Shown: positions 1-64,000 of the stretch, one piece after another | Layout: every line of letters starts with the position of its first letter | Position numbering within the stretch: the first letter of the stretch is position 1 | Assembly: GCA_050183625.1 (NCBI GenBank) | Contig: JBFXBD010000008.1 | Coordinates: 2,521-66,520, forward strand | Origin: Gammaproteobacteria bacterium | Lineage (GTDB): Bacteria > Pseudomonadota > Gammaproteobacteria > JADZEE01 | Direction of reading: 5' to 3' | Length of the DNA: 64,000 nucleotides | Made by a program: the position numbers and the translations under genes | The notes under the pieces: model-generated | What the model was told of the DNA's origin: nothing | The model's database searches: none | Seen by the model: only the letters and a program-made list of their open reading frames with translations

Positions 1-1
1 G

Positions 2-274
2 CGCCGGTTGTTGCCGGCGCTGCGCGACGCGGTCGGCGCCTGCTCCACGCTCGAGGCGCTGGCCGCGTCGCAACTCGCCGTGACCGGCGACACCGTGGTG
101 CTGGTCGAAACCAGCCGTGCCTACGATCGGTTCGTCGATCTGCTGCGCACGCCCGGCCAGAGCGTCCTGGCCATCATGCCGATGGACCAGGTGATCTGGG
201 ATCTTCAGCGCCGCGCCGGCGCCGCCCCCGAAGGCGCGACCCGCCCGGGCGGGGACGCCGAAGACGCAGCCTGA
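2..274 (+). CDS. 3' end of an unidentified gene (C-terminal 90 aa; start lies upstream of the window)
   Basis: Open frame from the window edge to the stop at 272-274. GC-rich third codon positions typical of this genome. No family recognised. Confidence 0.35.
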   Translation, partial: RRLLPALRDAVGACSTLEALAASQLAVTGDTVVLVETSRAYDRFVDLLRTPGQSVLAIMPMDQVIWDLQRRAGAAPEGATRPGGDAEDAA

Positions 275-280
275 CGCGGA

Positions 281-634
281 TCAGTTCGTGCTGTCGGCAC
301 CGCCGGTGCGGGGGTGCAGCGCCGGCAGGCCCATCCAGCTCGGCAGGAATGAATACTCGTGCCGCAGCCAGTGTTCCTGGAAGTACTCCGGCCAAGCTCC
401 GGCGGCGCTATCCTGCGGGTGGGATTCCAGTACGGGATCGGTACGTTCGGCGCGCGGACAGTAGCGGCCCCCGGCTTCACCGCGGTCCGCGACCAGGCGA
501 CCGGTACCGACGTTCACCGCGGGCCGTGCGCCGTGATCGCCGCCTTCCTCGATGGTGCGCGCGGCGGCCAGTGGCGCAAGCGGGATCAACGATACACCCA
601 GCGTCGCGGCGATGATGGAGTTCCTGCTGATCAT
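281..634 (-). CDS. small hypothetical secreted protein (N-terminal signal-like MISRNSIIAATLGVSLIPLAPLAAA)
   Basis: Internal ATG of ORF 281..712 followed by a hydrophobic signal-peptide-like segment. No recognised domain. Confidence 0.3.
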   Translation of the reverse strand: MISRNSIIAATLGVSLIPLAPLAAARTIEEGGDHGARPAVNVGTGRLVADRGEAGGRYCPRAERTDPVLESHPQDSAAGAWPEYFQEHWLRHEYSFLPSWMGLPALHPRTGGADSTN

Positions 635-740
635 CCCGGCCCCCTTCCGCGCCGACATGCGGCGCCTTCCACTTCGGACCCGAACCGTACGCGCGTGTCG
701 CTGAATAGCCACTGAATACCCGCGCGTCGCGGGCCGGGGC

Positions 741-1457
741 TCAGTAGCGGCGGCGGCGCGGCGTTTCGTAGTCCGCGGGATCGAAGGGGGGCGTGCGGCC
801 GACCAGCGCCTCGAGCAGGAACAGTTCGTCGTCGGTATGGTTCTTCATCGGCGCCGGGCGAATGGCGACGCTGCCACCCTGTGCGACGACGTACCGCGGT
901 GCGTCGTGGTGCGTGGTGCTGATCTCCTCGCGCGTGCCCGGATCGGCGGCGGCGGCGATCTCCGTCTGCCCGTAGCAGGTGCAGACGTAGCTCTGGTCGG
1001 GTTCGGCTTCGACATAGACGCCGGTGCCGCGGATGCCGATCGTGGCCACCGGCGTCTGCACCACGTGCGGCCGTCTGGCGAACACCGTCAGCAGCTTGCC
1101 GGTGACCAGGCGCAACGTCTCGACCACCGCCCCGCTGCCGGCCAGCGTCAGTCCGCTTCGCGGCCGGAGCAGGAAGGCATCCTGGCCCACCGCGAATACC
1201 AGCCGCCCGTCCGGCCCGGTCTCGATGCGATCGGCGGCGGTAATTCGGCTGCCTGCCGTCGCCGGCGCGCCGTTGATGGTGACCTGGCCTTCGATCGCGT
1301 GGATCGACCGCCCGGCCGGCAGGCGGCCCGGGCGCGTCTGCGCCCGGGCTGCCGGCAGCAGCCACAGGCCCGCGGGCGCGCCCAGGGTCCCGGCGGCGAG
1401 CCAACGCAGGGCGCGGCGGCGCAGGGCCTCGAAATGTGCATCGGCATGCTTGCTCAT
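741..1457 (-). CDS. Tat-signal secreted protein with FecR-like domain
   Basis: 238-aa ORF. N-terminus has RRRALRWLAAG...LLPAARA (twin-arginine, h-region, AxA). Central Gly-rich beta region resembles the FecR fold. Confidence 0.55.
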   Translation of the reverse strand: MSKHADAHFEALRRRALRWLAAGTLGAPAGLWLLPAARAQTRPGRLPAGRSIHAIEGQVTINGAPATAGSRITAADRIETGPDGRLVFAVGQDAFLLRPRSGLTLAGSGAVVETLRLVTGKLLTVFARRPHVVQTPVATIGIRGTGVYVEAEPDQSYVCTCYGQTEIAAAADPGTREEISTTHHDAPRYVVAQGGSVAIRPAPMKNHTDDELFLLEALVGRTPPFDPADYETPRRRRY

Positions 1458-1540
1458 CTATCCGACCTCCGGCCACGGCCCATCAGGCATGTGCGTCACG
1501 CGGCTGCACTATTGAACTTTCATCATATTACGACTAATAC

Positions 1541-2440
1541 TTGACCCACAAACTGAAAAATACCGACTTGAACCTCCACCGCCTGTCCGCCGCCCTGCGC
1601 GCCGCCTGCCTGCCGGCCCTGCTATTTGCCGCCGGAGTCGCGGCCGAGCCATTCTACGAGGCGGACTTCGCGGTCGCGCGGGACGACAACATCGGCCGTG
1701 CGCAGCGCGCGGCCGACGTGTTCGACGCAGCACTGCTGGAGATCAACGGCCGCGCAGGGCACGCCATGACGACGTCCTCCGGTGCACGACTGTCCTTCGA
1801 TGCGACCGCAGGGTACACCCGCAACACTGCACGCAGCGCGTTGAGCCGTGCCGCGATCACGGGGCGCGCCGCCTGGCGCAAGCGCCTGGGCATCGACGCC
1901 GGCGCGCCCTGGCTCGAATTGAGCGCGGAGGCCGGCTATGCCGGCCACGAGGACAGCGACATCCGCGACGGCGCCAGCGGTGCCGCCACCATGGTCGTCG
2001 GCCGGCGCCTGGGCGATCGCCTGCATGCGCGCGCGGGCTATCGCTATCTATGGCGCCGGGCCGCATCCGGCGCGGCGTTTGATACCGGGGAGCATCGCCT
2101 GTTCGTCGATGCCGATGTCCGCGCCGGGCAAAGGCTCGTGCTGTACGCCACGCTCGAAGGCCGCACCGGCGACGTGGTGTCCACCGCCAGCGCCGATCGC
2201 AGCATCCTCGCGCTCGCCCGCGCGGCCGAGACCGATACCGCGCTCGGCGATCCGGGCATTCGCCGCGTCGCCTACCGGCTCGGCGGCCATGGCGCCAGCG
2301 CCGAAGTCGGGGTCAACCTGCCGATCGATCGCCGATGGGCGATCGATGCCTCCGGGCTCTACCACGCCACCTGGGCGCGCGGCGACAACCGCTACCACGG
2401 TTGGATCGCGCAGGCGAGCCTGCTGTACCGCTGGCGCTGA
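1541..2440 (+). CDS. putative outer-membrane beta-barrel protein
   Basis: 299 aa with a signal peptide (LPALLFAAGVAAEP). Alternating-residue Gly/Tyr/Arg-rich pattern throughout. C-terminal YRWR. Confidence 0.5.
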   Translation: MTHKLKNTDLNLHRLSAALRAACLPALLFAAGVAAEPFYEADFAVARDDNIGRAQRAADVFDAALLEINGRAGHAMTTSSGARLSFDATAGYTRNTARSALSRAAITGRAAWRKRLGIDAGAPWLELSAEAGYAGHEDSDIRDGASGAATMVVGRRLGDRLHARAGYRYLWRRAASGAAFDTGEHRLFVDADVRAGQRLVLYATLEGRTGDVVSTASADRSILALARAAETDTALGDPGIRRVAYRLGGHGASAEVGVNLPIDRRWAIDASGLYHATWARGDNRYHGWIAQASLLYRWR

Positions 2441-2441
2441 C

Positions 2442-4856
2442 ATGACGCCGCCGCATCGCGTCGCCGGTGGGCATCGTGCGCGCGCGGCGATTGCAACCGT
2501 CGTGCCGCCATTATTGATGTTGCTGTACCTGATGCTGGCGCCGGCCTGGCTTCAGGCGGCCGAGACCGCCTCCGCTCGCGATCTACGCGCCTGGGAGCGC
2601 ATCCTCGACCGCGGCGAGCGCGCGCTCGCCGCGGGCAGGCTCCGCGCCGATGCCGTGCGCCGGATCTGGGACGAGGTCGAGCCCGTGCGCGTGCTCGCAC
2701 GCGCCGATCAGCGTGCCTGGAAGGACGAGGTCAAGGCGCAGAAACAATTGCTGGCCGCGCTCGGAGCGGCGCCCGCGTCGGGGCAGCCGGCCGAGCCTGC
2801 CGACGTCGCCCGGCGCCGCGCGGCGTTGGACAAGGCGCTGGCCACGGCCGATGGGCGCGCCAGGAGCGCCGGGTTGATCGTCAAGCGTGCCGATGCGGTC
2901 CTGGAGCGGCTGGCGCAGGTCCGCTTCCAGCAACGTACGCGCTCGCTGCTGACACGCGGACCCTCGCCGCTCGACCTGGAAGTCTGGAACGCCGCGCGAT
3001 CGCAGTTGCAGGCGTTCGCCGCCCGCCTGCAGGTTCCCGCGGCGGTGCACACCGCGCGCCCGCCGTTGCCCGCGGTGTTGCTGCTGCTGGTGCTGCTCGC
3101 CGGGATCGCCGCCGGCGCGGCGCAGGCGATGCGCGCACTGCAGGCGCGCTACGGCCGCGATCCGACCGTGGAAGATCCGCCCTACCCGCGGCGCGTGCTG
3201 GCGGCGCTGACGGTGGCCGTCGGCCGCGGGTTGCTGCCGGCGTTCTTCGTCAGCGTGGTGCTGGCGCTGGCGTGGGTGTACCACGTCAAGGATCTGGTGG
3301 ATCCGAGGATCGGCACCCCGACCGGCATCATCACCGCGGTCGTCACCCTGCTGGTCGGCTCCGCGTTCGTGCGTGCAGCGTTCTCCCCGCTCAGCCCGCA
3401 GTGGCGCCTGCTGCCGGTATCGGCACAGGCTTCGCGAACGATGGGCCATCGCCTGTACCTGCTGGTGGTCGTGCTCGCGGCCGACATCGCCCTGCGCCAG
3501 ATGTTCGATTTCGGCACCGGGCCGGCCGAGGATCTGGCAAGCGTGTACTCCTTCTGCGCCAATACGCTCGCCTGCCTGCTGCTGCTGTCGGTGAACATCG
3601 GCTCGCTGTGGCGCCCCGAGGCACCGGGGGGCACCGTGCGCCGCCCCGGCACGCTGTGGCGGACGGTACGCGCCGCGACGATCGCAATCGCCATCCTGAC
3701 GCCGGTGGCGAACCTCGCCGGGTACGCGGGGCTGGCCGAGGCGGTGCTGCACTCGGCTTTGCGAACCGCGCTCGTGGTCTCGGTGCTGATCGCCGCGCAT
3801 GTGGCGCTGCGGGAGATCCTAGGGGAGGCACTCGCGCGCGACACCGGCACCGCAGCGGCGCTGCGACAGCGCATGGCGCTGACCGCCGACGGCGCGCGCG
3901 TGCTCGGGTTCTGGCTCTCGCTCGCCGCCGACGTGCTGCTGCTCGCGGTGGGCCTGTTCGGGCTGCTCTGGGCATTCGGCCTGGAGGCCGACGACGTCGA
4001 GCGCTGGCGTACCGGCCTGACCCAGGGCGTCGCCTTCGGCTCATATACGATCGCCCCGTTCGATCTGGCCGTGGCGCTGCTGGCCTTCATCGCCATCCAG
4101 GCACTCACGCGCGCCTCGCAGCAGGTCATCGAGCGCCGGGTGTTTCCGCAGACCCGGTTCGACATCGGCGTGCGCACCGCGATCAACGCCGGTGTGCGCT
4201 ACCTCGGCCTGACGATCGCCCTGCTGGCCGCGATTGCGATCCTGGGCATCGACCTCACCAAGCTCGCGATCATTGCCGGCGCCTTGTCGGTCGGCATCGG
4301 ATTCGGGCTGCAGAACGTCGTCAACAATTTCGTCTCCGGGCTGATCCTGCTGGTGGAGCGCCCGATCAAGATCGGCGACTGGATCGTCGTCGGCGACATC
4401 CAGGGTACGGTAAGGCGCATCAACGTGCGCGCGACGCAGATCGAGACCGCCCAGCGTGCCGACGTCATCGTCCCCAACGCCAACCTGCTGCAGGCCGCGG
4501 TGACCAACTGGACGCTGCGGGATCGGCAGGGGCGGGTCGAGGTTCAGCTCCTGGTGTCGTACGCCACGGAGATTGCGGACGCCGAGGAACTGCTGCGTGC
4601 CGCGGCGGCGGCGGAACCGCGGGTACGCGCCGACCCCGCGCCGCAGGTGCTGCTGACCCGATTCGCCGATGCCGGCATCGAGTTCGAGCTGCGTGCCTTC
4701 GTCGATGAAGTCGAGACCAAGGCGAGGGTCGAAAGCGATCTGCGCAAGGATATCCTGCGCCGCACGCGCGACGCGGGCATCGAGCTCGGCTATCCCAAGG
4801 CGGTGCAGCCGCTGCGCGGCTATGCGGCAGGCGGCGCCACGCCCATGTCACCGTAG
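2442..4856 (+). CDS. mscK: MscS-family mechanosensitive channel with long N-terminal periplasmic/TM extension (MscK/KefA-like)
   Basis: ATG at 2442, 2 nt after the upstream stop. 805 aa with multiple TM helices. C-terminal MscS core motif IKIGDWIVVGDIQGTVRRINVRATQIET. The 1938..2441 upstream extension in the ORF track is out of context (rejected). Confidence 0.85.
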   Translation: MTPPHRVAGGHRARAAIATVVPPLLMLLYLMLAPAWLQAAETASARDLRAWERILDRGERALAAGRLRADAVRRIWDEVEPVRVLARADQRAWKDEVKAQKQLLAALGAAPASGQPAEPADVARRRAALDKALATADGRARSAGLIVKRADAVLERLAQVRFQQRTRSLLTRGPSPLDLEVWNAARSQLQAFAARLQVPAAVHTARPPLPAVLLLLVLLAGIAAGAAQAMRALQARYGRDPTVEDPPYPRRVLAALTVAVGRGLLPAFFVSVVLALAWVYHVKDLVDPRIGTPTGIITAVVTLLVGSAFVRAAFSPLSPQWRLLPVSAQASRTMGHRLYLLVVVLAADIALRQMFDFGTGPAEDLASVYSFCANTLACLLLLSVNIGSLWRPEAPGGTVRRPGTLWRTVRAATIAIAILTPVANLAGYAGLAEAVLHSALRTALVVSVLIAAHVALREILGEALARDTGTAAALRQRMALTADGARVLGFWLSLAADVLLLAVGLFGLLWAFGLEADDVERWRTGLTQGVAFGSYTIAPFDLAVALLAFIAIQALTRASQQVIERRVFPQTRFDIGVRTAINAGVRYLGLTIALLAAIAILGIDLTKLAIIAGALSVGIGFGLQNVVNNFVSGLILLVERPIKIGDWIVVGDIQGTVRRINVRATQIETAQRADVIVPNANLLQAAVTNWTLRDRQGRVEVQLLVSYATEIADAEELLRAAAAAEPRVRADPAPQVLLTRFADAGIEFELRAFVDEVETKARVESDLRKDILRRTRDAGIELGYPKAVQPLRGYAAGGATPMSP

Positions 4857-5698
4857 CGGCAGGCCAGCAGGGTGAGATCGTCGCCGCGCCCGCCACGCGC
4901 GTGGCGCTGGACTTCGCCGAGCAACCGGTCGAGCAGGGTCTCCGGATCGGTGCCGCGATTCGCTTCCAGGGTCTGGACTATCCGCTGCGGACCGAACGAC
5001 CCGCCGGCACGGTCGCGGGCCTCCGGCACGCCGTCCGTGTAGGCCACCACCGTGTCGCCGGGTGCGAGGCGGCAGGTCTCGGTGACGTACGGCACGGGCT
5101 CCTCGGCGAACTGGCCGAGTGCGCAACCGCCCTCCGCGAAGCCCCGGATCGGCCCCTGCGCGGGCAGCACCAGGATGCTCGGGTGGCCGGCATGGCTCAC
5201 CGCCAGGGTCCCGTCGCGCCCGACGCGAAAGTAGGCCGCGGTCACCGCGCAGCCGGTGGGGTGCACGCAGAGCTGGGCGTTCAGCCGCGCCAGCATCTGG
5301 TGCGGGGGCAGATCCCGGCGCAGGCCGTCCAGCGCCGATTGCAGCAGCATGGTCATGAACGCCGCCGACAGGCCGTGGCCGGTGGCGTCGCCCAGCAGCA
5401 CGCCCAGTTCGCCCTCGCGGTTCAGGTGCAGGTGGTAGATGTCGCCCGAGACCTCGCGGAACGGCCAGTACCGGATCGCGGTCGAAAGGTGCGGCAGCAC
5501 CGGCGGCACCGGCAGGATCGCGCGCTGGAACTGGGCCGCCATGCGCAGGTCGTCGCGCAGTTGCTTGTTGCGCTCGATGAGCAGCTTCTCGACCCGCTGG
5601 CGCTTGGCGATCTCACGCCGGAGCATGGCATTCGCCCGCGCCAGCATGAGCGGATCGGTCTCGATCCCGTGGATGGACTGCCCGGCTGCCTGCCCCAT
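4820..5698 (-). CDS. PP2C-family (SpoIIE/RsbU-like) serine phosphatase with N-terminal coiled coil
   Basis: 292 aa. Has SGDIYHL...GDATGHG...DG and C-terminal GDDLTLL motifs typical of the SpoIIE/PP2C domain. Its 3' end overlaps the mscK end convergently by 37 nt. Confidence 0.8.
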   Translation of the reverse strand: MGQAAGQSIHGIETDPLMLARANAMLRREIAKRQRVEKLLIERNKQLRDDLRMAAQFQRAILPVPPVLPHLSTAIRYWPFREVSGDIYHLHLNREGELGVLLGDATGHGLSAAFMTMLLQSALDGLRRDLPPHQMLARLNAQLCVHPTGCAVTAAYFRVGRDGTLAVSHAGHPSILVLPAQGPIRGFAEGGCALGQFAEEPVPYVTETCRLAPGDTVVAYTDGVPEARDRAGGSFGPQRIVQTLEANRGTDPETLLDRLLGEVQRHARGGRGDDLTLLACRYGDMGVAPPAA

Positions 5699-5838
5699 GT
5701 CCCGATCCTGAGTTGTGCGTCGCCCGGCTGTTATCGGTCGCGGGCGGCGCCGGCTTCAATCCGGGGTTGATTATCCCGCCGCCCGGACCCATGTACCCCC
5801 CCAGGTATCCGTCCTTGCCAGGGGTGCAGGAACCGCCG

Positions 5839-8268
5839 ATGAACACCGAACTCGACAGGAAGCAGGACGCCGGCCCTGAAGCCGTCGCGGGTGGCGAAAC
5901 GCTCGACGCCCCGCGATCCGCCGCGACCGCCGAACGCGCATTGCCCGCCGACGCGATGATCGTCATCCCGGTGCGCAATGCGGTGCTGTTCCCGGGTGCG
6001 ATCATGCCGCTGGGGATCGGCCGCGCTTCCTCGATCGCCGCCGCCCGCGAGGCGGTCGCGCACGAGCGCCCGATCGCCGTGCTGCTGCAGCGCGATCCGG
6101 CACAGGACAACCCCGGCCCGGACGACCTGCACTGGGTGGGCACCGAGGCCCAGGTGATGCGGTTCATCGGCGGGCAGAACGGCCATCACATGATCTGCCA
6201 GGGCGAGCGGCGCGTGCGCGTGCTGCAGTTCCTGGAAGGCTGGCCGTACCTGGTTGCCCGTGTGTCGCGGGTGGAGGAGACAGCGCAGACCGGCAACGAG
6301 ATCGACGCCCGGGTGATGAGCCTGCGCGAGCGCGTGTCCGAAATCCTGCAACTCATGCCGCAGGTGCCGGCGGAATTCGCTGCCGGCCTGCAGAACGTGG
6401 AATCCGGCCGCCGGCTGGCCGACCTCGTCGCCGGCCTGCTGGACGTCACGATCGCGCAAAAGCAGGAACTGCTGGAGACCTTCGATCTGCGCGAGCGCCT
6501 GGACCGCGTCCTCGTGCACCTGGGCCAGCGCCTGGACGTGCTGCGCCTGTCCAGGCAGATCGACGACCAGACCCGCAGCTCGCTGGAAGACCAGCAGCGC
6601 AGGCACCTGCTGCGCGAGCAGATGAAGACGATCCGCAAGGAACTGGGCGAGGAGGGCGAACGCGACGAGGAACTGGAGGACCTCGAGCGCCGGATCGCCG
6701 AGGCGAAGATGCCGGCCGAGGTGGAGAAGCAGGCGCGCAAGGAACTCGCGCGGCTGCAGCGCATGCCCGACGGCGCCGGCGAGGCGTCCATGGTGCGCAC
6801 CTACCTGGAATGCCTGGTCGAGCTGCCGTGGGCGCCCGAAGACCCGCCCGCGATAGACATCGCCCGCGCGCGCGAGGTGCTGGACGCCGATCACTTCGGC
6901 CTGCAGAAGATCAAGCGCCGGATCCTGGAATACCTCGCCGTGCGCAAGCTCAATCCGAACGGCAGGAGCCCGATCCTGTGCTTCGTCGGCCCGCCGGGCG
7001 TGGGCAAGACATCGCTCGGGCAGAGCATCGCCCGCGCGACCGGCCGCAGGTTCGAGCGCCTGAGCCTGGGCGGCGTGCACGACGAGGCCGAGATCCGGGG
7101 CCATCGCCGCACCTACATCGGCTCGATGCCGGGCAACGTCATCCAGGGCGTGCGCAAGGCCGGCACCCGCAACGCCGTGTTCATGCTCGATGAGATCGAC
7201 AAGCTCGGGGCGGGCGGCTTCCACGGCGATCCGTCCTCGGCGCTGCTGGAGGTGCTGGATCCGGAGCAGAACTCGACGTTCCGGGACAACTACCTCGGGG
7301 TGCCGTTCGACCTGTCGCGGATCATGTTCATCGCCACCGCGAACGTGCTGGAGACCATCCCCGGCCCGTTGCGTGACCGCATGGAGATCGTCCAGCTCGC
7401 CGGCTACACCGAGCAGGAGAAGATCGAGATCGCGCGCCGGTACCTGCTGCGCCGGCAGCTGGAGGTCAACGGCCTGGATGCCGATCGCTGCAGCGTGGAC
7501 GACGGCACGCTGCGCGCATTGGTGCACGACTACACCCGCGAGGCCGGGGTGAGAAACCTGGAGCGCGAGCTGGGCGCGGTGCTGCGCCACGCCGCGGTGC
7601 GGATCGCCGAGGGCGAGGCCGGGCCCATCGAACTGCGCGCCGGGTCGCTGCCGGGGATCCTCGGCCCGGCGAAGTTCGAGAGCGAGATCGCCATGCACGC
7701 CGGCGTGCCGGGCGTGGCGACCGGCCTGGCGTGGACGCCGGTGGGCGGGGACATCCTGTTCATCGAGTCCACGCGCGTGCCGGGCGGCGCGCGCCTCATC
7801 CTCACCGGCCAGCTCGGCGAGGTGATGAAGGAGAGCGCGCAGGCCGCGGTGTCGCTGGTGAAGGCACGTGCCGCGGCGCTGGGCGTGGATCCGGAGTCGT
7901 TCGAGAAAAGCGACCTGCACCTGCACGTGCCGGCCGGCGCTACCCCCAAGGACGGTCCGAGCGCGGGCGTGGCGCTGTTCGTGTCGCTGGTGTCCCTGCT
8001 CACCGGCCGCGCGGTGCGGCCGGACACGGCGATGACCGGCGAGATCAGCCTGCGCGGGCTGGTGCTGCCGGTCGGCGGCATCAAGGAGAAGGTGCTGGCC
8101 GCTCAGCGCGCCGGGATCACGCGCGTGCTGCTGCCGGCGCGCAACCGCAAGGACATGGAGGACATCCCGGCCGAGATCCGCGACGCGCTCGAGTTCCACT
8201 TCATCGAACGCGTGGACGACGCGCTGCAACTGGCGCTCGCGGCGGTGGTGGAGCCGGCCGCGGCCTGA
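5839..8268 (+). CDS. lon: ATP-dependent Lon protease
   Basis: LON N-domain (IVIPVRNAVLFPG). Walker A GPPGVGKTSLGQSIA. Protease-domain catalytic Ser in PKDGPSAGVALF. ATG at 5839 preceded by AGGA. The upstream MCVARL... start is less plausible. Confidence 0.9.
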   Translation: MNTELDRKQDAGPEAVAGGETLDAPRSAATAERALPADAMIVIPVRNAVLFPGAIMPLGIGRASSIAAAREAVAHERPIAVLLQRDPAQDNPGPDDLHWVGTEAQVMRFIGGQNGHHMICQGERRVRVLQFLEGWPYLVARVSRVEETAQTGNEIDARVMSLRERVSEILQLMPQVPAEFAAGLQNVESGRRLADLVAGLLDVTIAQKQELLETFDLRERLDRVLVHLGQRLDVLRLSRQIDDQTRSSLEDQQRRHLLREQMKTIRKELGEEGERDEELEDLERRIAEAKMPAEVEKQARKELARLQRMPDGAGEASMVRTYLECLVELPWAPEDPPAIDIARAREVLDADHFGLQKIKRRILEYLAVRKLNPNGRSPILCFVGPPGVGKTSLGQSIARATGRRFERLSLGGVHDEAEIRGHRRTYIGSMPGNVIQGVRKAGTRNAVFMLDEIDKLGAGGFHGDPSSALLEVLDPEQNSTFRDNYLGVPFDLSRIMFIATANVLETIPGPLRDRMEIVQLAGYTEQEKIEIARRYLLRRQLEVNGLDADRCSVDDGTLRALVHDYTREAGVRNLERELGAVLRHAAVRIAEGEAGPIELRAGSLPGILGPAKFESEIAMHAGVPGVATGLAWTPVGGDILFIESTRVPGGARLILTGQLGEVMKESAQAAVSLVKARAAALGVDPESFEKSDLHLHVPAGATPKDGPSAGVALFVSLVSLLTGRAVRPDTAMTGEISLRGLVLPVGGIKEKVLAAQRAGITRVLLPARNRKDMEDIPAEIRDALEFHFIERVDDALQLALAAVVEPAAA

Positions 8269-8295
8269 GTGGCCGCGGCCGGGCCCTGCTCCCGG

Positions 8296-8727
8296 TCAGA
8301 ACTTGCCCTTGAGTATCAGGGTGGCCTTCTTGTCCTTGATGCTGACTTCCCCGGTGAGCTTGAGATCCTTGCCGACATCCAGCCCGGACTCCTTCTCGAC
8401 CAGGTCCCTGTACCACTTGTCCATGCCCTTCTGCCAGTCGGGCCAGTCCTTCTTCTCGTCCGGCACGTTGGTCTTGAGGATCCCCGATATCTGGTCTTCG
8501 ACCTTGCCGGTCCGTTCCAGGTAGGAGTTCTCCAGATCCTTTAGCGATTTGCGCACGTCGAACAGGCGCTTGCCATCCTGCGGCGTGGCGTCCTTCTTCT
8601 CCTCCAGGCAGTCGCGCTCATCGCGCAGCTTCTTGGTTTCCTCGACGGTCTTCTTCGCTTCCTGCGCCAGTGCCTTCACCTTCTTGGCGATCTCCTTCTT
8701 CGTCTCCTCGAGTAGCTTCTTGTCCAT
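8296..8727 (-). CDS. Lys/Glu-rich coiled-coil hypothetical protein (143 aa), compositionally atypical
   Basis: Clean ORF with ~55% GC against a ~70% background. Very high K/E content, no signal peptide. Convergent with lon. Confidence 0.5.
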   Translation of the reverse strand: MDKKLLEETKKEIAKKVKALAQEAKKTVEETKKLRDERDCLEEKKDATPQDGKRLFDVRKSLKDLENSYLERTGKVEDQISGILKTNVPDEKKDWPDWQKGMDKWYRDLVEKESGLDVGKDLKLTGEVSIKDKKATLILKGKF

Positions 8728-8849
8728 GCACGATGCTCCAGGGCGGTGGGCTCGGGGTCGATTGTCGATCCGGCCGCAGGCGCGGGGTACGACCGGCCCC
8801 GGGATCGGTGACGGATCTCACTGACTGCCGGCCCGCGCAGCCGCGGCGC

Positions 8850-9737
8850 TCAGCCGCCGAACCGCAGGCCCTGGTTCAGCGTCCAGCGGCCGTCCGGATC
8901 CCGCACCCAGCCCTGCGCCGCCGCCGTGCCGCCGTCCACCGGCAGCGTCGCGCCGGTGACGTAGGCCGACATCCGCGATGCCAGGAACACCGCGGCGTCG
9001 CCGCATTCCTCGTCCACGCCCTCGCGGCCCAGCGGGATCAGGCGGTTCATCGCGTCCTGCTCGGCAGGAGCGAGCTGCGTCCAGGTCGACGGATCCACCG
9101 GGCCGCTGCGGTTGCCGCGCATGCCGGGCGTGACGGTGTGATCCGGGGCGATGGCGTTGACGCGGATCCCGTGCGCGGAAAGCTCCAGCGCCATGCTGCG
9201 GGTGAAGCTGATCATGCCGGCCTTGCACGCGGCGTAGACCGCGAAGTACGGCGCGGCGCGCGAGCCTTCGATGCTGGTGACGTTGATGATCGATCCGCCG
9301 CGCCCGCCGCGGATCATGATCGGCGCCACGGCCGCCGTGGCGGCGAGCATGCTGACCAGGTTGATGTCGATGTGGCGGCGCCAGCTGCGCTCGCTCTGCT
9401 CGATGAACAGCCGCCCGGAGACGCCGCCGGCATTGTTCACCAGGATATCGATGCGGCCGAAGTGCGCGTCGGCCTGTGCGACCATGGCGCGCACCGCGTC
9501 GGTATCCATGACGTCCACGGTGATCGGCAGCGCGCGCCGGCCGAGATCGGCCACGCGTGCCGCGGCTTCCTGCGCCCGCTCGGGGATGATGTCGGCGATG
9601 ACGACGTCGGCGCCGGCACGCGCCAGGCTGATCGCACAGGCGCGGCCGATGCCCCCGCCACCGCCGGTGACCACGGCCACGTTGCCACTCAGATCGAACT
9701 TGTCGTACATGCGTTTCTCCTCTGCGGAAATCGTCAT
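8850..9737 (-). CDS. SDR-family oxidoreductase
   Basis: ATG at 9737 (MTISAEEKRMYDKFDLSGNVAVVTGGGGGIGRA). Rossmann TGxxxGIG, NNAG and YxxxK (YAACK) motifs. The longer upstream ORF extension is rejected. Confidence 0.85.
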   Translation of the reverse strand: MTISAEEKRMYDKFDLSGNVAVVTGGGGGIGRACAISLARAGADVVIADIIPERAQEAAARVADLGRRALPITVDVMDTDAVRAMVAQADAHFGRIDILVNNAGGVSGRLFIEQSERSWRRHIDINLVSMLAATAAVAPIMIRGGRGGSIINVTSIEGSRAAPYFAVYAACKAGMISFTRSMALELSAHGIRVNAIAPDHTVTPGMRGNRSGPVDPSTWTQLAPAEQDAMNRLIPLGREGVDEECGDAAVFLASRMSAYVTGATLPVDGGTAAAQGWVRDPDGRWTLNQGLRFGG

Positions 9738-9744
9738 GGTGCCA

Positions 9745-9975
9745 CGGAACCGCCCCCGTCGTTGCGAGCCCGCGCAGCGGGCGCGGCAACCCATGCTTCG
9801 CCAACGATGCCGAAGCGGCACGGATTGCTTCGCTGCGCTATCCATGAACCACCCCCGTCCTTGCGAGGAGCGAAGCGACGAAGCAATCCACGTGCTGCCG
9901 GTGGCATCGAGGCCGCGTGGGTCGCTTCGCTGCGCTCGCGACGACGAAGGGCCGGTTCGGCGTCGCAATGACGAG
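9745..9975. repeat. REP/MITE-like palindromic intergenic repeat, copy A (composite, ~230 bp)
   Basis: Contains the core ggattgcttcgtcgcttcgctcctcgcaatgacg / cgtcgtcgcgagcgcagcgaagcgaccc and their inverted complements. The same modules recur at ~19.9, 36.9, 41.0 and 60.6 kb. Confidence 0.8.
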
Positions 9976-9980
9976 GGGCG

Positions 9981-11226
9981 CTACGCCGCGGCGGCGATCG
10001 CGACTCGGCGCTGCCAGCGCGCGGCGGCGAGCCACCATAGAGCTACGTCTTGCGAGAGCAGCGCCGCCAGGCCGGCGAGCGACGACTGGTCCGGTGGCGG
10101 GCGGATCAGCACGGAGACGGAGACGGCGCCGGCCAGATCGAGGATCCCGGGGATTACCCAGTACAGCAGCGCGAGATAGAGCATCGTCGTGGCTTCCGCC
10201 CGCTGCGCGCGGGCGGCGTAGCTGAACACGTGCAGGAGAGCGATGTCGCGCAGGGCGTAAAGAAGCAGCATCGGACCCGACCCGCTGCCGTCCGCCAGGG
10301 CCCCGGGCAGCAACGCGAGCGCGCCCGCGATCGCCAGCAGCCAGCAGGGTGTGTCCCGCGCGACGCGCAGCCAGTCGCCGGCGCGCATCGCCAGCCGCCA
10401 GCGCATCAGGGCGATCGGCTCGCGCGGCTCGACGAAGGCGGCCAGGTACCCGAGCACGAGCGCGGCCGTGCAGGCGAGCGCGCTGCCGCGCAGCGCCGCG
10501 GAGCCCGGCAGCGCCAGGCCGTTCAGGTACAGCGCCAGGAAGGCGATGAAGCCGAGCCACGCCCAGGGCAGTGTCTGCACCTTAAGCTCGATGCACATCG
10601 CCCTCCACGCGCCGATTACGGCCCAGGCCGCGAATGTAGCCACCGAGGCCAGCGCGAACGACTGCGGCGACAGCGTCATCCCATACCAGCCCGCCGCATC
10701 GACGCCGCGGAACAGGCTGGTGGCGATGCCGGTGAGCGCGAGTACCGATACCAGCGCCATGAGGCTGCTCAGGCTGCGCACGCCGCGCCGTACGAGCGCC
10801 AGGGCCAGCAACAGCGCCAGGGACTGGCCCAGCACCGCCCCCAATGCCATCAGAACTGCGAGCAGGGCGAAGTCGGCGCGCGGATGCAACCGGTTCGCCA
10901 GCGCGAACACCGCCATGCAGATCGCGCAGATGTACCACTGGAATGCGCCCGCGCCCGCGAGCTTGCCCCACGCCATGCTCCACGGCGAAAGCGCCGAGAG
11001 CTTCTGCGTATCCCAGGTGCCGTCGCGCACCTCGGCGAACACCGACTCGACCATCCGGCTCTGCGCCCACAGCGCGGCGGCGCCGAACAGCACCAGGGCC
11101 GCCAGCCCCGTGTCGCTGCCGGACTGCCACACCAGGGTGAAGGCCAGTGCCAGCGCCAGCGGCGCGCCGACCAGGCGGTGCGGGGTCAGTTCCAGCCACA
11201 GGTGGCGCTGCAATTCGGGGTTCATG
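9981..11226 (-). CDS. ABC-2 type transporter permease
   Basis: Start MNPELQRHLWLEL at 11226 overlaps the upstream ATPase stop (ATGA). ~415 aa with >=8 hydrophobic TM segments. The longer ORF extension into the ATPase gene is rejected. Confidence 0.7.
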
Positions 11227-12151
11227 CGCCGGCTCCGCGAGCCGCGCCGCGCACCGTGGCCAGGTAGGAGTCCTGCAGGTTCGCGCGTTCCTCGGCCAGG
11301 CCGCAGATCGGCACGCCGGCGTAAATCAGGCGCGCGAGCATGTCCGCGCGTGCCGCGGGCGCGGCGTCGAACTCCAGGCGCGCGTGGGTTCCATCCACGC
11401 GTGCATCCGAAACGCCATCGATGGCGGCGAGCAGGGCGGTGAGGTCCGCGTGCGGTCGCGCGAGATCCAGCCGCAGCCGCACGCGCGCCGGCGCGCGTGC
11501 GCCGAGCGCCGTGTGTTCGACCACGCGCCCGGCCCGCAGTACCAGCATGTCGGTGCAGTACGCCTCCAGCTCGGCCAGGATGTGCGATGACACCAGCAGG
11601 GTCATGCCCTGCGCGTGCAGGCGCCGGAACAGCGCCGCGAGATCGTGCCGGGCTTCCGGGTCCAGGCCCGAGGCCGGTTCGTCCAGGATCAGCACCGGCG
11701 GTGCGTGGATGATCGCCTGCGCGATTGCCACCCGCTGGCGCTGCCCGCGCGACAGGGTCCCGGCACGGTCCGCCAGTCGCGCCGTGATTTCCAGATCCTG
11801 GGCCACGCGATCGATCGCAGTGGGAATCGCTTCGGCTTCCAGGCCGCTGGAAGCGGCCGCGTAGTGCAGGCAGCGGCGTACCGAAAGCGCGCCGTAGAGG
11901 CCGAAGTTGTCGGCCAGGAAGCCGATCCGGCGATGGCAGCGGCGCGGCTCGGCGACGACGTCTACGCCGTCGACCTCGAGCCGGCCGGCGAGCGGCTCGT
12001 CGAGCGCGGCGATGCAACGCAGCAGCGTGGTCTTGCCGGCGCCGTTCGGGCCGACGAGCGCGGTGGTGGTGCCGGCGCGGATCGAGAAGCTCACCGCGTC
12101 CAGTGCGCGCACGCCGGGATAGTCGAACGTCACCCGGTCGGCGCGGATCAT
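11222..12151 (-). CDS. ABC transporter ATP-binding protein
   Basis: Walker A GPNGAGKTT, signature LSRGQRQRVAIA, Walker B ILDEP, H-loop. Confidence 0.85.
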   Translation of the reverse strand: MIRADRVTFDYPGVRALDAVSFSIRAGTTTALVGPNGAGKTTLLRCIAALDEPLAGRLEVDGVDVVAEPRRCHRRIGFLADNFGLYGALSVRRCLHYAAASSGLEAEAIPTAIDRVAQDLEITARLADRAGTLSRGQRQRVAIAQAIIHAPPVLILDEPASGLDPEARHDLAALFRRLHAQGMTLLVSSHILAELEAYCTDMLVLRAGRVVEHTALGARAPARVRLRLDLARPHADLTALLAAIDGVSDARVDGTHARLEFDAAPAARADMLARLIYAGVPICGLAEERANLQDSYLATVRGAARGAGA

Positions 12152-12161
12152 CGGTGCGCGG

Positions 12162-13307
12162 TCAGCCGGCCGGATCGGTCAGCGCCGCGCGTGCGGCGAT
12201 GACGTCGCGCGCGGCGCCTTCCGCGCTCGTGCCCAGTGCGGTCAGGTGGCCCATCTTGCGCCCGGGCTTGGCCTCGTCCTTGCCGTACAGATGCAGTTTA
12301 ACGCCCGGGACGGCCAGGGCTCGCTCGAACCGCGGCGGCCCATCGCGCCACAGATCGCCGAGCAGGTTCGCCATCGCGGCCGGCTGGCGCAGCGCGGTCG
12401 AGCCCAGTGGCAGCCCGCAGACCGCGCGCAGTTGCTGCTCGAACTGGCAGCTCACCGCGGCGTCGATGGTCAGGTGCCCGGAGTTGTGCGGCCGCGGGGC
12501 GATCTCATTGATGAGCAGGCCGCCCGTGCGCGTGACGAAGAATTCCACGCACAGCACGCCCACCACGTCGAGCTTCTCGAACAGCGTGCGGGCGATGTCG
12601 CCGGCTTCGCGGGCGACCCGCGCCGGCACCGGCGCCGGCGCCACGGAGATGTCCAGGATGTGATCGCGGTGCGAATTGCCGATCGCGCCGTAGTCGGCGT
12701 AGCTGCCGTCCGCGCCGCGCGCGCCGACGACCGAAATCTCCTGCTCGAAATCGATGAAGGCTTCGAGGATCGCCTCGTCGGTACCGAGTGACGCCCACGC
12801 CGCGGCCGCGTCCGCCGGGGCGGCGATCTTCGCCTGGCCCTTGCCGTCGTAGCCCCAGGCCGCGGTCTTGAGCACCGCGGGGCAGCCGAGTTCGACGATC
12901 GCGCGGTCCAGGTCCGCAGCTGACCGCACCGCCGCGAACGGCGTCACGGGCAGGCCCGCGTCGCGCATGAAGCTCTTCTCGCGCAGCCGGTGCTGGGCGA
13001 TGTGCAGCACGTGGCCGCCCGGGCGCACCCGGGTGTGACGGGCGGCAGTCTCGACCGTGGCTGAGGGTACGTTCTCGAACTCGAAGGTCACCGCGGCGAC
13101 GCCGCGTGCAAAGCGCGCGACCGCGTCCAGGTCCTCGTAGGCGGCATTGATCTCGATGTCCGCCACCTGGCCGGTGGGGGTGTCGTCGGCCGGCGAGAGC
13201 ACGTGGACGCGGTACCCGAGCCGGCGTGCCGCAATCGCGAACATGCGGCCGAGCTGGCCGCCGCCGAGCACGCCCAGCACGGCGCCCGGCTCGATGACAC
13301 CGCTCAC
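12162..13307 (-). CDS. purK: N5-carboxyaminoimidazole ribonucleotide synthase
   Basis: ATP-grasp. [13 protein letters not shown]-terminus, strong PurK-like sequence throughout. GTG start at 13307 overlaps the purE stop (GTGA). The long 5' extension in the ORF track is spurious. Confidence 0.85.
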
Positions 13308-13810
13308 GACAGTTTTTCCCGCATCACCTGCCTGGCGAGCGCCTCGCGCTGGCGGCGCAGGCGCGCACGCAACACCGGCTGCTGTACGCCGAGGATCGAA
13401 ATCGCCAGCAGCGCGGCATTGCGCGCGCCGGCCTCGCCGATCGCGAGCGTGCCCACCGGAACGCCGCCCGGCATCTGCACGATCGAAAGCAGCGAGTCCA
13501 GGCCGTTCAGGGCCCGGCTCTGCACCGGCACACCGAGCACCGGCAGCACCGTGTGCGAGGCGACCATTCCGGGCAGGTGCGCGGCGCCGCCGGCGCCGGC
13601 GATGATCACCTGCAGGCCGCGCTGCTCGGCGCTGCGCGCGTAGCGGCGCATCCAGTCCGGCGTGCGGTGCGCGGAGACGACCCGGCACTCGTGCGCGATG
13701 TCGTACTCGGCCAGCACCGCGGAAGCGTGCCGGAGCGTCTCCCAATCGGACTTGCTGCCCATGATGACGCCGACGCGCGGCGCCGGTTTCGAGTTGGGTC
13801 GTCGTGGCAT
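13304..13810 (-). CDS. purE: N5-carboxyaminoimidazole ribonucleotide mutase
   Basis: N-terminal [12 protein letters not shown] and [10 protein letters not shown] motifs align closely with E. coli PurE. Translationally coupled to purK. Confidence 0.9.
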
Positions 13811-13999
13811 GGTGACAATCGTTTGCGGTTGGTCGTGTCGGGCAGTGGCGGGGACCCTGGCGGGCTGAGCCGCCGCCCGGCCGTGGGCGATTCGACGCCG
13901 CCCGTCGCGCGGGGCTGCCCGCCGGTCGGTGGTTGCGGCGCCGCAACGGGGCGCTCACTATAATGGAGCCCAGGACTAGCGGCAAAGGACGAGCGTGCC

Positions 14000-14710
14000 A
14001 TGGCGATCATGACGCCCCCCCTGACTGCGCGCGCCGGCACCGGCGTGCGTGATGTGCGAACCGGGCGCCGCCCGGGACCCATGTTGCTGCGTCCCGAATT
14101 CGCGGACGCCATCGCCCGCTTCCTGCCGCATTGCCACCGCCGCATCTTCTCGCCCAAGTCGATGATCATCCGCCAGGGGGATCCCACCGGCGAGCTGTTC
14201 TACATCGTCGATGGCTCGGTCAAGGTGCTGCTCGAAGACGATCAGGGCCACGAGATCGTCCTGGCGTACCTGAACGCCGGCGAGTTCTTCGGCGAGCTGG
14301 GGTTGTTCCACGAGGACAATCGCCGCAGCGCGCTGGTGCGTGCCCGCAGCCGCTGCGAGGTGGCGCAGATCAGCTACCACAAGCTCAAGAGCCTCTCGGA
14401 CATCTTCCCCGATCTCATGCTGCTGATGAATACGCAGCTCGCCGAGCGCCTGAAGAACATGAATCGCAAGCTCGGCAACCTGGCGTTCATGGACGTGTAC
14501 GGCCGCATCGCCCGCGCGTTGCTGGAACTGTGCAAGGAGCCGGACGCCATCACCCACCCGGACGGCATGCTCGTACGCGTCACCCGCCAGGAACTGGCGC
14601 GCATCGTCGGTTGCTCGCGGGAGATGGTGGGCCGGGTCCTCAAGCAGATGGAAGAGGCCCATCAGGTCGCGGTCGAAGGCCGCAGCATCATCGTCTTCGG
14701 CACGCGCTGA
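14000..14710 (+). CDS. clp: CRP/FNR-family global regulator, Clp (CAP-like protein) homologue
   Basis: Near-colinear with Xanthomonas Clp: cNMP-binding fold, C-terminal HTH RQELARIVGCSREMVGRVLKQ, ending VVFGTR. Confidence 0.85.
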   Translation: MAIMTPPLTARAGTGVRDVRTGRRPGPMLLRPEFADAIARFLPHCHRRIFSPKSMIIRQGDPTGELFYIVDGSVKVLLEDDQGHEIVLAYLNAGEFFGELGLFHEDNRRSALVRARSRCEVAQISYHKLKSLSDIFPDLMLLMNTQLAERLKNMNRKLGNLAFMDVYGRIARALLELCKEPDAITHPDGMLVRVTRQELARIVGCSREMVGRVLKQMEEAHQVAVEGRSIIVFGTR

Positions 14711-14744
14711 TCGGCCCCGCCTATCGCCGGAACAGGCGGTCGTC

Positions 14745-15323
14745 GTGGCCGGGAAGATGCTGGTATATGCCCTTGCCGGGGCATTGCTGTCGGCGGGCGT
14801 GGCGGGCGCCTACCAGTGTCTCATCCTCGTCGCCTCGGGTATCGATCCACGCGGCTTCCCGGCGCAGATGCTGGCGCTGGAGGTGATGCGCCTGCCCGCA
14901 TTCGCAACGTTCGGCGCGCTCACCGCCGCGATTGGCGCGGCGCTGTCGCCGTCCTGGGATACGCTCTGGTGGCGGTTTCCTGCCTGGCTGGCGCTCGGCG
15001 CATTCGCCGGCGTCCTGGTCGGCCTGGGCGGGTATGGCCTGGGCGCCGGGCGCCTGCCGCATGCCGTGGAACTCCTGCCGCTGGTCACCTTCGGCAACAA
15101 GTACGTGGTCGCCGGCCTGGGGATGGGCGCGGGTTTCGCCGCGTTCGAGACGCTCGCCGGCATCATCCGCCGCCTGCGCCGGCCGGCGCGCGGACCGACC
15201 GATCTGCAGGCGCGCGACTGGGTCGATTTCGACGCCGTCTCCGGCGGCGAGATGCGGCGCCGCGCCGAAGCCTACCTGGCCAGGCGCGGCAAGGCGGGGC
15301 CACCCAGCGGCCTCGGGCAATGA
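14745..15323 (+). CDS. hypothetical membrane protein
   Basis: 192 aa with 4-5 hydrophobic helices and a C-terminal charged tail. No family recognised. Confidence 0.4.
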   Translation: MAGKMLVYALAGALLSAGVAGAYQCLILVASGIDPRGFPAQMLALEVMRLPAFATFGALTAAIGAALSPSWDTLWWRFPAWLALGAFAGVLVGLGGYGLGAGRLPHAVELLPLVTFGNKYVVAGLGMGAGFAAFETLAGIIRRLRRPARGPTDLQARDWVDFDAVSGGEMRRRAEAYLARRGKAGPPSGLGQ

Positions 15324-15380
15324 GCAACGCCGCGTGGATGAATGCAGTTCCCGCATGCGTCCAGGGGTGAAGCCGGCATC

Positions 15381-15956
15381 ATGAGGATCCAGATCGCGCT
15401 GCTTGCGTTGTCGTTGTTCGGCGGCCTTGGCGCGGTCGCGACCCTCACTCAGCGGCTCGCACCGGAACAGACCTCCCATCGCGGGCCCTCACCGGCCGGG
15501 CGCGCAGCGCCGATGCACGCGCCCGCGCAGTCTGCGTCGGCGGCGAAGACCGACAGCGTCGGCGCGCGTGGGCGCGTTGCGACGGCCTTGCCTGCGGCTG
15601 CACCGGGCCAGGGGCGGATCTACATCTGGCGGTCCGCCGACGGCAGGCATCACATCACAAGCAGCCCGCCGCCGCCGCAGGTGCCGGCCCGGGTGCAGAC
15701 CTTCGCGGTAGCCGGTGCGCCCGCCAGCAGGGCGGAATCGACGCCGGCGGTGAAATCCGCGGAGGCGCCTGCCTCGCCGGCCACGGCGCCGCGGTCGGCG
15801 AACCTGGCCGATTCGCCGCTTCGGGTGTATACGCCGTCCGGATTCGAGGAACTCACGCGCGAGGCGCAGCGGCTGGACGGTGTGTTCCGCGACCGCAGCG
15901 AGGATTTGTCCACGCTGACACGCGCACTGCGCGCCGACGGCGTGCCTGAGGACTGA
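15381..15956 (+). CDS. DUF4124-domain secreted protein
   Basis: Signal peptide MRIQIALLALSLFGG. IYIWRSADGRHHITSSPPP matches the DUF4124 WxDxxGxxHxS core. Pro/Ala-rich linker. Confidence 0.55.
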   Translation: MRIQIALLALSLFGGLGAVATLTQRLAPEQTSHRGPSPAGRAAPMHAPAQSASAAKTDSVGARGRVATALPAAAPGQGRIYIWRSADGRHHITSSPPPPQVPARVQTFAVAGAPASRAESTPAVKSAEAPASPATAPRSANLADSPLRVYTPSGFEELTREAQRLDGVFRDRSEDLSTLTRALRADGVPED

Positions 15957-15986
15957 GATCCCGCCCACGCCGTGCGTGGTGGGCGT

Positions 15987-16754
15987 TCACCCGCGAAAGG
16001 AATCCTTGCGCCGGCGCGTTTCGGCGAACACCGCCACCGGATCGGCACCGATCATGCCCAACGTGCGTTGCAGCGATTCGGACTCGGGGCGCAGGAAGGG
16101 GTTGGTCGCAAGCTCTTCGATGAGCGTCGAGGGGACCGTCGCTTCGCCGCGCTCGCGGGCGGCGTCCACCCGCAGCATGCGCGCGATCAGCGAGAAGTTG
16201 TCCGGCTCCACGCTGAGCGCGAACCGGCCGTTGGACTGCGTGTACTCGTGCGCGCAGTACACCTTCGTCACCGGCGGCAGGTTGCGCAGCTTGGACAGCG
16301 AGGCCCACATCTGCTCGGGCGTGCCCTCGAACAGGCGGCCGCAGCCGAGTGCGAACAGCGTATCGCCGCAGAACAATGCCTGCTCGGCCTCGAACCAGTA
16401 GGCGATATGGCCGCGGGTGTGGCCGGGGACGTCGAACACCGCTGCGCTGGTGTGGCCGAAGGGGTAACGGTCCCCCTCGCCGACATGCACGTCGATTCCG
16501 GGGATGCGATCGCGATCCGCGCGCGGCCCGACGATGGTGCAGCCGGTGCGGCGCTTGAGTTCCAGGTTGGCGCCGACGTGGTCCGGGTGATGGTGGGTAT
16601 TGAGGATGTGGGTGAGCTTCCAGCCCCGCCGCCCGAGCGCGGCCATCACCGGCTCCGGCTCGGCCGGGTCCACCACGGCCGTCACCCCCCCCTCCGGCTC
16701 GTGCACCAGCCAGAGGTAGTTGTCCGACAGCGCCGGGATCCGCTCAATCTCCAT
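15987..16754 (-). CDS. gloB: hydroxyacylglutathione hydrolase (glyoxalase II)
   Basis: Metallo-beta-lactamase motif THHHPDHVG, GloB-like N-terminus MEIERIPALSDNYLWL, C-terminal HEYT. Confidence 0.9.
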   Translation of the reverse strand: MEIERIPALSDNYLWLVHEPEGGVTAVVDPAEPEPVMAALGRRGWKLTHILNTHHHPDHVGANLELKRRTGCTIVGPRADRDRIPGIDVHVGEGDRYPFGHTSAAVFDVPGHTRGHIAYWFEAEQALFCGDTLFALGCGRLFEGTPEQMWASLSKLRNLPPVTKVYCAHEYTQSNGRFALSVEPDNFSLIARMLRVDAARERGEATVPSTLIEELATNPFLRPESESLQRTLGMIGADPVAVFAETRRRKDSFRG

Positions 16755-16764
16755 CGCCCGATTA

Positions 16765-16858
16765 TATTCCGGTGCCAGGCACCGGAAAAAGCTGTGGACG
16801 ACTTATCCAGGTGCCTGGCACCGGAAAAAGTCTGGTGCCAGGCACGTGGATAAGTGGG
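16765..16858. promoter_or_regulatory. cluster of three GGTGCC(A/T)GGCACC palindromes plus long inverted repeat (ACTTATCCAGGTGCCTGGCAC ... GTGCCAGGCACGTGGATAAGT); candidate operator/terminator between ABC operon end and gloB start
   Basis: Read directly from the sequence. On the gloB-sense strand a TATAAT lies 7 nt upstream of the gloB ATG, next to the last palindrome. Confidence 0.5.
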
Positions 16859-16859
16859 G

Positions 16860-17960
16860 TCAATCGAGGCGTTTGCGGAAGCGCAGGACGGCGACGGCGA
16901 GCATGGCGATGGCGAACAGGGCCAGGGCACGGATCTCCGAAGCGAGCGTGGACAGATCGGCGCCGCGCAGGATGATGCCGCGCGTGAGCCGCACGAAATG
17001 GGTGAGCGGCAGCACCTCGGCGAACCAGCGCGCCAGCCGCGGCATGCCGTCGAACGGAAACATGAAGCCGGACAGCAGGATCGACGGCAGGTACACGAAC
17101 ATCGTCAGCTGGATCGCCTGGAACTGGCTGCGCGCAAGCGTGGAAATCACCAGCCCCATGGTCAGGCTGGCGGCGATGAACACCAGCGAGGCGGCGTAGA
17201 TGTCACCATAGGTGCCGGCGATCGGCACCTGGAAGATCCACAGCCCCGCGGCGACGATAAGCGAGACCTGTACCAGGCCGATGAGCACGTAGGGGATGAT
17301 CTTGCCCAGCATCAGCTCCAGGCTGCTCACCGGCGTCATGATGAGCAATTCGAGATTGCCGCGCTCGCGCTCGCGCACCAGCGCCACCGCGGTGAACAGG
17401 ATCATCGTCATCGACAGGATCACGCCGATGAGCGCCGGTACCACGAACACCGCCGATCGTCGCTCCGGATTGAAATAGTTGCGCACCTCGAGCAGTGGCT
17501 GGCGCGTGGCGGTCTCGGGCGGGTGGCCGCGCGCAAGCTCGATCTCGGCCAGACGCCGGGCGACGCCGAGCACGGTCGGGTCCGACCCGTCCACCAGGAT
17601 CTGCGCCGCCGGCCGGTCGCCACGCAGCACACGGCGGTCGAAATCCGGCGGGAAATACAGCCCCACGGTAATCTCCCCGCGCTGCAACAACGCCTCCAGC
17701 TCGGCCGGCCCGGCCACCCGTGCGCGGATGTCGACGATCTGCGAGGCCTGCGCGTCGGCGGCGAGCGTGCGCGAGAGCTGGGTACCGGCCTGATCGGCCA
17801 CCGCCGCGTGCAGGTGGCGCACGTCCAGGTTGATCGCGAACCCGAACAGCAGCACCTGGATCAGCGGGATGCCGATCATCATGCCGAAGGTGAGCCGGTC
17901 GCGGGCGAGCTGCAGCACCTCCTTGTACATGATCGCGAACAGGCGCGCGGCCGAGATCAC
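16860..17960 (-). CDS. ABC-2 type transporter permease (YhhJ-like)
   Basis: 366 aa. N-terminal MYKEVLQLARDRLTFGMMIGIPL typical of ABC-2 permeases, 6 TM. Overlaps the ATPase stop by 4 nt. Confidence 0.8.
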   Translation of the reverse strand: MISAARLFAIMYKEVLQLARDRLTFGMMIGIPLIQVLLFGFAINLDVRHLHAAVADQAGTQLSRTLAADAQASQIVDIRARVAGPAELEALLQRGEITVGLYFPPDFDRRVLRGDRPAAQILVDGSDPTVLGVARRLAEIELARGHPPETATRQPLLEVRNYFNPERRSAVFVVPALIGVILSMTMILFTAVALVRERERGNLELLIMTPVSSLELMLGKIIPYVLIGLVQVSLIVAAGLWIFQVPIAGTYGDIYAASLVFIAASLTMGLVISTLARSQFQAIQLTMFVYLPSILLSGFMFPFDGMPRLARWFAEVLPLTHFVRLTRGIILRGADLSTLASEIRALALFAIAMLAVAVLRFRKRLD

Positions 17961-18904
17961 GGCGAATTCTCCTTGTGTCGGCGGCGGGTGACGGCGACGA
18001 ACACGTCCTCCAGGTTCGGCGCCGCCACACTCGCCTGCCCGTCCACGTGCGAGGCGTCGAGCGCGCGGCGCACGCAGGCCACGGGGTCGGGCTCGTGCAG
18101 ATCCACCAGCACCCGCAGCCGCACGCCGAGCTGGGTCACGCCCAGGATGCCAGGCCGGTGGTCCAGCGCCGAGATCGCGGCGCGCGGTTGCGCGCTGCGG
18201 AACTCCACCACCGTCGCGCCGATCCGCGCCTCCAATGCCTGTGGCGTGCCATCGGCGACGAGCGCGCCGCGATCCAGGATCGCCAGCCCGTGGCAGCGCT
18301 CGGCCTCGTCCATGTAGTGCGTGGAAACCAGGATCGTCACCCCGCTCTCGGCGAGCTCGAACAGGGTGTCCCAGAAGTCCCGCCGGCTCTGCGGATCCAC
18401 CGCGCTGGTCGGCTCGTCCAGGAACAGCAGCCGCGGCCGGTGCAGGATCGAAGCCGCGAGCGCCAGGCGCTGCCGCTGCCCGCCGGATAGGGTGCCTGCG
18501 CGCTGCGAGGCGCGATCTACGAGCGCGAACTGTTCCAGCAACTCATCCACGCGCGGCCGGCGCAGCCGGCGCGGCAGGTCGTAGACCCGGGCGATGAACT
18601 CCAGGTTCTCGCGCACGCTGAGATCCTCGTACAGCGAAAAGCGCTGCGTCATGTAGCCCACCTCGCGCTTGACCGCTTCCTCCTGGCCGGGAATGCGATG
18701 GCCGAGCACCTCGGCCTCGCCTTCGCTCGGCACGAGCAGGCCGCACAACATGCGGATGGTGGTCGACTTGCCCGAGCCGTTCGGCCCGAGGAAGCCGTAG
18801 ATCGACGCACGCGGGATCGCCAGGTCGACCCGGTTCACCGCCAGCGTCCGGCCGAAGCGACGCGACAGGCCGCGGGTACGGATCGCGCAGTCGGCCGGGT
18901 TCAC
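17957..18904 (-). CDS. ABC transporter ATP-binding protein
   Basis: Walker A GPNGSGKST, signature [12 protein letters not shown], Walker B LLFLDEP. Confidence 0.85.
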   Translation of the reverse strand: MNPADCAIRTRGLSRRFGRTLAVNRVDLAIPRASIYGFLGPNGSGKSTTIRMLCGLLVPSEGEAEVLGHRIPGQEEAVKREVGYMTQRFSLYEDLSVRENLEFIARVYDLPRRLRRPRVDELLEQFALVDRASQRAGTLSGGQRQRLALAASILHRPRLLFLDEPTSAVDPQSRRDFWDTLFELAESGVTILVSTHYMDEAERCHGLAILDRGALVADGTPQALEARIGATVVEFRSAQPRAAISALDHRPGILGVTQLGVRLRVLVDLHEPDPVACVRRALDASHVDGQASVAAPNLEDVFVAVTRRRHKENSP

Positions 18905-19887
18905 CGAACCGGCGCCGCGGGCGCGTCGAAGTGCGCCACCACCGGAACGCCGGCCGGCAGCGCCCGGTCAGCGCTGACGAGGTCAATTTCAGCGACGTAC
19001 GTCACCCGGCCGCGGTCGCGCTCGGTGAGCGCGAAGTAGGGCGTGAAGGTCGACTCGGAGGCGATCGTGCGCACGCGGCCGCGCAGCGGGGCGGGCAATC
19101 CGTCGACGCTCACGCTGGCCGCGCTGCCCGGCCGCACCTGGACGCGGATCAGCTCGGGCACGTACACGCGCGCATAGGGCCGGGCACCGTCGAGCAGAAC
19201 CGCCACGATCTCGCCGACGCGCGGTTGCTCGCCCTGCTTCAGGGGCAGGCTATCCACGCGTGCGGGGCGCGGTGCCCGGATCGTCATCCGCTCGAGATCG
19301 ATCCGCAGCCGCCGCACCGCCGCAGCGGCGGCCTCGGCCGCATGCCGCGCCTGCGCGATTTCCTCCGCGGTGGCGCCGTGTTCGGCTTCTTCCAGCAGCG
19401 CGTGGGCGGCGTCGCGATCCGCGCGCGCTGCGTCGCGTACGGCGCGGGCGCGGTCCACGTCTTCGGCGCTCGCCAGGCGCCGGCCGACCAGCGCCGCCAC
19501 GCGTGCGAGTTCGCGTTCGCGTGCCGCCAGCACGCGCGTGGCGCCCTCGGCGCGCGAACGCGCCTCGACGATGCGTTCCGTGCGTGTGCCGCGTTCGAGT
19601 TCGGCCAGCCGCGCGAGTGCCGCATCGCGCCGTGCCGATGCTTCGTCCAGGCGCGCCTGCACGCGCGTCGGGTTGAGCTTCAGCAGCACGGTTCCCGCGG
19701 CGACCATGTCGCCCTCGTGCACGGGGATTTCGACGATCGGCTCGGACTGCTCCGCGAGCATTTCGATCCGATCCCACTCCAGCATCCCCACCGCGCCGTG
19801 ATCCGGCGGCGGCGCGGTGCATCCGCCGACCAGCATCGCGAGTCCGAACAATGTCCGCCGCGCGGTCAGGCGCATCGCTGCGGCCAT
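18901..19887 (-). CDS. HlyD-family membrane-fusion (secretion) protein
   Basis: Start MAAAMRLTARR. N-terminal TM/lipobox-like LAMLVGGC. Long coiled-coil (RLAELERG...) followed by a beta-barrel C-terminus. Operon with the two ABC genes downstream. The ORF-track fusion to 21069 is spurious. Confidence 0.75.
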   Translation of the reverse strand: MAAAMRLTARRTLFGLAMLVGGCTAPPPDHGAVGMLEWDRIEMLAEQSEPIVEIPVHEGDMVAAGTVLLKLNPTRVQARLDEASARRDAALARLAELERGTRTERIVEARSRAEGATRVLAARERELARVAALVGRRLASAEDVDRARAVRDAARADRDAAHALLEEAEHGATAEEIAQARHAAEAAAAAVRRLRIDLERMTIRAPRPARVDSLPLKQGEQPRVGEIVAVLLDGARPYARVYVPELIRVQVRPGSAASVSVDGLPAPLRGRVRTIASESTFTPYFALTERDRGRVTYVAEIDLVSADRALPAGVPVVAHFDAPAAPVR

Positions 19888-19914
19888 GAACCGCCCCTTC
19901 GCCGTCGCTAGCGC

Positions 19915-20095
19915 ACCGACCCACGCGGGCTCGATGCTACCGGCAGCGCGTGGATTGCTTCGTCGCTTCGCTCCTCGCAATGACGGGGTGCGGTTCATGG
20001 ATAGGCCGCATGGCGGCCGCGGCAATCCAGGCGGCGTGGACGAATCCGGCGCTGCATGGGTCGCTTCGCTGCGCTCGCGACGACGATGGGGCGTG
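19915..20095. repeat. REP/MITE-like repeat, copy B
   Basis: Shares cagcgcgtggattgcttcgtcgcttcgctcctcgcaatgacggggtgcggttcatggataggccgc...gggtcgcttcgctgcgctcgcgacgacg with copy C almost base-for-base. Confidence 0.8.
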
Positions 20096-20099
20096 CGTG

Positions 20100-25660
<5,561 letters not shown>

Positions 25661-25664
<4 letters not shown>

Positions 25665-26194
25665 GGTCGCGGAGGAAGGGGCGGGCGGCGCAGGCCTTCG
25701 AAGCGCTGCTGCCAGTAGTCGTCGAGAAAGCTCGACACCATCACCCGGCCGGTGCGGGTGCTCGGCGCGTGGATGAAGCGATCCTCGCCCAGGTAGACGC
25801 CGACGTGCGAGTAGCGCGCGCCGCTGGTATTGAAGAACAGCAGGTCGCCGGGGCGGCGCTGCTCCGCCGGCAGGGGCGGCAGGCCCGCGGCAAGTTCATC
25901 CGTGCTGCGCGGCAGGTCGACGCCGAGCTGGCCGTAGATGTAGCGCACCAGGCCGCTGCAGTCGAAGCCGGTTTCGGGCCGCTCGCCGCCGTAGCGGTAC
26001 GGCTTGCCCTGCAGGCTGAGCGAATAGGCGAGCACGCCGAGCAAATCCGCGTTCGGCATCTGCAGCACGGGCGCAGGTGCGGGTGCCGGGGCGGGCGCCG
26101 GTGCGATCGGCGCACGCGCGCAGCCGGCCAGCAGCACGGCCAGCGCCGCGGCGACGGCGATCCGGGCGTGCCGGCCGTGGGAGCGATGGATCAC
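25661..26194 (-). CDS. NlpC/P60 (C40) family lipoprotein peptidase
   Basis: GTG start. Lipobox LLAGC. Catalytic [11 protein letters not shown] Cys and downstream His (YSHVGVYLG). (PA)n linker. Confidence 0.75.
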
Positions 26195-26823
26195 GGACGA
26201 CCCCGCGGCACGCCGCGGGTGTGGGCGTGCAGGCGATCCAGCAGCGCCGCGTGCTGCGCGGCCCGCGCCGGGTCCGGATCGGGCCGCGCCTGCACCGCGG
26301 CGATCGCGGCGACGTAGTCCGCCGGCAACTCCAGGTGCCGCGCGCCCGCGAGCACGATGTCGCGATACCAGTCGTAGGGCAGGCCGGCATCGTCGAGGTG
26401 CGTGTCCCGGGCGATATAGACGAAGGCCTCGACCGGCGCGCCGCGCGTGTTTACCTCGAGCGCCTGCACCGCGTAGCCCGGGCCTTCGAAGCGGTCCAGC
26501 GTTTCGCGTTCGGCGGGGTCCAGCGTGAACAGCGCGCCCCAGGCCCGATCGGCCGCGTTCCCGGTCCGCACCAGATTGCACTTGGCCGAGTCGTCCACGC
26601 CGCGCTTGTGGAAGCGCAGCCGCCAGCCGGGCAGCGCGATCACGTCGACGAGGCGCGCGGAGGCGATCCGCTCGCCGAGCCGCAGCGGGTGCAGGTTGGA
26701 GCCATAGGCGAGGTAGACCACGGGGGCGATTGGAACGTTCGCGATTGGGATGCGTGCGGTGGAATTGTGACGGAATCCGCCCCCGCCGCGCGAGTGGCCC
26801 GGCGCTTTCAACCCCGATTCCAC
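26191..26823 (-). CDS. gamma-glutamylcyclotransferase-like (AIG2/GGCT fold) protein
   Basis: YLAYGSNLHP motif (YGSL of the GGCT fold). True start probably internal, upstream of VVYLAYGSNL. Stop overlaps the NlpC/P60 GTG (GTGA). Confidence 0.5.
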   Translation of the reverse strand: MESGLKAPGHSRGGGGFRHNSTARIPIANVPIAPVVYLAYGSNLHPLRLGERIASARLVDVIALPGWRLRFHKRGVDDSAKCNLVRTGNAADRAWGALFTLDPAERETLDRFEGPGYAVQALEVNTRGAPVEAFVYIARDTHLDDAGLPYDWYRDIVLAGARHLELPADYVAAIAAVQARPDPDPARAAQHAALLDRLHAHTRGVPRGRP

Positions 26824-26877
26824 CCCGCCCGCGTTTCAAGCCCTCGCGAACACTTTGGATGGAGAAAGGACAGGACC

Positions 26878-27744
26878 ATGCCCGGACTTCCCGCCACCGC
26901 ACTCGCCGACGCCCGCCACTACCAGATCGGCGTTCTCGCCTTCCTGCTCGTGTATGGGTGTGGCTGGCTGCACTTCGACGTGCCCGCCGTCCAGGCGGCC
27001 CTGACGATCACGACCGCCCTGGCGGTGCAGTGGCTGGGCGATCGGCATCTCGCGCACCGCCCCTTCGAGCCGCGCAGCGCTTTCATCTCCAGCCTGTCGC
27101 TGTGCATCCTGCTGCGGGTCGACGTGCCGTGGCTGGCGATGCTCGGCGCCGCAATCGCCATCTCCAGCAAATTCCTGATCACGGCGCGCGGCAAGCACCT
27201 GTTCAACCCCACCTGCCTTGCCCTGGTCGTGCTGGCCGGCGGCACGAGCCGCGCCTGGGTGTCCCCCGGGCAGTGGGGCGACGGCGCCTGGTTCGGCTTC
27301 CTGATGGCCTGCCTGGGCCTGCTGGTCCTGAACCGCGCCCGGCGCGCCGAGACCACCGCGGCGTTCCTGCTCACCTACGCGGGACTGGTGTTCGCACGCG
27401 CGCTCTGGCTCGGCGATCCGCTCGCGATACCGCTGCACCAGCTCCAGAGCGGCGCCCTGCTCCTGTTCGCGTTCTTCATGATCTCCGATCCGAAGACCAC
27501 GCCCGACAGCGCTGCCGGCCGGATCCTGTTCGGCGTGGCCGTCGCCGTGCTGGCAGCCGCGCTGCGCTTCCAGCATTTCCAGCCCTACGCCCTGCTGTAC
27601 GCACTGGCGGCCTGCGCGCCGCTGGTGCCGCTGCTGGATCGCTGGCTGCCCGGCGCGCGCTACGACTGGCGCGGCGGTCCGCCATCCGCGCCGAGAACCG
27701 TACCGCCGGCGACCCCCGCCGCCGCCGCGCCCCGCGCGGCCTGA
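26878..27744 (+). CDS. RnfD/NqrB-family polytopic membrane protein
   Basis: ATG at 26878 after GGAGAAAGGA. Multiple TM helices, FNPT and FMISDPKTTP motifs reminiscent of the RnfD/NqrB FMN-attachment region. Adjacent to a DUF2330 gene. Confidence 0.55.
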   Translation: MPGLPATALADARHYQIGVLAFLLVYGCGWLHFDVPAVQAALTITTALAVQWLGDRHLAHRPFEPRSAFISSLSLCILLRVDVPWLAMLGAAIAISSKFLITARGKHLFNPTCLALVVLAGGTSRAWVSPGQWGDGAWFGFLMACLGLLVLNRARRAETTAAFLLTYAGLVFARALWLGDPLAIPLHQLQSGALLLFAFFMISDPKTTPDSAAGRILFGVAVAVLAAALRFQHFQPYALLYALAACAPLVPLLDRWLPGARYDWRGGPPSAPRTVPPATPAAAAPRAA

Positions 27745-27777
27745 TCCCATCCACCACCCACCCAAGGAGAACTCCAC

Positions 27778-29106
27778 GTGCTTTCACGACAACTCGTCCG
27801 CGCCGCTGCTCTCGGCGCCGCCCTGATCGCCGCCCAGGCCCAGGCCTTCTGCGGCTTCTACGTCGCCAAGGCCGATACGCGGCTCTACAACCAGGCATCC
27901 AAGGTCGTGCTTGTGCGCGACGGCGACCGCACCGTGCTCACCATGGCCAACGACTACCAGGGCGATCCGAAGGAGTTCGCCATCGTCATCCCCACGCCCA
28001 CCGTGCTCCAGCGCGAGCAGATCCACGTCGGCGAGCCGGCGGTGATCGATCACCTGGATGCCTACTCTGCACCGCGCCTGGTCGAGTACTTCGATCCGGA
28101 TCCGTGCGCGCGCTTCGAGATGATGGAGCGGATGGCGCCGGCCGCCGGCGCGGTGATGTCGAAGGCGGCGCGCGACGATGCCCGCCAGCGCAGCCTGGGC
28201 GTGACGATCGAGGCCAGCTACACCGTCGGCGAATACGACATCCTCATCCTCTCGGCCACCCAGAGCGGCGGCCTGGTTTCCTGGCTGCGCGAGAACGGCT
28301 ACCGCCTGCCGGCCGGCGCCGAGCCGGTGATCGGCAGTTATCTCAAGCAGAGCATGAAGTTCTTCGTCGCGAAGGTGAACCTCGCCGAGCGCAAGAAGCT
28401 CGGCCGCTCCTACCTGCGGCCGCTGCAGATCGCCTTCGAGAGCCCCAAGTTCATGCTGCCGCTGCGGCTGGGCACGCTGAACGCGAACGGCGCGCAGGAA
28501 CTTTACGTGTTCACGCTCACGCGCAAGGGCCGCGTCGAGGCGACCAACTACCGCACCGTGCCGCTACCGAGCGATATCGAGATCCCGGTGGACGTGAAGG
28601 AGCGCTTCGGCGAGTTCTACAAGGCCATGTTCGACCGCGCCACGGTGCGCGAGGGCCGGCGCGGCGTGTTCACCGAGTACGCCTGGGACATGGGCTGGTG
28701 CGACCCGTGCGCGGCCGACCCGCTGACGCCGGCCGAGCTCGGCGAGCTGGGCGTGTTCTGGCTCGATGCCGCGCGCGATGCCGGCCCGGCACAGAACGTG
28801 TTCCTCACCCGCCTGCACGTGCGCTACGACGCCGCGCACTTCCCCGAGGACCTGGTGTTCCAGGAGACGGGCGACCGCAGCAACTTCCAGGCGCGCTACG
28901 TGTTGCGCCACGCATGGGAAGGGCAGGCGCGCTGCCCCGAAGCAGAGCGCTACCAGCGCGAGGTGCTGCCGCGCCGGCACGAGCAGCAGGCCCGCAACCT
29001 CGCCGAACTCACCGGCTGGAACCTGGACGACATCCTGCGCCGCATGCCTGGCGGCGTGCCCGCCGCTGGCGCGGACAAGTGGTGGGAGCGGCTCTGGAAG
29101 CAGTGA
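27778..29106 (+). CDS. DUF2330-domain secreted protein
   Basis: GTG after AAGGAG. Signal peptide AALIAAQAQA. Sequence pattern FCGFYVAKADTRLYNQ...VIPTP...YDILILSA characteristic of DUF2330. Confidence 0.7.
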   Translation: MLSRQLVRAAALGAALIAAQAQAFCGFYVAKADTRLYNQASKVVLVRDGDRTVLTMANDYQGDPKEFAIVIPTPTVLQREQIHVGEPAVIDHLDAYSAPRLVEYFDPDPCARFEMMERMAPAAGAVMSKAARDDARQRSLGVTIEASYTVGEYDILILSATQSGGLVSWLRENGYRLPAGAEPVIGSYLKQSMKFFVAKVNLAERKKLGRSYLRPLQIAFESPKFMLPLRLGTLNANGAQELYVFTLTRKGRVEATNYRTVPLPSDIEIPVDVKERFGEFYKAMFDRATVREGRRGVFTEYAWDMGWCDPCAADPLTPAELGELGVFWLDAARDAGPAQNVFLTRLHVRYDAAHFPEDLVFQETGDRSNFQARYVLRHAWEGQARCPEAERYQREVLPRRHEQQARNLAELTGWNLDDILRRMPGGVPAAGADKWWERLWKQ

Positions 29107-29422
29107 GCCGGGACGTTTTCCCACCCGGCCCGGCGGCCGCCAGCCATCGAGGCCGCCGGGCCGGGCACCCGCGCGCAACTGGGAGCGCCAGGTCACATCG
29201 AAAGGATGCACGCGGCCAAGCCGCGCACTTGTGTTCATGGATGCACCGGTGCGTACAATGGTCCGGACGCGACGAGACGGGCCCATGCCCCGCGACGGCG
29301 CGCGAAATCAAGCAGCCTCACCCGTGGCGGCGCCCCGATCGGACGCCGGCGGGCGCGTCGACCGCGCGAACGTTCCACGCCGGCGCGCACAGGCAGGACG
29401 CTCAATCGATGGGGGCAATCCA

Positions 29423-30733
29423 ATGAAGAAGAATGCGGCGCCGCAGTTGTCTTCGAGCTGGTGGAAGTCCAATCGGCCCGAAGATGTCGCCAGCGCGGAT
29501 GATCTCGACAAGGCACTGACGGCGTACGAGAAGGCGCTGGCGTCTTTCGCGAAGGCGCAGAGCACGCAGTCTCTGGCCGGCCTGGGCGAGGCGCTCGCCG
29601 GCGTCGAGGCGGCTGCCGAAAAGGTGGTCGCAGAGTGCGAGAAGGCGCTCAAAGGCAGGAAGACCAAGGTCGACGCGGAAGATGCGCAGAACACCGTCGA
29701 TGCGTTGAAGAAACTCGACAAGGTGATCGCCGCGGCGCGCAAGGACGCTGCCGGCAAGGTGAAGGAAGACGACGAGGGCGAGGAGGAGGATGCCGAAGCC
29801 GATGGCCTGCTGAACCAGGAGGAGCGGTACGGCAAGTACCTGCGCCAGGTCATGCGCAAGCTGAAGAATGCACCCATGGCCTTCGGCCTTGCCCTGGGCA
29901 AGAAGCCCGAACAGCACCGCATGCTGTTTCACAAGTCGAAGCAGGGCGAGGCGCTGGCGACCGTCGTCAAGAAGGAGACGAAGCTGACGGCCGTGACGTT
30001 CGGCGTGGCGGGCGGGCACGTGGAGCGGCCGAACGTGCTGGTGCTGAACCTGGACGGGCGGCAATTGCCGGGGCTCGGCAAGAAGTCCAGGGACTTCCTG
30101 AAGTACTTCAAGCCACTGCCCTTCGAGAGCGTCATGCTGATGAGCGGCGGCAAGGAGGTCGAGGACCTCCCGGACGTCGAGGAGGAGGACGCGGATGTCC
30201 CCGCGTCGCGCGTCTCCGAAGCCGACTTCGCGGCGCGGCTGAAGGCGCTGAAGCCACGGATCGACGCGGCGATCGCCGCGAAGGGACCGGTCGCGGACGA
30301 GGTGAAGCGTATCGCGGGCGAAGCCGCACTCCTCGGCCGCAAGAAGCAGTATGACGAAGCCTCGGTGCTGTTCGACGAGATCGACAAGCTGCTCGGAGCT
30401 TCCGGGGCGACCCCGGGCAAGGACCCCGCCGTGGGCGTCAGGCAGGCACTTTCGGCCTGGGATGCCGCGCGATCGAAGGTCGTCGCAACGTTGAAGGAAC
30501 TCGCGAAGGAGGTCGCGGCGGCCAAGCACCCGGAATCCAGGAACGCGTTGCTCGAATTGAACGCGGTGATGAAGCAACTGGCCGGGAACCCCGACACGGA
30601 GCAGAAGATCGCCGACATGGCGCGCTACCTGGAACAGGACGACGTCGTCGCGGACGTCTGCATGATGGCGCAGGACGTGCGCGCGCCGCTGATGCAGGCG
30701 CTGAACGAAATCAAGGCCAGGCTCGCCGCCTGA
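29423..30733 (+). CDS. hypothetical 437-aa Lys/Glu/Ala-rich alpha-helical protein (unknown function)
   Basis: ATG at 29423 after a GGGGG RBS. Clean ORF, lower GC than flanks. Amphipathic helical N-terminus, acidic D/E runs, central short beta-like segment (TFGVAGGHVERPNVLVLNLDG). No signal peptide. The 28766 upstream extension is spurious. Confidence 0.6.
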   Translation: MKKNAAPQLSSSWWKSNRPEDVASADDLDKALTAYEKALASFAKAQSTQSLAGLGEALAGVEAAAEKVVAECEKALKGRKTKVDAEDAQNTVDALKKLDKVIAAARKDAAGKVKEDDEGEEEDAEADGLLNQEERYGKYLRQVMRKLKNAPMAFGLALGKKPEQHRMLFHKSKQGEALATVVKKETKLTAVTFGVAGGHVERPNVLVLNLDGRQLPGLGKKSRDFLKYFKPLPFESVMLMSGGKEVEDLPDVEEEDADVPASRVSEADFAARLKALKPRIDAAIAAKGPVADEVKRIAGEAALLGRKKQYDEASVLFDEIDKLLGASGATPGKDPAVGVRQALSAWDAARSKVVATLKELAKEVAAAKHPESRNALLELNAVMKQLAGNPDTEQKIADMARYLEQDDVVADVCMMAQDVRAPLMQALNEIKARLAA

Positions 30734-30792
30734 CGCACGATGCGGGCCCGGCCGCCGGCCCGCTTCACCAGCAATGGATCGAGGGAACGCTC

Positions 30793-33591
30793 ATGGCCAG
30801 TAACAATCCCGTACCCAAGTCGAAGTTCGGCGTCGTCTTCCAGTACGCGCAGAGCGTGAAGTCCGGCGTGATCAGTGCGACTTCGATGGTGGTCGATTCC
30901 AACATCGCGCGCACGAACTGGCGCCAGGGGCTCAAGCTCAAGAACGTCCCGCACCCGGAGACGGACCTCGCCATCCTGCCGCCGGACTCGAAGACCCTGG
31001 CGAATTACCAGAACGCCAAGCGTGACTACGACGGCATCGATGCGACGCTGAGCGACATGGCGACCTCGAAATGGGAAAAGTTCGAGAAGGATCAGAAGAG
31101 CGCCGAGGCCGCGGTGGCGAACTTCGACCAGGCCATCGAGAACGCGCAGAAGGACATCGAGGCCGAGGTGGTCAGGCGCAGCAAGCTCCCGAACGAAATC
31201 CGCGCCAAGGTGACGCCCCCGCCTTCCGAGAGCGATGTCGCGCTGATCGCCAAGGAAGCCCCCGAACCCGGCGCGGTCTCCAAGGCCAGGGAGGAACTCG
31301 ACAGGCAACTGAAGGCGTTGATCAACGGCAGGGGCGACCCTCACGGGGCGTACGCGGTACTTGAAAAGAGCGCGCACCTGGCGGCCGGGGAGGCCGGAAA
31401 GGCGGTCGAAGCCCTCGCAAAGGCCGTGGAAACTGAAAAGGAGCGCCGCGCGAAAGCGGTCGAGGATCTGGAAGCGAAGCGTCCAGGCCTGCCGACCGGG
31501 GAGCAACTGGCCCTGCTTCCGGCGGACGACAAGGCCGGGGAGGCGTATTCCGGAGCGGGTGACACTGCCAGGAAGGCGATGCAGTCCCTGAACGATGCCC
31601 TGGCCAGGCCGTCGGACGAGTTCGCGAAGGCGCAGAAGACCGCGGCCAAGGCCGTCGAGGACCTGTCCGATGCCGTGTCCAAGGTCAACGATGCGATCCT
31701 GGTCGAAACGAAGCGCCGCCAGGAGAACACGCAATCGGTCCAGAACGACGCGCCGAAGAGCCGGGAACTTCCCGAAGGCGGTGGCATGCTCCCGGGCGAC
31801 CACAAGGCGGTCGCGGCTTTCGGAAGTGGGAATGAAGCGCTGAAGAAGGCCCTGGACGGGCTGGAGAAGTCCGCGAACGCCTCCTACGAGGACTACGAGT
31901 CCGCGTCGCAACTGGCGAAGGAATCGTTGAAGACCTGGAAGTCCAACGCCGATGCGGTCTTGAAGGCGGTGCAGACGGAAACCGATCGACGGCAGTCGGC
32001 GAGGAAGGGCGTGCTCGTTTCGTTCGACGTGGCGGAAACGAACGCTTCCGTGACCAGGAACGTCAAGCTCAAGGAAAGGTACACCACCGCGAAGGAGGGC
32101 TACCAGAAGGCGCTGGATGGGTTGGACCTGAAGATGAACGGCCCGGCGGCGGACTTCGAGGACGCATTCGGGCTGGCGCAGGGAGCGCACAAGAAGATCC
32201 AGCAGGAAATGTCGTCCCTCGCGGGTTCGGTGAAGGAACAGCTTGCCAAGGAGCGCAAGGAGCGTCGCGCGGCCCTCGACCCTGTGGAGAAGGCGCCATC
32301 GCAGCCCGAAGTCAGCCTGCTCGACGCGAACGACGAACGCCGCAAAGGCTACGAACGCCTGGTGACGGAGCACGGCCGCCAGGTGACGGCCTACGACAAG
32401 CTGCTGAAGAACGACCAGGCGAAGGAGGACGAGCTCAAGATTGCCGAGAACGCGGCGCTCGATTCGCGCAAGAACCTGGACGAGGCCTGCCTCGCCCTCA
32501 AGCAGGCGATCGCAGACGAGAAATCGAACCGGAAGGAGGTCTACGAGGAGCTTTCGGCGAAGATCGATCTGCCGGTCGAGGATGGTCTCGCGCTGCTACC
32601 CAAGGAGGATCAGGAGCGGTATCGCAAGGCATTGTCGGTTCACCAGAAGGGGCTGGCCGATCTGCAGAAGGTTGCGGACAGCGCTTCGGCGCAGTACCGG
32701 AAGGTCGAAGCGACGGCGCGGGAGGCCCGGAAAGCCCTGGTTTCCACGGTGAGCGACGTGGGCGAAAAGGCCAACTCGAAGTGGCTGGAGGCACTGCCCC
32801 GGTTCGTCGAGGAACTGGACGGCAAGCTGGAAGCCCTCAAGTCGGGCCTGCAGAAGATGGGCCACCGCAACGCGGATCATTACGGCAAGGTCGTGGACCA
32901 GGAGCGGGAACGGCTCAGGAACACCGACAACTACAAGTCCGTCCGCATCCAGTTCGAGAGATCGTTGCGGGATGTGCTGCAGCAGATGGAACTGGATCTC
33001 AAGGACGGGAAAATTGGGGTGGCGGCCCTCTCGGTGGAGAAGGTGCGGGCGAAGGAGGCCTATCCGAACATCGTCAAGTCGCAGGCGGTCGTCGTGGAGA
33101 AGATGATGTCGGATCTCAAGGGAGCCGTGCCGACCAGCATCGAGGACATCGAGAAGCTGCGCGTGGACTGCAACAGGAAGCTGGCGGACCTGGCCAAGGA
33201 CGTATTCGGCGCCACCGGGCAGAAGCTGCGTCCGCGCAGCTGGGTGGCGACGGCGGGCGCGACCGCCGGCAGGATGATGCCCACGGCGATGAAGCGCATC
33301 TCGCAGGCGCAGATCGACGAATCGGAACGCGTGTTCCGCGGCGCGGGCGCCAAGGAGAGAACCAGCCCGCGCCGCGGCTGGACCCACATCCACATCGGCG
33401 GCGACTACTCGGACAACCTGCTCCTGCACACCGGGACCAACATCGTCGTCGGCTTCCTCGGCCACATGAGCACCGCCTCGAAGGACAAGGAAAACGTCGC
33501 CGCGAGCGAAAAGCTGATGGACGACTTCGTGGAGGGAAATGCCGTGGCGGTCGCGATCCTGGGGCGGGACCTCTACGAGATCGAGGATTGA
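30793..33591 (+). CDS. hypothetical 932-aa alpha-helical repeat protein with distinct C-terminal ~110-aa domain (WTHIHIGGDYSDNLLLHTGTNIVVGFLGHM)
   Basis: ATG at 30793 preceded by GAGGGAA. Long uninterrupted ORF, reduced GC (~60%). Repetitive KA(V/L)E.L helical segments. Ser/Lys-rich non-acidic N-terminal ~35 aa. Confidence 0.65.
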   Translation: MASNNPVPKSKFGVVFQYAQSVKSGVISATSMVVDSNIARTNWRQGLKLKNVPHPETDLAILPPDSKTLANYQNAKRDYDGIDATLSDMATSKWEKFEKDQKSAEAAVANFDQAIENAQKDIEAEVVRRSKLPNEIRAKVTPPPSESDVALIAKEAPEPGAVSKAREELDRQLKALINGRGDPHGAYAVLEKSAHLAAGEAGKAVEALAKAVETEKERRAKAVEDLEAKRPGLPTGEQLALLPADDKAGEAYSGAGDTARKAMQSLNDALARPSDEFAKAQKTAAKAVEDLSDAVSKVNDAILVETKRRQENTQSVQNDAPKSRELPEGGGMLPGDHKAVAAFGSGNEALKKALDGLEKSANASYEDYESASQLAKESLKTWKSNADAVLKAVQTETDRRQSARKGVLVSFDVAETNASVTRNVKLKERYTTAKEGYQKALDGLDLKMNGPAADFEDAFGLAQGAHKKIQQEMSSLAGSVKEQLAKERKERRAALDPVEKAPSQPEVSLLDANDERRKGYERLVTEHGRQVTAYDKLLKNDQAKEDELKIAENAALDSRKNLDEACLALKQAIADEKSNRKEVYEELSAKIDLPVEDGLALLPKEDQERYRKALSVHQKGLADLQKVADSASAQYRKVEATAREARKALVSTVSDVGEKANSKWLEALPRFVEELDGKLEALKSGLQKMGHRNADHYGKVVDQERERLRNTDNYKSVRIQFERSLRDVLQQMELDLKDGKIGVAALSVEKVRAKEAYPNIVKSQAVVVEKMMSDLKGAVPTSIEDIEKLRVDCNRKLADLAKDVFGATGQKLRPRSWVATAGATAGRMMPTAMKRISQAQIDESERVFRGAGAKERTSPRRGWTHIHIGGDYSDNLLLHTGTNIVVGFLGHMSTASKDKENVAASEKLMDDFVEGNAVAVAILGRDLYEIED

Positions 33592-33758
33592 CGCCGGGAG
33601 TACCGCATCGCGATCCCGGCGTTCATCCGAGGCCACGGGCGTCGTCGAGGCGCGGCTCGGGGAGGCGGGCTTGGGCGGGGCACCGGCACCGGGCTGCCGT
33701 AGGTCATTGGGGTGTCGCCAGTAGCCTAGTGGTTCGGGGATGGCCGGACCCTTTTCCG

Positions 33759-34316
33759 ATGTTCCAACCCCTGGATGATTGCGGCTTCAGCCTGCCCCAT
33801 GCGGCCCTGTACGCCCAAATGACCCGGTGGTACCGTTTCCAGCCGGATGCCGTCCGGGTACACGCGAAGGATCGCGACGGCAGTACGCGGGTTGGCGTTG
33901 ATGGCGACATTCGCTACGAAGAGCCGATGCTGCTTGATCCAGTCGACGAAGACGATCCGGTCTTGCTCTTCTTTGACCTCGAAGGTCACGCAGTTGCGGC
34001 GCCACACGTCAACGAAGCCTGGGGGGCGACTCGCGTCCAGTATTCGGTCGATCGCTGCAACCTGGACTTCCCGCCACTCATGGACAAATGGAAAGCGGTC
34101 TGGGCAGAGTGCTGTAATCGTGTGACGGAGTACCGGCGGGAGCTTGGTTCGTACCAAAGGGACCCAACCAACGCCGTCGCGCGGGACCGCGTCAAGCAAG
34201 CCGCGAAGCGCGTGCGGCCGATGCTCCGGGAGGAACAGGATCTGTCTTCGATGGCCCGCGCATGCGTTGAGAGTGCCGGAGATCCATGCGTCGGCGGGTT
34301 TCCGCGGTCCGTATGA
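33759..34316 (+). CDS. hypothetical small protein (185 aa) downstream of the 932-aa gene
   Basis: Co-directional with flanking genes and ends 5 nt before the next gene's start. An ORF of similar length (33726..34337) is also open on the opposite strand, so strand assignment is uncertain. Confidence 0.35.
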   Translation: MFQPLDDCGFSLPHAALYAQMTRWYRFQPDAVRVHAKDRDGSTRVGVDGDIRYEEPMLLDPVDEDDPVLLFFDLEGHAVAAPHVNEAWGATRVQYSVDRCNLDFPPLMDKWKAVWAECCNRVTEYRRELGSYQRDPTNAVARDRVKQAAKRVRPMLREEQDLSSMARACVESAGDPCVGGFPRSV

Positions 34317-34321
34317 AGGCG

Positions 34322-35796
34322 CGGTCGAATTGATCACTCTTGCTACCCTTCAGTCGCTCGCTGCCCGCGGCGAGTCCGAGTCGCTCGAGTTCAAGCGCTC
34401 GACCGCCGAGCTGAAGCGCGCCGGGGAAACGCTCTGCGCGCTCCTGAACGGCGAGGGTGGCAAGGTGCTGATCGGGATCGGCCCCGACTGCAAGATCGTC
34501 GGCCAGGAGGTGTCAGACTCCACCCTCCGCGACATCGCGGCGATGCTCGGCCGCTTCGAGCCGCCCGCGCGCGTCGAGATGAGCCGCGTGGACATCGGGA
34601 ATCGCCGGCGGGTGATTGTGCTCGAGGCCGCTCCGTCCCGGCAGTTCGCACCATTCGTTTTCGAATCGAGGCCATACAAGCGCGTGGGCTCTACCACCAC
34701 GGTGATGTCGCAGGAGGAGTCCGCGCGCCTGCTTCTCGACCGCAATCACAGCCGGCACCGCTGAGAGAACCAACCGGCCGCGGGCGTGCGTCTCGAAGAT
34801 CTGGACCGCGAGGAGATCCTGCGCACGCGCGCCACCGCCATCGAGCAGCGGCGCCTCTCGGCCGGCACGAGCATGGACGTGGGCGACATCCTCGATCGGC
34901 TCGGCCTGCGAATGGACGGGCAGGTCACACAGGCCGCGCAGATGCTCTACGGGACGAAGTTCCTGCCCGACTACCCGCAGGCACTGCTCAAGCTCGGCCG
35001 CTTCCGGGGCAAGAAGATCACCGGCGATATCCTCGACAGCAAGCAGGAGTACCTGCACGCGTTCGCGATGGTCCGAGAGGCGATCGCCTGGCTCGACCGG
35101 ACGTTGCCGCTGTCTGCGCGCTTCCCGAAGGGCGCCGTCAACCGGGAGGATCGGTTGCCGGTGCCGGCGGAGGCGCTGCGAGAGATTGTCATCAACGCCG
35201 TCATCCACCGCGACGTGAGCAACCCGAGCTCGTACGTTGCAATCGCGGTGTTCGACGATCGCATCGAGATCCACAGCATTGGCGCGTTTCCGACCGGTAT
35301 TCGCGCCGAGCTGCTCGCGCGGGAGCACCGCTCGATCCCGCGCAACCCGCTCATTGCCGGCGCCTTCCATCGCACGGGCGCTATCGAGATCTGGGGCCGG
35401 GGTACGAATCGGGTCATCGAGGCGTGCCGCGCGTACGGCATCGCGGACCCGACGTTCACCGAGGCTTCGGGGGCCGTGACGGTGACGTTCAGGGCCGAGG
35501 TCCTGGCGGGGGCACGGGACATGGGGCCGGGTGGGCACCAAGTAGGCACCAAGTCGGCACTAAGTCAGTACCAAGTTCAAGTGCTTGAACTATCGGTTCT
35601 TCCTCGCGCACTGGCGGAACTCATGGGTCCCTCGGGACGATCCGATCGAACCAAGTTTCGGGACCAAGTTCTGCGCCCGCTGATCGAGGCAGGACTACTC
35701 GAAATGACCATCCCCGACAAACCGCGAAGCTCGAAGCAGCGGTATCGCATCACAGACGCCGGGCGTGAAATGTTGGTCGCCGCGAGCGGCAGTTGA
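34322..35796 (+). pseudogene. AlbA_2 (Schlafen-like) + HATPase_c_4 + wHTH 'RecG-like' putative regulator, interrupted by an in-frame TGA at 34762-34764
   Basis: N-terminal GESESLEFKRS (AlbA_2 hallmark). The downstream ORF is in the same frame (34144 and 34786 both frame 1), separated only by TGA + 7 codons. Combined length ~491 aa fits the family. TTG/GTG start uncertain. Confidence 0.5.
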
Positions 35797-35932
35797 GCGC
35801 AGCAAGCCCGGCGCCGGGTGTGCGTCCAGACGCGGGGCGCCGCTGCGACGCCATGGTGGCACCGGCGCCCGTAGCACTGAACCAGTTCAGGCGGGCTCAC
35901 TATACTGGCGGCCTCTTCCCTGCGAGGCCGCC

Positions 35933-36895
35933 ATGTCCGCCATCGACTTCCACCGCGCCATGCTCGGCGACCGGGTGCGCAACCGCGCCCTGTACCGGGC
36001 GCTGAAGCAGCACATCGTTCCCGGCCGCACCACCGTTGCCGACATCGGCGCCGGCACCGGCGTGCTCGCCTTCATGGCCCGCCGCCTCGGTGCGCGCGAG
36101 GTGTACCTGTACGAGTACGGGCCGATCCTCGGGCTCGCCGAGCAACTCGCGCAGGACAACCGCATCGACGGCCTGGTGTTCTTGCCCGCGCACAGCCGCG
36201 AGGTGGAGAACCCGCCGCCGGTGGACCTCGTCGTCTGCGAGACGCTCGGCAACTTCGCCTACGAGGAGAACATCATCGAGACCCTCGCCGACGCGCGCCG
36301 GTTCCTGAACCCCGGCGGCCGCATCGTCCCGCAGCACATCGCGCAGTTCGCCGCGCCGGTGGTGTCGCCGCGCTTCCACCGCGAGCTGGCCTGCTGGGGC
36401 CGCGTCGGCCACGGCCTCGACTTCGCCCGCGCCCAGCGCATGAGCATGGACAACATGTACGTGCGCCGCGTGCGGCCGCGCGATCTGCTCGGCGGCATGG
36501 CCTCCGCGCGGCGCTGGGACGCGGTGGCGCTCGGCCGGCCGGCGCGCAGCCTGCGCCGCGGCACGGTGCGCTGGGAGATCGCGCGGGCCGCGACCGTCCA
36601 CGGCTTCGCGCTGTGGTGGGACTGCACGCTGGCGCCCGGAATCATGCTCGGCACCGCGCCCGACGGTCCGCGCACGCACTGGGAGCAGATCTACGTGCCG
36701 ATGCAGGAGCCGATGGCGCTGGCGCGCGGGGACGCGCTGGAACTGCGGATGACGTCGGATACGAGCGGGGCGGGGGCAGCCGTCGCGTGGGATGTGGCAC
36801 ACAGGCGCGGCGGGCGAGTCATGGCAAGACGCGGCGGGGATATCCTCAAGGGTGATTTGCAGTGGCAGGCCGACCTCGAGGCAAGCGATGCATAA
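35933..36895 (+). CDS. class I SAM-dependent methyltransferase of the protein arginine N-methyltransferase (PRMT) type
   Basis: Motif I VADIGAGTGVLAFMA, double-E-like VVCETLGNFAYEENIIE, and a THW loop (GPRTHWEQIYVP), the diagnostic PRMT signature. Confidence 0.75.
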   Translation: MSAIDFHRAMLGDRVRNRALYRALKQHIVPGRTTVADIGAGTGVLAFMARRLGAREVYLYEYGPILGLAEQLAQDNRIDGLVFLPAHSREVENPPPVDLVVCETLGNFAYEENIIETLADARRFLNPGGRIVPQHIAQFAAPVVSPRFHRELACWGRVGHGLDFARAQRMSMDNMYVRRVRPRDLLGGMASARRWDAVALGRPARSLRRGTVRWEIARAATVHGFALWWDCTLAPGIMLGTAPDGPRTHWEQIYVPMQEPMALARGDALELRMTSDTSGAGAAVAWDVAHRRGGRVMARRGGDILKGDLQWQADLEASDA

Positions 36896-36899
36896 GCCA

Positions 36900-37160
36900 A
36901 TGGCATGGCCCCGGCAGATTGCGGCCCTGAACCGCCCCTTCGTCGTCGCGAGCGCACGCGAAGCGACCCAAGCGGGTTCGATGCCGCCGGCAGCGCGTGG
37001 ATTGCTTCGTCGCTTCGCTCCTCGCAATGACGGGGTGCGGTTCATGGATAGGCCGCGCAGCGGCCGCGGCAATCCAGGCGGCCTGGGCCGAATCAGCGCT
37101 GCATGGGTCGCTTCGCTGCGCTCGCGACGACGAAGGGGCGGTTCAGGGCCACGATCGGCC
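36900..37160. repeat. REP/MITE-like repeat, copy C (composite ~260 bp)
   Basis: Same modules as copies A and B, with terminal inverted segments ccttcgtcgtcgcgagcgcacgcgaagcgaccc ... gggtcgcttcgctgcgctcgcgacgacgaagg. Confidence 0.8.
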
Positions 37161-37213
37161 GGGGTTGCCCCGGTTCCGCCCCGCGATGAGTTGCGTGCCG
37201 CACTGCACGGCCG

Positions 37214-37573
37214 GTGATGAATCGACCCATGACTAACCACCTCTACCACATCACCACGGCCCCCGAGCTCGCTGCCGCCGCGCGCACCGGCGTCTACCTT
37301 CCCGAAGCGTTCCCCCGCGAAGGCTTCATTCACTGCTCGCACGCCTACCAGCTCCTCGCCACCGCCAGCAAGCACTATCCCGGCCGCACCGGCCTGGTGG
37401 TTCTCCGGATCGACCCGGCGAAGGTCCCGGCCCGCGTCGTCGAGGAGGATCTCCACGGCACCGGCCAGGCCTTCCCGCACATCTACGGCCCGCTGCCGAT
37501 GGCTGCAGTGGTGGCGGTGCACGATTTCCCCTGCGGGCCGAACGGCTTCGCGCTGCCGGCGGGCGTCGTCTGA
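37214..37573 (+). CDS. DUF952-domain protein
   Basis: LYHITTAPEL...EGFIHCS pattern typical of DUF952. Confidence 0.65.
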   Translation: MMNRPMTNHLYHITTAPELAAAARTGVYLPEAFPREGFIHCSHAYQLLATASKHYPGRTGLVVLRIDPAKVPARVVEEDLHGTGQAFPHIYGPLPMAAVVAVHDFPCGPNGFALPAGVV

Positions 37574-37609
37574 GCTCGTGAGCCGGCGCCTTGTCCCGCC
37601 GGCACCGCG

Positions 37610-38698
37610 GTGACAGACTTGCAGGCCATGGAGGAAGCCGCGACTACGGAAACGCTCGGAGCCGCCGCGGCCCCGGCCACGGTCTTCCACGGCGTCAGCT
37701 TCGATCCCGTCACCCGCGTCACACGCAGCTTCGGCCCCGGGGATCTGCAGCGCGAACTCGAAGATCCGGCCGTGTTCTCCTGGATCGATCTGCAGGCGCC
37801 GGACATGGGCGCGCTGAACGATCTGCTGCGGCGCTGGGAGGTGGACCTCGTCCTCACCAGCCATTTCGACGAGCCGGAGATCCTGCCGCGCATCGTCGAG
37901 CGGCCGCAGTGCATCGCGTTCTACCTGTACGAGGTGGTCGATCCCGAGCAGCACCTGGACACCGCCAGCACCCTGGAGGCGATCGACTTCACGCGCATGG
38001 TGCTGATCCTGGGCGCGGACTTCGTCATCACCTTCCATCGCCGCCCGCTCGCGGCCATGGACCACGTGAAGGCGGCCTGCATCGAGTCGTTCCAGCTCGC
38101 CGGGCGCTCGCCGGGTTTCGTCGCCTTCCTGCTCCTGGAACGCTGCGTCTACGACTACGCCCACCTGAACCTCGCCAACGACAATTTCCTGGACGTGATC
38201 GAGGAACGCATGTTCGCCGGCGGCGAGCACGCGCTGGACGACGGCGTCGCCATCGCCGGCCGCAACATCCTCACGCTGAAGAAGCTCGCCTCCAGCCTGC
38301 ACATCGTGCTGATGCTGCTGGCCACCAAGCAGAGCCCGTTCATCAGCCACGACGCGCGCGCCTCGTTCCAGGGCCTGCTGGTGAACGCGTCGTCGGTGCG
38401 CGCCGCGATCGATTCCTCGCGCGTGCTGCTGGACGGCATCCTGGTCCACATGCAGGCGCACGCCACCAGGCGCACCAGCGAGATCGCGCGCGTGCTCACC
38501 GTGGTCTCCGGGATCATGCTGCCGCTGACGCTCATCACCGGCATCTACGGCATGAACTTCGAGCACATGCCGGAGCTGAAGCACCCCTACGGCTACTACA
38601 TCGTGCTTGGCGTCATCGCCACGGTGGGCGCCGGGCTGTACCTGCTGTTCCGGCGCCTGCGCTGGGTCGGCACCGGCCGCAGCCGCGCGCGCCGGTAG
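37610..38698 (+). CDS. corA: CorA-family divalent-cation (Mg2+/Co2+) transporter
   Basis: C-terminal two TM helices with the YGMNFEHMPE (GMN) signature. Cytoplasmic N-domain. Confidence 0.85.
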   Translation: MTDLQAMEEAATTETLGAAAAPATVFHGVSFDPVTRVTRSFGPGDLQRELEDPAVFSWIDLQAPDMGALNDLLRRWEVDLVLTSHFDEPEILPRIVERPQCIAFYLYEVVDPEQHLDTASTLEAIDFTRMVLILGADFVITFHRRPLAAMDHVKAACIESFQLAGRSPGFVAFLLLERCVYDYAHLNLANDNFLDVIEERMFAGGEHALDDGVAIAGRNILTLKKLASSLHIVLMLLATKQSPFISHDARASFQGLLVNASSVRAAIDSSRVLLDGILVHMQAHATRRTSEIARVLTVVSGIMLPLTLITGIYGMNFEHMPELKHPYGYYIVLGVIATVGAGLYLLFRRLRWVGTGRSRARR

Positions 38699-38735
38699 GG
38701 CGCGTTTACGCCGTTTTTATACCCGCGGGCGGATA

Positions 38736-40298
38736 ATGGCCGCGGGCTCCAGGCCAGGTCCGAAGGCCATGCACACTCGCGAGGGGATCGGTCCGCTGCG
38801 GCGCTATGCCGAAGCCGCGGGCGCCTGCGTGCTCGTCACCGCTGCCGCGATGCCGATTGCGGAGCGCCTGGACCCGACCAACGTCGCCATGCTCTATCTC
38901 CTGGCGGTCGCCGCGGTCGCGGTGCGGAGCGGGCGCGGCCCGGCGGTGTTCGCCGCTGTGCTGGGCGTGGGCGGCTTCGATTTCTTCTTCGTCCCCCCGC
39001 GCTTCACTTTCGCCGTGGGGGACGCGCAGTACCTGGTCACGTTCGCGGTGATGCTCGCCGTTGCGCTGGTCATCTCCGGCCTCACCGGCGGGCTCGCCCA
39101 GCACGCACGTGCATCCGCCGCGCGCGAGCGCGACATGCGCGCGCTCTACGCCCTGGCGAGCCGGCTGTCTGCGGTGCTGCGCGCGCAGGACGTGGAGCGG
39201 GAAGTGGCGGAGTTCCTCGCACAGGGGTTCGGCGCGCGCGCGCGGTTGCTTCTCGCGGGCGCGGACGAGTCGCTGGTCGATGTTTCCGGCGCACGCCCGG
39301 ATCCCACCCGGCCCGAGTCCATCGCCGCCGGGGTGGTGCTCTCCGGCGGCCGCGCGCATGCCTCCAGCCAGCCGGCGGACGACGGCCTGGTCCATCTGCT
39401 GCTGCCGCTGCGCGGCGCCGTACGCGTGCGCGGCGTGCTCGACGTGGGCGCGTCGCCTGACGCGGCCGAACGAGTCGAACATGGCCGCAGCCTGCTCGAA
39501 GCGGTCGCCACGCTCGCCGCTACCGCGCTGGAGCGCCAGCATTTCGTCGAGATCGCGCGCGCCACCGAGGTGGAGATTGCTGCCGAACGGCTGCGCGCGT
39601 CGATCCTGTCCGCGCTTTCGCACGACGTACGCACGCCCCTGACCGCGCTCTACGGCCTGGCTGACACTCTCGCCGCGGGCCACCCGCCATTGCCCCCGGC
39701 GGCGCGGGAGACCGCCGCGGCGATCCGCGACCAGGCGCTGCGGCTCTCGCGCATGGTCGCGAACCTGCTCGATCTGGCCCGGCTGCGCAGCGGCCGGGTG
39801 ATGCTGCGTAGGGAGTGGCAGCCGATCGAGGAGGTGATCGGCGCCGGGATCAATCTGCTCGGCGCCGCGCTGCGCGACCATCGGGTCGAAGTGGACGTTC
39901 CTGAGGACTTTCCGCTGCTGGCGTTCGACGCGGTGCTGATGGAGCGCGTGGTCTGCAATCTGCTGGAGAATGCCGCCCGCTTCGCCCCGGCCGGCACGCC
40001 GATCCGGATCCAGGCACGCATGGACGCAGGCCAGGCAGTCATCGAGGTGTGCGATCAGGGTCCGGGTTTTGCGCCGGACCGGGTCGCGCACATTTTCGAA
40101 CCGTTCGGACGCGAGGCGCCGGCCGCGGGCGCAGGTACCGGCGTCGGACTCGCAATCTGCCGTGCGATCCTCGACGCGCACGATGCGGAGATCCAGGCGT
40201 TCGCCGGGCCGGGCGGGCGCGTGCGGATCGTGCTGCCGGCGGGCTCTCCACCGCCGGTGCACGCGGAGGACGAGGCCTGCCAGGGTATTCCCGCATGA
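38736..40298 (+). CDS. kdpD: KdpD-type sensor histidine kinase lacking the N-terminal KdpD/Usp sensing domains
   Basis: Begins directly with the KdpD 4-TM module (DFFFVPPRFTFAVGDAQYL signature). Followed by GAF-like linker, HisKA (LSHDVRTPLT) and HATPase (GTGVGLAICR). Upstream is corA, so there is no room for the missing ~350 aa. Alternative start at 38769. Confidence 0.8.
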   Translation: MAAGSRPGPKAMHTREGIGPLRRYAEAAGACVLVTAAAMPIAERLDPTNVAMLYLLAVAAVAVRSGRGPAVFAAVLGVGGFDFFFVPPRFTFAVGDAQYLVTFAVMLAVALVISGLTGGLAQHARASAARERDMRALYALASRLSAVLRAQDVEREVAEFLAQGFGARARLLLAGADESLVDVSGARPDPTRPESIAAGVVLSGGRAHASSQPADDGLVHLLLPLRGAVRVRGVLDVGASPDAAERVEHGRSLLEAVATLAATALERQHFVEIARATEVEIAAERLRASILSALSHDVRTPLTALYGLADTLAAGHPPLPPAARETAAAIRDQALRLSRMVANLLDLARLRSGRVMLRREWQPIEEVIGAGINLLGAALRDHRVEVDVPEDFPLLAFDAVLMERVVCNLLENAARFAPAGTPIRIQARMDAGQAVIEVCDQGPGFAPDRVAHIFEPFGREAPAAGAGTGVGLAICRAILDAHDAEIQAFAGPGGRVRIVLPAGSPPPVHAEDEACQGIPA

Positions 40299-40981
40299 AC
40301 ATGCGCGCGCCCGCCGTGCTGGTGGTCGAGGACGACGCGCCAATCCGGCGCTTCCTGCGTACCGCGCTCGAAGCCGAGTCCTACAGCGTCGTCGAGGCCG
40401 CCGCGATCGCCCAGGGGCTGGAGCGGGCCGTTGCCGCGCAGCCGGATCTGGTGGTGCTGGACCTCGGCCTGCCCGATGGCGATGGCCTGGAGTTCGTCCG
40501 CACCTTGCGCGCCTGGTCGCAGGCGCCGATCCTGGTGCTCACCGCACGCACCGCCGAGGACGACAAGATCCGCGCCCTGGACGCGGGCGCGGACGACTAC
40601 CTCACCAAGCCGTTCCCGGCCGGGGAACTGCTGGCGCGCGTGCGCGCGTTGCTGCGGCGCAGCCGCCCGGCGCCGGCCGCGCCGGTAGTGGAGTTCGGCG
40701 ACGTACGGCTGGACCTCGCCGCGCGCAGCGTGAGCCGCGCCGGCGCTCCGGTGCGGCTGACCCGCACGGAGTTCGATCTGCTCGCGCTGCTCGTCGCGAA
40801 TACCGGCAAGGTGATGACGCAGCGGCGCCTGCTGCGCGAGATCTGGGGGCCGTCGCTCGTGGACAGCAGCCACTACCTGCGGGTGTACGTCGGCCGGTTG
40901 CGGCGCAAGCTGGAGCACGATCCGGCCCAGCCCCGGCACCTGCTGACGGAGACCGGCGTCGGCTACCGGTTCCAGCCATGA
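40295..40981 (+). CDS. kdpE: OmpR-family response regulator KdpE
   Basis: ATGA overlap with the kinase stop. Receiver domain with Asp in VVLDLGLPDGDG, C-terminal winged helix (VGYRFQP). Confidence 0.9.
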   Translation: MNMRAPAVLVVEDDAPIRRFLRTALEAESYSVVEAAAIAQGLERAVAAQPDLVVLDLGLPDGDGLEFVRTLRAWSQAPILVLTARTAEDDKIRALDAGADDYLTKPFPAGELLARVRALLRRSRPAPAAPVVEFGDVRLDLAARSVSRAGAPVRLTRTEFDLLALLVANTGKVMTQRRLLREIWGPSLVDSSHYLRVYVGRLRRKLEHDPAQPRHLLTETGVGYRFQP

Positions 40982-41090
40982 CCCGCCCCATCGTCGTCGC
41001 GAGCGCAGCGAAGCGACCCACGCGGCCTCGATGCCACCGGCAGCGCGTGGATTGCTTCGTCGCTTCGCTCCTCGCAAGGACATGATGACG
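40982..41090. repeat. REP/MITE-like repeat, copy D (single module ~105 bp)
   Basis: ccatcgtcgtcgcgagcgcagcgaagcgaccc...cagcgcgtggattgcttcgtcgcttcgctcctcgcaagg. Confidence 0.75.
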
Positions 41091-41115
41091 ATGAAAGACT
41101 CGAGGACCCCGCAGC

Positions 41116-42987
41116 ATGAAGCATGACGACAACGCGCGCGTCGGCACCGGCGCCCTGGCCCTGGCCGCGCTCGGCGTGGTCTACGGCGACATCGGCACCA
41201 GCCCGCTGTATGCCTTCAAGGAGGCGTTCATCGGCCACGGATTCGCGCCGACACCGGAGAACGTACTGGCGACGCTCTCGGCGCTGTTCTGGGCGGTGAT
41301 GCTGATCATCTCGTTCAAGTACGTCTGGGTCATCCTGAAGTTCGACAACGACGGCGAGGGCGGCGTGCTCGCGCTTACCGCCCTGGCGCGCCGGCTGGCA
41401 CGCTCGTCCGCCGCCAGGACGGCGCTGGTGGTCGCGCTCGGGGTGTTCGGCGCGGCGTTGTTCTACGGGGACGCGATCATCACCCCGGCCATTTCCGTAA
41501 TCTCCGCGGTCGAGGGCGTGAGCGTCGCCATGCCGCGCTTCGAGCATTGGGTCATCCCGATCACGATCGCGATACTGATCGGCCTGTTCGCGATCCAGCG
41601 CCACGGCACGGGCCGGGTCGGCGGGTTGTTCGGGCCGGTGACCATCGCCTGGTTCCTCGTCCTGGCGGCGCTCGGGGCCGCCAGCATCGCGCAGACGCCG
41701 CAGGTGCTCGCGGCGCTGGATCCGCGCCACGCAATCGAACTCGCCGCCGACCATCCGGCCGCAGCCTTCCTGCTCCTGTCAGCCGTGTTCCTGGCCCTGA
41801 CCGGCGGCGAAGCGCTGTATGCCGACATGGGCCATTTCGGCGCGCGGCCGGTGCGGCTGGCCTGGTACGGCCTGGTCTGGCCTGCGCTGATGCTGAACTA
41901 CTTCGGCCAGGGGGCGCTGGTGATCCGCGACCCGGCGGCAGTGATGAACCCGTTCTACCTGATTGCGCCCGAAGCGCTGCGGATCCCGCTCGTGATCCTG
42001 GCCACCGCCGCGACCATCATCGCCTCGCAGGCAACCATATCGGGAGCCTACTCGGTGACGCTGCAGGCCTCGCGCCTGGGCTACCTGCCGAGGATCCGCA
42101 TCCTGCACACTTCGGACACCGAGCGCGGACAGATCTACATCTCCTCGGTGAACTGGCTGATGCTGATCGCGGTGATCGTGCTGGTGCTGCAGTTCAGATC
42201 CTCCTCTGGCCTGGCAGCGGCCTACGGCATCGCGGTGTCAGGCACCATGATCATCACCACCGCGCTGTGCGCCTTCGTCACGCTGATGCTGCCGGGGCGC
42301 GTGCGCATCGGCCTGCTCGCCGCGCTGGCGCTGTTCGCGCTCCTGGAAGCAGTGTTCTTCGCGTCGAACCTGACCAAGCTCGCCGCCGGCGGCTGGCTGC
42401 CGATGGCGCTCGGCGCGGGCATCTTCATCATGCTGACCACCTGGAAGGAAGGCACGGGCCGCATTGCCGCCGGCCGGCGCCGGACCGACATCCCGATCGC
42501 GGATTTTCTCTCCGCGCCGCCGGTGGACGCCGCGCGCGTGCCTGGCACCGGGGTCTACCTCACCTCGGATCCGGACCTGGTCCCCAGCGCGCTGTTCCAC
42601 AATCTCAAGCACTTCAAGGTGCTGCACGAGACGATCGTGTTCCTGCACGTGGTCACAGAGGAAGTGCCGCAGATCCCCCCCGAACACCGCGTGCAGGTCA
42701 AGCCGCTGGCGCCGGGCATGTACGCCGTGGCGCTGCGCTTCGGCTTCCGGGAGGAGGCTGACATCTGCGCACAGCTCGACGCAATCACCGGTGCCGGCGT
42801 GCCGGTGGATCCGATGAGCGCCAGCTTCTTCGTCGCCCGCACCATGATCGTCGATGGCCCCGGCGAGCTGCCGCGCTGGCGCTGCGCGCTGTTCTCGTGG
42901 ATGACCCGCCAGGCCGAGAGCGCGGCGACCTACTACAACCTGCCGGCCAATCGCGTGGTGGAGGTGGGGACGCAGGTGGTGCTGTAG
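41116..42987 (+). CDS. kup: Kup/HAK/KT potassium uptake transporter
   Basis: N-terminal GVVYGDIGTSPLYAFKE hallmark. 12 TM helices plus a cytoplasmic C-domain. 623 aa. Confidence 0.9.
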   Translation: MKHDDNARVGTGALALAALGVVYGDIGTSPLYAFKEAFIGHGFAPTPENVLATLSALFWAVMLIISFKYVWVILKFDNDGEGGVLALTALARRLARSSAARTALVVALGVFGAALFYGDAIITPAISVISAVEGVSVAMPRFEHWVIPITIAILIGLFAIQRHGTGRVGGLFGPVTIAWFLVLAALGAASIAQTPQVLAALDPRHAIELAADHPAAAFLLLSAVFLALTGGEALYADMGHFGARPVRLAWYGLVWPALMLNYFGQGALVIRDPAAVMNPFYLIAPEALRIPLVILATAATIIASQATISGAYSVTLQASRLGYLPRIRILHTSDTERGQIYISSVNWLMLIAVIVLVLQFRSSSGLAAAYGIAVSGTMIITTALCAFVTLMLPGRVRIGLLAALALFALLEAVFFASNLTKLAAGGWLPMALGAGIFIMLTTWKEGTGRIAAGRRRTDIPIADFLSAPPVDAARVPGTGVYLTSDPDLVPSALFHNLKHFKVLHETIVFLHVVTEEVPQIPPEHRVQVKPLAPGMYAVALRFGFREEADICAQLDAITGAGVPVDPMSASFFVARTMIVDGPGELPRWRCALFSWMTRQAESAATYYNLPANRVVEVGTQVVL

Positions 42988-43002
42988 CGCGCAGCGGTGC
43001 CG

Positions 43003-44088
43003 TCAGTGTGGGTGGGTGCGGGCGGTCTCACCCTCCAGGTAGACCCGCGGCCGCTTCGGCCGAACCCAGACTTCTTCGCCCTCGCGCCACCCCGCCACCA
43101 ACCAGGCTTCGCGAGGCATCGCAGCCTCGATTTGACCGCCGCCGTCGTTGCGCTCCAGATCCAGGCGTACCTGGGCGCCAATCGGGCGTACGTCGCGGAT
43201 GCGGGCGGCAATGCCGCCCAGGCCGTTCTTTTCGCGTACCACCTCCAGCTCGTGCGGGCGGGCATAGACCAGCGCCGGGGTATCGTGCTGATCGTGATGT
43301 TCGTCGAGCGCGAATTCGAAATCGCCGATCTTTGCCCGCCCGGCGTGGATGCGGCTGTGGAACAGGTTGACGTCGCCCAGGAACTGATACACGAACGGCG
43401 TGGCCGGGTGCTCGTAGACGGCATCCGGCGTACCGAACTGCTCGACGGCGCCGGCATTCATCACCACGATCCGGTCGGCGACTTCCAGGGCCTCCTCCTG
43501 GTCATGGGTGACGAACACGCTGGTGACGTGCAGTTCGTCGTGCAGGCGTCGCAGCCAGCGCCGCAGCTCCTTGCGCACGCGCGCGTCGAGCGCGCCGAAC
43601 GGCTCGTCCAGGAGCAGCACGCGCGGTTCCACCGCGAGCGCGCGCGCCAGCGCGATGCGCTGGCGCTGGCCCCCGGAGAGCTGCGGCGGATAGCGGTCGG
43701 CGAGCCAGTCGAGCTGGACCAACTCCAACAGCTCCTTGACCTTCGCGTGGATCGCCGCCTCCCCGGGACGATTGCGGCGCGGACGCACGCGCAAGCCGAA
43801 GGCGACGTTCTCGAACACCGTCATGTGCCGGAATAGCGCGTAGTGCTGGAACACGAATCCGACGCGCCGGTCGCGCACGTGCTGGTGCGTCGTGTCGACG
43901 TCGTCGAACAGGATCCGACCGCCATCAGGCAGCTCCAGACCGGCGATGATGCGTAGCAGGGTGGTCTTGCCGCAGCCAGAGGGGCCGAGCAGCGCGGTCA
44001 GCTCGCCTTTGGGGATGTCGAGGCTGACGTCGTTCAGCGCGGCGAAGCTGCCGAAACTCTTCCGTACACCCTGGACCTTGATGCTCAT
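43003..44088 (-). CDS. cysA: sulfate/thiosulfate ABC transporter ATP-binding protein
   Basis: Walker [26 protein letters not shown]-terminal TOBE/MOP-like domain. Start overlaps the cysW stop. Confidence 0.9.
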
Positions 44089-44990
44089 GACGGTATCTCC
44101 TCGGATTGCTCGGCGGCCCGTACCTGGCGCTCGCGCAGGCCGCGCCACTCGACGATCGATTTCGCGATCAGGGTGACGATGGCCAGGCAGGCGAGCAGGG
44201 AGGCCGCGGCGAACGCGGCGGTGAAGTTGTATTCGTTGTAGAGGATTTCCACGTGCAGCGGGACGGTGTTCGTCAGCCCGCGGATATGGCCGGAAACGAC
44301 CGATACGGCGCCGAACTCGCCCATCGCGCGGGCGTTGCAGAGAATCACTCCGTACAGCAGGCCCCACTTCACGTTCGGCAGGGTGATGCGCCAGAACGCC
44401 GACCAGCCGCTGGCACCGAGCGAGATGGCCGCTTCTTCCTCTTCGGGACCCTGTTCCTGCATCAGCGGGATCAGTTCGCGTGCCACGAAGGGGAAGGTCA
44501 CGAAGATGGTGGCGAGCACGATGCCGGGTACCGCGAAGATGATTTTGATGTCGTGGTCCTGCAGCCAGTGTCCGAACCAGCCTTGCAGGCCGAATACCAG
44601 CACGTACACCAAGCCGGCAATCACGGGGGATACCGAGAACGGCAGATCGATGAGGGTGACGAGCAGGCTCTTGCCGCGAAAGTCGAACTTGGCGATGGCC
44701 CACGCCGCCGCGACACCGAATACGAGGTTCGCCGGCACGGCGATCAGCGCGGTGATCAGCGTGAGCTTCACTGCAGCGATGGCGACCGGTTCGGTGATGG
44801 CTGCGGCGTAGGGCCCGAATCCCTGGCGCAGCGCGTAGCCGAAGACGACGGCGAGCGGCAGCACCAGGAACAGGCCCATGAAGGCGATGGCGACTCCGAT
44901 CAGCAGGCGGCGGACCCAGGCGGGCTCGGCCAGTGCGGCCGCACGCCCGGCGGCACCCGGGGACGGCAGGGTCATGGTCGCGGATGTCAT
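44085..44990 (-). CDS. cysW: sulfate ABC transporter permease
   Basis: EAA loop region ([21 protein letters not shown]). CysW-like. Confidence 0.9.
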
Positions 44991-45000
44991 GTCGGCCTCC

Positions 45001-45840
45001 TCAATTCCGGCCGTGGCGTGCGCGTGCCCACCACTGCAGCAGGTTGATGGTCAGCAGCAGCACGAAGGAAACCACCAGCATCGCCACGGCCAGCGCGGTG
45101 GCGCCGGCGTAGTCGTACTGTTCCAGCTTCGTGATGATGAGCAACGGGGTGATCTCCGACACCATCGGGATGTTGCCGGCGATGAAAATCACCGACCCGT
45201 ACTCGCCCAGCGCGCGCGCGAACGCAAGCGCGAATCCGGTGAGCAGGGCTGGGTACAGGGGGGGCAGCAGCACGCGCAGGAAGGTCTGCAGGCGCGAGGC
45301 GCCCAGGCTGGCTGCGGCCTCCTCGAGTTCCGCCTCGAGATCCTGCAGCACCGGCTGCAATGTGCGTACGACGAACGGCAGGCCAATGAAGGTCAGCGCG
45401 ATCGTCACTCCGATCGGCGTGTAGGCGACCTTGATGCCCAACGGTTCCAGGAACCTGCCGATCCAGCCGTTCGGCGCGTACAGGGTGGTCAGCGCGATAC
45501 CGGCCACTGCGGTCGGCAGGGCGAACGGCAGGTCCACCAGGGCATCGAGAATGCGCTTGCCCGGGAACGAATAGCGCACCAGCACCCACGCCACGAGCAG
45601 CCCGAACACGGCGTTGATCGTGGCGCCGATTGCAGAAGCGCCGAAGCTCAGCCGGTAGGAAGCCAGGACCCGCGGCGCGGTGACGACGGCCCAGAACTCG
45701 CCCCAGGTCAGCGCGGCCGTGCGCAGGAACACCGCCGCCAGCGGGATGAGTACAATGAGCGTGAGGTACATCAGCGTATAGCCGAGCGCCAGGGGGAACC
45801 CGGGCAGTACGGAGTGACGCTTGAGCATGATCGGCCCCAT
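45001..45840 (-). CDS. cysT: sulfate ABC transporter permease
   Basis: EAA loop ([22 protein letters not shown]). CysT/CysU-like. Confidence 0.9.
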
Positions 45841-45844
45841 GGCT

Positions 45845-46894
45845 TCAGCGCGCCGGAAATGCGCCCGGGGTGTAGATCTGGTCGAAGATGCCGCCGTCGC
45901 TGAAATGCGTCTCCTGCGCCTTCTTCCAGCCGCCGAACTCCGCGATCGTCACCAGGTCCAGCGCGGGAAACCGGTCGGCGTACTTCGCGGCCACCTCGGG
46001 ATTTCGCGGGCGATAGAAGTGCTTCGCCGCGAGCTCCTGGCCTTCCGGAGAATACAGGTACTCCAGGTAGGCCTTGGCAACGGTCGCGGTGCCGCGTCGC
46101 TGCGCGACCCGCTCGACCACGGTGACCGGCGGCTCGGCAAGGATCGACAGCGAGGGAACGACGACCTGGAATTTGCCCTCGCCGAACTCCTTGTTCACGA
46201 GAAATGCCTCGTTTTCCCAAGTGATGAGTACATCACCGATGCCGCGTTCAGCGAACGTGGTGGTCGAGCCGCGCGCGCCGGAGTCGAGCACTGCGGCGTT
46301 CTTGAAGAGCCTGGCCACCATGTCGCGCGCGGCGGCATCGCTGCCGAACTTCTTCTTCGCGAACGCCCACGCCGCCAGGTAGTTCCAGCGCGCACCGCCG
46401 GACGTCTTGGGGTTCGGCGTAATGACCGACACGCCTGGCCTGGCGAGGTCATCCCAGTCCTTGATGCCTTTGGGATTGCCGGCCCGCACGAGGAACACGA
46501 TCGTGGAAGTGTAGGGCGCGCTGTTCTGCGGCAACTTGGACTGCCAGTCCTTGGTGATGAGGCCGCCCTTCTCGAACAGCACGTCGATGTCGTAGGCGAG
46601 CGCCAGGGTGACGACGTCGGCTTCCAGGCCGTCGATTACCGAGCGCGCCTGCTTGCCCGAGCCACCGTGCGACTGCTGGATGGTGACCTCCTGGCCAGTC
46701 CTGCCCTTCCAGTACTTCGCAAACGCCGCGTTGTACTCCTGGTAAAGCTCGCGCGTCGGGTCGTAAGACACGTTCAGCAACGTCGTGCCTGCCGCGTGCG
46801 CGCTCGGGGCGTTGAGGAAGGCGGCCGCCAGCACGATGGCGGCGAGTGCTGCGAGCAGGGGTTCTCTGAAGCTGAGCGGAAATCGGGCGTTCAT
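45845..46894 (-). CDS. sbp: sulfate-binding periplasmic protein
   Basis: Signal peptide. [12 protein letters not shown] and [14 protein letters not shown] segments typical of Sbp/CysP. Confidence 0.9.
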
Positions 46895-46937
46895 AGCGGT
46901 ATCTCCAGTCGTTCGGTTTCGTTCGCGGTGCCTGCGG

Positions 46938-48392
46938 TCAGTACGAGACCTGGAACCGGGTCAGGAAGGCGTGCTCGGCGGGCCGATCCCGGCCGCCGGC
47001 GGCGCCGCCGGTGAAATTCGTGTTCTCATAGTTCGCTTCGAGGCGGTAGTTCTTGTTCAGATACCAGTTCACGCCCAATCCCCAGGACGACGCGAAGGTC
47101 GACGCCGTGGCGGGATTGGCGAAGATCGGAAAAGAGGCATCGTCGACATCGAGTTCGCCGTATCGGGCCACGAATTCCACCGCGCCCCAGGTGCCCTTCC
47201 AGGGGTCGAAGGGCGAATGCGGAACGATGCTCTTGTACGAGTTCTCCTCGCCGGTGATGACCCACGAGCCTGCCAGTTGCCATGAGTCGTGCTCGAGGGT
47301 GGCGCGAGAATTGCCGAGCTTCACGTCCTGGCCGGAAACTGCGTACTCGCCGAGCAGGCCGAACGATTTCCAATACCAGGTACCCTGAAGCGAGATGCGG
47401 TAGTGCGCGCCATCGGCGACTGCCGTCAGCGGAAGGGTGGCGCCGGTGCGGTAGCTGAAGAAGCTCTGTTGTGCCTGGCTGCGGTACGCGCCCAGATCGG
47501 TGCGCGCGAGCGTGCCGGTGCTGTCGCCCGCGCTGCCTGCGACTCCAAACGACAGCCCTTGCAGCGGCCCAAACACGTTCTTCCATGGCTGGAATATCAC
47601 GCGACCGGCGAACTCCTTGTCGTCGCCCACGTCGAGGTCGGCTGAGCCGCCGTCAGGCACGCCGTTGAAGTATCCCGCGGCGTAATTGACGATGCCGCCG
47701 AACAGGTCGCCGCCGACCTGGATGCCCAGGTCGCGATTCGGTACCAGGTTGGTCGGCAGGCCGCGCTCGACGAAGCGGATGTCGGTACCGGATTGCAGGC
47801 GTTCCAGGCCCACCGGCGGCTTGAACTTGCCGATGCGCAACTTGAGCTCGGGCAGGTAGTTCGCGTCCAGGTAGGCATCCTGCAGCGCGGTGGTGCCGCC
47901 GCCGAAGTCGGGCATGATGCGGAACCCGTAGTACTTGTACAGCGTTCCTTCGAAGATTGGACGTACGCGCCGCAGGACGAAGGTGTCGGCGAAGCTGCTG
48001 TTCACGTCGTCGTAGACGAAGCGGCCGTCGAACTGCGCGTAGCCGCGCAGCTTGAGCTGAAATGCCTGATCCGCGGAGGACAGGGCGAAGCCCTTGTCGC
48101 CGGCGGTGAGCACCGGCGTCTCGGCCTTCTTCTTCGCGGCGTCCTCGTCGGCGAGTTCGAAGCGCCGCTCCAGTGCGCGCACCTTTTGGTCAAGGTATGC
48201 GACCGGGGTTTCGGGTGCGGTGGCCACCGGCGCTGTACGTGCGGCCTGCAACTGCTTCTCGAGATCGGCAACCCTGGCCGCTAGCGCACGCACCTGCGCT
48301 TCGAGGGTCGCGTGCGCGGATGCGGCATGTGCCGCCGGAGTGATTGCCGCCGCGATGGCTGCGGCGAGCAGTGTCTGCTTCAAACGGATCAT
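46938..48392 (-). CDS. OprO/OprP-family anion-selective porin encoded with the sulfate transporter
   Basis: Signal peptide [24 protein letters not shown]-terminal coiled-coil then beta-barrel with Lys-rich segments. C-terminal F...QVSY typical of the OprO/P family. Confidence 0.8.
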
Positions 48393-48509
48393 GGTCCCAA
48401 CTCCCAATGAGTCGAAATGCGGACGTTTTTGGGGGGGGCCACCGGTGGTCCGGTCGGCGCCGGTCGTGTGCGCGTTCGGGGCGGATCCAGCAGACTGGTG
48501 TCCGGGCGG

Positions 48510-48680
48510 CTAGCGGTTCGCGTCGAAGCGGAACCGTTCGCGCCGTTCGAGCTGCACGACACGCGCGTCGTGCACCACGATTTCCACCGAGCCGTAGCGC
48601 ATGCCCTCGATGGCTTCGAGGACCCGGCGGACCAGGGCCGCCTTGGCGGGGTCGGTGATATTCAAATCAGGGCTGGTCAT
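48510..48680 (-). CDS. DUF2292 (YezD-like) small protein, first gene of the sulfate operon
   Basis: Not in the ORF track (<60 aa). ~56-aa translation MTSPDLNITDPAKAALVRRVLEAIEGMRYGSVEIVVHDARVVQLERRERFRFDANR matches the DUF2292 GSVEIxIHDGRVVQIE core. Confidence 0.55.
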   Translation of the reverse strand: MTSPDLNITDPAKAALVRRVLEAIEGMRYGSVEIVVHDARVVQLERRERFRFDANR

Positions 48681-48779
48681 CGGCTCCTACCGGCAAATTA
48701 TTGAGGGCTTCGTGATTCGGGCCGGTAGGCGTCGGTCCGGGACCGTCCATCCATCTCACAATCGTTTATTCCGCTACAA

Positions 48780-48960
48780 TCTAAGAATCGGATTGGTAAG
48801 TCCTAATGCGGTCTGATTTCTAGAGTGCAGGGGGTATGCCAATTGCGTGATTTTCACTATCATGATGTTTTTTATGGGAATAAAAAACCACGGCAGCAAG
48901 TCCCAGCATATTTGCTGAGCACAGCCGTGATATTTACTAGCTTGAGCCAGCATATTTGCT
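48780..48960. promoter_or_regulatory. AT-rich divergent intergenic region with two copies of the near-palindrome CAGCATATTTGCTG (~45 bp apart) upstream of the sigma-54 activator gene
   Basis: GC drops to ~40% here. The motifs sit at ...cccagcatatttgctgagc... and ...gccagcatatttgctgctt.... Confidence 0.45.
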
Positions 48961-48976
48961 GCTTGAGGACGCCTGC

Positions 48977-50545
48977 ATGAACCTACTGCCGGTCTGGCGC
49001 GAAGCCTGCCGCCACATCGACATCGGCGAGTCGACCGCCAACATCGCCCGGGTGGTGGCGATGGAGATCCCCGCCGAGCGACTGCTGGTGCGCGAATTCG
49101 ACCGCAGCCACCTGGGCATGGAGACCGTCGCGGTCGGCTGGACCGGAGTGCACCGGCCCTGGCAGCCCGAGACCGCCACCTGTGCGCCGGCGGCCCGGGA
49201 TCGTTTGCTCGAACGCGCGGTGCGCAGCGGCGCCTCGCGGCGGGCCCGCGACAGCGCGCTGGAGGACTGGCTGGAGCCATTGCTTCCATCGAGTTGCAAG
49301 GGCAGCGTGATCGTCGCGCCGTTCGCGACCGAGGGCGGCGCCGTGGGCTTGCTGGTGGCCCACGCGTTCCCCGGCCTGAACTTCACCGCCGCGCATGCCG
49401 GCCTGGTGCAGGCCCTCGTGGAGCCGTTCGCGCTCGCGCTCGATAACCACCACCGCCTCACCGAGTTGAACGCGCTGCGCGAAGCCGCCGAGGCGGACAA
49501 GCGGTCCCTGCTCACGCGCCTGGGGCGCAAGGATCTGAGCGAGACAGTGGTCGGCGCGGACTCGGGTCTGCGCGCGGTGATGGAGCGGGTCGCGCTCGTG
49601 CGCAACTCAGATGTCCCGGTGCTGATCCTGGGCGAGACCGGAACCGGCAAGGAGGTGCTGGCGCGAGAGATCCATGCCGGTTCCGCACGTGCCTCGGGGC
49701 CCTTCATCCGCGTGAACTGCGGCGCGATACCTACCGAGCTCATCGACTCGGAACTTTTCGGGCACGAGAAAGGCGCGTTCACCGGGGCGACTTCGCAGCG
49801 CCGCGGCTGGTTCGAGCGTGCCGACGGCGGGACGCTCTTGATGGATGAAATCGGCGAGCTGCCGTTGCCTGCGCAGGTACGCCTGCTGCGCGTGCTGCAG
49901 GACGGCTACATCCAGCGCGTCGGCGGCGAGGAACCGATCAAGGTCGACGTGCGCATCGTCGCCGCGACGCATCGCGAACTACCGGCAATGACCCGCGACG
50001 GGCGGTTTCGCGAGGATCTATGGTATAGGCTCGCGGTGTTTCCGATCACGCTCCCGCCGCTGCGTGAACGGCGCTATGACATCCGCGCGCTCGCAGCGCA
50101 CTTCGCCGCCCGCGCCGCGACCCGGTTCGGGTTCCGGCAGCAGATGCCGACCCCCGCGGAAATCGATTTGCTGGAGGCGTACCCATGGCCGGGCAATGTG
50201 CGCGAGTTGGGGGCAGTAATCGACCGCGCGGTGATCCTGGGCGAGGGCGAGCGGCTGGAAGTCGCCGCGGCGCTGGGGCAACCGGCATTGCGCGCGTCGC
50301 AGGTCGCCAAACCTTTCGAGTGGAATACACCTTCGCCGGATGGCCCCTCTAGGACCGCACACGCTCCGATCGAAACCCTCGACGCGGCGATGCGCCGTCA
50401 CATCGAACGCGCGCTCGCGCACACCGGCGGGCGGATCGAGGGCACACAGGGCACTGCGGCACTTCTCGGCATCAACCCGCACACGCTGCGTGCGCGTATG
50501 CGCAAGCTCGGGATCGCGTGGAGCCGGTTCCGGGCGCCGCCGTGA
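48977..50545 (+). CDS. sigma-54-dependent transcriptional activator (GAF-like N-domain + AAA+ + Fis-type HTH)
   Basis: GETGTGKE Walker A, GAFTGA sigma-54 contact motif, [16 protein letters not shown]-terminal HTH ([24 protein letters not shown]). Confidence 0.85.
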
Positions 50546-50608
50546 CGGCGCGTGCGGCCGGCGATGTCGCACCGCGCGCCGGCGACGCGGCGGACCGCGG
50601 CGCAGCCC

Positions 50609-51292
50609 TTAGGAGACCAGCGGCGAAACGCCGAACAGGCGGGTGTGCAGGTGCAGGAACAGCACCCACACCACGACCGCGAGCAGCGGCCGCCACCAGC
50701 CGATCTCGCGGATCTGAAATTGATTGCGCCCCTGCGCGATGGCAAGGAACGGGATGTTCGAAGTCGCGCGTGCGAAGCGTACCCAGTCGTCGCCGTGCTT
50801 GAGCCGGCGCTTGTTGTCGATCCCGACAGTGCCGATCAGCGACAGCAACAGCAGGCCGGTGAAGAAGATCACCGCGGCGACGTCGCCGTTGACCATCAGG
50901 TGGGCGAGCGCCCAGATCGCCACGCCCCACAGGAACGGGTGGCGGGTGATGCGCAGGACGCCGCGGATCGCGTCTTCGTCCTGAAGCTTGGATTCGGCCG
51001 CGATCGCCGCGGGGTTGCGCGTGGTCAGGCCCACCACCGCGAACAGGAACGCGACGAGTACCATCAGCGTGGTCAGCGGCTTGAAGGCATTCGCCGGCCC
51101 CCACAGTTCCAGGTACGGCGCGCGCCGGAACGCATACCAGAACCACACCAGCGCCGCCAGCGACAGCGCCGAGTAGGCCACGCGGAAGCCGGCCTCGCCC
51201 AGTCGCTGCACCAGCCGAGGCCGCACGCGCGCGTTCGCGAGGACCAGATGGGTTCCGACGAAGAACAGCGCTGCGGCAATGATTTCGAGCAT
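50609..51292 (-). CDS. nnrU: NnrU-family membrane protein
   Basis: Start MLEIIAAALFFVGTHLV. Six TM helices. ITRHPFLWGVAIWALAHL matches the NnrU family. Confidence 0.7.
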   Translation of the reverse strand: MLEIIAAALFFVGTHLVLANARVRPRLVQRLGEAGFRVAYSALSLAALVWFWYAFRRAPYLELWGPANAFKPLTTLMVLVAFLFAVVGLTTRNPAAIAAESKLQDEDAIRGVLRITRHPFLWGVAIWALAHLMVNGDVAAVIFFTGLLLLSLIGTVGIDNKRRLKHGDDWVRFARATSNIPFLAIAQGRNQFQIREIGWWRPLLAVVVWVLFLHLHTRLFGVSPLVS

Positions 51293-51356
51293 GTATCCGT
51301 CCCCCGTTGCGTGACGGGCATTGTGCACGCGCGGCGTGCGCGGGCGAAAGATCCGT

Positions 51357-53042
<1,686 letters not shown>

Positions 53043-53222
53043 GGTCCGTCCATTATATCGGTGCGGGCCGCCGCACCGCGCCCCGGGTTGCGGCTGCCGC
53101 CTGCCGGCGGGCCGCGCATCGGCGCTGCGCCCGGCGGGCGCCGGGAACACGCGCGCCGCGCGCCGGTCCGACCTGCTGCGCGCCGTACCACGCGGCGCCG
53201 GCCACCCCGGGAGATCCGCCCC

Positions 53223-53885
53223 ATGCGACTGCTGCTGATCGAGGACGACCCCATGATCGGCGCCGCGCTTCAGAAAGGCTTGCAACAGGAAGGCCACGCC
53301 GTGGACTGGGTGCGCGACGGCGACGCCGCGGACCGCGCGCTCGCGGCCGAGCCGTACGCGCTGGCCGTGCTCGACCTGGGCCTGCCGGGGCGGGACGGCC
53401 TGGCCGTGCTGGCCGGACTGCGCCGGCGCGGCAACGTGGTGCCGGTGATCATCGCCACCGCGCGCGATGGCCGCGCGGACGTGGTGAGAGGCCTGGACCT
53501 GGGTGCCGACGACTACGTCGTCAAGCCCTTCGACCTGGAGGAACTGGCGGCGCGGATCCGCGCCGTCCTGCGCCGCCATGCCGGCCGTGCCGCGTCGCGG
53601 GTGACGCATGGTGCGCTGGAGGTCGATCTCGGCACCCGCGAAGTCCTCTGTCGCGGCCGCCGGGTGGAGTTGTCCGCGCGCGAGTTCGCCCTGCTGGCCG
53701 CGCTCCTGGAACGCCCGGGCGCGGTGCTGTCGCGCGCTCAACTGGAGGAGCGGCTGTACGGCTGGGGCGAGGAGGTCGCCAGCAACGCGGTGGAGGTCCA
53801 CATCCACCACCTGCGCAGGAAGCTCGGCGAGGGCGTCATCCGCAACGTGCGCGGCGTGGGCTACACCCTGAGCGCGGGCCGCTGA
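53223..53885 (+). CDS. OmpR-family response regulator (QseB/PmrA-like)
   Basis: Receiver domain [14 protein letters not shown]-terminal winged helix ending GVGYTL. Confidence 0.9.
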
Positions 53886-53886
53886 A

Positions 53887-55212
53887 GTGTCCCTGCGCAA
53901 TCGCCTGATCGGGGCTCTGCTCGCCGCGCTGGTCGCGACCGGCCTGTTCGCGAGCTGGTGGACCTACGTCGGTGCACGGCGCGAGATCGACGCCCTGTTC
54001 GACTACCAGCTTCGCCAGCAGGCATTGGCACTGCGCGACCGGGTATTTCCGCTGAGCGGCCTGTTCCTGTCGCACGAGAACGCCGACCAGGAGATCGTCA
54101 TCCAGGTCTGGGACTGGCGCGGTTCGCGCCTGTACAGCTCGCACCGGCTGCTGCCGCTGCCTCAGCGCTACCAGATCGGATTCTCCAATTTCAGGTCCGG
54201 CGGCAAGGACTGGCGCGCGTTTGCGCTCGTGGCAGGCACCGAGATCATCCAGGTCGCCCAGCCGCTCAGCGTGCGCCGGACGATGGCGGCGCGCGCGGGG
54301 CTGCGGATCCTGGTTCCGATCCTGCTGGTGCTGCCGCTGTTCGGCCTGCTGGTGTGGTGGATCGTCGGCCGCGCGCTGCGTCCCCTGGATGCACTGGCGC
54401 GCACCATCGGCGCGCGCGATCAGAATTCGCTGGCGCCCGTGCCGGTGCAGGGGCTGCCCGCCGAGACCCGGCCGATGATCCGGGCGCTGAACGATCTGCT
54501 CGAACGCCTCGCACGCGCCCTGGAACTGCAGCGCCAGTTCACCGCGGACGCCGCCCACGAACTGCGCACGCCTCTGGCGGCGGTGCGGCTGCAGGCACAG
54601 GTGCTCGAACGCGCACAGGGCACGGCCGAACGCACCGCGGCGGCGGCGGACCTGAAGTCGGGCGTGGATCGTGCGGCGCACCTGGTCGACGGCCTGCTGA
54701 CGCTGGCGCGCCTGGAGCCGGATGCGGCCGACGCGCGCGCCGCGCCGCTCGATCTGGCCTCCTTCGTGCGCGATTTGGCCGCGCGCTACGCGCCGCTCGC
54801 GGCGGCAAAGGGCCAGGTATTGCAAGTGGCCGAATGCGCGGACGCACGGATTCACGCGGGGGAACCTGCGCTGAACGCGCTCATCGGCAATCTCGTCGAC
54901 AACGCGATCCGCTACACCCCCGAAGGCGGGCGGATCGATGTCGCCATGGCGCGCGAGAACTCGTCGGCGGTGCTGTCGATCGTCGATTCCGGCCCAGGCA
55001 TCCCGGCGCATGAACGCGCGCGCGTCTTCGATCGCTTCTACCGCCTGCCCGGCAACGGTGCGCCCGGCAGCGGCCTGGGGCTGGCCATCGCCCGGCGCGC
55101 CGCCGACGTACTCGGCGCCACCATCGTTCTGGAAGACCCGCCCACCGGGACGGGGCTGGCGGTGCGGGTTCGGATCCCGGTTGAACGACACGAAATCCGC
55201 TCAGGAGAATGA
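53887..55212 (+). CDS. sensor histidine kinase (QseC/PmrB-like)
   Basis: GTG start 2 nt after the regulator stop. Two TM helices, HAMP, HisKA H-box [12 protein letters not shown], HATPase G-boxes ([16 protein letters not shown]). Confidence 0.85.
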
Positions 55213-55357
55213 TTCACGCACGGCTTCCTGTTTTGGGGCATCGCGCCTGCGCCGCCGGCTCCATGCCCCCATGGATACTGTACAGATATCCATAAAACAT
55301 GGAAAATACGATCGTGGGATTGACACAGCATGCCAGGGGCGGCGGAGATAAAATACT

Positions 55358-56272
55358 GTGAAGAGCCATCAATTCGGCGGTAGCTGGACTGATACGAAGC
55401 TCGAAATCCTGAGGCAGTACCTGATTCCGTATCGCCAGATCTTTACGACATCCGCGAAAGCGAAACACTTCAAGACCATATATATAGATGCGTTTGCCGG
55501 AACGGGCGAGAGGGTGGATCCAAATCTCAGTCCCGATGTGGCGGATCTCATCGGAGATACTGACCCGAGTGAGCGCGACGCTTACAAGAAGGGTAGCGCG
55601 CGAATTGCGCTTGAAGTCACCCCTCCGTTCGATCGCTACGTTTTTGTCGAGAAGCAGCCAGAGAGAAGCGCCGAACTGCGCGTGATGGTGCGCTCTGAAT
55701 TCCCGAATCTGGTACCACGTTGCAATATCGTGCAAGGCGACGCAAACGGATACCTGCAAGAGAATCTACCGCGCGTCGATTGGGATAATTGGCGCGCGGT
55801 ACTGTTTCTCGACCCGTATGGCATGGCCGTCGAATGGGAGACTATCAAGATCATCGCGGAAACAAGAGCGATTGATCTTTGGGTGCTTTTTCCGGTCGGC
55901 CAAGGCGTCAATCGGCTTTTGACTCGCGCCTCTACTCCGCCGCCGGAATGGGAGGCGCGCTTGACCAGGATGTTCGGCACGGAAGAATGGAAGGCACGGT
56001 TCTATGCGCCTTCACGACAACAGGACATCTTCGGCGATACCCCAGGGATGTTGAAGGACACGAGCTTTGACCTTATCGGAGAGTATTTTCTGGAGCGGCT
56101 CCGCGCAACGTTTGCGGGCGTCGCGCCGCACGCGGCGAAGCTCGAGAATTCGCGCAACGTTCCGCTGTATTGGTTGTGCTTCGCCGCGGGGAACCCACGA
56201 GGGGCCGGGATCGCGGTGAAAATCGCAAACCACTTGCTAGGTCAGCAGGCGCGTCAACGACGCAAGAAGTAG
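55358..56272 (+). CDS. tcmP: three-Cys-motif partner protein TcmP
   Basis: GTG start after GGAG. N-terminus HQFGGSWTDTKLEILRQYLIPY matches the TcmP family. Sits in a low-GC islet. Confidence 0.75.
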   Translation: MKSHQFGGSWTDTKLEILRQYLIPYRQIFTTSAKAKHFKTIYIDAFAGTGERVDPNLSPDVADLIGDTDPSERDAYKKGSARIALEVTPPFDRYVFVEKQPERSAELRVMVRSEFPNLVPRCNIVQGDANGYLQENLPRVDWDNWRAVLFLDPYGMAVEWETIKIIAETRAIDLWVLFPVGQGVNRLLTRASTPPPEWEARLTRMFGTEEWKARFYAPSRQQDIFGDTPGMLKDTSFDLIGEYFLERLRATFAGVAPHAAKLENSRNVPLYWLCFAAGNPRGAGIAVKIANHLLGQQARQRRKK

Positions 56273-56288
56273 AGCGAGGGATTGGACC

Positions 56289-57044
56289 ATGGCGACGAGA
56301 ACGTCCATAGAATGGACTGAAATGACGTGGAATCCGGTGACGGGGTGCACGAAGATCAGCCAGGGCTGCAAGCACTGCTATGCGGAGCGAATGGCCAATA
56401 GACTGAAGGCGATGGGAGCTGAACGTTACGTGCGTGGGTTTAGGCTCAGCATCCATGAGGATTTAATGGATATGCCTAGGCGCTGGCGGCGGCCGCGTCT
56501 GGTTTTCGTCAATTCCATGAGCGATCTATTTCAAGATGGGGTTCCGGACGTCGTCATCGACCGCGTGTTTTCGACTATGGCAGCATGCCCCCAGCATACG
56601 TTCCAGGTGCTGACCAAGCGATCCGAACGCCTGATGGCGTTGAGCGGCAGGTTGCCCTGGCCGGAAAACGTCTGGATGGGCGTGAGCGTGGAGAGCCGTG
56701 ACCATTTGGATAGGATCGACCACTTGGCACGCGTGCCGGCCTCCGTGAGATTCCTGTCCTGCGAGCCGCTACTAGGGCCGCTCGAAAACCTGCCATTGGA
56801 TGGGATCCATTGGGTCATCGTCGGTGGAGAGTCCGGCCCGAAAGCGCGACCGATGCAAGGCGAATGGGTGGAATCCGTTCGGAAACAATGTGCCGAAGAC
56901 AACGTCGCTTTTTTCTTTAAGCAATGGGGTGGTGTAAGAAAAAGCCGTACCGGACGAAGTCTCAATGGGGTGACATACGATCAGATGCCGGTCCGAGCTG
57001 TGCCGGACCACCGACGGTCCGAAGCGCGTCCAGAGATGGGTTAA
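56289..57044 (+). CDS. phage Gp37/Gp68-family protein (DUF5131, three-Cys-motif protein), partner of TcmP
   Basis: N-terminal SIEWTEMTWNPVTGCTKISQGCKHCYAE, the CxxxxxxCxxC motif with IEWT/TWNP signature of DUF5131. 251 aa. Confidence 0.85.
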   Translation: MATRTSIEWTEMTWNPVTGCTKISQGCKHCYAERMANRLKAMGAERYVRGFRLSIHEDLMDMPRRWRRPRLVFVNSMSDLFQDGVPDVVIDRVFSTMAACPQHTFQVLTKRSERLMALSGRLPWPENVWMGVSVESRDHLDRIDHLARVPASVRFLSCEPLLGPLENLPLDGIHWVIVGGESGPKARPMQGEWVESVRKQCAEDNVAFFFKQWGGVRKSRTGRSLNGVTYDQMPVRAVPDHRRSEARPEMG

Positions 57045-57120
57045 GTCTGGCTTAAGCCTGCGCTCCTAAGCTGCCTTCCATCCGGTGACCTTCGTCACCC
57101 GACAGGAACAGGAGGCAGCC

Positions 57121-58587
57121 ATGAATCCGAAAACCTTCCGGCGTAGCGCCATCGTCGCCGCGATCGTGCCGGCGGCGATCTGGGGCGCGTGGACCCTGCA
57201 TGCGGACCCCGGCGCAATCGATCGCCTGCACCTGCCCGGCATCGCCTCGGCGCAGGCCGCGGATACGGCCGCCGCGGCGCCCACGCGGCTCGCCGCGCTG
57301 CCGGATTTCTCGGCGCTCGTCGCCCAGGCCAGCCCGGCGGTGGTGGCGATCCGGGTCACCCAGACCACCCGCACCGCCTTCAATCCGGGCGGCATGCCGA
57401 TGGATCGCGACGATCCGTTCTACGAGTTCTTCCGCCGCTTCCAGATGCCGGGTGGCCAGGGCGGCCCCGGTGCCGGGCGGCCGCAGCGGCAGGGCATCGG
57501 CTCGGGCTTCATCGTCTCTGCGGACGGCTACGTGCTCACCAACGCGCACGTGGTGGCCAATGCGGACGAAGTCACGGTCAAGCTCGCCGACAAGCGCGAG
57601 CTGACGGCCAAGGTGGTCGGCAGCGACGACAAGAGCGATGTCGCGCTGCTCAAGGTCGACGCCGGCGACCTGCCCACGCTGAGGATCGGTGACCCGGGCA
57701 AGCTGCGCGTGGGCGAGTGGGTGGCCGCGATCGGCTCGCCGTTCGGCCTGGAGAGCACGGTCACCGCCGGCATCGTCAGCGCCAAGGGCCGGGAGATCGG
57801 TGACGACAGCTACGTGCCCTTCATCCAGACAGACGTGCCAATCAACCCCGGCAATTCGGGTGGCCCGCTGCTCAACATGAACGGCGAGGTGGTGGGCATC
57901 AATTCGCAGATCTTCAGCCGTAGCGGCGGCTACATGGGGTTGTCGTTTTCGATCCCGATCGACGTCGCGATGCGGGTCGAGCGCCAGCTTGCCCGGCATG
58001 GCAAGGTCGAGCGCGGATTGCTCGGCGTCACCGTGCAGAGCGTGACGCCCGAGCTCGCCGATTCCTTCCGCCTCGATGGCGCCGATGGCGCACTGGTCAG
58101 CGGCGTGACGAACGGATCGCCCGCCGACAAGGCCGGGATCCGGGCCGGCGACGTGGTCCGCAACGTCAACGGCAAGGCGGTGAGCGGTGCGGCGGATCTC
58201 TCTCGCGCCATCGCCGATCTCGCGCCGGGCGAGAAGGCCCATCTCGTCCTGCGCCGCGAAGGCAAGGACGTGGAACTCGATGTCGCCGTCGGCCGCATGG
58301 CCGGACCGGACGTGGCCGACGCGGGCGACACCGGCGCCGGCACCGGCAGGCTCGGGGTGATGGTGCGCCCTGCCGACGATGGCGATGGCGGCCTGCTGGT
58401 CGAGCGCGTGACCGGGCCGGCGGCGCGGGCCGGCATCGAGCCGGGCGACGTGATCGTGGCGGTGAACACGCAGCGGGTGAAGGATCCGGAGCAGTTGAAG
58501 AAGCTGGTGGCGCGTGCGGACAAGACCGTGGCGCTGCTCATCCGCCGCAACGACGCGGAGATATTCGTGCCGGTGAAGATCGGGTAG
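57121..58587 (+). CDS. degP: DegP/HtrA-family periplasmic serine endoprotease with two PDZ domains (MucD-like)
   Basis: ATG after GGAGG. Catalytic triad context HVV...D...GNSGGPL, two PDZ domains. Signal peptide. Confidence 0.9.
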   Translation: MNPKTFRRSAIVAAIVPAAIWGAWTLHADPGAIDRLHLPGIASAQAADTAAAAPTRLAALPDFSALVAQASPAVVAIRVTQTTRTAFNPGGMPMDRDDPFYEFFRRFQMPGGQGGPGAGRPQRQGIGSGFIVSADGYVLTNAHVVANADEVTVKLADKRELTAKVVGSDDKSDVALLKVDAGDLPTLRIGDPGKLRVGEWVAAIGSPFGLESTVTAGIVSAKGREIGDDSYVPFIQTDVPINPGNSGGPLLNMNGEVVGINSQIFSRSGGYMGLSFSIPIDVAMRVERQLARHGKVERGLLGVTVQSVTPELADSFRLDGADGALVSGVTNGSPADKAGIRAGDVVRNVNGKAVSGAADLSRAIADLAPGEKAHLVLRREGKDVELDVAVGRMAGPDVADAGDTGAGTGRLGVMVRPADDGDGGLLVERVTGPAARAGIEPGDVIVAVNTQRVKDPEQLKKLVARADKTVALLIRRNDAEIFVPVKIG

Positions 58588-58596
58588 GTGAAGCGG

Positions 58597-58632
58597 TGGC
58601 GCAGGGCGGCGGCGGGCTCCTCCTCCCCTGCC
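58597..58632. terminator. GC-rich hairpin between convergent degP and acvB/virJ genes (putative bidirectional terminator)
   Basis: GGCGGCGGCGGG-ctcctcctcc-CCTGCCGCCGCC, an 11/12-bp stem. No U-tract. Confidence 0.4.
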
Positions 58633-58658
58633 GCCGCCCGGCGCCTTGGGCACCCGGG

Positions 58659-60005
58659 TCAATTCGCAGCTTCGGCGGCGCCGATGGCCGACTCGATCCG
58701 TGCCGAGAGACGTTCGAAATCGCCGTCGAAATGATGTCCGCCGACAACCGCTTCCACCCGCGTCCCGCGAGCCTGCGGGGTACGGCATAACGAATCGTCG
58801 CCTTCCTCCGTACCGTAGATGCACTGCACCCGTCCGGGCGGCATCGCGCGCAGTTCCGGAGCGGTCGGCAGGGCCTGCGGATCGGCAAAGTCCCCGAACC
58901 ACTCGTCGAGATGGATTTCGAAACCCGCCTTCAGCCCGGGCGCCAGCAGCGCAACCAGGCGCACCTGCCGGCGGCGCGCGTCCGCGAGGCGGTTGTAGAG
59001 GAACGGCAGTACATCGGCGCCGAAGGAATAACCCACCAGCACCGCCTCGCGGCTACCGGTGGCGTGCAGGTAATGTGCGAGAACCCGGTCCAGATCCGCG
59101 GCGGCCTGCGCCGGCGTTCGCCGCGACCAGAAATAGCGCAGGCAGTCGAATCCCACCACCGCATAGCCTTGCCCGGCCATGACCTCGGCGATGCGCTTGT
59201 CCAGGTCGCGCCAGCCGCCGTCGCCGCTCAGGATTACGACCAGCATGCCGCGCCGGGACTGCAACCCCACTTCAACCAGCGGCAGATCCGCCAGCCCAGA
59301 CGGCCCGGTGCCCGGATGCCCGATCAGTGCGTCGACGGCGGCTCCAACCCGCTTGTCGAGTGCGGTGCCGCCCGGCGCAGGCACGCGCACGCGGGGGATC
59401 GAGGACTTGCGGTAGCTTGCAATCTCAGCCTCGCGGGCCCCGCCGCCGGAATCCAGCAACCACGGCGCGTTGAGTTTCACGCCCGGCGGCAGCGCGGTGA
59501 GCGGTTGTGGTACGAGGCCGCAGAACGGCCGCGACAGGCGCAGGTGGGGTTGCAGATCCAGGCTCGCACCGCCGCGGAAGGCGAGTGGCCCGGCCTGCGC
59601 GAGCGCCACGTATACCAGCGCCGCGCCGATGCCCCGGCCGACCAGGATCGGTGCGTGGAATCCGCCGCCCAGCGCATGTTGCGCATTGCGGCCGAGCCAT
59701 TCCAGCGGGCCGGCGATGTCGATGCACGGGTCGTCGCGGCGCGCGAGCAGGGCGATCGCCTGCGCGGTGTCGATCACGGCAATCGCGATGCCGGCGCCGG
59801 CGAGCGCGCCGATGGCGGCTTCGTCGTCGGCGCGCAGGCCCTGCACGCCGCTGAAATAGATCGCGAAATCCGCGGCGGCAGTCGGCGCCCGCACGCGCAC
59901 CGTGCCGAACTCGGCGGTCTTTACGGAGGGTACGGCCGCGGCATGGGCGCCGCAGATCGCCACCAGGGCGAAAAGAAGCGCACGCGCGAGGCGTCGGTCA
60001 GCCAA
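58659..60005 (-). CDS. AcvB/VirJ-family alpha/beta-hydrolase (putative lysyl-phosphatidylglycerol hydrolase)
   Basis: C-terminal VirJ domain (VVILSGDGGWRDLDK...VVGFDCLRYFW...GYSFGADVLPF). Signal peptide via TTG start (MADRRLARALLFALVAICGAHAAA). The ORF-track 5' extension is rejected. Confidence 0.7.
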   Translation of the reverse strand: MADRRLARALLFALVAICGAHAAAVPSVKTAEFGTVRVRAPTAAADFAIYFSGVQGLRADDEAAIGALAGAGIAIAVIDTAQAIALLARRDDPCIDIAGPLEWLGRNAQHALGGGFHAPILVGRGIGAALVYVALAQAGPLAFRGGASLDLQPHLRLSRPFCGLVPQPLTALPPGVKLNAPWLLDSGGGAREAEIASYRKSSIPRVRVPAPGGTALDKRVGAAVDALIGHPGTGPSGLADLPLVEVGLQSRRGMLVVILSGDGGWRDLDKRIAEVMAGQGYAVVGFDCLRYFWSRRTPAQAAADLDRVLAHYLHATGSREAVLVGYSFGADVLPFLYNRLADARRRQVRLVALLAPGLKAGFEIHLDEWFGDFADPQALPTAPELRAMPPGRVQCIYGTEEGDDSLCRTPQARGTRVEAVVGGHHFDGDFERLSARIESAIGAAEAAN

Positions 60006-60544
60006 GGCAGCAGGCCGTGGACATGGCGCGCGGATTATAGGCGCCCGCGATGCGCCTCGCACCGGTGCGCTCAGGCGACGAAGAAGGCGAACCAGAGCCC
60101 CGCTCCCACCATCGCCACGATGCCGCCGATGAACAGGCGGTCGGCAAGGCGTTCGGCGGACTCGGCGCGCCGCGCGTCCGGCCGCCGCAGCGAGAGGTAC
60201 GAGGCAATGACACTGGCCAGGAAGACGACCGCGTCCAGAGACAGCAGTTCGTCGATCGCACCGTGCCGGATCTGGCCCGGAGCAAGGTTCACGATGCTGA
60301 TGACGGTCATGCAGATGCCGACCATCGTCGCCGATGTGGGCAGGATATGGGAGGAGAGGCGATCGTTGCTCATCGGGCTCGCAGGCTGGCACCGGGCCAG
60401 TCCCGGTGCCCCGATTCGACCACCCCGCGGTCTTCCGGTTCGCGCGAATCGGACACGGCCCGCCGGCGCAACTACAATTCGACTCAATTCTCGTGCGCGT
60501 CACCGCGAGAAGGCGCATCGGCCGCGGCAATTCCCGCCGCGCCA

Positions 60545-60685
60545 ACCATGAGCCGCGTCCCGTCATTGCGAGGCCGCTTAGCGGCCGCCGCAATCCATGC
60601 GGCCTGGACGCGTTCGGCGCCGCATGGTCCGCTTCGCTGCGCCGGCGACGACGAAGGGGCGGTTCATGGCCTCGATTTGAAGGAG
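60545..60685. repeat. REP/MITE-like repeat, copy E
   Basis: cgtcattgcgagg...gcggccgccgcaatccatgcggc...ggtccgcttcgctgcgccggcgacgacgaagg modules. Confidence 0.7.
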
Positions 60686-60726
60686 TCCGGTCCGGTTCTA
60701 CCTCGCGATGGTGGGGTGCGGTTGCG

Positions 60727-63315
60727 ATGACAGATTCGGCGATTGCGCGCGAGGCCGCCTCTTCCTGGCGCTGGCTGCAGCGCACCGCGGGGATTGGCGC
60801 GGGCGCGCTGGTGTTCGCTTTCGCCGCTTTCGCCGTGCACCGCCTCTCGGGTGAATTGAGCCTGCGCGACCTGCGCGCGGCGGTCGGAAATCTGTCATGG
60901 CGCCAGCTCGCGGCAGCCCTGGCGTGCGCCGCGGCAAGCTTCGTGCTGTTGTACGGCTACGATCGTTCCGCGCTGCACTATCTCGGCCGGCGCCTGCCGG
61001 CGCCGCTGGTGGCGTTCACCTCTTTCTGCGCCTACGCCATCGGCAACGCCGTCGGCGTGAGCTTGCTGTCGGGCGGTTCCATCCGATACCGCATGTACCT
61101 TGCGGCCGGCATGGACGGCGCCGACGTCGCCCGCATCACGGCGTTCAACATGCTCGCCTTCGGCGTCGGTGTCGGCGCGGTGGGTGCGGTGGCGCTGATG
61201 CTGCACCCGGAGGCGATGGCACATGTGACCGGCGCGAGCGCTTACCTGCTCGCCGCGGCGGGCGGCGCCGTGAGCGCAATGGTGGCAGGGTTCGTCCTGC
61301 TGTGCTTCGTGCGACCGGCGCCGATCACGCTCGGTCCCTGGCGGGTACGGCTGCCGAGCGGCCGCACCGCGCTGCTGCAGCTGGTGATCTCGGCGGCGGA
61401 CATCGCCGTGTCCGGGTTGTGCCTGTACGTGCTGCTGCCGGGGCACGGCGTGCCGTACACGGCTTTCCTGGCGGTGTACGCGGTCGCCACCGTTGCCGGC
61501 GTGATCAGCCACGTGCCCGGCGGGGTCGGCGTGTTCGAGACGATCATGCTGCTGGCGTTCCGGGACCACATGACCGTCCAGGGCCTGGGCGCGGCGCTCG
61601 TCGGGTACCGGTTCGTCTATTACCTGCTGCCGCTCCTGGCAGCGGCGATGCTGCTCGCCACGCGCGAGCTCAGAAGCAGCCTGCAACCGCTCGCGATTGG
61701 CCTGCGCGGGGCGGCGCGGATCGGCAACCGCTTCGCGCCGCTGGCGGTCGCGGTGCTGGCCTTCCTGTCCGGCGTGGTGCTGCTGTGGTCGTCCGCAACG
61801 CCGGCCGTGCCGGAGCGCCTGCTCGCGCTGCAACGGATCATGCCCCTGTTCGTGCTGGAGATCTCGCACGTGTTCGGCGCGGTGATCGGCCTGGCTTTGC
61901 TGGTGATCGCGCGCGGCCTGTTCCGAAAGCTCAACGGCGCCTGGTTGCTGGCACTGGGGCTGTCTGCCGCCGGCAGCGCGATCTCGCTCGCCAAGGGCAT
62001 CGATTACGAGGAGGGCCTGCTCCTGCTGCTGGTGACCGCGACGCTGTGGGTGTCGAGACGCCAGTTCTACCGTCGTACCAAGCTCGTGGACGCACCGCTG
62101 TCGCCGGGCTGGCTGGTGGCGCTTTCGGCAGCGCTGGCAGGCGCGGCGATGCTGGTGCTGTTTTCGTTCAAGCACGTCGAGTACCGCAACGCGCTGTGGT
62201 GGCAGTTCGGCTATCACGCGGAAGCGGCGCGGTCGATGCGCGCGACGCTGGCCGGCGCGGCGGCGCTCATCGCCTTCGCGCTCGTGCAGATGCTGCGCCC
62301 GGCCCGGGCGCACCCGCACCCGCCGGATCGCGCCGAAATGGCGCGTGCCGAGCGCATCGTGCGGTCCCAGCCGGGCGTGGTGGCGATGCTCGCCCTGACC
62401 GGCGACAAGCGGCTGTTGTTTGCGGATGAGGATGGCGGGTTCGTGATGTACGGCACGCGCGGCAGGAGCTGGGTGGCCATGGGCGATCCGGTCGGTCCGC
62501 CGCAGGTGCAGGAGGATCTCGCCTGGCAGTTCCGAGAACTGGCCGATCGCGAGGGCGGACGGGTGGCGTTCTACCAGACCCGCCCGCAGACGCTGCCAAT
62601 CTACGTCGACATGGGCCTGATTCCGTTCAAGCTCGGCGAGGAGGCGGTGATAGTGCTGCCGGAGTTCTCGCTCGATGGTGCCGCACGCAAGGTGCTGCGC
62701 GCGGCGAACAGCCGCGGCGCGCGCGACGGCCTGAGCCTGGAAATCGTCGGACGCGACCGGGTCGCGGCGCATCTGGAGGCGATGCGATCGGTCTCGGACC
62801 GCTGGCTCGCAGCAAAGAACACGCGCGAGAAGCGCTTCTCGATCGGCGCGTTCGACCCGGGCTATGTCGGCCGCTGCGACGCTGCACTCGTACGCCGCGG
62901 CGATGCCGTGGTGGCGTTCGCCACGCTGATGACCACTGATCGGCGCGAGGAGATCTCGGTGGATCTCATGCGACACACGAATGCGGCCCCTGCCTCGACG
63001 ATGATGTACCTGTTCGTGCAGCTACTGCTGCACTACAAGGCTGCGGGCTACGGGCGCTTCAACCTGGGCATGGCGCCGTTGTCGGGCCTGGAGCACCACC
63101 CGCTGGCGCCGCTCTGGCACCGCTTCGGGCATCTGCTCTACAACCGCGGCGAGCGGTTCTACAACTTCCAGGGCCTGAGGCTGTTCAAGGACAAGTTCGA
63201 CCCGCAGTGGGAGCCGCGCTATCTCGTCACCCAGGGCGGCCTGAACCCGCTCATCGTCATGGCCGACGTCGCCGCGCTGATTGCGGGAGGCATTGGTGGA
63301 ATCGTCGCCAAGTAG
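60727..63315 (+). CDS. mprF: lysylphosphatidylglycerol synthase/flippase MprF (LpiA-like)
   Basis: 862 aa: N-terminal ~14-TM flippase domain plus C-terminal synthase domain (DUF2156-like, RFSIGAFDPGY...MAPLSGLE). Divergent from acvB/virJ. Confidence 0.9.
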   Translation: MTDSAIAREAASSWRWLQRTAGIGAGALVFAFAAFAVHRLSGELSLRDLRAAVGNLSWRQLAAALACAAASFVLLYGYDRSALHYLGRRLPAPLVAFTSFCAYAIGNAVGVSLLSGGSIRYRMYLAAGMDGADVARITAFNMLAFGVGVGAVGAVALMLHPEAMAHVTGASAYLLAAAGGAVSAMVAGFVLLCFVRPAPITLGPWRVRLPSGRTALLQLVISAADIAVSGLCLYVLLPGHGVPYTAFLAVYAVATVAGVISHVPGGVGVFETIMLLAFRDHMTVQGLGAALVGYRFVYYLLPLLAAAMLLATRELRSSLQPLAIGLRGAARIGNRFAPLAVAVLAFLSGVVLLWSSATPAVPERLLALQRIMPLFVLEISHVFGAVIGLALLVIARGLFRKLNGAWLLALGLSAAGSAISLAKGIDYEEGLLLLLVTATLWVSRRQFYRRTKLVDAPLSPGWLVALSAALAGAAMLVLFSFKHVEYRNALWWQFGYHAEAARSMRATLAGAAALIAFALVQMLRPARAHPHPPDRAEMARAERIVRSQPGVVAMLALTGDKRLLFADEDGGFVMYGTRGRSWVAMGDPVGPPQVQEDLAWQFRELADREGGRVAFYQTRPQTLPIYVDMGLIPFKLGEEAVIVLPEFSLDGAARKVLRAANSRGARDGLSLEIVGRDRVAAHLEAMRSVSDRWLAAKNTREKRFSIGAFDPGYVGRCDAALVRRGDAVVAFATLMTTDRREEISVDLMRHTNAAPASTMMYLFVQLLLHYKAAGYGRFNLGMAPLSGLEHHPLAPLWHRFGHLLYNRGERFYNFQGLRLFKDKFDPQWEPRYLVTQGGLNPLIVMADVAALIAGGIGGIVAK

Positions 63316-63359
63316 TCCCGTGACGATCAACTGTCCCAATAACGAAATCGAGGCGTAGC

Positions 63360-64000
63360 ATGATCGTGCAAACAGTCTTTCTCTGGGTCGCCACCGGGCT
63401 GGTCACGGGCTGGGTCACGCGCACCGCGATGCGCAGCCAGCGCGAATACGGGGTGTTGGGCGACATCACCTCCGGCTGCCTGGGGGCCGTGGTCGGCGGC
63501 TGGCTGCTGCACCGGCTGCACGTGCTGACGCCGGCCGACGCCGCCGGACACGTGCTGGTGTCGTTCATCGGTGCCGTGACGCTGCTGGCAGCAGTGCGGC
63601 TCCTGCGCCGGCTGAGCGCGGCGGTACGGCGCGTGGCGCCGGCGGCGTTCACCAACGGGGTCGCCGATCTGGAAACGCAGATGCGCCGCGCCACCGAATT
63701 CGAGCGCGGCATCCTGGCCAAGTTCCTCGGCCGGCGGCATGTCTCCAGTGACATCAACCAGACCTTCGAGTCACAGCTCACTTTCGGCGAGCGCCTCGCC
63801 GACAAGGTCGCCGCGGTCGGCGGAAGCTGGGTGTTCATCGGCATCTTCTTCGTGGTACTGGTGTGCTGGATGGCGATGAACGAGCAGATGGCCAGGCCGT
63901 TCGATCCCTATCCGTTCATCCTGCTGAACCTGCTGCTGTCGTGCCTGGCGGCGGTACAGGCCCCGATCATCATGATGAGCCAGAATCGCCAGGCGGCGAA
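63360..64000 (+). CDS. GlsB/YeaQ/YmgE-family transglycosylase-associated membrane module fused to a DUF1003 domain (5' partial; runs off the window)
   Basis: My own translation. First ~80 aa are MIVQTVFLWVATGLVTGWVTR...GDITSGCLGAVVGGWLL (GlsB/YeaQ/YmgE). The last 70 aa are DUF1003-like (FDPYPFILLNLLLSCLAAVQAPIIMMSQNRQA). Confidence 0.55.
   Translation, partial: MIVQTVFLWVATGLVTGWVTRTAMRSQREYGVLGDITSGCLGAVVGGWLLHRLHVLTPADAAGHVLVSFIGAVTLLAAVRLLRRLSAAVRRVAPAAFTNGVADLETQMRRATEFERGILAKFLGRRHVSSDINQTFESQLTFGERLADKVAAVGGSWVFIGIFFVVLVCWMAMNEQMARPFDPYPFILLNLLLSCLAAVQAPIIMMSQNRQAA

Follow-up and report, generated by a model that had tools for sequence, protein, structure and literature searches.

Organization of the locus

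The window analyzed here, a 64-kb stretch of DNA, contains an islet at 29423-35796 with four co-directional ORFs on the + strand, all of which we found where an earlier note on this sequence had placed them. Gene A (29423-30733, +) encodes a 436-aa protein of an uncharacterised T6SS-associated family, and gene B (30793-33591, +), which starts 59 nt 3´ of A, encodes a 932-aa protein. They are followed by ORF C, annotated at 33759-34316 (+) with a length of 185 aa, and by gene D (34330-35796, +), with AlbA_2, HATPase_c_4 and Fic-like_C domains. Family searches identified the flanking genes as described before, RnfD-like and DUF2330 genes upstream and a PRMT-like methyltransferase gene downstream. 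An independent Logan assembly (L006) is 100% identical to the window over 28683-34471; it reproduces A, B and C together with their junctions and ends before the in-frame TGA of gene D.

Where the earlier note placed a REP element, next to the PRMT-like gene, and elsewhere in and around the islet, the repeats detected are ordinary hairpins only. One with a perfect 15-bp stem (29124-29165, +) is located directly 3´ of the DUF2330 gene at the left edge of the islet and probably is the terminator of that gene, another (33585-33628, +) spans the B stop codon and likely marks the end of the A-B transcription unit, and a third at 37135-37182 also is of the ordinary type. Searches for tRNA genes, Rfam families, promoters and flanking direct repeats revealed no marks of mobility or of RNA genes, and an integrase was absent among the scanned genes adjoining the islet. 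As to a possible genomic island, the region has a low GC content and the clearly horizontally acquired C and D, but neither a tRNA gene nor flanking repeats.

The GC content is 64.95% in 29423-35796 versus 69.5% in the remaining window, and this is the minimum among 577 overlapping 6.4-kb spans of the window. The reduction reported in the earlier note therefore stands, but not its size, which had been given as ~60% versus ~70%. GC2 is 0.40 in A and B, and GC3 is 0.87-0.88 in these two genes, 0.90-0.94 in neighbouring genes, 0.70 in C and 0.81-0.86 in D. The GC drop in A and B mostly reflects amino-acid composition, and codon usage is clearly foreign-looking only in C and D. Counts for A (17% Ala, 10.8% Lys, 8.7% Glu) and B (13.7% Ala, 9.7% Lys, 8.9% Glu) agree with the earlier description of both proteins as Lys/Glu/Ala-rich.

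ORF C and gene D resemble the end of a Septu-like cassette

Positions 33873-35765 of the window align to an operon that is intact in a Polyangiaceae MAG (L024:4809-6689), with 81% DNA identity over 1893 bp. In the intact versions of this cassette (L024-L026), the first gene encodes a 1069-aa HsdR/PtuA-like protein (PADLOC REase_I plus the C-terminal third of PtuA), the second a 269-aa PtuB (PtuB1, E = 7e-83, model positions 1-276 of 283), and the third a 484-aa AlbA_2/HATPase_c_4/Fic-like_C protein. ORF C is not devoid of domains and represents the 3´ portion of a gene of the PtuB/TIGR02646 type. The homologous remnant (33873-34316, +) corresponds to residues 123-269 of the 269-aa protein, with 76-78% amino acid identity to intact PtuB, and matches only positions 149-270 of the 283 in the PtuB1 model; the first 122 PtuB residues are missing. 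The first 38 codons of the 185-aa ORF lie in a 281-bp spacer (33592-33872), between B and the start of the cassette homology, and are not homologous to PtuB. Most of the 96 relatives of C have a length of 269 aa, and their alignments cover only residues ~40-185 of C; a PDB sequence/profile search with C returned nothing. We also considered a minus-strand ORF (33726-34337) as the real gene in place of C but dismissed it, given that it has no family match while the + strand matches PtuB with E = 4e-23.

Gene D shares 81% amino acid identity over 485 aa with the intact 484-aa gene of L024. All three domains are found, but not in one open reading frame: the AlbA_2 part (34330-34764, +) ends at an in-frame TGA at 34762-34764, the break already seen in the earlier note, and the HATPase_c_4 and Fic-like_C part (34786-35796, +) continues in the same frame. 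The TGA occupies the position of a Trp (W146) in the intact gene, a single TGG-to-TGA change; assuming a correct base call, gene D thus is a pseudogene.

C-D is what is left, in decayed form, of the 3´ end of a Septu-like anti-phage cassette that was acquired horizontally and consisted of genes for a PtuA-like ATPase, the PtuB nuclease and a Schlafen-like AlbA_2/HATPase_c_4 protein; it is non-functional here. Like Septu PtuA/PtuB with AlbA_2/HATPase_c_4, it combines PtuB sequence (the C-terminal 147 residues) with the gene that follows ptuB in L024-L026; unlike Septu, it lacks ptuA (tblastn with the 1069-aa protein of L024 matched nothing in the window) as well as an intact ptuB and an uninterrupted D, making it a remnant rather than a system. 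The ATPase gene and the 5´ 122 ptuB codons have been lost, and D has a nonsense codon. Neither C nor D was found to accompany B homologues in other loci, and the relation of C-D to A-B is adjacency alone. Two unrelated neighbours, the A-B pair and the decayed C-D, make up the islet, which is not one four-gene system. Of the undescribed system suggested earlier, what stands is that A and B are uncharacterised and very rare, but C-D is a separate cassette remnant.

Gene B is paired with gene A and has a conserved C-terminal domain

An exhaustive search over 1.84 billion cluster representatives, standing for 15 billion proteins, identified only three relatives of B; A and B are not conserved core genes. 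In both loci with full-length B relatives (L011 and L012), an A-family gene is immediately upstream, 12-22 nt away. Residues 266-435 of A share 43-46% identity with the same region of the protein preceding the B homologue in L011. A and B are one small operon and a conserved pair. The co-occurrence that the earlier note proposed to check accordingly holds for A and B but not for C, which is absent beside the other B genes. The possibility that A and B are paralogues was dropped, as their sequences are unrelated. The flanking genes are different at every B-family locus compared, and no gene is conserved 3´ of B across the relatives: the PtuB fragment follows in the window, a convergent HEAT_2 gene in L011, and a convergent DJ-1 gene in L013. 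One protein (P0012) has a B-type C-terminal domain without an A-like neighbour.

B consists of a conserved N-terminal region of ~60 aa, six helical repeats of ~90 aa with the motif E..RR at aa 125, 215, 305, 396, 487 and ~575, a linker that is also helical, and, at the C-terminus, an alpha/beta domain (aa 824-932; 33262-33588, +) with a candidate catalytic or toxin role. Pfam, NCBIfam, PHROGs and PADLOC gave no match for B or A, as anticipated from the lack of a recognisable domain in the first inspection. In the first three of these databases, no PAAR, VgrG/Hcp fusion, MIX, FIX, Rhs or other T6SS effector marker was detected in B, and comparisons of B with phages and with plasmids found nothing. 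The C-terminal domain is common to all four family members and is conserved, not polymorphic, with 11 invariant residues, including R856, H865, H867, G870, D871, N875, G887, G890, H891 and Y928, which give the motif H-x-H-x-x-G-D…N…G-x-x-G-H.

The AF2 model of B has a mean pLDDT of 63; the C-terminal domain (73-87) is moderately confident, with a predicted beta-alpha-alpha-beta-beta-beta-alpha topology. A Foldseek search of the PDB with this domain gave no significant match (best E = 0.32); the weak matches (E = 0.3-0.5) included the RelE-like Cami1 (probability 0.44) and CdiA-CT NC101 (probability 0.35). Pfam searches with the isolated C-terminal domains of all four family members were empty, as were PDB sequence/profile searches with the B family and with the C-terminal domain. 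As for the RelE/YafQ/BECR RNases, the model predicts a strand-helix-helix-three-strand order with conserved His residues on adjacent strands, but, unlike in these RNases, there are two extra C-terminal strands. RelE/YafQ identity was rejected upon hhalign comparison with YafQ (probability 0.4%; YafQ sequence verified against 4ML2). Since the topology is compatible with RelE/YafQ/BECR but the matches are insignificant, we treat the resemblance as a lead only.

These observations also bear on the suggestion that B and the small ORF behind it form an effector/immunity pair or a polymorphic-toxin cassette. ORF C, a 5´-truncated PtuB gene, is not an immunity-like partner of B. Unlike polymorphic toxins, the B family shares one C-terminal domain and has no immunity candidate; given this conservation and the lack of a conserved 3´ gene, the very features that define polymorphic-toxin/immunity loci are missing.

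Gene A belongs to a T6SS-associated family

The AF2 model of A (pLDDT 81) is that of a soluble helical and alpha/beta protein with an N-terminal three-helix bundle (aa 11-114), an alpha/beta core domain (aa 133-245; 29819-30157, +) bearing the motifs F-G, HR, PGLKKK and KPLP, and a C-terminal helical domain (aa 266-435; 30218-30727, +). The core is the most widely conserved portion of the family, and the start MKKNA is identical in every A homologue. The N-terminus is hydrophilic and, by eye, without a signal peptide or membrane segment. Foldseek searches of the PDB, which had been recommended for both proteins, gave nothing significant for the model of A either; the weak fold matches are to helical bundles of a generic kind, among them apolipoproteins and spectrin repeats. 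No match was obtained with Pfam for 19 A-family members, in PDB sequence/profile searches with the family, or in a comparison of A with phages. The family is sparse and not part of a syntenic core.

A-family members are found within or beside T6SS clusters in ~18 independent loci, one of them on a plasmid of the cultured bacterium Eleftheria terrae. The T6SS-linked loci include L003/L004/L005, L009 and L016-L023 (8/10 genome-scan loci), and further examples are L030, L032, L033 and L036-L038; overall, the recurrence in T6SS clusters extends over 8/10 genome loci, six metagenome loci and the Eleftheria plasmid. E. terrae has three A-like copies adjoining T6SS, and on its plasmid (L027; NZ_CP106952 of strain P9846-PB) the A-like gene N7L95_RS26590 is near annotated tssG, vgrG, DUF4123, tssK and sheath genes. 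By this recurrence across taxa, the A family is strongly a T6SS-associated gene family, and the T6SS link that the earlier note considered worth checking is borne out.

The T6SS-embedded A-like gene is located between a PP2C (PppA) gene and an OmpA-like gene, with PpkA and Fha nearby and a TssB-TssC fusion gene nearly always in the vicinity. The genes 3´ of these A-like copies are small or structural-looking (OmpA-like, ion channel, TssB-TssC fusion), without obvious effectors, and the A family thus could be regulatory or structural. A vgrG gene is found 3-6 genes from the A-like gene in L020, L027, L036 and L037; no spike gene (vgrG/PAAR) is directly next to an A-family gene in the window or the relatives. 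The window copy of A is an orphan, outside any T6SS cluster: T6SS, VgrG, PAAR and Hcp genes are absent from the 64-kb window, and also from the 6-10 kb around the B homologues in L011-L013.

Unrelated genes are found downstream of A-family genes

Genes for unrelated large proteins begin 28-51 nt 3´ of the orphan A-family genes. A patatin phospholipase is encoded directly 3´ of the A-like gene in L010, a 1254-aa ankyrin protein in L008, and a DUF4135 protein in L015; in the T6SS-adjacent L027, the gene for a 607-aa uncharacterised protein (RS26585) starts 220 nt 3´ of the A-like gene. L010 and L014 have 96% DNA identity as far as a point 4 nt short of the A-like stop codon and are divergent beyond it, and the patatin gene is present in L010 but absent from L014. 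No N-terminal loading region is shared across the proteins encoded 3´ of A-family genes. The A-family gene is directly upstream of a locus-variable gene, whose product may be an effector, and the layout described before for the window, a conserved gene and then a large variable protein, holds across the relatives.

Possible functions of the A-B pair

We favour, with a probability of about 0.45, a model in which A is an adaptor-like T6SS accessory and B is its cargo. A would serve as an adaptor- or chaperone-like accessory that links the product of the downstream gene, a large protein, to a T6SS whose genes are located elsewhere in the genome, and B would be delivered, with the His-motif C-terminal domain as its presumptive active part. 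Like the known T6SS adaptors (DUF4123 Tap/Tec, DUF1795 Eag, DUF2169; PMC7714669), the A family is in or near T6SS loci, its genes are directly 5´ of, and tightly spaced with, genes for unrelated large proteins, including the patatin phospholipase, and the downstream gene can differ between near-identical strains. Unlike these adaptors, A has no sequence or fold relation to DUF4123, DUF1795 or DUF2169 (no Pfam match for the 19 members), the family is bigger (about 430-600 aa, three domains), and vgrG/PAAR genes do not neighbour A in the window and are only loosely near in relatives. It is a position next to spike genes that defines the known adaptors (PMC7714669), and A does not show this arrangement. 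B for its part resembles modular T6SS cargo effectors in its conserved N-terminus, long repetitive helical spacer and small conserved C-terminal domain with its numerous invariant His, Asp, Asn, Arg and Tyr residues; it differs from them in that PAAR, MIX, FIX and Rhs markers, a cognate immunity gene and neighbouring T6SS genes are all lacking, and its C-terminal domain matches no known toxin family. Given that no conserved immunity gene is found 3´ of B in any locus, a eukaryotic or other non-bacterial target, or a non-toxic activity, is likelier than a classical antibacterial toxin.

A more far-reaching version of the adaptor model, which we put forward tentatively, is that the A family represents an unrecognised modular class of T6SS adaptors or loading factors, with a T6SS-facing N-terminal bundle, the alpha/beta core and a cargo-facing helical domain serving interchangeable large effectors. 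B then would be the founder of a new effector family, in which a stalk of six spectrin-like repeats displays a novel catalytic domain built on His residues, perhaps a distant RelE/BECR-like RNase; as no immunity gene is beside B, its targets would be eukaryotic or otherwise non-kin.

The position of the T6SS-embedded copies, between PppA and the OmpA-like gene, near PpkA and Fha and nearly always close to the TssB-TssC fusion gene, also could be explained if A is a regulatory or structural T6SS accessory (TAG) that contributes to assembly or to post-translational control with these proteins, and B an unsecreted cytoplasmic helical scaffold or partner. Like the TAGs of unknown function reviewed in PMC13584744, the A family is a conserved accessory gene of T6SS clusters, often located by ppkA, pppA and fha; it is not among the genes in the section of that review on TAGs of unknown function. 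This role would fit with the absence of a directly adjacent spike gene and with the lack of an effector marker and immunity gene for B, but we consider it rather unlikely. The orphan A copies are away from all T6SS regulatory genes yet are tightly coupled to unrelated large proteins, the patatin phospholipase and ankyrin partners are typical effector types, and the way in which homology between near-identical loci breaks off at the stop codon of the A-like gene agrees more with exchangeable cargo than with a constant regulatory partner. TssW of Acidovorax, a Sec-dependent outer-membrane protein (PMC12607579), was considered as an identity for A and rejected in view of the hydrophilic N-terminus and soluble model of A.

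It is improbable, in our estimation, that A-B works on its own as a toxin/antidote or abortive-infection-type module located in a defence hotspot, with the His-motif domain of B as a RelE/BECR-like RNase restrained by A. The direct proximity of the Septu remnant, the conserved small-upstream, large-downstream order with tight spacing, the AF2 topology of the C-terminal domain, and the presence of Cami1 and CdiA-CT NC101 among the top Foldseek matches would agree with such a module. The insignificance of those matches, the YafQ comparison and the empty PADLOC results for A and B argue against it, as do the T6SS linkage of the A family and the B-type C-terminal domain of P0012, which occurs without an A-like neighbour. 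Moreover, the A family, C-terminal domain included, precedes unrelated proteins, so A cannot be a toxin-specific antidote. We see very little chance that A-D belong together as a single undescribed system, of the effector/immunity or polymorphic-toxin kind, on an island gained by horizontal transfer, despite the four co-directional, closely spaced genes, the lowest GC of the window, and the distinct C-terminal domain of B. For C and D this is refuted by their collinearity with a different intact three-gene cassette, of which they are a truncated and nonsense-mutated copy; B homologues elsewhere are without C or D, the C-terminal domain of B is conserved rather than polymorphic, and an integrase, a tRNA gene and flanking direct repeats are lacking. 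Equally hard to credit is an ordinary housekeeping role for A and B, as helical proteins of the phasin or apolipoprotein type, with a GC dip caused by composition alone. The GC3 of both genes is near that of host genes, with the dip coming mainly from GC2, and the weak fold matches are to generic bundles, but three relatives of B among 1.84 billion representatives, a sparse and T6SS-linked A family outside any syntenic core, and different flanking genes at every locus are not what would be expected of housekeeping genes.

Implications

Half of the islet is the wreckage of a known kind of defence cassette and should not be counted in a new system. The C-terminal domain of B is small, sharply conserved, His-rich and unmatched in Pfam or the PDB. 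Should the A family prove to be T6SS adaptor-like, it would provide a new marker gene for effector discovery by guilt by association, as DUF4123, DUF1795 and DUF2169 have done, and the candidate effectors that it would flag are the B family, the 607-aa Eleftheria protein, and the DUF4135 and ankyrin proteins. Since Eleftheria terrae is cultured and has three A-like copies by its T6SS, the proposed role of the A family is directly testable in this organism.

Gene content and composition of the islet

Four plus-strand genes occupy the islet at 29423-35796: A (29423-30733, 436 aa), B (30793-33591, 932 aa), C (33759-34316, 185 aa) and D, which lies in two parts (34330-34764 and 34786-35796) split by a single in-frame TGA. 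All four had been called in the earlier note, as had the AlbA_2/HATPase_c_4 identity of D and the flanking genes, which Pfam searches bore out. The first part of D matches AlbA_2 and the second HATPase_c_4 plus Fic-like_C; genes for an RnfD-like and a DUF2330 protein lie on the upstream side of the islet, and one for a PRMT-like methyltransferase on the downstream side. A and B are rich in Ala, Lys and Glu and had no match in Pfam, NCBIfam, PHROGs or PADLOC. The A-B-C layout is not a binning or assembly artefact, since an independent Logan assembly of the same sample (L006) is 100% identical to window 28683-34471. That contig begins within the DUF2330 gene (28683) and stops within D (34471), so the short-read assembly is interrupted to either side of A-B-C, perhaps because strains differ around the islet.

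The islet has the lowest GC content among 577 overlapping 6.4-kb spans of the window, but the drop is smaller than the ~60% versus ~70% originally claimed, at 64.95% versus 69.5% elsewhere in the window. In A and B the dip falls mainly at second codon positions (GC2 0.40) and reflects amino-acid composition; GC3 is 0.87-0.88 in these two genes, 0.90-0.94 in neighbouring genes, 0.70 in C and 0.81-0.86 in D. No tRNA gene, Rfam match or flanking direct repeat was found at the islet, and no integrase among the scanned genes adjoining it. Reduced GC is not unique to the islet, given a further such stretch on the minus strand at 44085-48509 (61-66% GC, GC3 0.82-0.85), which holds genes for a phosphate-selective porin O/P and for the two permeases and solute-binding protein of an ABC transporter. 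Window 55358-57044 (~58% GC) is another small islet of low GC, with two plus-strand ORFs (304 and 251 aa) that may correspond to the TcmP (three-Cys-motif partner) and DUF5131/phage Gp37-Gp68 gene pair. Elsewhere, a minus-strand ORF of 1931 aa (20100-25895), about twice the length of UvrA, matches UvrA_DNA-bind, UvrA_inter and several ABC_tran models and has the look of a UvrA-like protein that was duplicated or fused.

C and D as a Septu-like remnant

The match of C to PADLOC PtuB1 models (E 4e-23) is limited to model positions 149-270 of 283, and most of its 96 relatives, 269-aa TIGR02646-type proteins of up to 78% identity, cover only C residues ~40-185. An intact three-gene operon was found in a Polyangiaceae MAG (L024) and on two other contigs (L025, L026). 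It encodes a 1069-aa protein that joins a type I restriction R-subunit-like region to the last third of PtuA, a full-length 269-aa PtuB (PtuB1 E 7e-83) and a 484-aa AlbA_2/HATPase_c_4/Fic-like_C protein. The same fusion recurs on all three contigs; in L024 (1237-4446) it matches PADLOC REase_I over positions 5-878 of 1170 and PtuA over only 327-525 of 527.

A collinear alignment at 81% DNA identity links window 33873-35765 to L024:4809-6689. Taken together with the partial PtuB1 match, this collinearity identifies C as the last 147 codons of ptuB preceded by 38 unrelated codons, which open the frame by chance. D is 81% identical to the third operon protein over 485 aa, with the TGA at the position of Trp146; the L006 match ends at 34471, before this codon. 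The first operon gene has left no trace anywhere in the window. These sequence comparisons indicate that C and D are the dead remnant of a horizontally acquired cassette resembling Septu, the PtuA/PtuB anti-phage system. Reading all four genes as one system, with the small ORF C as an immunity-like partner, thus merged two unrelated things: C is the 3´ end of ptuB, C-D is collinear with a separate cassette, and roles for C as immunity gene or D as regulator of A-B are ruled out. The islet is a real oddity, and its A-B pair is new and rare; the other half, C-D, is nothing unusual, being what decay has left of a known defence cassette.

A family and type VI secretion

Two relatives of A (P0005, P0006) are located between genes for a PP2C phosphatase and an OmpA-like protein, in clusters with TssJ, TssK, TssL, Fha, PpkA and a TssB-TssC fusion. 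A genome-collection scan placed type VI secretion (T6SS) core genes within 10 kb of the A-like gene in eight of 10 loci, one of which (L020) encodes Hcp, TagJ, TssE, TssF, TssG, ClpV, a VipA/VipB fusion and VgrG by Pfam, and a metagenome scan added six loci embedded in T6SS clusters. On an annotated plasmid of the cultured Eleftheria terrae (L027, NZ_CP106952), the A-like "hypothetical protein" N7L95_RS26590 is encoded two genes past a sheath-like gene, in a cluster containing tssG, vgrG, DUF4123 and tssK. With two more A-like copies close by, three A-like paralogues in all lie beside this cluster (11548-12768, 18069-19466 on the minus strand, and 21013-21402), followed by six consecutive RebB (R-body) genes (23178-24762). 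The suspected T6SS link holds for the A family; the window itself has no T6SS gene.

Across 19 members tested, the family had no Pfam match, and no PDB fold match was found. In the AF2 model of A (pLDDT 81), a bundle of three helices at the N-terminus precedes a compact alpha/beta domain, and a helical domain forms the C-terminal part; the extreme N-terminus of the family, MKKNAxPxL..WW, is strikingly conserved. TssW, a recently described accessory encoded next to ppkA and fha, was rejected as the identity of the family because it is a Sec-exported outer-membrane protein (PMC12607579). In its section on T6SS-associated genes (TAGs) whose function is unknown, a 2026 review (PMC13584744) has no entry similar to the A family. 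The A family is undescribed and T6SS-associated.

A fusion of TssB (VipA) to the TssC (VipB) N-terminal domain, of 594-1304 aa, occurs in nearly all T6SS clusters containing A-like genes (L003 6710-8494, L016 17343-19265, L020 12461-15790, L027 7914-9692, and L036/L037, 1304 aa), in L016 and L020 besides normal tssB and tssC; this co-occurrence suggests a functional link to the A family. An A paralogue (P0004, AB7Q97_20810), 51% identical over 83% of A, is also encoded in the source metagenome (L001/L002, same sample), where a LysR regulator flanks it on one side and a convergent unknown gene on the other.

Gene B and readings of the A-B pair

A word-indexed search with B returned the self-match alone; an exhaustive HMMER search against 1.84 billion representatives yielded three relatives, of which two have 853 aa and the third, of 385 aa, shares the C-terminal part only. 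In both full-length loci an A-family gene lies directly upstream (gaps 12 and 22 nt), making A-B a conserved, very rare pair. A and B are not related to each other. In B, an N-terminal stretch of ~60 conserved aa is followed by six helical repeats of ~90 aa, all with E..RR at their end, and by a candidate catalytic C-terminal domain in which R856, H865, H867, G870, D871, N875, G887, G890, H891 and Y928 are invariant. The AF2 model of residues 690-932 (mean pLDDT 63; 73-87 over the last ~110 residues) shows helices, then a beta-alpha-alpha-beta-beta-beta-alpha-beta-beta domain. Foldseek against the PDB gave no significant match; the weak top matches include RelE-like Cami1 and a CdiA-CT toxin. 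A YafQ-like identity was rejected, profile comparison with a verified YafQ sequence being negative.

Outside T6SS clusters, the gene that starts 28-59 nt after the A-family member encodes a large protein, and these proteins are unrelated to one another: B (window), a patatin phospholipase (L010), an ankyrin protein of 1254 aa (L008) and a DUF4135 protein (L015). At the T6SS-adjacent Eleftheria locus, a 607-aa unknown protein begins 220 nt past the A-like gene. L010 and L014 share 96% DNA identity up to 4 nt before the A-like stop codon (L010 2127 / L014 6331) and diverge beyond, into the patatin gene in L010 and a convergent histidine-phosphatase gene in L014, which lacks the patatin gene. Varied genes after one family are the pattern that defines T6SS adaptors and locates adjacent effectors (PMC7714669), and the A family shares it.

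We tentatively favour, at a probability of roughly 45%, a reading in which B would be cargo and A its adaptor or a chaperone-like accessory. Several observations count against it: T6SS and spike genes are absent both from the window and from the surroundings of the other B loci, whereas vgrG/PAAR adjacency is the hallmark of known adaptors; B carries none of the known delivery markers, and no immunity gene is conserved with it; and where an A-like gene is embedded in a T6SS cluster, its downstream neighbour is no obvious effector. That A is instead a regulatory or structural TAG, as the place of its relatives within T6SS clusters might suggest, seems unlikely beside the varied downstream genes of its orphan copies, and a toxin/antidote module, which the weak toxin-like matches of B could bring to mind, is quite improbable. 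By genomic context, A-B behaves like an adaptor-cargo module, a new and rare gene pair whose first member comes from an undescribed T6SS-associated family.

Follow-up and report, generated by a model that had tools for sequence, protein, structure and literature searches.

Gene B, at positions 30793-33591 of the window (the whole 64,000-nucleotide stretch of DNA analysed here), encodes a soluble protein of tandem helical units that ends in a small β-rich domain with invariant His, Asp and Asn residues, the head, and it is paired with an unrelated gene directly upstream, gene A. At present A+B is a hypothetical protein pair whose function can only be predicted. Our best guess, which we hold tentatively and place well short of an even chance, is that A+B is an accessory, sporadic two-protein conflict module whose head binds metal and is possibly catalytic. 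The locus comprises the following features.

29124..29165, + strand: perfect inverted repeat of 15 bp with a 12-nt spacer (100% complementary), just past the stop of a DUF2330 gene (29106)
29423..30733, + strand: gene A, 436 aa, called on the Logan contig; GC1/2/3 0.68/0.40/0.88
30742..30763, + strand: short hairpin rich in GC, GCGGGCC-N8-GGCCCGC, within the A-B spacer of 59 bp, read from the sequence
30781..30786, + strand: ribosome-binding site GAGGGA of gene B, 6-7 nt before the ATG, read from the sequence
30793..33591, + strand: gene B, 932 aa, from the open reading frame (ORF) and its coding signature
30793..30912, + strand: B residues 1-40, N-terminal peptide, from homologue alignment; pLDDT 34-50
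30913..32802, + strand: B residues 41-670, seven tandem helical units of ~90 aa, from periodicity, unit alignment, a unit HMM and AlphaFold2
32803..33357, + strand: B residues 671-855, non-repeat helical connector leading into a linker that is poorly modelled, from alignment and AlphaFold2
33358..33588, + strand: B residues 856-932, C-terminal β-rich core (head), from alignments, blastp and two structure models

Gene B is real, as its codon-position GC is typical, a ribosome-binding site precedes it and its homologues align from Met1. GC1/2/3 is 0.65/0.40/0.87, in agreement with the coding signature of the ~70% GC window, where the 13 genes with Pfam domains, used as reference, have a GC3 of 0.893±0.033. 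These observations confirm the 932-aa reading frame on the + strand that had been proposed in the preliminary description, with the same translation. On deposit the product is hypothetical protein MGE0384042.1, in a singleton cluster. It has neither a signal peptide nor a transmembrane segment (maximum Kyte-Doolittle 19-residue average 0.99), and its net charge is near neutral.

We scanned 1.84 billion representatives exhaustively with HMMER and obtained three relatives of B: P0002 and P0003 (853 aa each, with ~six repeats) and P0004 (385 aa, with the C-terminal module only). All four family members are singletons among ~15 billion proteins. Neither B nor A has a match in Pfam, NCBIfam (scanned for A with a longer 655-aa ORF that contains the gene), PADLOC or PHROG, and a Pfam scan of the homologues of both gave nothing. 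Word-seeded protein searches with full B and with a 4-sequence profile returned the query alone; the same search with the C-terminal 243 aa of B returned nothing and missed even the parent protein, so that its negatives are weak. Contig scans of species-representative genomes, JGI metagenomes and viral contigs provided no confirmed relatives, and tblastn of the B family against phage and plasmid collections gave no match. The family is extremely rare. Such rarity, four members that are all singletons, is a pattern typical of accessory or conflict genes.

Most of B is a repeat array. The protein had been described as having a body of ~750 aa of repeated helical segments; the repeats stand well beyond chance, but they cover ~630 aa and are followed by ~135 aa of non-repeat helix. 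Self-similarity is high when the sequence is shifted by 87-90 aa (z = 6.5-6.6), with a further peak at 180 aa (z = 5.5), the chance level being z = 4.0 (99th-percentile shuffle maximum). The seven units span residues 41-129, 131-219, 220-309, 313-400, 401-491, 493-580 and 582-670, and share a pattern made of a P-rich linker, (L)A(L)LP..D, Y..A.....KAL..L, [DE][FYW]..A...A..A and E..RR. Each is modelled as a short helix, a helix of ~25 aa and a helix of ~45 aa. AlphaFold2 pLDDT is 80-90 through ~residue 580 and 38-65 in unit 7; outside the repeats the full-length model is not usable. With the unit HMM we found ~6 units in each of P0002 and P0003 vs 7 in B. The repeats are in positional register among the homologues and are lost or gained as whole units (compared with B, P0002 is without unit 7 and P0003 without unit 2), which fits a spacer or rod. 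In the connector, the motifs CNRKL and GRMMP are common to the three long forms, and residues 694-855 align weakly with P0004. When the PDB was searched by sequence and profile, using B and the profiles of its repeat and its C-terminus, all matches were at chance level.

The C-terminus of B had been regarded as a separate globular domain of ~110 aa with conserved His and Asp residues. A discrete domain is supported, as the all-helix body gives way to a β-rich region that is reused in P0004, with a core of ~77 aa instead of ~110. Its secondary structure is β-β-β-α-β-β in two models that agree with each other, both of low confidence (pLDDT ~49-55, and 49 for the cropped C-terminus). By blastp, the head matches residues 309-384 of P0004 (E 1e-10), of which the first ~300 aa bear no BLAST similarity to B. 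The 385-aa P0004 is therefore a case of the same C-terminal domain behind another N-terminus and without the repeat array, the kind of fusion that had been proposed as a check. Ten of the 25 columns that are invariant in all four family members fall within the last 77 aa of B (R856, H865, H867, G870, D871, N875, G887, G890, H891 and Y928), and compose the motif R-x8-H-x-H-[IV]-x-G-D-x3-N ... G-[FY]-x(1,2)-G-H ... Y. Only three of the 13 His residues of B are conserved, all of them in the head; its His-x-His is found in 4/4 members and is the sole His-x-His of the protein in 3/4. The conservation of His and Asp that had been pointed out for this domain thus holds across the four members and fits a metal-binding or catalytic site.

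Most likely, His-x-His, Gly-Asp, Asn and Gly-His of the head form a putative metal-binding, probably catalytic site. Catalysis is read here solely from residue identity, because the models are of low confidence and the fold searches insignificant. The conserved His, Asp and Asn could equally make up a structural metal site or serve oligomerisation, and the head may be a toxin. The head has no match in Pfam (per-member, E ≤ 10) or the PDB, nor has whole B in Pfam at E ≤ 0.1, and Foldseek with the low-confidence head model found nothing significant. PAAR, MIX core, HNH-type HH and HExxH motifs were sought in B and are absent. In HNH / ββα-Me nucleases, a β-hairpin carries the catalytic His (usually as HH or DH), an Asn follows, and a metal-binding His or Asn lies in the next helix. 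The order His-x-His ... Asn ... Gly-His and then a helix is loosely compatible with this fold, in a poor model; on testing, the head showed no adjacent HH and no Pfam or PDB profile match. Other motifs were considered for the head and dropped, as profile match, spacing and domain size lent them no support: the Cu/Zn-SOD signature (G-F-H-V-H-x-x-G-D), the HIT triad, cupin motif 1, M23/LAS (pattern HxxxD...HxH) and the first motif of PHP/amidohydrolases.

A is a genuine partner of B, since A homologues precede every long form while the flanking genes differ. At 3/3 long-form loci an A homologue lies directly upstream of B, with gaps of 13-59 bp and sizes of 425-539 aa, and the genes flanking the pair differ at all three. 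A of the window has homologues in the genes that precede P0002 and P0003 (E 2e-37 and 2e-6), and the three A proteins are mutually homologous (E 7e-52, 2e-37 and 2e-6). Downstream of B come convergent genes without relation to one another, namely a 203-aa ORF in the window and, on metagenomic contig L002, a gene for a HEAT_2 protein; after P0003 the contig ends. The upstream protein had been taken to be 437 aa long, the correct size being 436 aa, and to be either a paralogue or a partner of B. We retain partner only, as profile-profile comparison (hhalign) of A with the B repeat and with the B C-terminus gives probabilities of 0.4% or less, and it likewise rejects the central domain of A as a relative of the head. 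A is laid out as an N-terminal helical region, an acidic linker, an α/β central domain of ~110 aa (residues ~136-239), a second acidic linker and a conserved C-terminal helical domain (residues ~267-436).

The hairpin in the A-B spacer is unlike an intrinsic terminator, because it has no T-run and the terminator scan lists no + site there. The inverted repeat at 29124..29165 probably separates the DUF2330 gene from the A+B unit. Neither a σ70-like promoter nor a + strand terminator was found around A+B, and searches for Rfam families, tRNA and flanking repeats were also negative. A dip in GC had raised the idea of a horizontally transferred island, which we rejected: the dip stems from low GC2, that is, from amino-acid composition, and the GC3 of A and B is genome-typical, so that composition shows no sign of recent transfer.

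All three A+B loci have housekeeping neighbours. No secretion-system, phage or recognised defence gene lies near A+B in the 64-kb window or in the metagenomic contigs of 15-19 kb, and no vgrG, hcp, PAAR or adaptor gene lies near B in the window or in contigs L002 and L003. A split Schlafen/AlbA_2-HATPase_c_4 gene with weak PADLOC similarity stands 0.6 kb downstream of B; genes of this kind are often in defence islands. The P0004 gene divergently adjoins a DUF4062 gene. We also considered a MADS island near B and rejected it. MADS is an eight-gene operon, mad1-8, in which MAD6, MAD7 and MAD8 are mandatory (bioRxiv 10.1101/2023.03.30.534895). The matches in the window are generic (mad3/mad8 are hit by a UvrA-like ABC ATPase, mad2 by a methyltransferase), on opposite strands and ~10 kb apart; MAD6 and MAD7 are absent, and for mad8 the sole match is again the UvrA-like protein that matches mad3, a large protein with UvrA-specific domains.

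Outside the long-form loci, A has a homologue in Eleftheria terrae, the teixobactin producer (WP_301260643.1, E 7e-37), the only match of tblastn with A. This genome has two copies of A that share 87% identity across their N-terminal 243 aa and differ in their C-terminal domains, each followed by its own unrelated gene, as well as a stand-alone copy of the central domain. The A genes lie ~1.9 kb past the final gene of a type VI cluster that runs in the same direction (tssA-B-C, 4 hcp, tssE-F-G, vgrG, DUF4123, tssK) and ~10 kb from RebB R-body genes. No homologue of B was found in Eleftheria terrae, and the idea that the proteins encoded downstream of these A genes (607, 324 and 160 aa) are divergent forms of B was rejected. 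The type VI link of the family is hence a hint from one genome and from A only.

B is a soluble, elongated and modular protein, with an N-terminal peptide, a rod of seven spectrin-like units, a helical connector and a β-rich head, and it is made together with A from a two-gene unit. In our proposal, the rod would act as spacer or scaffold and the head as the active part, A being a cognate binding partner (chaperone, adaptor or antidote). The pair would serve in conflict between organisms, whether by delivery as an effector or toxin or by acting as an effector in defence; if it is exported, the sole context hint for the route is type VI, not type III. This reading accords with repeats gained or lost as whole units in register, with ten invariant positions clustered in the last 77 aa of B, with a head that is separable and common to P0004, with A and B adjacent at 3/3 long-form loci among differing flanks, and with four members, all singletons, in 1.84 billion representatives. 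It also accords with the modularity of A itself in Eleftheria terrae, with the proximity of A genes there to type VI and R-body genes, and with the defence-island-type gene 0.6 kb downstream of B. Against it stand the lack of secretion, phage or recognised defence genes near A+B, the absence from B of a signal peptide, PAAR, MIX core, HH and HExxH, and the empty PADLOC result. No conserved small downstream gene offers itself as an immunity candidate, the type VI link comes from one genome and from A, where a B homologue is absent, the GC3 of both genes is genome-typical, and the head models are of low confidence with insignificant fold searches. A more specific version, which we consider improbable, holds that A+B is an unrecognised class of delivered weapon, namely a rod effector with a new metal-dependent enzymatic fold in its head plus a new modular adaptor family, A, delivered by a contractile or R-body-like machine (for example type VI); A would then link diverse cargo to that machine, both proteins of the B type and those of the 607-aa and 160-aa types of Eleftheria.

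Several of the same observations also bear on a cytoplasmic role, in which B would be a rod (cytoskeleton-like, polar-organiser-like or associated with granules) that A assembles or anchors, with the head as an oligomerisation or structural metal domain. The absence of signal peptide and transmembrane segment, the near-neutral charge, the housekeeping genes around all three loci and the genome-typical GC3 suit such a scaffold, as does the helical-bundle array, whose best neighbours in a Foldseek search of the PDB with the full-length model are vinculin, α-catenin and talin, insignificantly so (E ≥ 1e-3, TM ~0.1). We nevertheless find it unlikely: extreme rarity and patchy, non-syntenic occurrence are unusual for a structural component of the cell, the head is found without the rod in P0004, and the invariant cluster of His-x-His, Asp, Asn and His is more like an active or metal site. 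That catalytic-type cluster, the sporadic distribution as singletons, the adjacent split AlbA_2/HATPase_c_4 gene with its weak PADLOC similarity and the DUF4062 gene divergent from P0004 would all be expected of anti-phage or anti-plasmid defence, with B as repeat sensor or scaffold plus effector (for example a metal-dependent nuclease) and A regulating or sensing. This is somewhat less likely still, as PADLOC matches neither A nor B, neither has an NTPase or recognisable nuclease domain, the nearby mad2/mad3/mad8 matches are generic methyltransferase and ABC-ATPase ones without the mandatory MAD6 and MAD7, and the other A+B loci are without defence genes. We give only slight credence to B as a ruler or tape-measure-like part of a contractile or tail-like machine, in which repeat number would set length and the C-terminus would sit at the tip or base. 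The variation in whole-unit copy number (7 vs ~6), the A-family genes that adjoin a type VI cluster and the best viral fold neighbours (Foldseek, BFVD), which are tape-measure and minor tail proteins, speak for this, but those matches are all at TM ~0.1 and reflect generic long-helix similarity, no tail, sheath or baseplate gene lies near any B gene, and phage and viral collections hold no match to B.

The N-terminus of B had been read as a type III secretion signal, by which B would be an effector with an unstructured signal, a helical body and a C-terminal toxin domain. Such signals occupy the N-terminal ~25 aa, are acid-poor and Ser/Thr/Pro-rich and are not conserved in sequence, and effectors of this type have a small (~15 kDa) acidic chaperone gene adjacent and a type III secretion system in the same genome. 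The composition is as described, with 0 Asp/Glu, 6 Ser and 3 Lys in the first 34 residues, and B is modular with a conserved C-terminal domain; an acid-free N-terminus is not distinctive here, since 11/41 crude ORF calls in the window are alike. Furthermore, the corresponding stretch of the homologues has 3-4 acidic residues and 3-5 Leu, and residues 1-40 of B, modelled as a low-confidence helix (pLDDT 34-50), contain the family-conserved motifs P-x-[SA]-x-F-G-x-V and [AQ]R..W...L, unlike type III signals. Among ~40 genes scanned in the 64-kb window there is no type III, flagellar export or other secretion gene, the adjoining gene A codes for a multidomain protein of 436 aa (net charge about -3), not a ~15-kDa chaperone, and the only secretion context met for the family is type VI. 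The type III reading thus finds no support in the 64-kb window and is highly improbable, and the N-terminal peptide possibly has a docking or partner-binding role.

Returning to the conflict module, our best guess, if true, would add two new domain families to conflict systems, the His-rich head of ~77 aa and the helical repeat of ~90 aa, together with a new partner family, A, which is type VI-linked in Eleftheria terrae and may act as a cargo adaptor. A+B is a piece of microbial dark matter, a conserved two-gene cassette with four or five sightings among ~15 billion proteins, and it offers testable features in five candidate active-site residues, a defined partner and a variable repeat number.

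Comparison with known systems places A+B beside several of them. The spectrin repeat is a three-helix bundle unit of ~106 aa. As in the rods of spectrin, vinculin, α-catenin and talin (units of ~90-110 aa), B has tandem all-helical units with one long helix each in an elongated array; its ~90-aa units have two main helices and one short helix and no match to Pfam Spectrin. In contrast to those rods, the units are joined by Pro-rich linkers with the conserved (L)A(L)LP..D. B is furthermore bacterial, with a dedicated partner gene, and has neither sequence similarity nor a Pfam match to these proteins, the fold matches being insignificant. Like FliK/YscP rulers of type III systems and phage tape-measure proteins, B has an elongated body of variable length, a small globular domain at its C-terminus and, in B of the window only, an N-terminus without acidic residues. 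Unlike them, it has no Flg_hook/T3S4 or tape-measure Pfam match and no export or tail genes nearby; its acid-free N-terminus is not conserved in the family, and the fold matches are generic.

Polymorphic toxin systems, reportedly described by Zhang, Aravind and colleagues in 2012, share several features with A+B: B is large and modular, its small terminal domain has invariant catalytic-type residues and is reused in P0004, its partner gene is tightly linked and its distribution patchy. The signature of such systems, for which a check had been suggested, is nonetheless not borne out. They combine a conserved N-terminal trafficking region with C-terminal toxin domains that vary among relatives, and have a cognate immunity gene directly downstream. 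B lacks recognised trafficking, pre-toxin and toxin domains (PAAR, Rhs, LXG, MIX, Pfam Tox-, Ntox) as well as a conserved downstream immunity gene, the linked gene A being upstream and coding for 425-539 aa. Its C-terminus is constant among the long forms and its core is the same in all four relatives, the variation lying in the N-terminal region of P0004 and in repeat number. Finally, type VI effectors paired with adaptors or chaperones (DUF4123, Eag/DUF1795, DUF2169) differ from A+B in that B has no type VI genes nearby, whether in the window or on the two metagenomic contigs, neither A nor B matches a known adaptor or effector family, and the Eleftheria locus is without a B homologue. The likeness is that A+B consists of two genes, the product of one of which could help to load or stabilise that of the other, that in Eleftheria terrae A-family genes stand at the tail end of a complete type VI cluster, and that A joins a constant N-terminal part to alternative C-terminal domains and downstream genes.

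The 932-aa ORF proposed in the preliminary description is present, and its translation matches the one quoted. Because the window has a GC content of about 70%, spurious ORFs abound, and we therefore used codon-position GC to tell genes from artefacts. The gene (B) and the one directly upstream (A) are:

29423-30733, forward strand: gene A, 436 aa
30793-33591, forward strand: gene B, 932 aa, helical-repeat protein

The GC1/2/3 values of gene B (0.65/0.40/0.87) are the signature of real genes in this window (mean 0.70/0.47/0.89 for 13 genes with Pfam domains). A ribosome-binding site, GAGGGA, lies 6-7 nt ahead of its ATG, and its Met1 aligns with the own Met1 of three homologues. The product lacks a signal peptide, and none of its segments is hydrophobic enough for a transmembrane helix.

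Searches of Pfam, NCBIfam, PADLOC, PHROGs and PDB sequences gave no match to B. A word-seeded search of 5.8 billion clusters returned B alone, deposited as a hypothetical protein; the same type of search missed even the parent protein when queried with the C-terminal 243 aa of B, and, when queried with the 4-sequence alignment, missed three of the sequences in that alignment, so that its negatives deserve little weight for this family. An exhaustive HMMER scan of 1.84 billion representatives yielded three relatives:

P0002: 853 aa, E 1e-49
P0003: 853 aa, E 2e-39
P0004: 385 aa, E 4e-4, alignment limited to B residues 694-930

What B and P0004 firmly have in common is residues 856-930 (blastp, E 1e-10). 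All four members are singleton clusters among ~15 billion proteins; unnamed orphan families are common in metagenomes.

The repeated helical segments described earlier were borne out by self-similarity analysis (BLOSUM62, residues 41-780), which gave peaks at offsets of 87 aa (z = 6.6), 90 aa (z = 6.5) and 180 aa (z = 5.5), against a chance level of 4.0 (99th percentile of the per-shuffle maximum). Seven units could be aligned:

residues 41-129: unit 1
residues 131-219: unit 2
residues 220-309: unit 3
residues 313-400: unit 4
residues 401-491: unit 5
residues 493-580: unit 6
residues 582-670: unit 7

They have in common a Pro-rich linker followed by (L)A(L)LP..D, Y..A.....KAL..L, [DE][FYW]..A...A..A and E..RR. 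AlphaFold2, run on the 4-sequence alignment, predicted three helices per unit, one short, one of ~25 aa and one of ~45 aa, with pLDDT of 80-90 over residues ~50-580 and lower values (38-65) in the last unit. An HMM built solely from the seven units of the window protein detected about six units in both 853-aa relatives (E 1e-24 and 3e-28). In the family alignment the repeats keep positional register; measured against the window protein, unit 7 is missing from P0002 and unit 2 from P0003, which implies that whole units are gained or lost. A connector follows, in which residues 671-805 form further, non-repeat helix and residues 806-855 are poorly modelled.

At residues 856-932, the head, the predicted structure changes to β-β-β-α-β-β in both full-length and cropped models, with low confidence (mean pLDDT 49 for the crop). 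All four proteins are identical at 25 alignment columns, ten of which fall in these last 77 residues: R856, H865, H867, G870, D871, N875, G887, G890, H891 and Y928. Only three of the 13 histidines of B are conserved, all of them in the head, whose His-x-His is present in every member (a second one, elsewhere, occurs in P0002 only). These invariant residues (three His, one Asp, one Asn, one Arg, one Tyr, three Gly) are a combination of the type that occurs in metal-dependent active sites. Comparison with known motifs, namely those of HNH/ββα-Me nucleases, the Cu/Zn-SOD signature, the HIT triad, cupins, M23/LAS peptidases and the first motif of PHP proteins or amidohydrolases, gave no assignment supported by profile matches, spacing or domain size.

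Gene A had been suggested to encode a paralogue or partner of B. The former does not hold, since hhalign of A against the repeat and the C-terminal module gave probabilities of at most 0.4% and the repeat HMM has no match in A. As for the latter, P0002 and P0003 are each preceded, 13-23 bp away, by an unannotated same-strand gene (425 and 539 aa), whose products are homologous to each other and to A (E 7e-52, 2e-37 and 2e-6). The flanking genes are wholly different among the three loci:

window: DUF2330 upstream, split AlbA_2 gene downstream
P0002 locus: DsbD and AhpC upstream, HEAT protein downstream
P0003 locus: ABC transporter genes upstream

A and B thus make up a two-gene cassette that is conserved while its surroundings vary. 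Behind the gene preceding the cassette in the window stands a perfect 15-bp hairpin, and the 59-bp spacer between A and B holds no terminator-like site on the + strand. No A-like neighbour was found at the P0004 locus, where P0004 and a gene with an N-terminal DUF4062 (E 3e-4), cut by the contig end, adjoin divergently (spans 3-539, reverse strand, and 781-1938, forward strand).

A also matches a 784-kb replicon of Eleftheria terrae (tblastn against PLSDB plasmids, E 1e-18). There, a 406-aa homologue follows a complete type VI cluster of the same orientation (tssA, tssB, tssC, four hcp, tssE-G, vgrG, DUF4123, tssK), ~1.9 kb past its last gene. A second paralogue of 465 aa, on the opposite strand, shares 87% identity over the N-terminal 243 aa and differs in its C-terminal domain, which is weakly similar (E 0.001) to the C-terminal region of the partner encoded ahead of P0003. 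Further along, directly before six RebB R-body genes, the central domain occurs on its own in a 129-aa copy (43% identity to A residues 136-239). The genes behind the two paralogues (607, 324 and 160 aa) are unrelated to B, and no known domains were found in their products. Swapped C-termini and varied followers indicate that A is modular and that the downstream protein it is paired with varies, as would be expected of an adaptor or polymorphic component, in this one genome. The Eleftheria genome with the type VI-linked A has no B homologue, no other A/B locus has type VI genes, and the MIX core and PAAR motif are absent from both families. The block of genes between the type VI cluster and the RebB genes (seen in NZ_CP106952.1, 578223-602984, and two further loci), with its two paralogues and stand-alone central domain, is unannotated, and none of its proteins has a Pfam domain.

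In the window, the ~40 genes scanned are housekeeping or regulatory (among them Lon, a UvrA-like protein, CorA, a Kdp-type two-component pair, Kup, ABC transporters, a GlnS-type tRNA synthetase, DegP and MprF), with no secretion-system or phage genes. No tRNAs or flanking repeats were found around the cassette. It lies in a local GC dip (~29.4-35.8 kb), which in A and B is due to amino-acid composition, as GC2 is low (0.40) and GC3 genome-typical (0.87-0.88). Other features of the window were:

8296-8727, reverse strand: 143-aa protein, extremely Lys/Glu-rich, starting MDKKLLEETKKEIAKKVKALAQEAKK; GC2 only 0.28, no Pfam match, composition unusual for a 70% GC genome
20100-25664, reverse strand: 1853-aa double-length UvrA-like protein (UvrA_inter, UvrA_DNA-bind, several ABC ATPase modules); its strong PADLOC score as mad3/mad8 (E 4e-149) reflects generic ABC-ATPase similarity rather than a MADS operon
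33600-34340: lowest-GC stretch of the region; overlapping ORFs of 203 aa (reverse) and 185 aa (forward), GC3 only 0.71 in both (genome norm 0.89), no Pfam family match
34144-35796, forward strand: two successive ORFs, N-terminal Schlafen AlbA_2 (E 2e-17) and C-terminal HATPase_c_4 plus Fic-like_C (E 1e-21), both matching PHROG 12156 (profile positions 8-151 and 282-401); parts of a normally single ~480-aa protein, probably a pseudogene caused by a frameshift or internal deletion, or else an assembly error
55358-57044, forward strand: adjacent pair with atypically low GC3 (0.65-0.67), a 304-aa product without Pfam match and a DUF5131 protein (phage Gp37/Gp68-like, E 3e-101); possibly a small foreign insertion

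The Ser/Lys-rich, acid-free N-terminus of B had been likened to a type III secretion signal. Among 41 crude ORF calls in the window, 11 have such an N-terminus (some of those starts being uncertain), and the B homologues carry 3-4 acidic residues there and share a fixed P-x-[SA]-x-F-G-x-V motif. Being frequent locally and absent in the homologues, this feature leaves the type III reading unsupported, and a type III effector is the least probable of the functions considered here.

The gene, its repeats, the protein family, the two-gene cassette and the invariant residues are demonstrated by these data; everything said about function is inferred. Tentatively, we favour an accessory two-protein module, in which B would be a spacer rod tipped by a head that binds metal and is probably catalytic, and A would be the dedicated partner of B, whether chaperone, adaptor or antidote in role. 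Use in conflict between organisms is suggested by the patchy distribution as singletons, by the reuse of both head and A as modules and by the Eleftheria context; should the proteins be delivered, the context favours type VI over type III. An intracellular scaffold is a less probable alternative, a two-gene anti-phage system somewhat less so again, and a ruler-like machine component very improbable; the remaining probability falls to some other function.

The A/B cassette constitutes well-defined and testable dark matter, and one link in its context is intriguing. Neither A nor B could be placed by any profile or fold search, and in that sense both sequence families are new; their overall architecture, in which a rod, a small head and a linked partner are combined, is well known from effectors and toxins.

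Follow-up and report, generated by a model that had tools for sequence, protein, structure and literature searches.

The gene at positions 35,933 to 36,895 (forward strand) of the window, a stretch of 64 kb of DNA from an uncultured gammaproteobacterium that was analysed as a whole, encodes a protein of 320 amino acids that we assign with great confidence to the PRMT family. As evidenced by the list of open reading frames, phmmer and Pfam searches, an AlphaFold2 (AF2) model and a Foldseek comparison, it combines a Rossmann-type SAM-binding domain with a C-terminal beta-barrel. Every catalytic residue is conserved, so that guanidino-N-methyltransferase chemistry is very likely from the sequence, and on balance we regard the protein as a stand-alone peptidyl-arginine methyltransferase that acts on cellular proteins, a class of substrate that we infer.

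The gene and its product

The reading frame extends from an ATG at 35,933 to a stop codon that ends at 36,895. Direct reading of the sequence reveals a Shine-Dalgarno-like word, GAGG, at positions 35,924 to 35,927 of the same strand, 5 nt before the ATG. A longer in-frame reading that begins with a GTG at 35,765 is available, and we take 35,933 to be the real start because in all homologues the protein starts, with M-x-I-[ED]-[FY]-[HQ]-R, where this ATG lies. The predicted product has a size of approximately 35 kDa with two domains, and it is basic, with a pI of 9.6 against a family median of 5.3. A scan for promoters and terminators found none.

The initial annotation had drawn attention to the combination of a SAM motif I, a loop resembling the double-E loop and a THW loop in a single protein, and all three motifs are indeed present. 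The motif I stretch, VADIGAGTGVLAFMA, comprises residues 35-49, the double-E loop stretch, VVCETLGNFAYEEN, residues 100-113, and the THW-loop stretch, GPRTHWEQIY, residues 245-254. In an alignment of 20 homologues, no exchange occurs at E103, E112, H249 or W250, and T248 is almost invariant.

Family assignment and fold

In a phmmer search against all chains of the PDB the best match was CARM1 (E=4.1e-29, residues 8-269), with PRMT6 (3e-26) in second place and PRMT8, PRMT2, PRMT1, PRMT3 and PRMT7 behind it; all 60 matches listed, of 76 matched, were eukaryotic PRMTs. The double-E and THW loops stand in register with those of the PRMTs in these alignments, so that the correspondence of the motifs is not a coincidence. 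A profile search had been proposed along with the initial annotation, and it gave 42.9 bits for the Pfam model PRMT_C, above the cut-off of 27 and with the 'oligomerization subdomain' spanning residues 139-274, while the equivalog models for the ribosomal protein L11 methyltransferase PrmA remained far below theirs. The remaining Pfam matches are to generic methyltransferase domains or to the Rossmann part of PrmA, and no model of NCBIfam scored above its cut-off when the protein was scanned.

The AF2 model, calculated with the 20-sequence alignment as input, has a mean pLDDT of 93.5 and a pTM of 0.89. A Foldseek search of the PDB with this model returned type I PRMTs for all of the top 50 matches, with TM scores of 0.76-0.84 overall and of 0.83-0.84 for PRMT1 and PRMT8 (rmsd 2.7 Å over about 315 columns). 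Relatives of the protein are labelled "protein arginine N-methyltransferase 1" at JGI. Profile, structure and residue-level tests agree on a PRMT rather than a generic small-molecule or rRNA methyltransferase, the reading that the initial annotation had named as the one that would overturn its own.

Active site residues and proposed mechanism

As a reference for mapping individual residues we used the sequence of PRMT1, checked against PDB entry 1ORH, to which it is identical except for the E153Q exchange engineered in 1ORH. Conservation was assessed in the clade that the window protein forms with 23 representatives of its family (see below).

Along the N-terminal helix (H7-R16, positions 35,951 to 35,980, forward strand as for all features of the gene), H7, M10, D13 and R16 correspond to H45, M48, D51 and R54 of PRMT1. 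In the clade, the last two of these never vary; the first position holds H or Q and the second M, I or L. SAM motif I (V35-ADIGAGTG-43, 36,035 to 36,061) provides D37, G39 and G41 in the places of D76, G78 and G80, and the AF2 model shows the strands and helices of the Rossmann domain. The acidic residue after motif I, E61 (36,113 to 36,115), corresponds to E100, the residue that contacts the ribose hydroxyls in PRMT1, and is a glutamate in 22 of the 23 representatives and an aspartate in the other. In PRMTs the guanidinium group is bound by the double-E loop, through a pair of glutamates spaced nine residues apart. In the window protein the loop reads E103-TLGNFAYE-E112 (36,239 to 36,268), with E103 and E112 equivalent to E144 and E153 of PRMT1 and to E258 and E267 of CARM1, and both are invariant in the 23 representatives. 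The same holds, in 23 of 23, for T248-H249-W250 of the THW loop (36,674 to 36,682), the counterpart of T292-H293-W294. Within the beta-barrel a predicted dimerisation arm, residues 143-183 (36,359 to 36,481), aligns to residues 185-225 of PRMT1 and contains two helices in the AF2 model, 147-157 and 165-172.

Other positions are more variable. I114 occupies the place of M155 (clade members have I, L or M), N107 that of Y148 (N in most members), and R89 that of E129, a position that is not conserved.

The most obvious discrepancy is found at the N-terminus. In eukaryotic type I PRMTs an alpha-X helix with the motif YFxxY closes over the SAM cofactor. The window protein begins at the position of Y39 of PRMT1, and Y35 and F36 are without a counterpart; the motif is also absent from the in-frame extension upstream of the ATG. 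This short N-terminus is a property of the entire clade, with 4-11 residues preceding the conserved His/Gln in all members. The description of the protein as bearing the hallmarks of type I PRMTs thus stands for motif I and the double-E and THW loops, but not for the YFxxY helix, and with this helix missing cofactor binding or activity could differ from the eukaryotic enzymes.

From this map we infer how a minimal, two-domain enzyme of the PRMT family might work. It would methylate arginine at a guanidino nitrogen, with SAM as the methyl donor. If the parts work as in PRMT1, the Rossmann domain would hold SAM through motif I, E61 and R16, E103 and E112 of the double-E loop would clamp and polarise the guanidinium group of the substrate, and H249 of the THW loop would form a pair with D13. 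Assembly into a head-to-tail homodimer would be mediated, again as in PRMT1, by the predicted arm of helices within the barrel. Formation of asymmetric dimethylarginine, the type I product, is governed by residues of the Met48/Met155 type. With M10 and I114 at the two 'methionine' positions, the expected products are monomethyl-arginine and, probably, asymmetric dimethyl-arginine.

Distribution and phylogeny

At E<=1e-5, a word-indexed protein search recovered 1183 sequences, of which the top matches share 52-63% identity with the window protein and are about 310 residues long. An exhaustive search of 1.84 billion representatives yielded 4207 clusters at E<=1e-10, 513 of them also under the stricter limit of E<=1e-30. 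A scan of 185,579 species genomes with two patterns located 73 loci, a number that is a lower bound. Most of these belong to uncultured Gammaproteobacteria and about 18 to Peribacteria/Peregrinibacteria of the CPR; the remainder comprises HdN1, a gamma proteobacterium in culture, two relatives of it, and one metagenome-assembled genome each from Myxococcales, Verrucomicrobiia and Rhodospirillaceae. Bacterial PRMT homologues had been called rare in the initial annotation, and by the count of species genomes, itself a minimum, this is broadly appropriate for the present clade, but the protein is no singleton, with more than 1000 metagenomic members in its family. No phage homologue was detected at E<=1e-8, and a phage origin was rejected.

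A neighbor-joining analysis of the window protein, 23 representatives, PRMT1 and CARM1 with 200 bootstraps grouped the window protein and the representatives in one clade in 98.5% of the replicates. PRMT1 and CARM1 paired in 100% and never fell within the bacterial clade. Two paralogues from the amoebozoan Planoprotostelium fungivorum, located on long contigs, are nested inside the bacterial clade. A neighbor-joining tree built from representatives at 50% identity has a star-like shape and does not resolve how the bacterial subgroups and the eukaryotic PRMTs are related. The phylogeny that had been suggested as a check has separated the clade from PRMT1 and CARM1.

Genomic context

With a GC content of 73.5% the gene matches its surroundings (70-74%). 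Directly before it, at approximately 29.4-35.7 kb, lies a stretch of only 62-67% GC that holds a 932 aa protein without Pfam match and a split gene with AlbA_2 / HATPase_c_4 and Fic-like_C domains. The placement of the gene immediately downstream of an atypical islet was thus correctly noted, with the boundary at about 35.7 kb. We rejected the idea that the gene itself is part of the islet, as its GC content is that of the background.

On the 3' side the gene is followed by a palindromic repeat and then by genes for a DUF952 protein, CorA and a histidine kinase of the DUF4118 type. The repeat is a compound palindrome of 256 nt (36,909 to 37,164, not assigned to a strand) that begins 14 nt beyond the stop codon, with outer arms of 48 nt that are 94% complementary and inner arms that are 71% complementary. 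It is one copy of a dispersed intergenic element, found at no fewer than five sites in the 64 kb, with further copies at about 9.9, 19.9, 41.0 and 60.6 kb, two of the copies being full length and two half copies according to their alignment. Its core words are found 7 and 4 times across the 64 kb, where 0 are expected. The transcript of the repeat folds with -209 kcal/mol (z = -11.8), and it may serve as a transcript-end hairpin for the methyltransferase gene. Classical REP elements are short imperfect palindromes of about 20-40 nt, located between genes in many dispersed copies. The element had been described as a REP, and the label 'REP-like' is acceptable in spirit. It is palindromic, intergenic and dispersed; full copies, at about 256 nt, are far larger and in size nearer to a MITE-like element.

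Neighbouring genes were compared by all-against-all clustering of the open reading frames of the 73 loci and the window. No conserved neighbour emerged from this set: the commonest occurs in at most 17 loci, and none of these recurrent neighbours is in the window. They encode MATE efflux proteins, TonB receptors, SDR enzymes, PQQ dehydrogenases, Crp proteins and alpha/beta hydrolases and look like lineage synteny; the sub-lineages of the clade keep their local gene order. The genes called around the other members are unrelated and of housekeeping or miscellaneous type. Genes without Pfam match that directly precede the methyltransferase gene in the HdN1 and CPR loci were considered as a hidden partner and discarded, as they are lineage-specific. 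Pathway partners of the methyltransferase are absent from these loci, and the gene would be expressed on its own, outside any biosynthetic cluster.

Possible substrates

This genomic context is silent on the substrate and holds no positive pointer to a protein target. Charge proved uninformative as a guide to the substrate, with a pI of 9.6 here and a family median of 5.3. That we nevertheless favour cellular proteins, with peptidyl-arginine in one or more of them as the likeliest substrate, follows from the stand-alone gene and its upkeep in CPR bacteria with small genomes, and from the retention of THW together with a greater closeness to enzymes acting on proteins or peptides. The bootstrap support of the clade, its occurrence in two distant bacterial lineages, one of them the CPR, and the local gene order kept by sub-lineages count toward a maintained function. 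Our preference over the two main alternatives is modest. As a more far-reaching and tentative proposal, the whole clade, the small-genome CPR members included, might represent a bacterial housekeeping protein-arginine methyltransferase, a minimal PRMT that lacks the alpha-X helix and would place methyl-arginine on cellular proteins.

The first alternative, which we consider improbable, is a tailoring enzyme that methylates arginine in a small RiPP or non-ribosomal peptide encoded elsewhere in the genome. The closest bacterial relatives of PRMTs are described by Aravind et al. (PMC3417536) as peptide methylases in operons for secondary metabolites. Among the more distant bacterial relatives, the closest one with an informative context, P0157 at locus L080, is 35% identical to the window protein and is located in a RiPP-type cluster with genes for a PqqD protein, a transglutaminase-core protease, a radical-SAM/SPASM enzyme, a 75 aa reading frame and an ABC exporter. 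As this protein has an intact THW, the motif cannot separate protein from peptide substrates. However, genes for tailoring enzymes usually lie in one cluster with the rest of the pathway, and a tblastn search with the RiPP genes of this cluster against the 73 loci and the 64-kb window returned nothing except generic ABC ATPases. The presence of the clade in CPR bacteria with their very small genomes also speaks against such a role, as does P0169, another of the more distant relatives with THW, which stands alone among housekeeping genes.

Equally improbable in our estimate is an enzyme for small molecules, with free L-arginine as the substrate that is methylated at its guanidino group, in the manner of SznE/StzE, or with a related compound, for example agmatine. 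SznE/StzE is an arginine-guanidino methyltransferase that acts on the free amino acid (PMC11705231; PMC12637814), and the genes for SznE and SznF are paired. The gene of a distant relative on a Methylobacterium plasmid, 25% identical, precedes that of a full-length SznF homologue (E=1e-112 to SznF in the PDB) by 10 bp, the same arrangement as for SznE and SznF, and another, from Tropicibacter, adjoins genes for a GNAT protein and a transporter of the PotD/PotF type. Against this, a tblastn search with the confirmed SznF homologue gave no match in any of the 73 family loci or in the window. Both of these relatives share only 25-28% identity with the window protein, do not exceed the cut-off of PRMT_C and have GHW in place of THW and E-x-x-D...GEG in place of E-x-x-G...EE, a signature that is based on these two sequences only, with SznE itself (UniProt A0A411EW25) outside the comparison. 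With scores of 71-86 bits for these two, 120 for CARM1 and 175 for P0157, the window protein is closer to CARM1 than to the GHW-bearing relatives, and we retain cellular proteins as the preferred target.

We assign a very low probability to the possibility that the protein is inactive, or that it belongs to the low-GC islet or to a methylation-associated defence system (MADS) and has a target other than arginine. The missing YFxxY helix, the direct contact to the islet with its AlbA_2/HATPase_c_4 gene and a PADLOC match to mad2 (7.8e-12) could be read in this way. The latter match is confined to the Rossmann domain, however (residues 9-151 to 268-412 of 492 in mad2), and the four flanking proteins scanned include no mad genes, so that we rejected the defence system. 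The gene has the GC content of the genome rather than that of the islet, homologues elsewhere occur without islet genes, and the invariance of all catalytic residues across the clade argues against a dead enzyme.

An identity as PrmA is effectively refuted, in spite of the name '50S ribosomal protein L11 methyltransferase' that the identical protein carries at NCBI, a misannotation, and of a Pfam match of 2.8e-7, as this match covers generic Rossmann sequence (residues 25-132 to 156-257 of 296 in the profile), the NCBIfam PrmA equivalogs score 10.8-25.2 bits against cut-offs of 183-269, and the C-terminal half is a PRMT beta-barrel where the substrate-recognition domain of PrmA is absent.

Implications

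Arginine methylation of the PRMT type is regarded as a regulatory modification of eukaryotes. A stand-alone PRMT with a seemingly intact active site in Gammaproteobacteria and CPR is a candidate for testing arginine methylation in bacteria, with one carrier, strain HdN1, in culture. As a minimal scaffold the protein also allows the contribution of the YFxxY helix to be studied, and the contrast of THW and GHW may provide a sequence rule to tell peptidyl-arginine from free-arginine enzymes. In addition, a propagated misannotation as 'L11 methyltransferase' is corrected. If the proposal of a housekeeping enzyme is true, PRMT-type arginine methylation would be established as a post-translational modification in bacteria, and a bacterial lineage with gene exchange with amoebae would become available for studying the origins of the eukaryotic PRMTs.

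Bacterial homologues of PRMTs as such are already known from names at JGI and from a review (PMC3417536), and our literature search found no characterised member of the present clade. Neither did it find a characterised bacterial PRMT that acts on proteins; on the family assignment of SznE and on arginine N-methyltransferases of RiPPs it returned nothing beyond the Aravind review and mentions of SznE. The statement in the initial annotation that the substrates of bacterial homologues are unknown is broadly right for this clade and has to be qualified for some bacterial enzymes of the PRMT fold, such as SznE, which acts on free arginine. The find is sound, clonable and testable, and only moderately surprising to specialists.

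Comparison with known systems

With the eukaryotic type I PRMTs (PRMT1, PRMT8, PRMT6 and CARM1/PRMT4) the window protein shares the Rossmann domain and the beta-barrel with its predicted helical arm, motif I, the glutamate that follows it, the double-E and THW loops and the His/Asp/Arg set of the N-terminal helix. It differs in being bacterial, a member of a separate clade and only 20-29% identical, and in lacking the YFxxY helix and any accessory domains. Relative to PRMT1 in particular, Y148 and M155 are replaced by N107 and I114, and a basic protein stands against an acidic one.

The methylases of the P0157 type from RiPP clusters are likewise bacterial, about 35% identical, have intact double-E and THW loops and start near the conserved histidine. 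They and other PRMT-like methylases of secondary metabolism are found inside biosynthetic clusters and often comprise 375-390 residues, whereas the clade of the window protein is characterised by a length of about 310 residues and a stand-alone gene, without RiPP or NRPS neighbours in 73 loci.

The enzymes of the SznE/StzE type resemble the window protein in the PRMT-like Rossmann domain and barrel, in a loop of the double-E type and in the guanidino chemistry expected of it. The SznF-linked relative is set apart by GHW, by E-x-x-D...GEG and by a conserved N-terminus, P-x-W-H-F-P-M, in contrast to THW and ETLGNFAYEE in the window protein.

PrmA acts on lysine and the N-terminal amine and possesses its own domain for substrate recognition. 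It has the class I, SAM-dependent Rossmann fold and a similar motif I in common with the window protein, which carries the PRMT barrel instead and scores about 160 bits or more under the equivalog cut-offs.

Genomic surroundings of the PRMT gene

Upstream of the PRMT gene the GC content of the window falls to 62-67% (~29400-35700), as against a background of 70-74%. This stretch holds a 932-aa open reading frame (30793-33591) for which searches of Pfam and PADLOC returned zero matches, and what is apparently one gene in two pieces, the first with the AlbA_2 domain (34315-34764) and the second with HATPase_c_4 and Fic-like_C (34786-35796). The second piece also gave weak PADLOC matches to Aga_SIR2-PNTD models.

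On its other side, the PRMT gene is flanked by a copy (36909-37164) of an intergenic palindromic repeat that is dispersed across the window, with two full compound copies of ~256 nt each alongside two or more half copies; the other sites are at ~9857-9951, 19895-20090, 40987-41081 and ~60638-60658. For the repeat an RNA hairpin of extreme stability is predicted (-209 kcal/mol, z = -11.8). Note that spurious open reading frames cross the repeat, for example '...DCFVASLLAMT...'. The genes that follow, within 37214-40298, encode a DUF952 protein (37214-37573), a CorA-like transporter (37610-38698) and, third, a histidine kinase with DUF4118, HisKA and HATPase_c domains, whose longest open reading frame overlaps the end of corA. 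This protein resembles a KdpD reduced to its C-terminal half, with the N-terminal sensor domain absent.

Relatives of the window protein

Bacterial PRMT-fold proteins (P0001 and relatives; H1, H3) are systematically named '50S ribosomal protein L11 methyltransferase' by the NCBI pipeline, and proteins so named score ~160 bits or more under the cut-offs of the PrmA equivalogs. Within the otherwise bacterial clade of the window protein are placed two paralogues from the amoebozoan Planoprotostelium fungivorum, P0146 and P0274 (PRP87972.1 and PRP82533.1), encoded on contigs of 275 kb and 92 kb and sharing 35-38% identity with the window protein. Their position suggests gene transfer between a bacterium and a eukaryote, in either direction.

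Among other PRMT-fold proteins, the 434-aa GMV42695.1 from a Myxococcales MAG (locus L078, 8001-9305) combines the PRMT core with a GreA_GreB-family match, an uncommon domain fusion, and B12/radical-SAM and SPASM genes lie within a few kb. Locus L080 contains a RiPP-like cluster (2147-8813) in which genes for NTP_transf_5, ScmC-like, PqqD, transglutaminase-core and radical-SAM/SPASM proteins, together with a 75-aa open reading frame with an Arg/Pro-rich C-terminus (...GGRPRPIRV), precede a 382-aa PRMT-fold methyltransferase, after which come ABC exporter genes; its product is a candidate arginine-methylated RiPP.

Two plasmid-borne relatives carry GHW in place of THW. The 404-aa PRMT-fold protein of Tropicibacter oceani (L081, NZ_CP124617.1) gave no PRMT_C match and is encoded in a GntR-GNAT-methyltransferase row (4158-6984) adjoining a PotD/PotF-type ABC importer, a context that hints at a polyamine or guanidino small molecule as substrate. 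On Methylobacterium indicum plasmid pVL1_1 (L082, NZ_AP024146.1, 5908-12526), an SznE-like PRMT-fold gene, its product again listed as L11 methyltransferase, is followed 10 bp downstream by a full-length SznF homologue (E=1e-112) and then by Rieske, ATP-grasp, alpha/beta-hydrolase and M20 peptidase genes, probably a pathway for a natural product with an N-nitroso or related N-N group.

Follow-up and report, generated by a model that had tools for sequence, protein, structure and literature searches.

What is a low-GC pair of genes doing between a two-component system and a serine protease gene, how did it get there, and what might its two products do together? The pair lies in the 64 kb window, by which we mean the whole stretch of DNA that was analysed. 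The GC content of positions 55266-57041 was 56.5% (z = -5.2), compared with 69.4±2.5% when every other 1776-nt window was scored, and was the lowest for any window of this size in the 64 kb. In 300-nt windows, GC fell from 0.70 to 0.52-0.60 within the islet and was back at 0.72 at position 57050, while GC3 was 0.65 and 0.66 in the two cassette genes vs. 0.83-0.92 in the surrounding genes. The first-pass annotation had placed the drop after the stop codon of the histidine kinase (HK) gene at 55212 and the recovery before degP at 57121, and had counted exactly two genes in between; both observations held. The islet contains only tcmP followed by a DUF5131 gene, in the same direction and separated by 16 nt, and the cassette measures ~1.78 kb with its own leader included.

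The islet interrupts a native cluster that begins with an OmpR-family response regulator (RR; 53223-53885, + strand), recognised from its translation and from orthologous clusters. This gene is followed by the sensor HK on the left flank of the islet (53887-55212, +; 2CSK_N, HAMP, HisKA, and HATPase_c domains; GC3 0.85) and, on the right flank, by a DegP/HtrA-type serine protease (57121-58587, +; Trypsin_2 and two PDZ domains; GC3 0.90), whose ATG start at 57121 has AGGAGG ahead of it. At the two loci that encode the closest HK orthologues (55-58% identity), RR-HK-DegP are contiguous, with spacers of 92 and 128 bp and with a Response_reg and Trans_reg_C gene directly 5' of the HK gene. In the window, the HK stop codon is followed by a native GC-rich tail (55213-55265, +; GC 0.68 vs. 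0.47 in the next 92 nt) with an imperfect hairpin (inverted repeat; 55235-55269), and this tail resembles the GC-rich stretch that precedes a TTAAG box in the two closest-relative loci. The box itself, a native TTAAG-N6-TTAAG direct repeat 5' of degP (57041-57056, +) and a putative response-regulator box, occurs between HK and DegP with identical 11-nt phasing in both of those loci. Its first TTAAG copy overlaps the stop codon of the DUF5131 gene and marks the right junction. The left junction was placed at about 55263-55272, and the HK-tcmP junction was found again in an independent Logan assembly (run SRR27751815).

A self-contained two-gene operon, acquired horizontally and inserted between HK and the degP control region, makes up the low-GC stretch. 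The insertion is tight, because relatives keep RR-HK-DegP contiguous and the degP box resumes at 57041, at the DUF5131 stop codon, and it left that box intact. The earlier description of an isolated insertion is upheld by this comparison, with junctions fixed only to about ±5 bp because the nearest relatives are merely 55-58% identical. A contig scan with HK, aimed at a close relative that has no insert at this site, brought up distant kinases only (23-35% identity). The first-pass annotation had also proposed looking for a target-site duplication; none was found, and the search for such duplications and for terminal inverted repeats at the junctions gave short chance-level matches only. One candidate, the 8-mer GCCTGCGC (55244 and 57060), which both flanks have in common at chance level, was rejected as a target duplication because its position relative to the native TTAAG box is the wrong one for that. 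The locus does not resemble an integrase-mediated island or a prophage remnant, as there is no integrase and no evident att site, and a tRNA scan found none in the window. All genes within about ±14 kb of the cassette are housekeeping genes; no defence system adjoins it and, as had been stated, no prophage genes neighbour it.

The cassette leader (55266-55357, +) is AT-rich (46.7% GC) and contains a palindrome, ATGGATA-N9-TATCCAT (55271-55293), with GGAG 11 nt ahead of the GTG start of tcmP. It is presumed to be a promoter/operator, a promoter role that we infer since a sigma-70 consensus scan gave no match in 55266-55357. The sole terminator-like hairpin in a terminator scan falls within tcmP, the regions 5' of tcmP from six cassettes showed no conserved operator when aligned, and an Rfam scan returned nothing informative. 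HMM searches detected no nuclease domain in either protein, and the PADLOC matches were to PDC models only. The cassette is apparently intact, minimal, and cleanly delimited, which together with its own leader makes it convenient to clone.

The first gene, tcmP (55358-56272, +), encodes a three-Cys-motif partner protein of 304 aa (MKSHQFGGSWTDTKLEILRQYL...) that matched TIGR04474 with 201.1 bits against a cut-off of 53 bits (E = 3e-59), covering positions 2-260 of the 263 in the profile. The TIGR04474 definition places such proteins next to a PF07505 protein; here that neighbour is the DUF5131 gene, which begins 16 nt further on in the same orientation. Besides an N-terminal motif, H4-x-F-G-G-x-W-T-x-x-K14, TcmP carries motif I (D44-x-F-A-G-x-G50), G79-S80, and motif IV (D152-P-Y-G-M156). 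D44, F46, A47, G48, and G50 were 100% conserved in the family alignment, as in a SAM-binding motif I. D152-P153-Y154-G155 is also invariant but one Pro shorter than (D/N/S)-P-P-(Y/F/W). By hhalign of the TcmP profile, D-P-Y-G aligns with the D-P-P-Y of E. coli RlmJ at an overall probability of just 1.6%, so that the two agree in motifs only. Motif IV of Trm1 may be D-P-F-G, to which D-P-Y-G would be closer than to that of RlmJ.

Structure prediction gave a Rossmann-like methyltransferase fold for TcmP and a probable partial TIM barrel for DUF5131. TcmP is accordingly predicted to have a SAM-methyltransferase fold closest to those of RlmJ (23S rRNA m6A2030), Trm1 (tRNA m2,2G26), and RsmD (16S m2G966). 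Compared with these, residues 49-77 of TcmP form a disordered insert, and a beta-rich region is added at its C-terminal end. There was no significant sequence match to these three enzymes, and TcmP differs from them in being always linked to a radical-SAM-type gene. Weak Pfam matches were seen among 63 TcmP family members, nine to TRM (PF02005), six to RsmD (Cons_hypoth95, PF03602), and three to RlmJ (PF04378), with best E values of 5e-4 to 1.5e-3; the window TcmP had no Pfam match and stayed below the thresholds of PF04378, PF02005, and PF03602. Neither single-sequence nor profile searches of the PDB gave a real match to TcmP. Family length is almost uniformly about 295 aa, and a search for domain fusions found none, as a 552-aa match was a tandem self-duplicate and matches of 382-412 aa had unconserved N-terminal extensions only. 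Some TcmP paralogues carry a wHTH DNA-binding domain. Enzymes of the RlmJ/Trm1/RsmD kind flip a purine from the nucleic acid and add a methyl group to its exocyclic amine. Since these nearest structural relatives are RNA, not DNA, methyltransferases, the substrate of TcmP may be RNA.

The second gene (56289-57044, +) encodes a DUF5131 (phage Gp37/Gp68) protein of 251 aa (...GCTKISQGCKHCYA...). It matched PF07505 with 338.4 bits over profile positions 2-243 of 243 (gathering threshold 28.9 bits), and C20-x6-C27-x2-C30 was invariant in 53 homologues. The gene identities and Cys motif read from the sequence alone are thus secure; the DUF5131 accession given at that stage was PF17046, whereas the match here was to PF07505. 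PF04055 was not among the Pfam matches of the protein (E <= 0.01), and the CX6CX2C spacing differs from the canonical CX3CX2C of spore photoproduct lyase (SPL) and COG1533-type radical SAM proteins (PA0069, Rv2578c, TIGR04470), which are also longer than the about 250 aa of DUF5131. The modelled partial TIM barrel is predicted to be closest to SPL, lipoyl synthase, and viperin; SPL was the best full-length Foldseek match, and the RNA-modifying radical SAM enzymes RlmN and TYW1 were also among the structural matches. DUF5131 is placed in Megacluster-5-2 of RadicalSAM.org, adjoining SPL in 5-3 (PMC9477430). Single-sequence and profile searches of the PDB found no detectable similarity to any solved structure, and chemokine matches in these searches were spurious. 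On the modelled fold, DUF5131 is predicted to be a non-canonical (CX6CX2C) radical-SAM-superfamily-type protein, and as such it would bind an Fe-S cluster and cleave SAM.

How constant is the pairing? The first-pass annotation called DUF5131 the invariable partner of TcmP, which is well founded when seen from the side of TcmP. Of 49 viral TcmP loci, 48 have DUF5131 next to TcmP, as do the chromosomal loci and two of three plasmid loci that were inspected. At the third plasmid locus, from Nostoc, TcmP is paired with a canonical radical SAM protein (PF04055; PA0069/Rv2578c/TIGR04470 type), a swap which suggests that TcmP needs a radical-SAM partner. A radical-SAM-type neighbour was present at every complete TcmP locus inspected. 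Seen from the side of DUF5131, the pairing is not invariable. In phage records (INPHARED, searched by tblastn), DUF5131 was found in 181 and paired TcmP in 5. A solitary state of DUF5131 in phages is overstated when read from that search alone (5/181): at a further 21 of the 80 viral DUF5131 loci closest to the window copy, the gene is accompanied by a divergent TcmP-like family (about 380 aa; hhalign probability 99.1%). A TcmP-like neighbour was seen at about 47 of these 80 loci. DUF5131 can act alone, because many phages have it without a recognisable TcmP. In Mycobacterium phage Bipper it lies among early/replication genes. Both families are large, with about 4,800 TcmP clusters at 50% identity, >8,000 DUF5131 matches, and at least 586 DUF5131 loci in IMG/VR. 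Prophage pairs are convergent in 46 of 48 cases, where the 3' ends overlap and each gene has its own promoter; the tandem order of the window is a minority form.

Elsewhere, the pair was found downstream of type I hsdR with toxin-antitoxin (TA) genes, next to HicAB at one locus, and next to Abi genes at another; TcmP adjoins Hna genes at some loci, and BREX lies alongside the Nostoc plasmid locus. The commonest neighbours of prophage copies are HTH/Peptidase_S24 repressors. Specifically, of 10 co-oriented ORFs that immediately precede TcmP in prophages, 8 encode such CI-like repressors, and in Gordonia phage PantheRoc TcmP is directly downstream of the repressor and co-oriented with it. This position is analogous to that of lambda rexAB, which lies beside cI. 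Like DarTG, TcmP/DUF5131 is a two-enzyme module with a predicted covalent action on nucleic acid; neither rexAB nor DarTG has a sequence or fold relationship to the pair, and the window has no prophage or repressor. Since the paired form sits in lysogeny/defence contexts, host or prophage defence is favoured over phage anti-restriction.

These contexts, and an existing catalogue entry, modify the earlier statement that the pair has no known function and a phage origin pointing to DNA modification or anti-restriction. In PADLOC, TcmP matched PDC-M41A (386 bits) and DUF5131 matched PDC-M41B (389 bits), both end to end, and the DUF5131 protein also matched PDC-M30B (374 bits). The candidate system PDC-M41 has the same two-gene architecture as the window pair, which also agrees at family level with the TIGR04474/PF07505 pair, including adjacency and the three-Cys motif. 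PDC candidates are predictions by 'guilt by embedding' in RM, BREX, and DISARM loci (bioRxiv 10.1101/2024.01.29.577857), whereas the window copy stands by itself among housekeeping genes. Two other PADLOC PDC candidates gave no protection when assayed (PMC12409345). The searchable literature contained no experimental data on the TcmP or DUF5131 family and did not mention PDC-M41. The radical SAM mobile pair (TIGR04471, protein A, and TIGR04470, protein B) is likewise a mobile two-gene module of the same enzyme families but has no methyltransferase-fold protein. DUF5131 scored 80 bits against TIGR04471 (cut-off 355) and the Nostoc TcmP partner 60 bits against TIGR04470 (cut-off 410), and because these sub-threshold scores are far under the cut-offs, the window pair is not a radical SAM mobile pair. 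The pair is a widespread, already catalogued candidate anti-phage module, of which the window copy is a clean example and no new type.

For its mode of action, we infer that the substrate is a nucleic acid, that the two proteins cooperate, and that they serve in defence. Our leading reading, which we hold tentatively and with somewhat less than even confidence, is that TcmP/DUF5131 is a cooperative SAM-dependent cassette that modifies nucleic acid for defence or exclusion. DUF5131 would be the catalytic core, a non-canonical radical-SAM-type enzyme structurally nearest to the DNA-acting SPL, and TcmP an accessory SAM-binding protein of methyltransferase fold, with both acting on one nucleic-acid target. 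TcmP would bind the target, flip a base, and probably methylate it, and DUF5131 would perform 5'-deoxyadenosyl-radical chemistry on or beside the flipped base, so that the two jointly write an unusual covalent mark. The cassette would then serve phage exclusion or defence as a mobile module (PADLOC candidate PDC-M41). Several points weigh against this reading: the cassette is without a nuclease or other obvious effector, which leaves unexplained how modification alone would stop a phage, and motif IV of TcmP is D-P-Y-G, not the D-P-P-Y of RlmJ. The RNA methyltransferases nearest to TcmP in structure, the phage DUF5131 genes that have no recognisable TcmP, and the two other PDC candidates that gave no protection also count against it.

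Among the alternatives, an unlikely one is a writer/eraser module with TA-like, DarTG-like logic, in which TcmP is a toxic nucleic-acid methyltransferase, DUF5131 an SPL-like radical repair enzyme that erases the lesion, and solo phage DUF5131 a counter-defence or repair protein; a phage would disturb the balance between the two and its infection would abort. The asymmetric distribution would fit, with TcmP never found without a radical-SAM-type neighbour and DUF5131 often alone, especially in phages, as would the DNA repair enzyme that is the best structural relative of DUF5131 and the behaviour of the cassette as a small selfish islet whose counterparts adjoin TA modules. DarT-DarG has a toxin-first gene order, which the order tcmP-DUF5131 matches; however, the convergent prophage pairs with separate promoters (46/48) are unusual for TA pairs, and the radical SAM mobile pair, in which a DUF5131-like protein accompanies an SPL-like protein and no methyltransferase, misfits a pure antidote.

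Slightly less likely still, and in line with the DNA modification or anti-restriction of the first-pass annotation, is that the pair derives from phage self-DNA hypermodification, which would shield the DNA of its carrier from restriction, and is here a stranded moron that marks the host chromosome. The frequency of DUF5131 in phages, in both the INPHARED and IMG/VR sets, and its place in Bipper would agree with this, as would the plausible use of SAM on nucleic acids by both modelled proteins. Few sequenced phage isolates (5 records), however, have the paired form; its phage-borne copies lie in the lysogeny region beside the repressor and not among replication genes, and it is also found on plasmids and on chromosomes inside defence islands.

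We consider it improbable that the cassette modifies rRNA or tRNA outside phage defence, for example to give resistance against a toxin or antibiotic aimed at the ribosome or at tRNA (cf. Cfr). The top structural relatives of TcmP are rRNA/tRNA methyltransferases, RlmN and TYW1 appear among the DUF5131 matches, and mobile resistance genes likewise occur as isolated low-GC islets. Yet what recurs around the pair are phage repressors and RM, BREX, Abi, Hna, and TA genes, in place of resistance genes or integrons, and some TcmP paralogues have a wHTH domain of the DNA-binding type. Least probable is an RM-like arrangement in which TcmP would mark self DNA by methylation and DUF5131, a 'radical restriction enzyme', would use radical chemistry to damage incoming DNA that lacks the mark: convergent, 3'-overlapping pairs with separate promoters are common in RM systems, as in 46/48 prophage pairs here, TcmP is co-oriented with a constitutively expressed prophage repressor, and the pair elsewhere adjoins RM and BREX loci, but no recognisable endonuclease partner of the methyltransferase was found in the window pair, the solitary component in RM is the methyltransferase and here it is the supposed 'restriction' enzyme, and no radical SAM enzyme is known to be a nuclease.

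The pair occurs in prophages, plasmids, and defence islands and is very widespread, and the predicted folds would narrow its function to an SPL-like radical SAM enzyme with an RlmJ/Trm1-like methyltransferase fold. It is possible, although rather doubtful, that it represents a new class of anti-phage/addiction system using radical-SAM action on nucleic acid, either as methyltransferase-guided hypermodification that would cripple the DNA or RNA of the phage or as a DarTG-like writer/eraser with a radical SAM enzyme for its eraser, and with solo phage DUF5131 in counter-defence or repair. If radical SAM chemistry on nucleic acid is indeed the means of defence, it would be a new effector principle; if it is not, the cassette is one more uncharacterised moron.

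The low-GC, two-gene stretch between the sensor histidine kinase (HK) gene and degP is an insertion into a native cluster encoding an OmpR-family response regulator (RR), the HK, and DegP. The HK ORF ends at 55212 and is followed by two co-directional genes, tcmP (ORF A; 55358–56272, 304 aa) and a DUF5131 gene (ORF B; 56289–57044, 251 aa), separated by 16 nt; degP starts at an ATG at 57121 preceded by AGGAGG. In 300-nt windows, GC dropped from ~0.70 to 0.52–0.60 across the islet and returned to 0.72 at 57050. Specifically, 55266–57041 (GC 0.565) was the minimum of the whole 64 kb when compared with all other windows of equal length (0.694 ± 0.025; z = −5.2), and third-position GC was 0.65 and 0.66 in the two cassette genes vs. 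0.83–0.92 in neighbouring genes. Together with the ORF coordinates, these values bear out the low-GC islet with two genes after the HK that the first-pass annotation had described, and both peptides quoted there were found in the translated ORFs. The HK–tcmP junction was reproduced in the Logan assembly of run SRR27751815.

The nearest kinase orthologues looked up share 55–58% identity. In both relatives' contigs examined (L011 and L012; proteins P0245 and P0246), the order was RR–HK–DegP with an HK–DegP gap of only 92 and 128 bp, and in L011 an LPG-synthase gene lies downstream of DegP, as it does in the window. The spacers of both relatives carry TTAAG-N6-TTAAG (11-nt phasing) just upstream of degP (about 4960–4985 in L011; about 6830–6850 in L012). 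The window copy is at 57041–57056, and its first TTAAG shares bases with the TAA stop codon that ends the DUF5131 gene. Since the repeat resumes at this stop, the right junction is placed at ~57040, with the putative degP regulator box intact. The adjacent OmpR-family regulator probably binds at this repeat, in which case degP would be its target. On the left, 55213–55265 is GC-rich (0.68), like the spacer of the relatives, and GC is 47% in the 92 nt from 55266. Based on these junction positions, the insert would be ~1.78 kb and comprise a 92-nt leader, two genes, and nothing else.

An imperfect 17-nt hairpin (55235–55269), with TTTT before and not after it, lies directly past the kinase stop at the inferred left junction. 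The AT-rich cassette leader opens with a palindrome, ATGGATA-N9-TATCCAT (55271–55293; spacer with CTGTACAG), which could serve as an operator or be a scar left by recombination and was not conserved upstream of the five other cassettes compared. A check of the junctions for target-site duplication, proposed in the first-pass annotation, gave no convincing example, nor was there a convincing terminal inverted repeat. No tRNA (scan), Rfam match, or integrase was found. The absence of neighbouring prophage genes claimed earlier holds, in that all genes within ~14 kb are housekeeping (Kup, ABC transporter, porin, sigma-54 activator, NnrU, GlnRS, VirJ, MprF). Downstream of degP (58659–63315), a VirJ/AcvB-type gene on the reverse strand is followed by an MprF-like lysyl-phosphatidylglycerol synthase gene on the forward strand; their longest ORFs overlap by ~450 nt, and thus the start codons need trimming. 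Long antisense and read-through ORFs are typical of high-GC DNA, and two were rejected as genes here: a 616-aa ORF opposite degP (57052–58902, reverse strand; GC3 0.69 vs. 0.90 for degP) and an 854-aa ORF merging into the response regulator (51321–53885, forward strand).

By HMM matches and adjacency, the cassette belongs both to the TcmP/DUF5131 pair and to PDC-M41, one of the PADLOC phage-defence candidates (PDC). Each protein was matched end to end by one model (PDC-M41A, 386 bits; PDC-M41B, 389 bits). ORF B also matched PF07505 (DUF5131; 338 bits), rather than the PF17046 given previously, as well as phrog_2045, and no Pfam family matched ORF A. Existing annotation of the source MAG at NCBI ('Gammaproteobacteria bacterium') names both proteins. 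PDC systems are candidates, explicitly untested, from homologues embedded in RM, BREX, or DISARM loci (bioRxiv 10.1101/2024.01.29.577857), and two others showed no protection when tested (PMC12409345), which is a caution for PDC-M41.

Neither protein had sequence relatives in the PDB, by single sequence or by profile. The nearest folds of the predicted TcmP structure were RlmJ, Trm1, and RsmD, with numerous further class I methyltransferases ranking below them, and weak Pfam matches among 63 family members were to TRM (9/63), Cons_hypoth95 (RsmD; 6/63), and RlmJ (3/63). Invariant in the family are motif I (D44-x-F-A-G-x-G50), G79-S80...A84, motif IV (D152-P-Y-G-M156), and the N-terminal H4-x-F-G-G-x-W-T-x-x-K14. 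By eye, 'YIDAFAGTG' and 'KGSARIA' of TcmP parallel 'YLDTHAGAG' and 'PGSPLIA' of RlmJ, and hhalign paired 'FLD-PYGM' with 'LIDPPYEM' at a non-significant score. Because of these structural matches, weak Pfam matches, invariant motifs, and RlmJ parallels, TcmP is predicted to have a SAM-methyltransferase fold of the type found in base-flipping enzymes that act on exocyclic amines. At D-P-Y-G, the putative catalytic loop is one residue shorter than D-P-P-Y, and no HMM match above threshold placed the protein in RlmJ, Trm1, or RsmD; the cassette plausibly works like these enzymes. Inside tcmP, an inverted repeat (55767–55801; 15-nt arms, 87% complementary, 5-nt gap) is followed by CTGTTTCTCG; it was the sole terminator-like match of the scan and may be due to chance.

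The DUF5131 cysteine motif noted earlier proved to be C20-x6-C27-x2-C30 and invariant in 53 homologues. The canonical radical SAM motif and PF04055 were both absent from this protein, and with 80 bits against TIGR04471 ('radical SAM mobile pair protein A'; cut-off 355), the cassette scores far below the cut-offs and falls outside the TIGR04470/TIGR04471 mobile pair. A dead remnant is unlikely, as neither ORF is disrupted and none of the residues invariant in either family has been lost.

TcmP homologues formed 4,792 clusters (50% identity, E ≤ 1e-3), nearly all of them ~295 aa long and lacking genuine domain fusions. A 552-aa entry of the protein representative library (P0361) was rejected as a fusion; it consists of two almost identical TcmP copies in tandem and most likely stems from faulty assembly or gene calling. 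In the four chromosomal neighbourhoods examined, the pair was tandem as in the window and the surroundings were unrelated (housekeeping genes; HicAB alongside; immediately behind a type I hsdR, where several TA genes also lie). On a Leisingera plasmid, the pair adjoins two Abi genes. On S. meliloti pSymA (L023, 3343–9004), the order is Hna (845 aa), TcmP (308 aa), a convergent TcmP paralogue (415 aa, C-terminal GMT-like wHTH domain), and DUF5131, i.e., two TcmP paralogues per one DUF5131 beside a validated defence gene; PMC12445080 lists hna and the first TcmP together as a putative transcription unit. On a Nostoc sp. C052 plasmid (L024, 4838–6900), immediately beside BREX-1, TcmP is divergent from a canonical PF04055 radical SAM protein (PA0069/Rv2578c/TIGR04470-like) that replaces DUF5131. 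Of the indirect evidence that TcmP needs a radical-SAM-type enzyme as its partner, this exchange is the strongest.

In IMG/VR, the DUF5131 gene was adjacent in 48/49 TcmP loci; 46 of these 48 pairs were convergent with a 3' overlap of 4–75 nt (median 24), and two were tandem. HTH/Peptidase_S24 proteins were the commonest neighbours, and the co-oriented ORF immediately upstream of TcmP was a CI-like HTH/S24 repressor in 8/10 cases. The usual prophage layout (L028–L075) is this repressor, TcmP, and convergent DUF5131, which differs in architecture from the tandem chromosomal cassette of the window. For example, in Gordonia phage PantheRoc (L020, 4001–7157) the immunity repressor overlaps TcmP by 4 nt, DUF5131 is convergent, and an integrase is nearby. 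The spot directly behind an immunity repressor is the classical place of lysogen-expressed exclusion genes.

The description of DUF5131 as an 'invariable partner' thus stands for TcmP but fails for DUF5131, which INPHARED contains in 181 records vs. 5 for TcmP. At least 586 DUF5131 loci are present in IMG/VR. Among the 80 closest viral DUF5131 loci, 26 have a short TcmP, another 21 (within L078–L152; e.g., L078, 1376–2503) have a ~380-aa neighbour, and in the remainder a TcmP-like neighbour was absent. The ~380-aa family is tied to TcmP by hhalign (99.1%, E = 8e-19) and keeps F-x-G-x-G and L-D-P-F motifs; by sequence it represents a divergent TcmP relative, probably of the PDC-M30A type. Mycobacterium phage Bipper (L022, 3001–4382) carries a solo DUF5131 gene (307 aa) amid early and replication genes, with TcmP absent; an 'ACSH domain containing protein' (record annotation) follows directly, with an HNH endonuclease and replication initiator nearby, and may be a different DUF5131 partner in lytic contexts.

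Given that DUF5131, unlike TcmP, can occur by itself, it would be the catalytic core and TcmP an accessory. C20, C27, and C30 would hold a [4Fe-4S] cluster and generate a 5'-deoxyadenosyl radical from SAM, while TcmP would bind SAM, flip a purine into the D-P-Y-G pocket, and probably methylate it. Jointly, they would modify DNA, or perhaps RNA, with an uncommon covalent mark, and the cassette would act as a mobile defence or exclusion module. This is the best-supported reading, which we hold tentatively; the predicted folds, motifs, linkage, and contexts are observed, and we infer all of its chemical steps. That radical-SAM chemistry on nucleic acid serves as a defence or addiction principle is possible but doubtful. 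A DarTG-like writer/eraser pair appears rather unlikely: the asymmetric distribution of the two families and the predicted fold of DUF5131, similar to the repair enzyme spore photoproduct lyase (SPL), fit it, but it accounts less well for the convergent promoters and for a 'mobile pair' made up only of radical SAM proteins. Self-DNA modification for anti-restriction, the first-pass view, agrees with solo phage DUF5131 copies but clashes with the lysogeny-region position of the paired form, and we regard it as quite unlikely. RNA modification with no role in defence is improbable. An RM-like scheme in which a radical enzyme does the 'restriction' is very improbable, given that the solitary component is DUF5131 and not TcmP.

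No functional study of either family was found in the searchable literature. The cassette is real and cleanly delimited, and its kind is already known, very common, and uncharacterised. It is valuable as a small experimental unit for which specific biochemical predictions can now be made.
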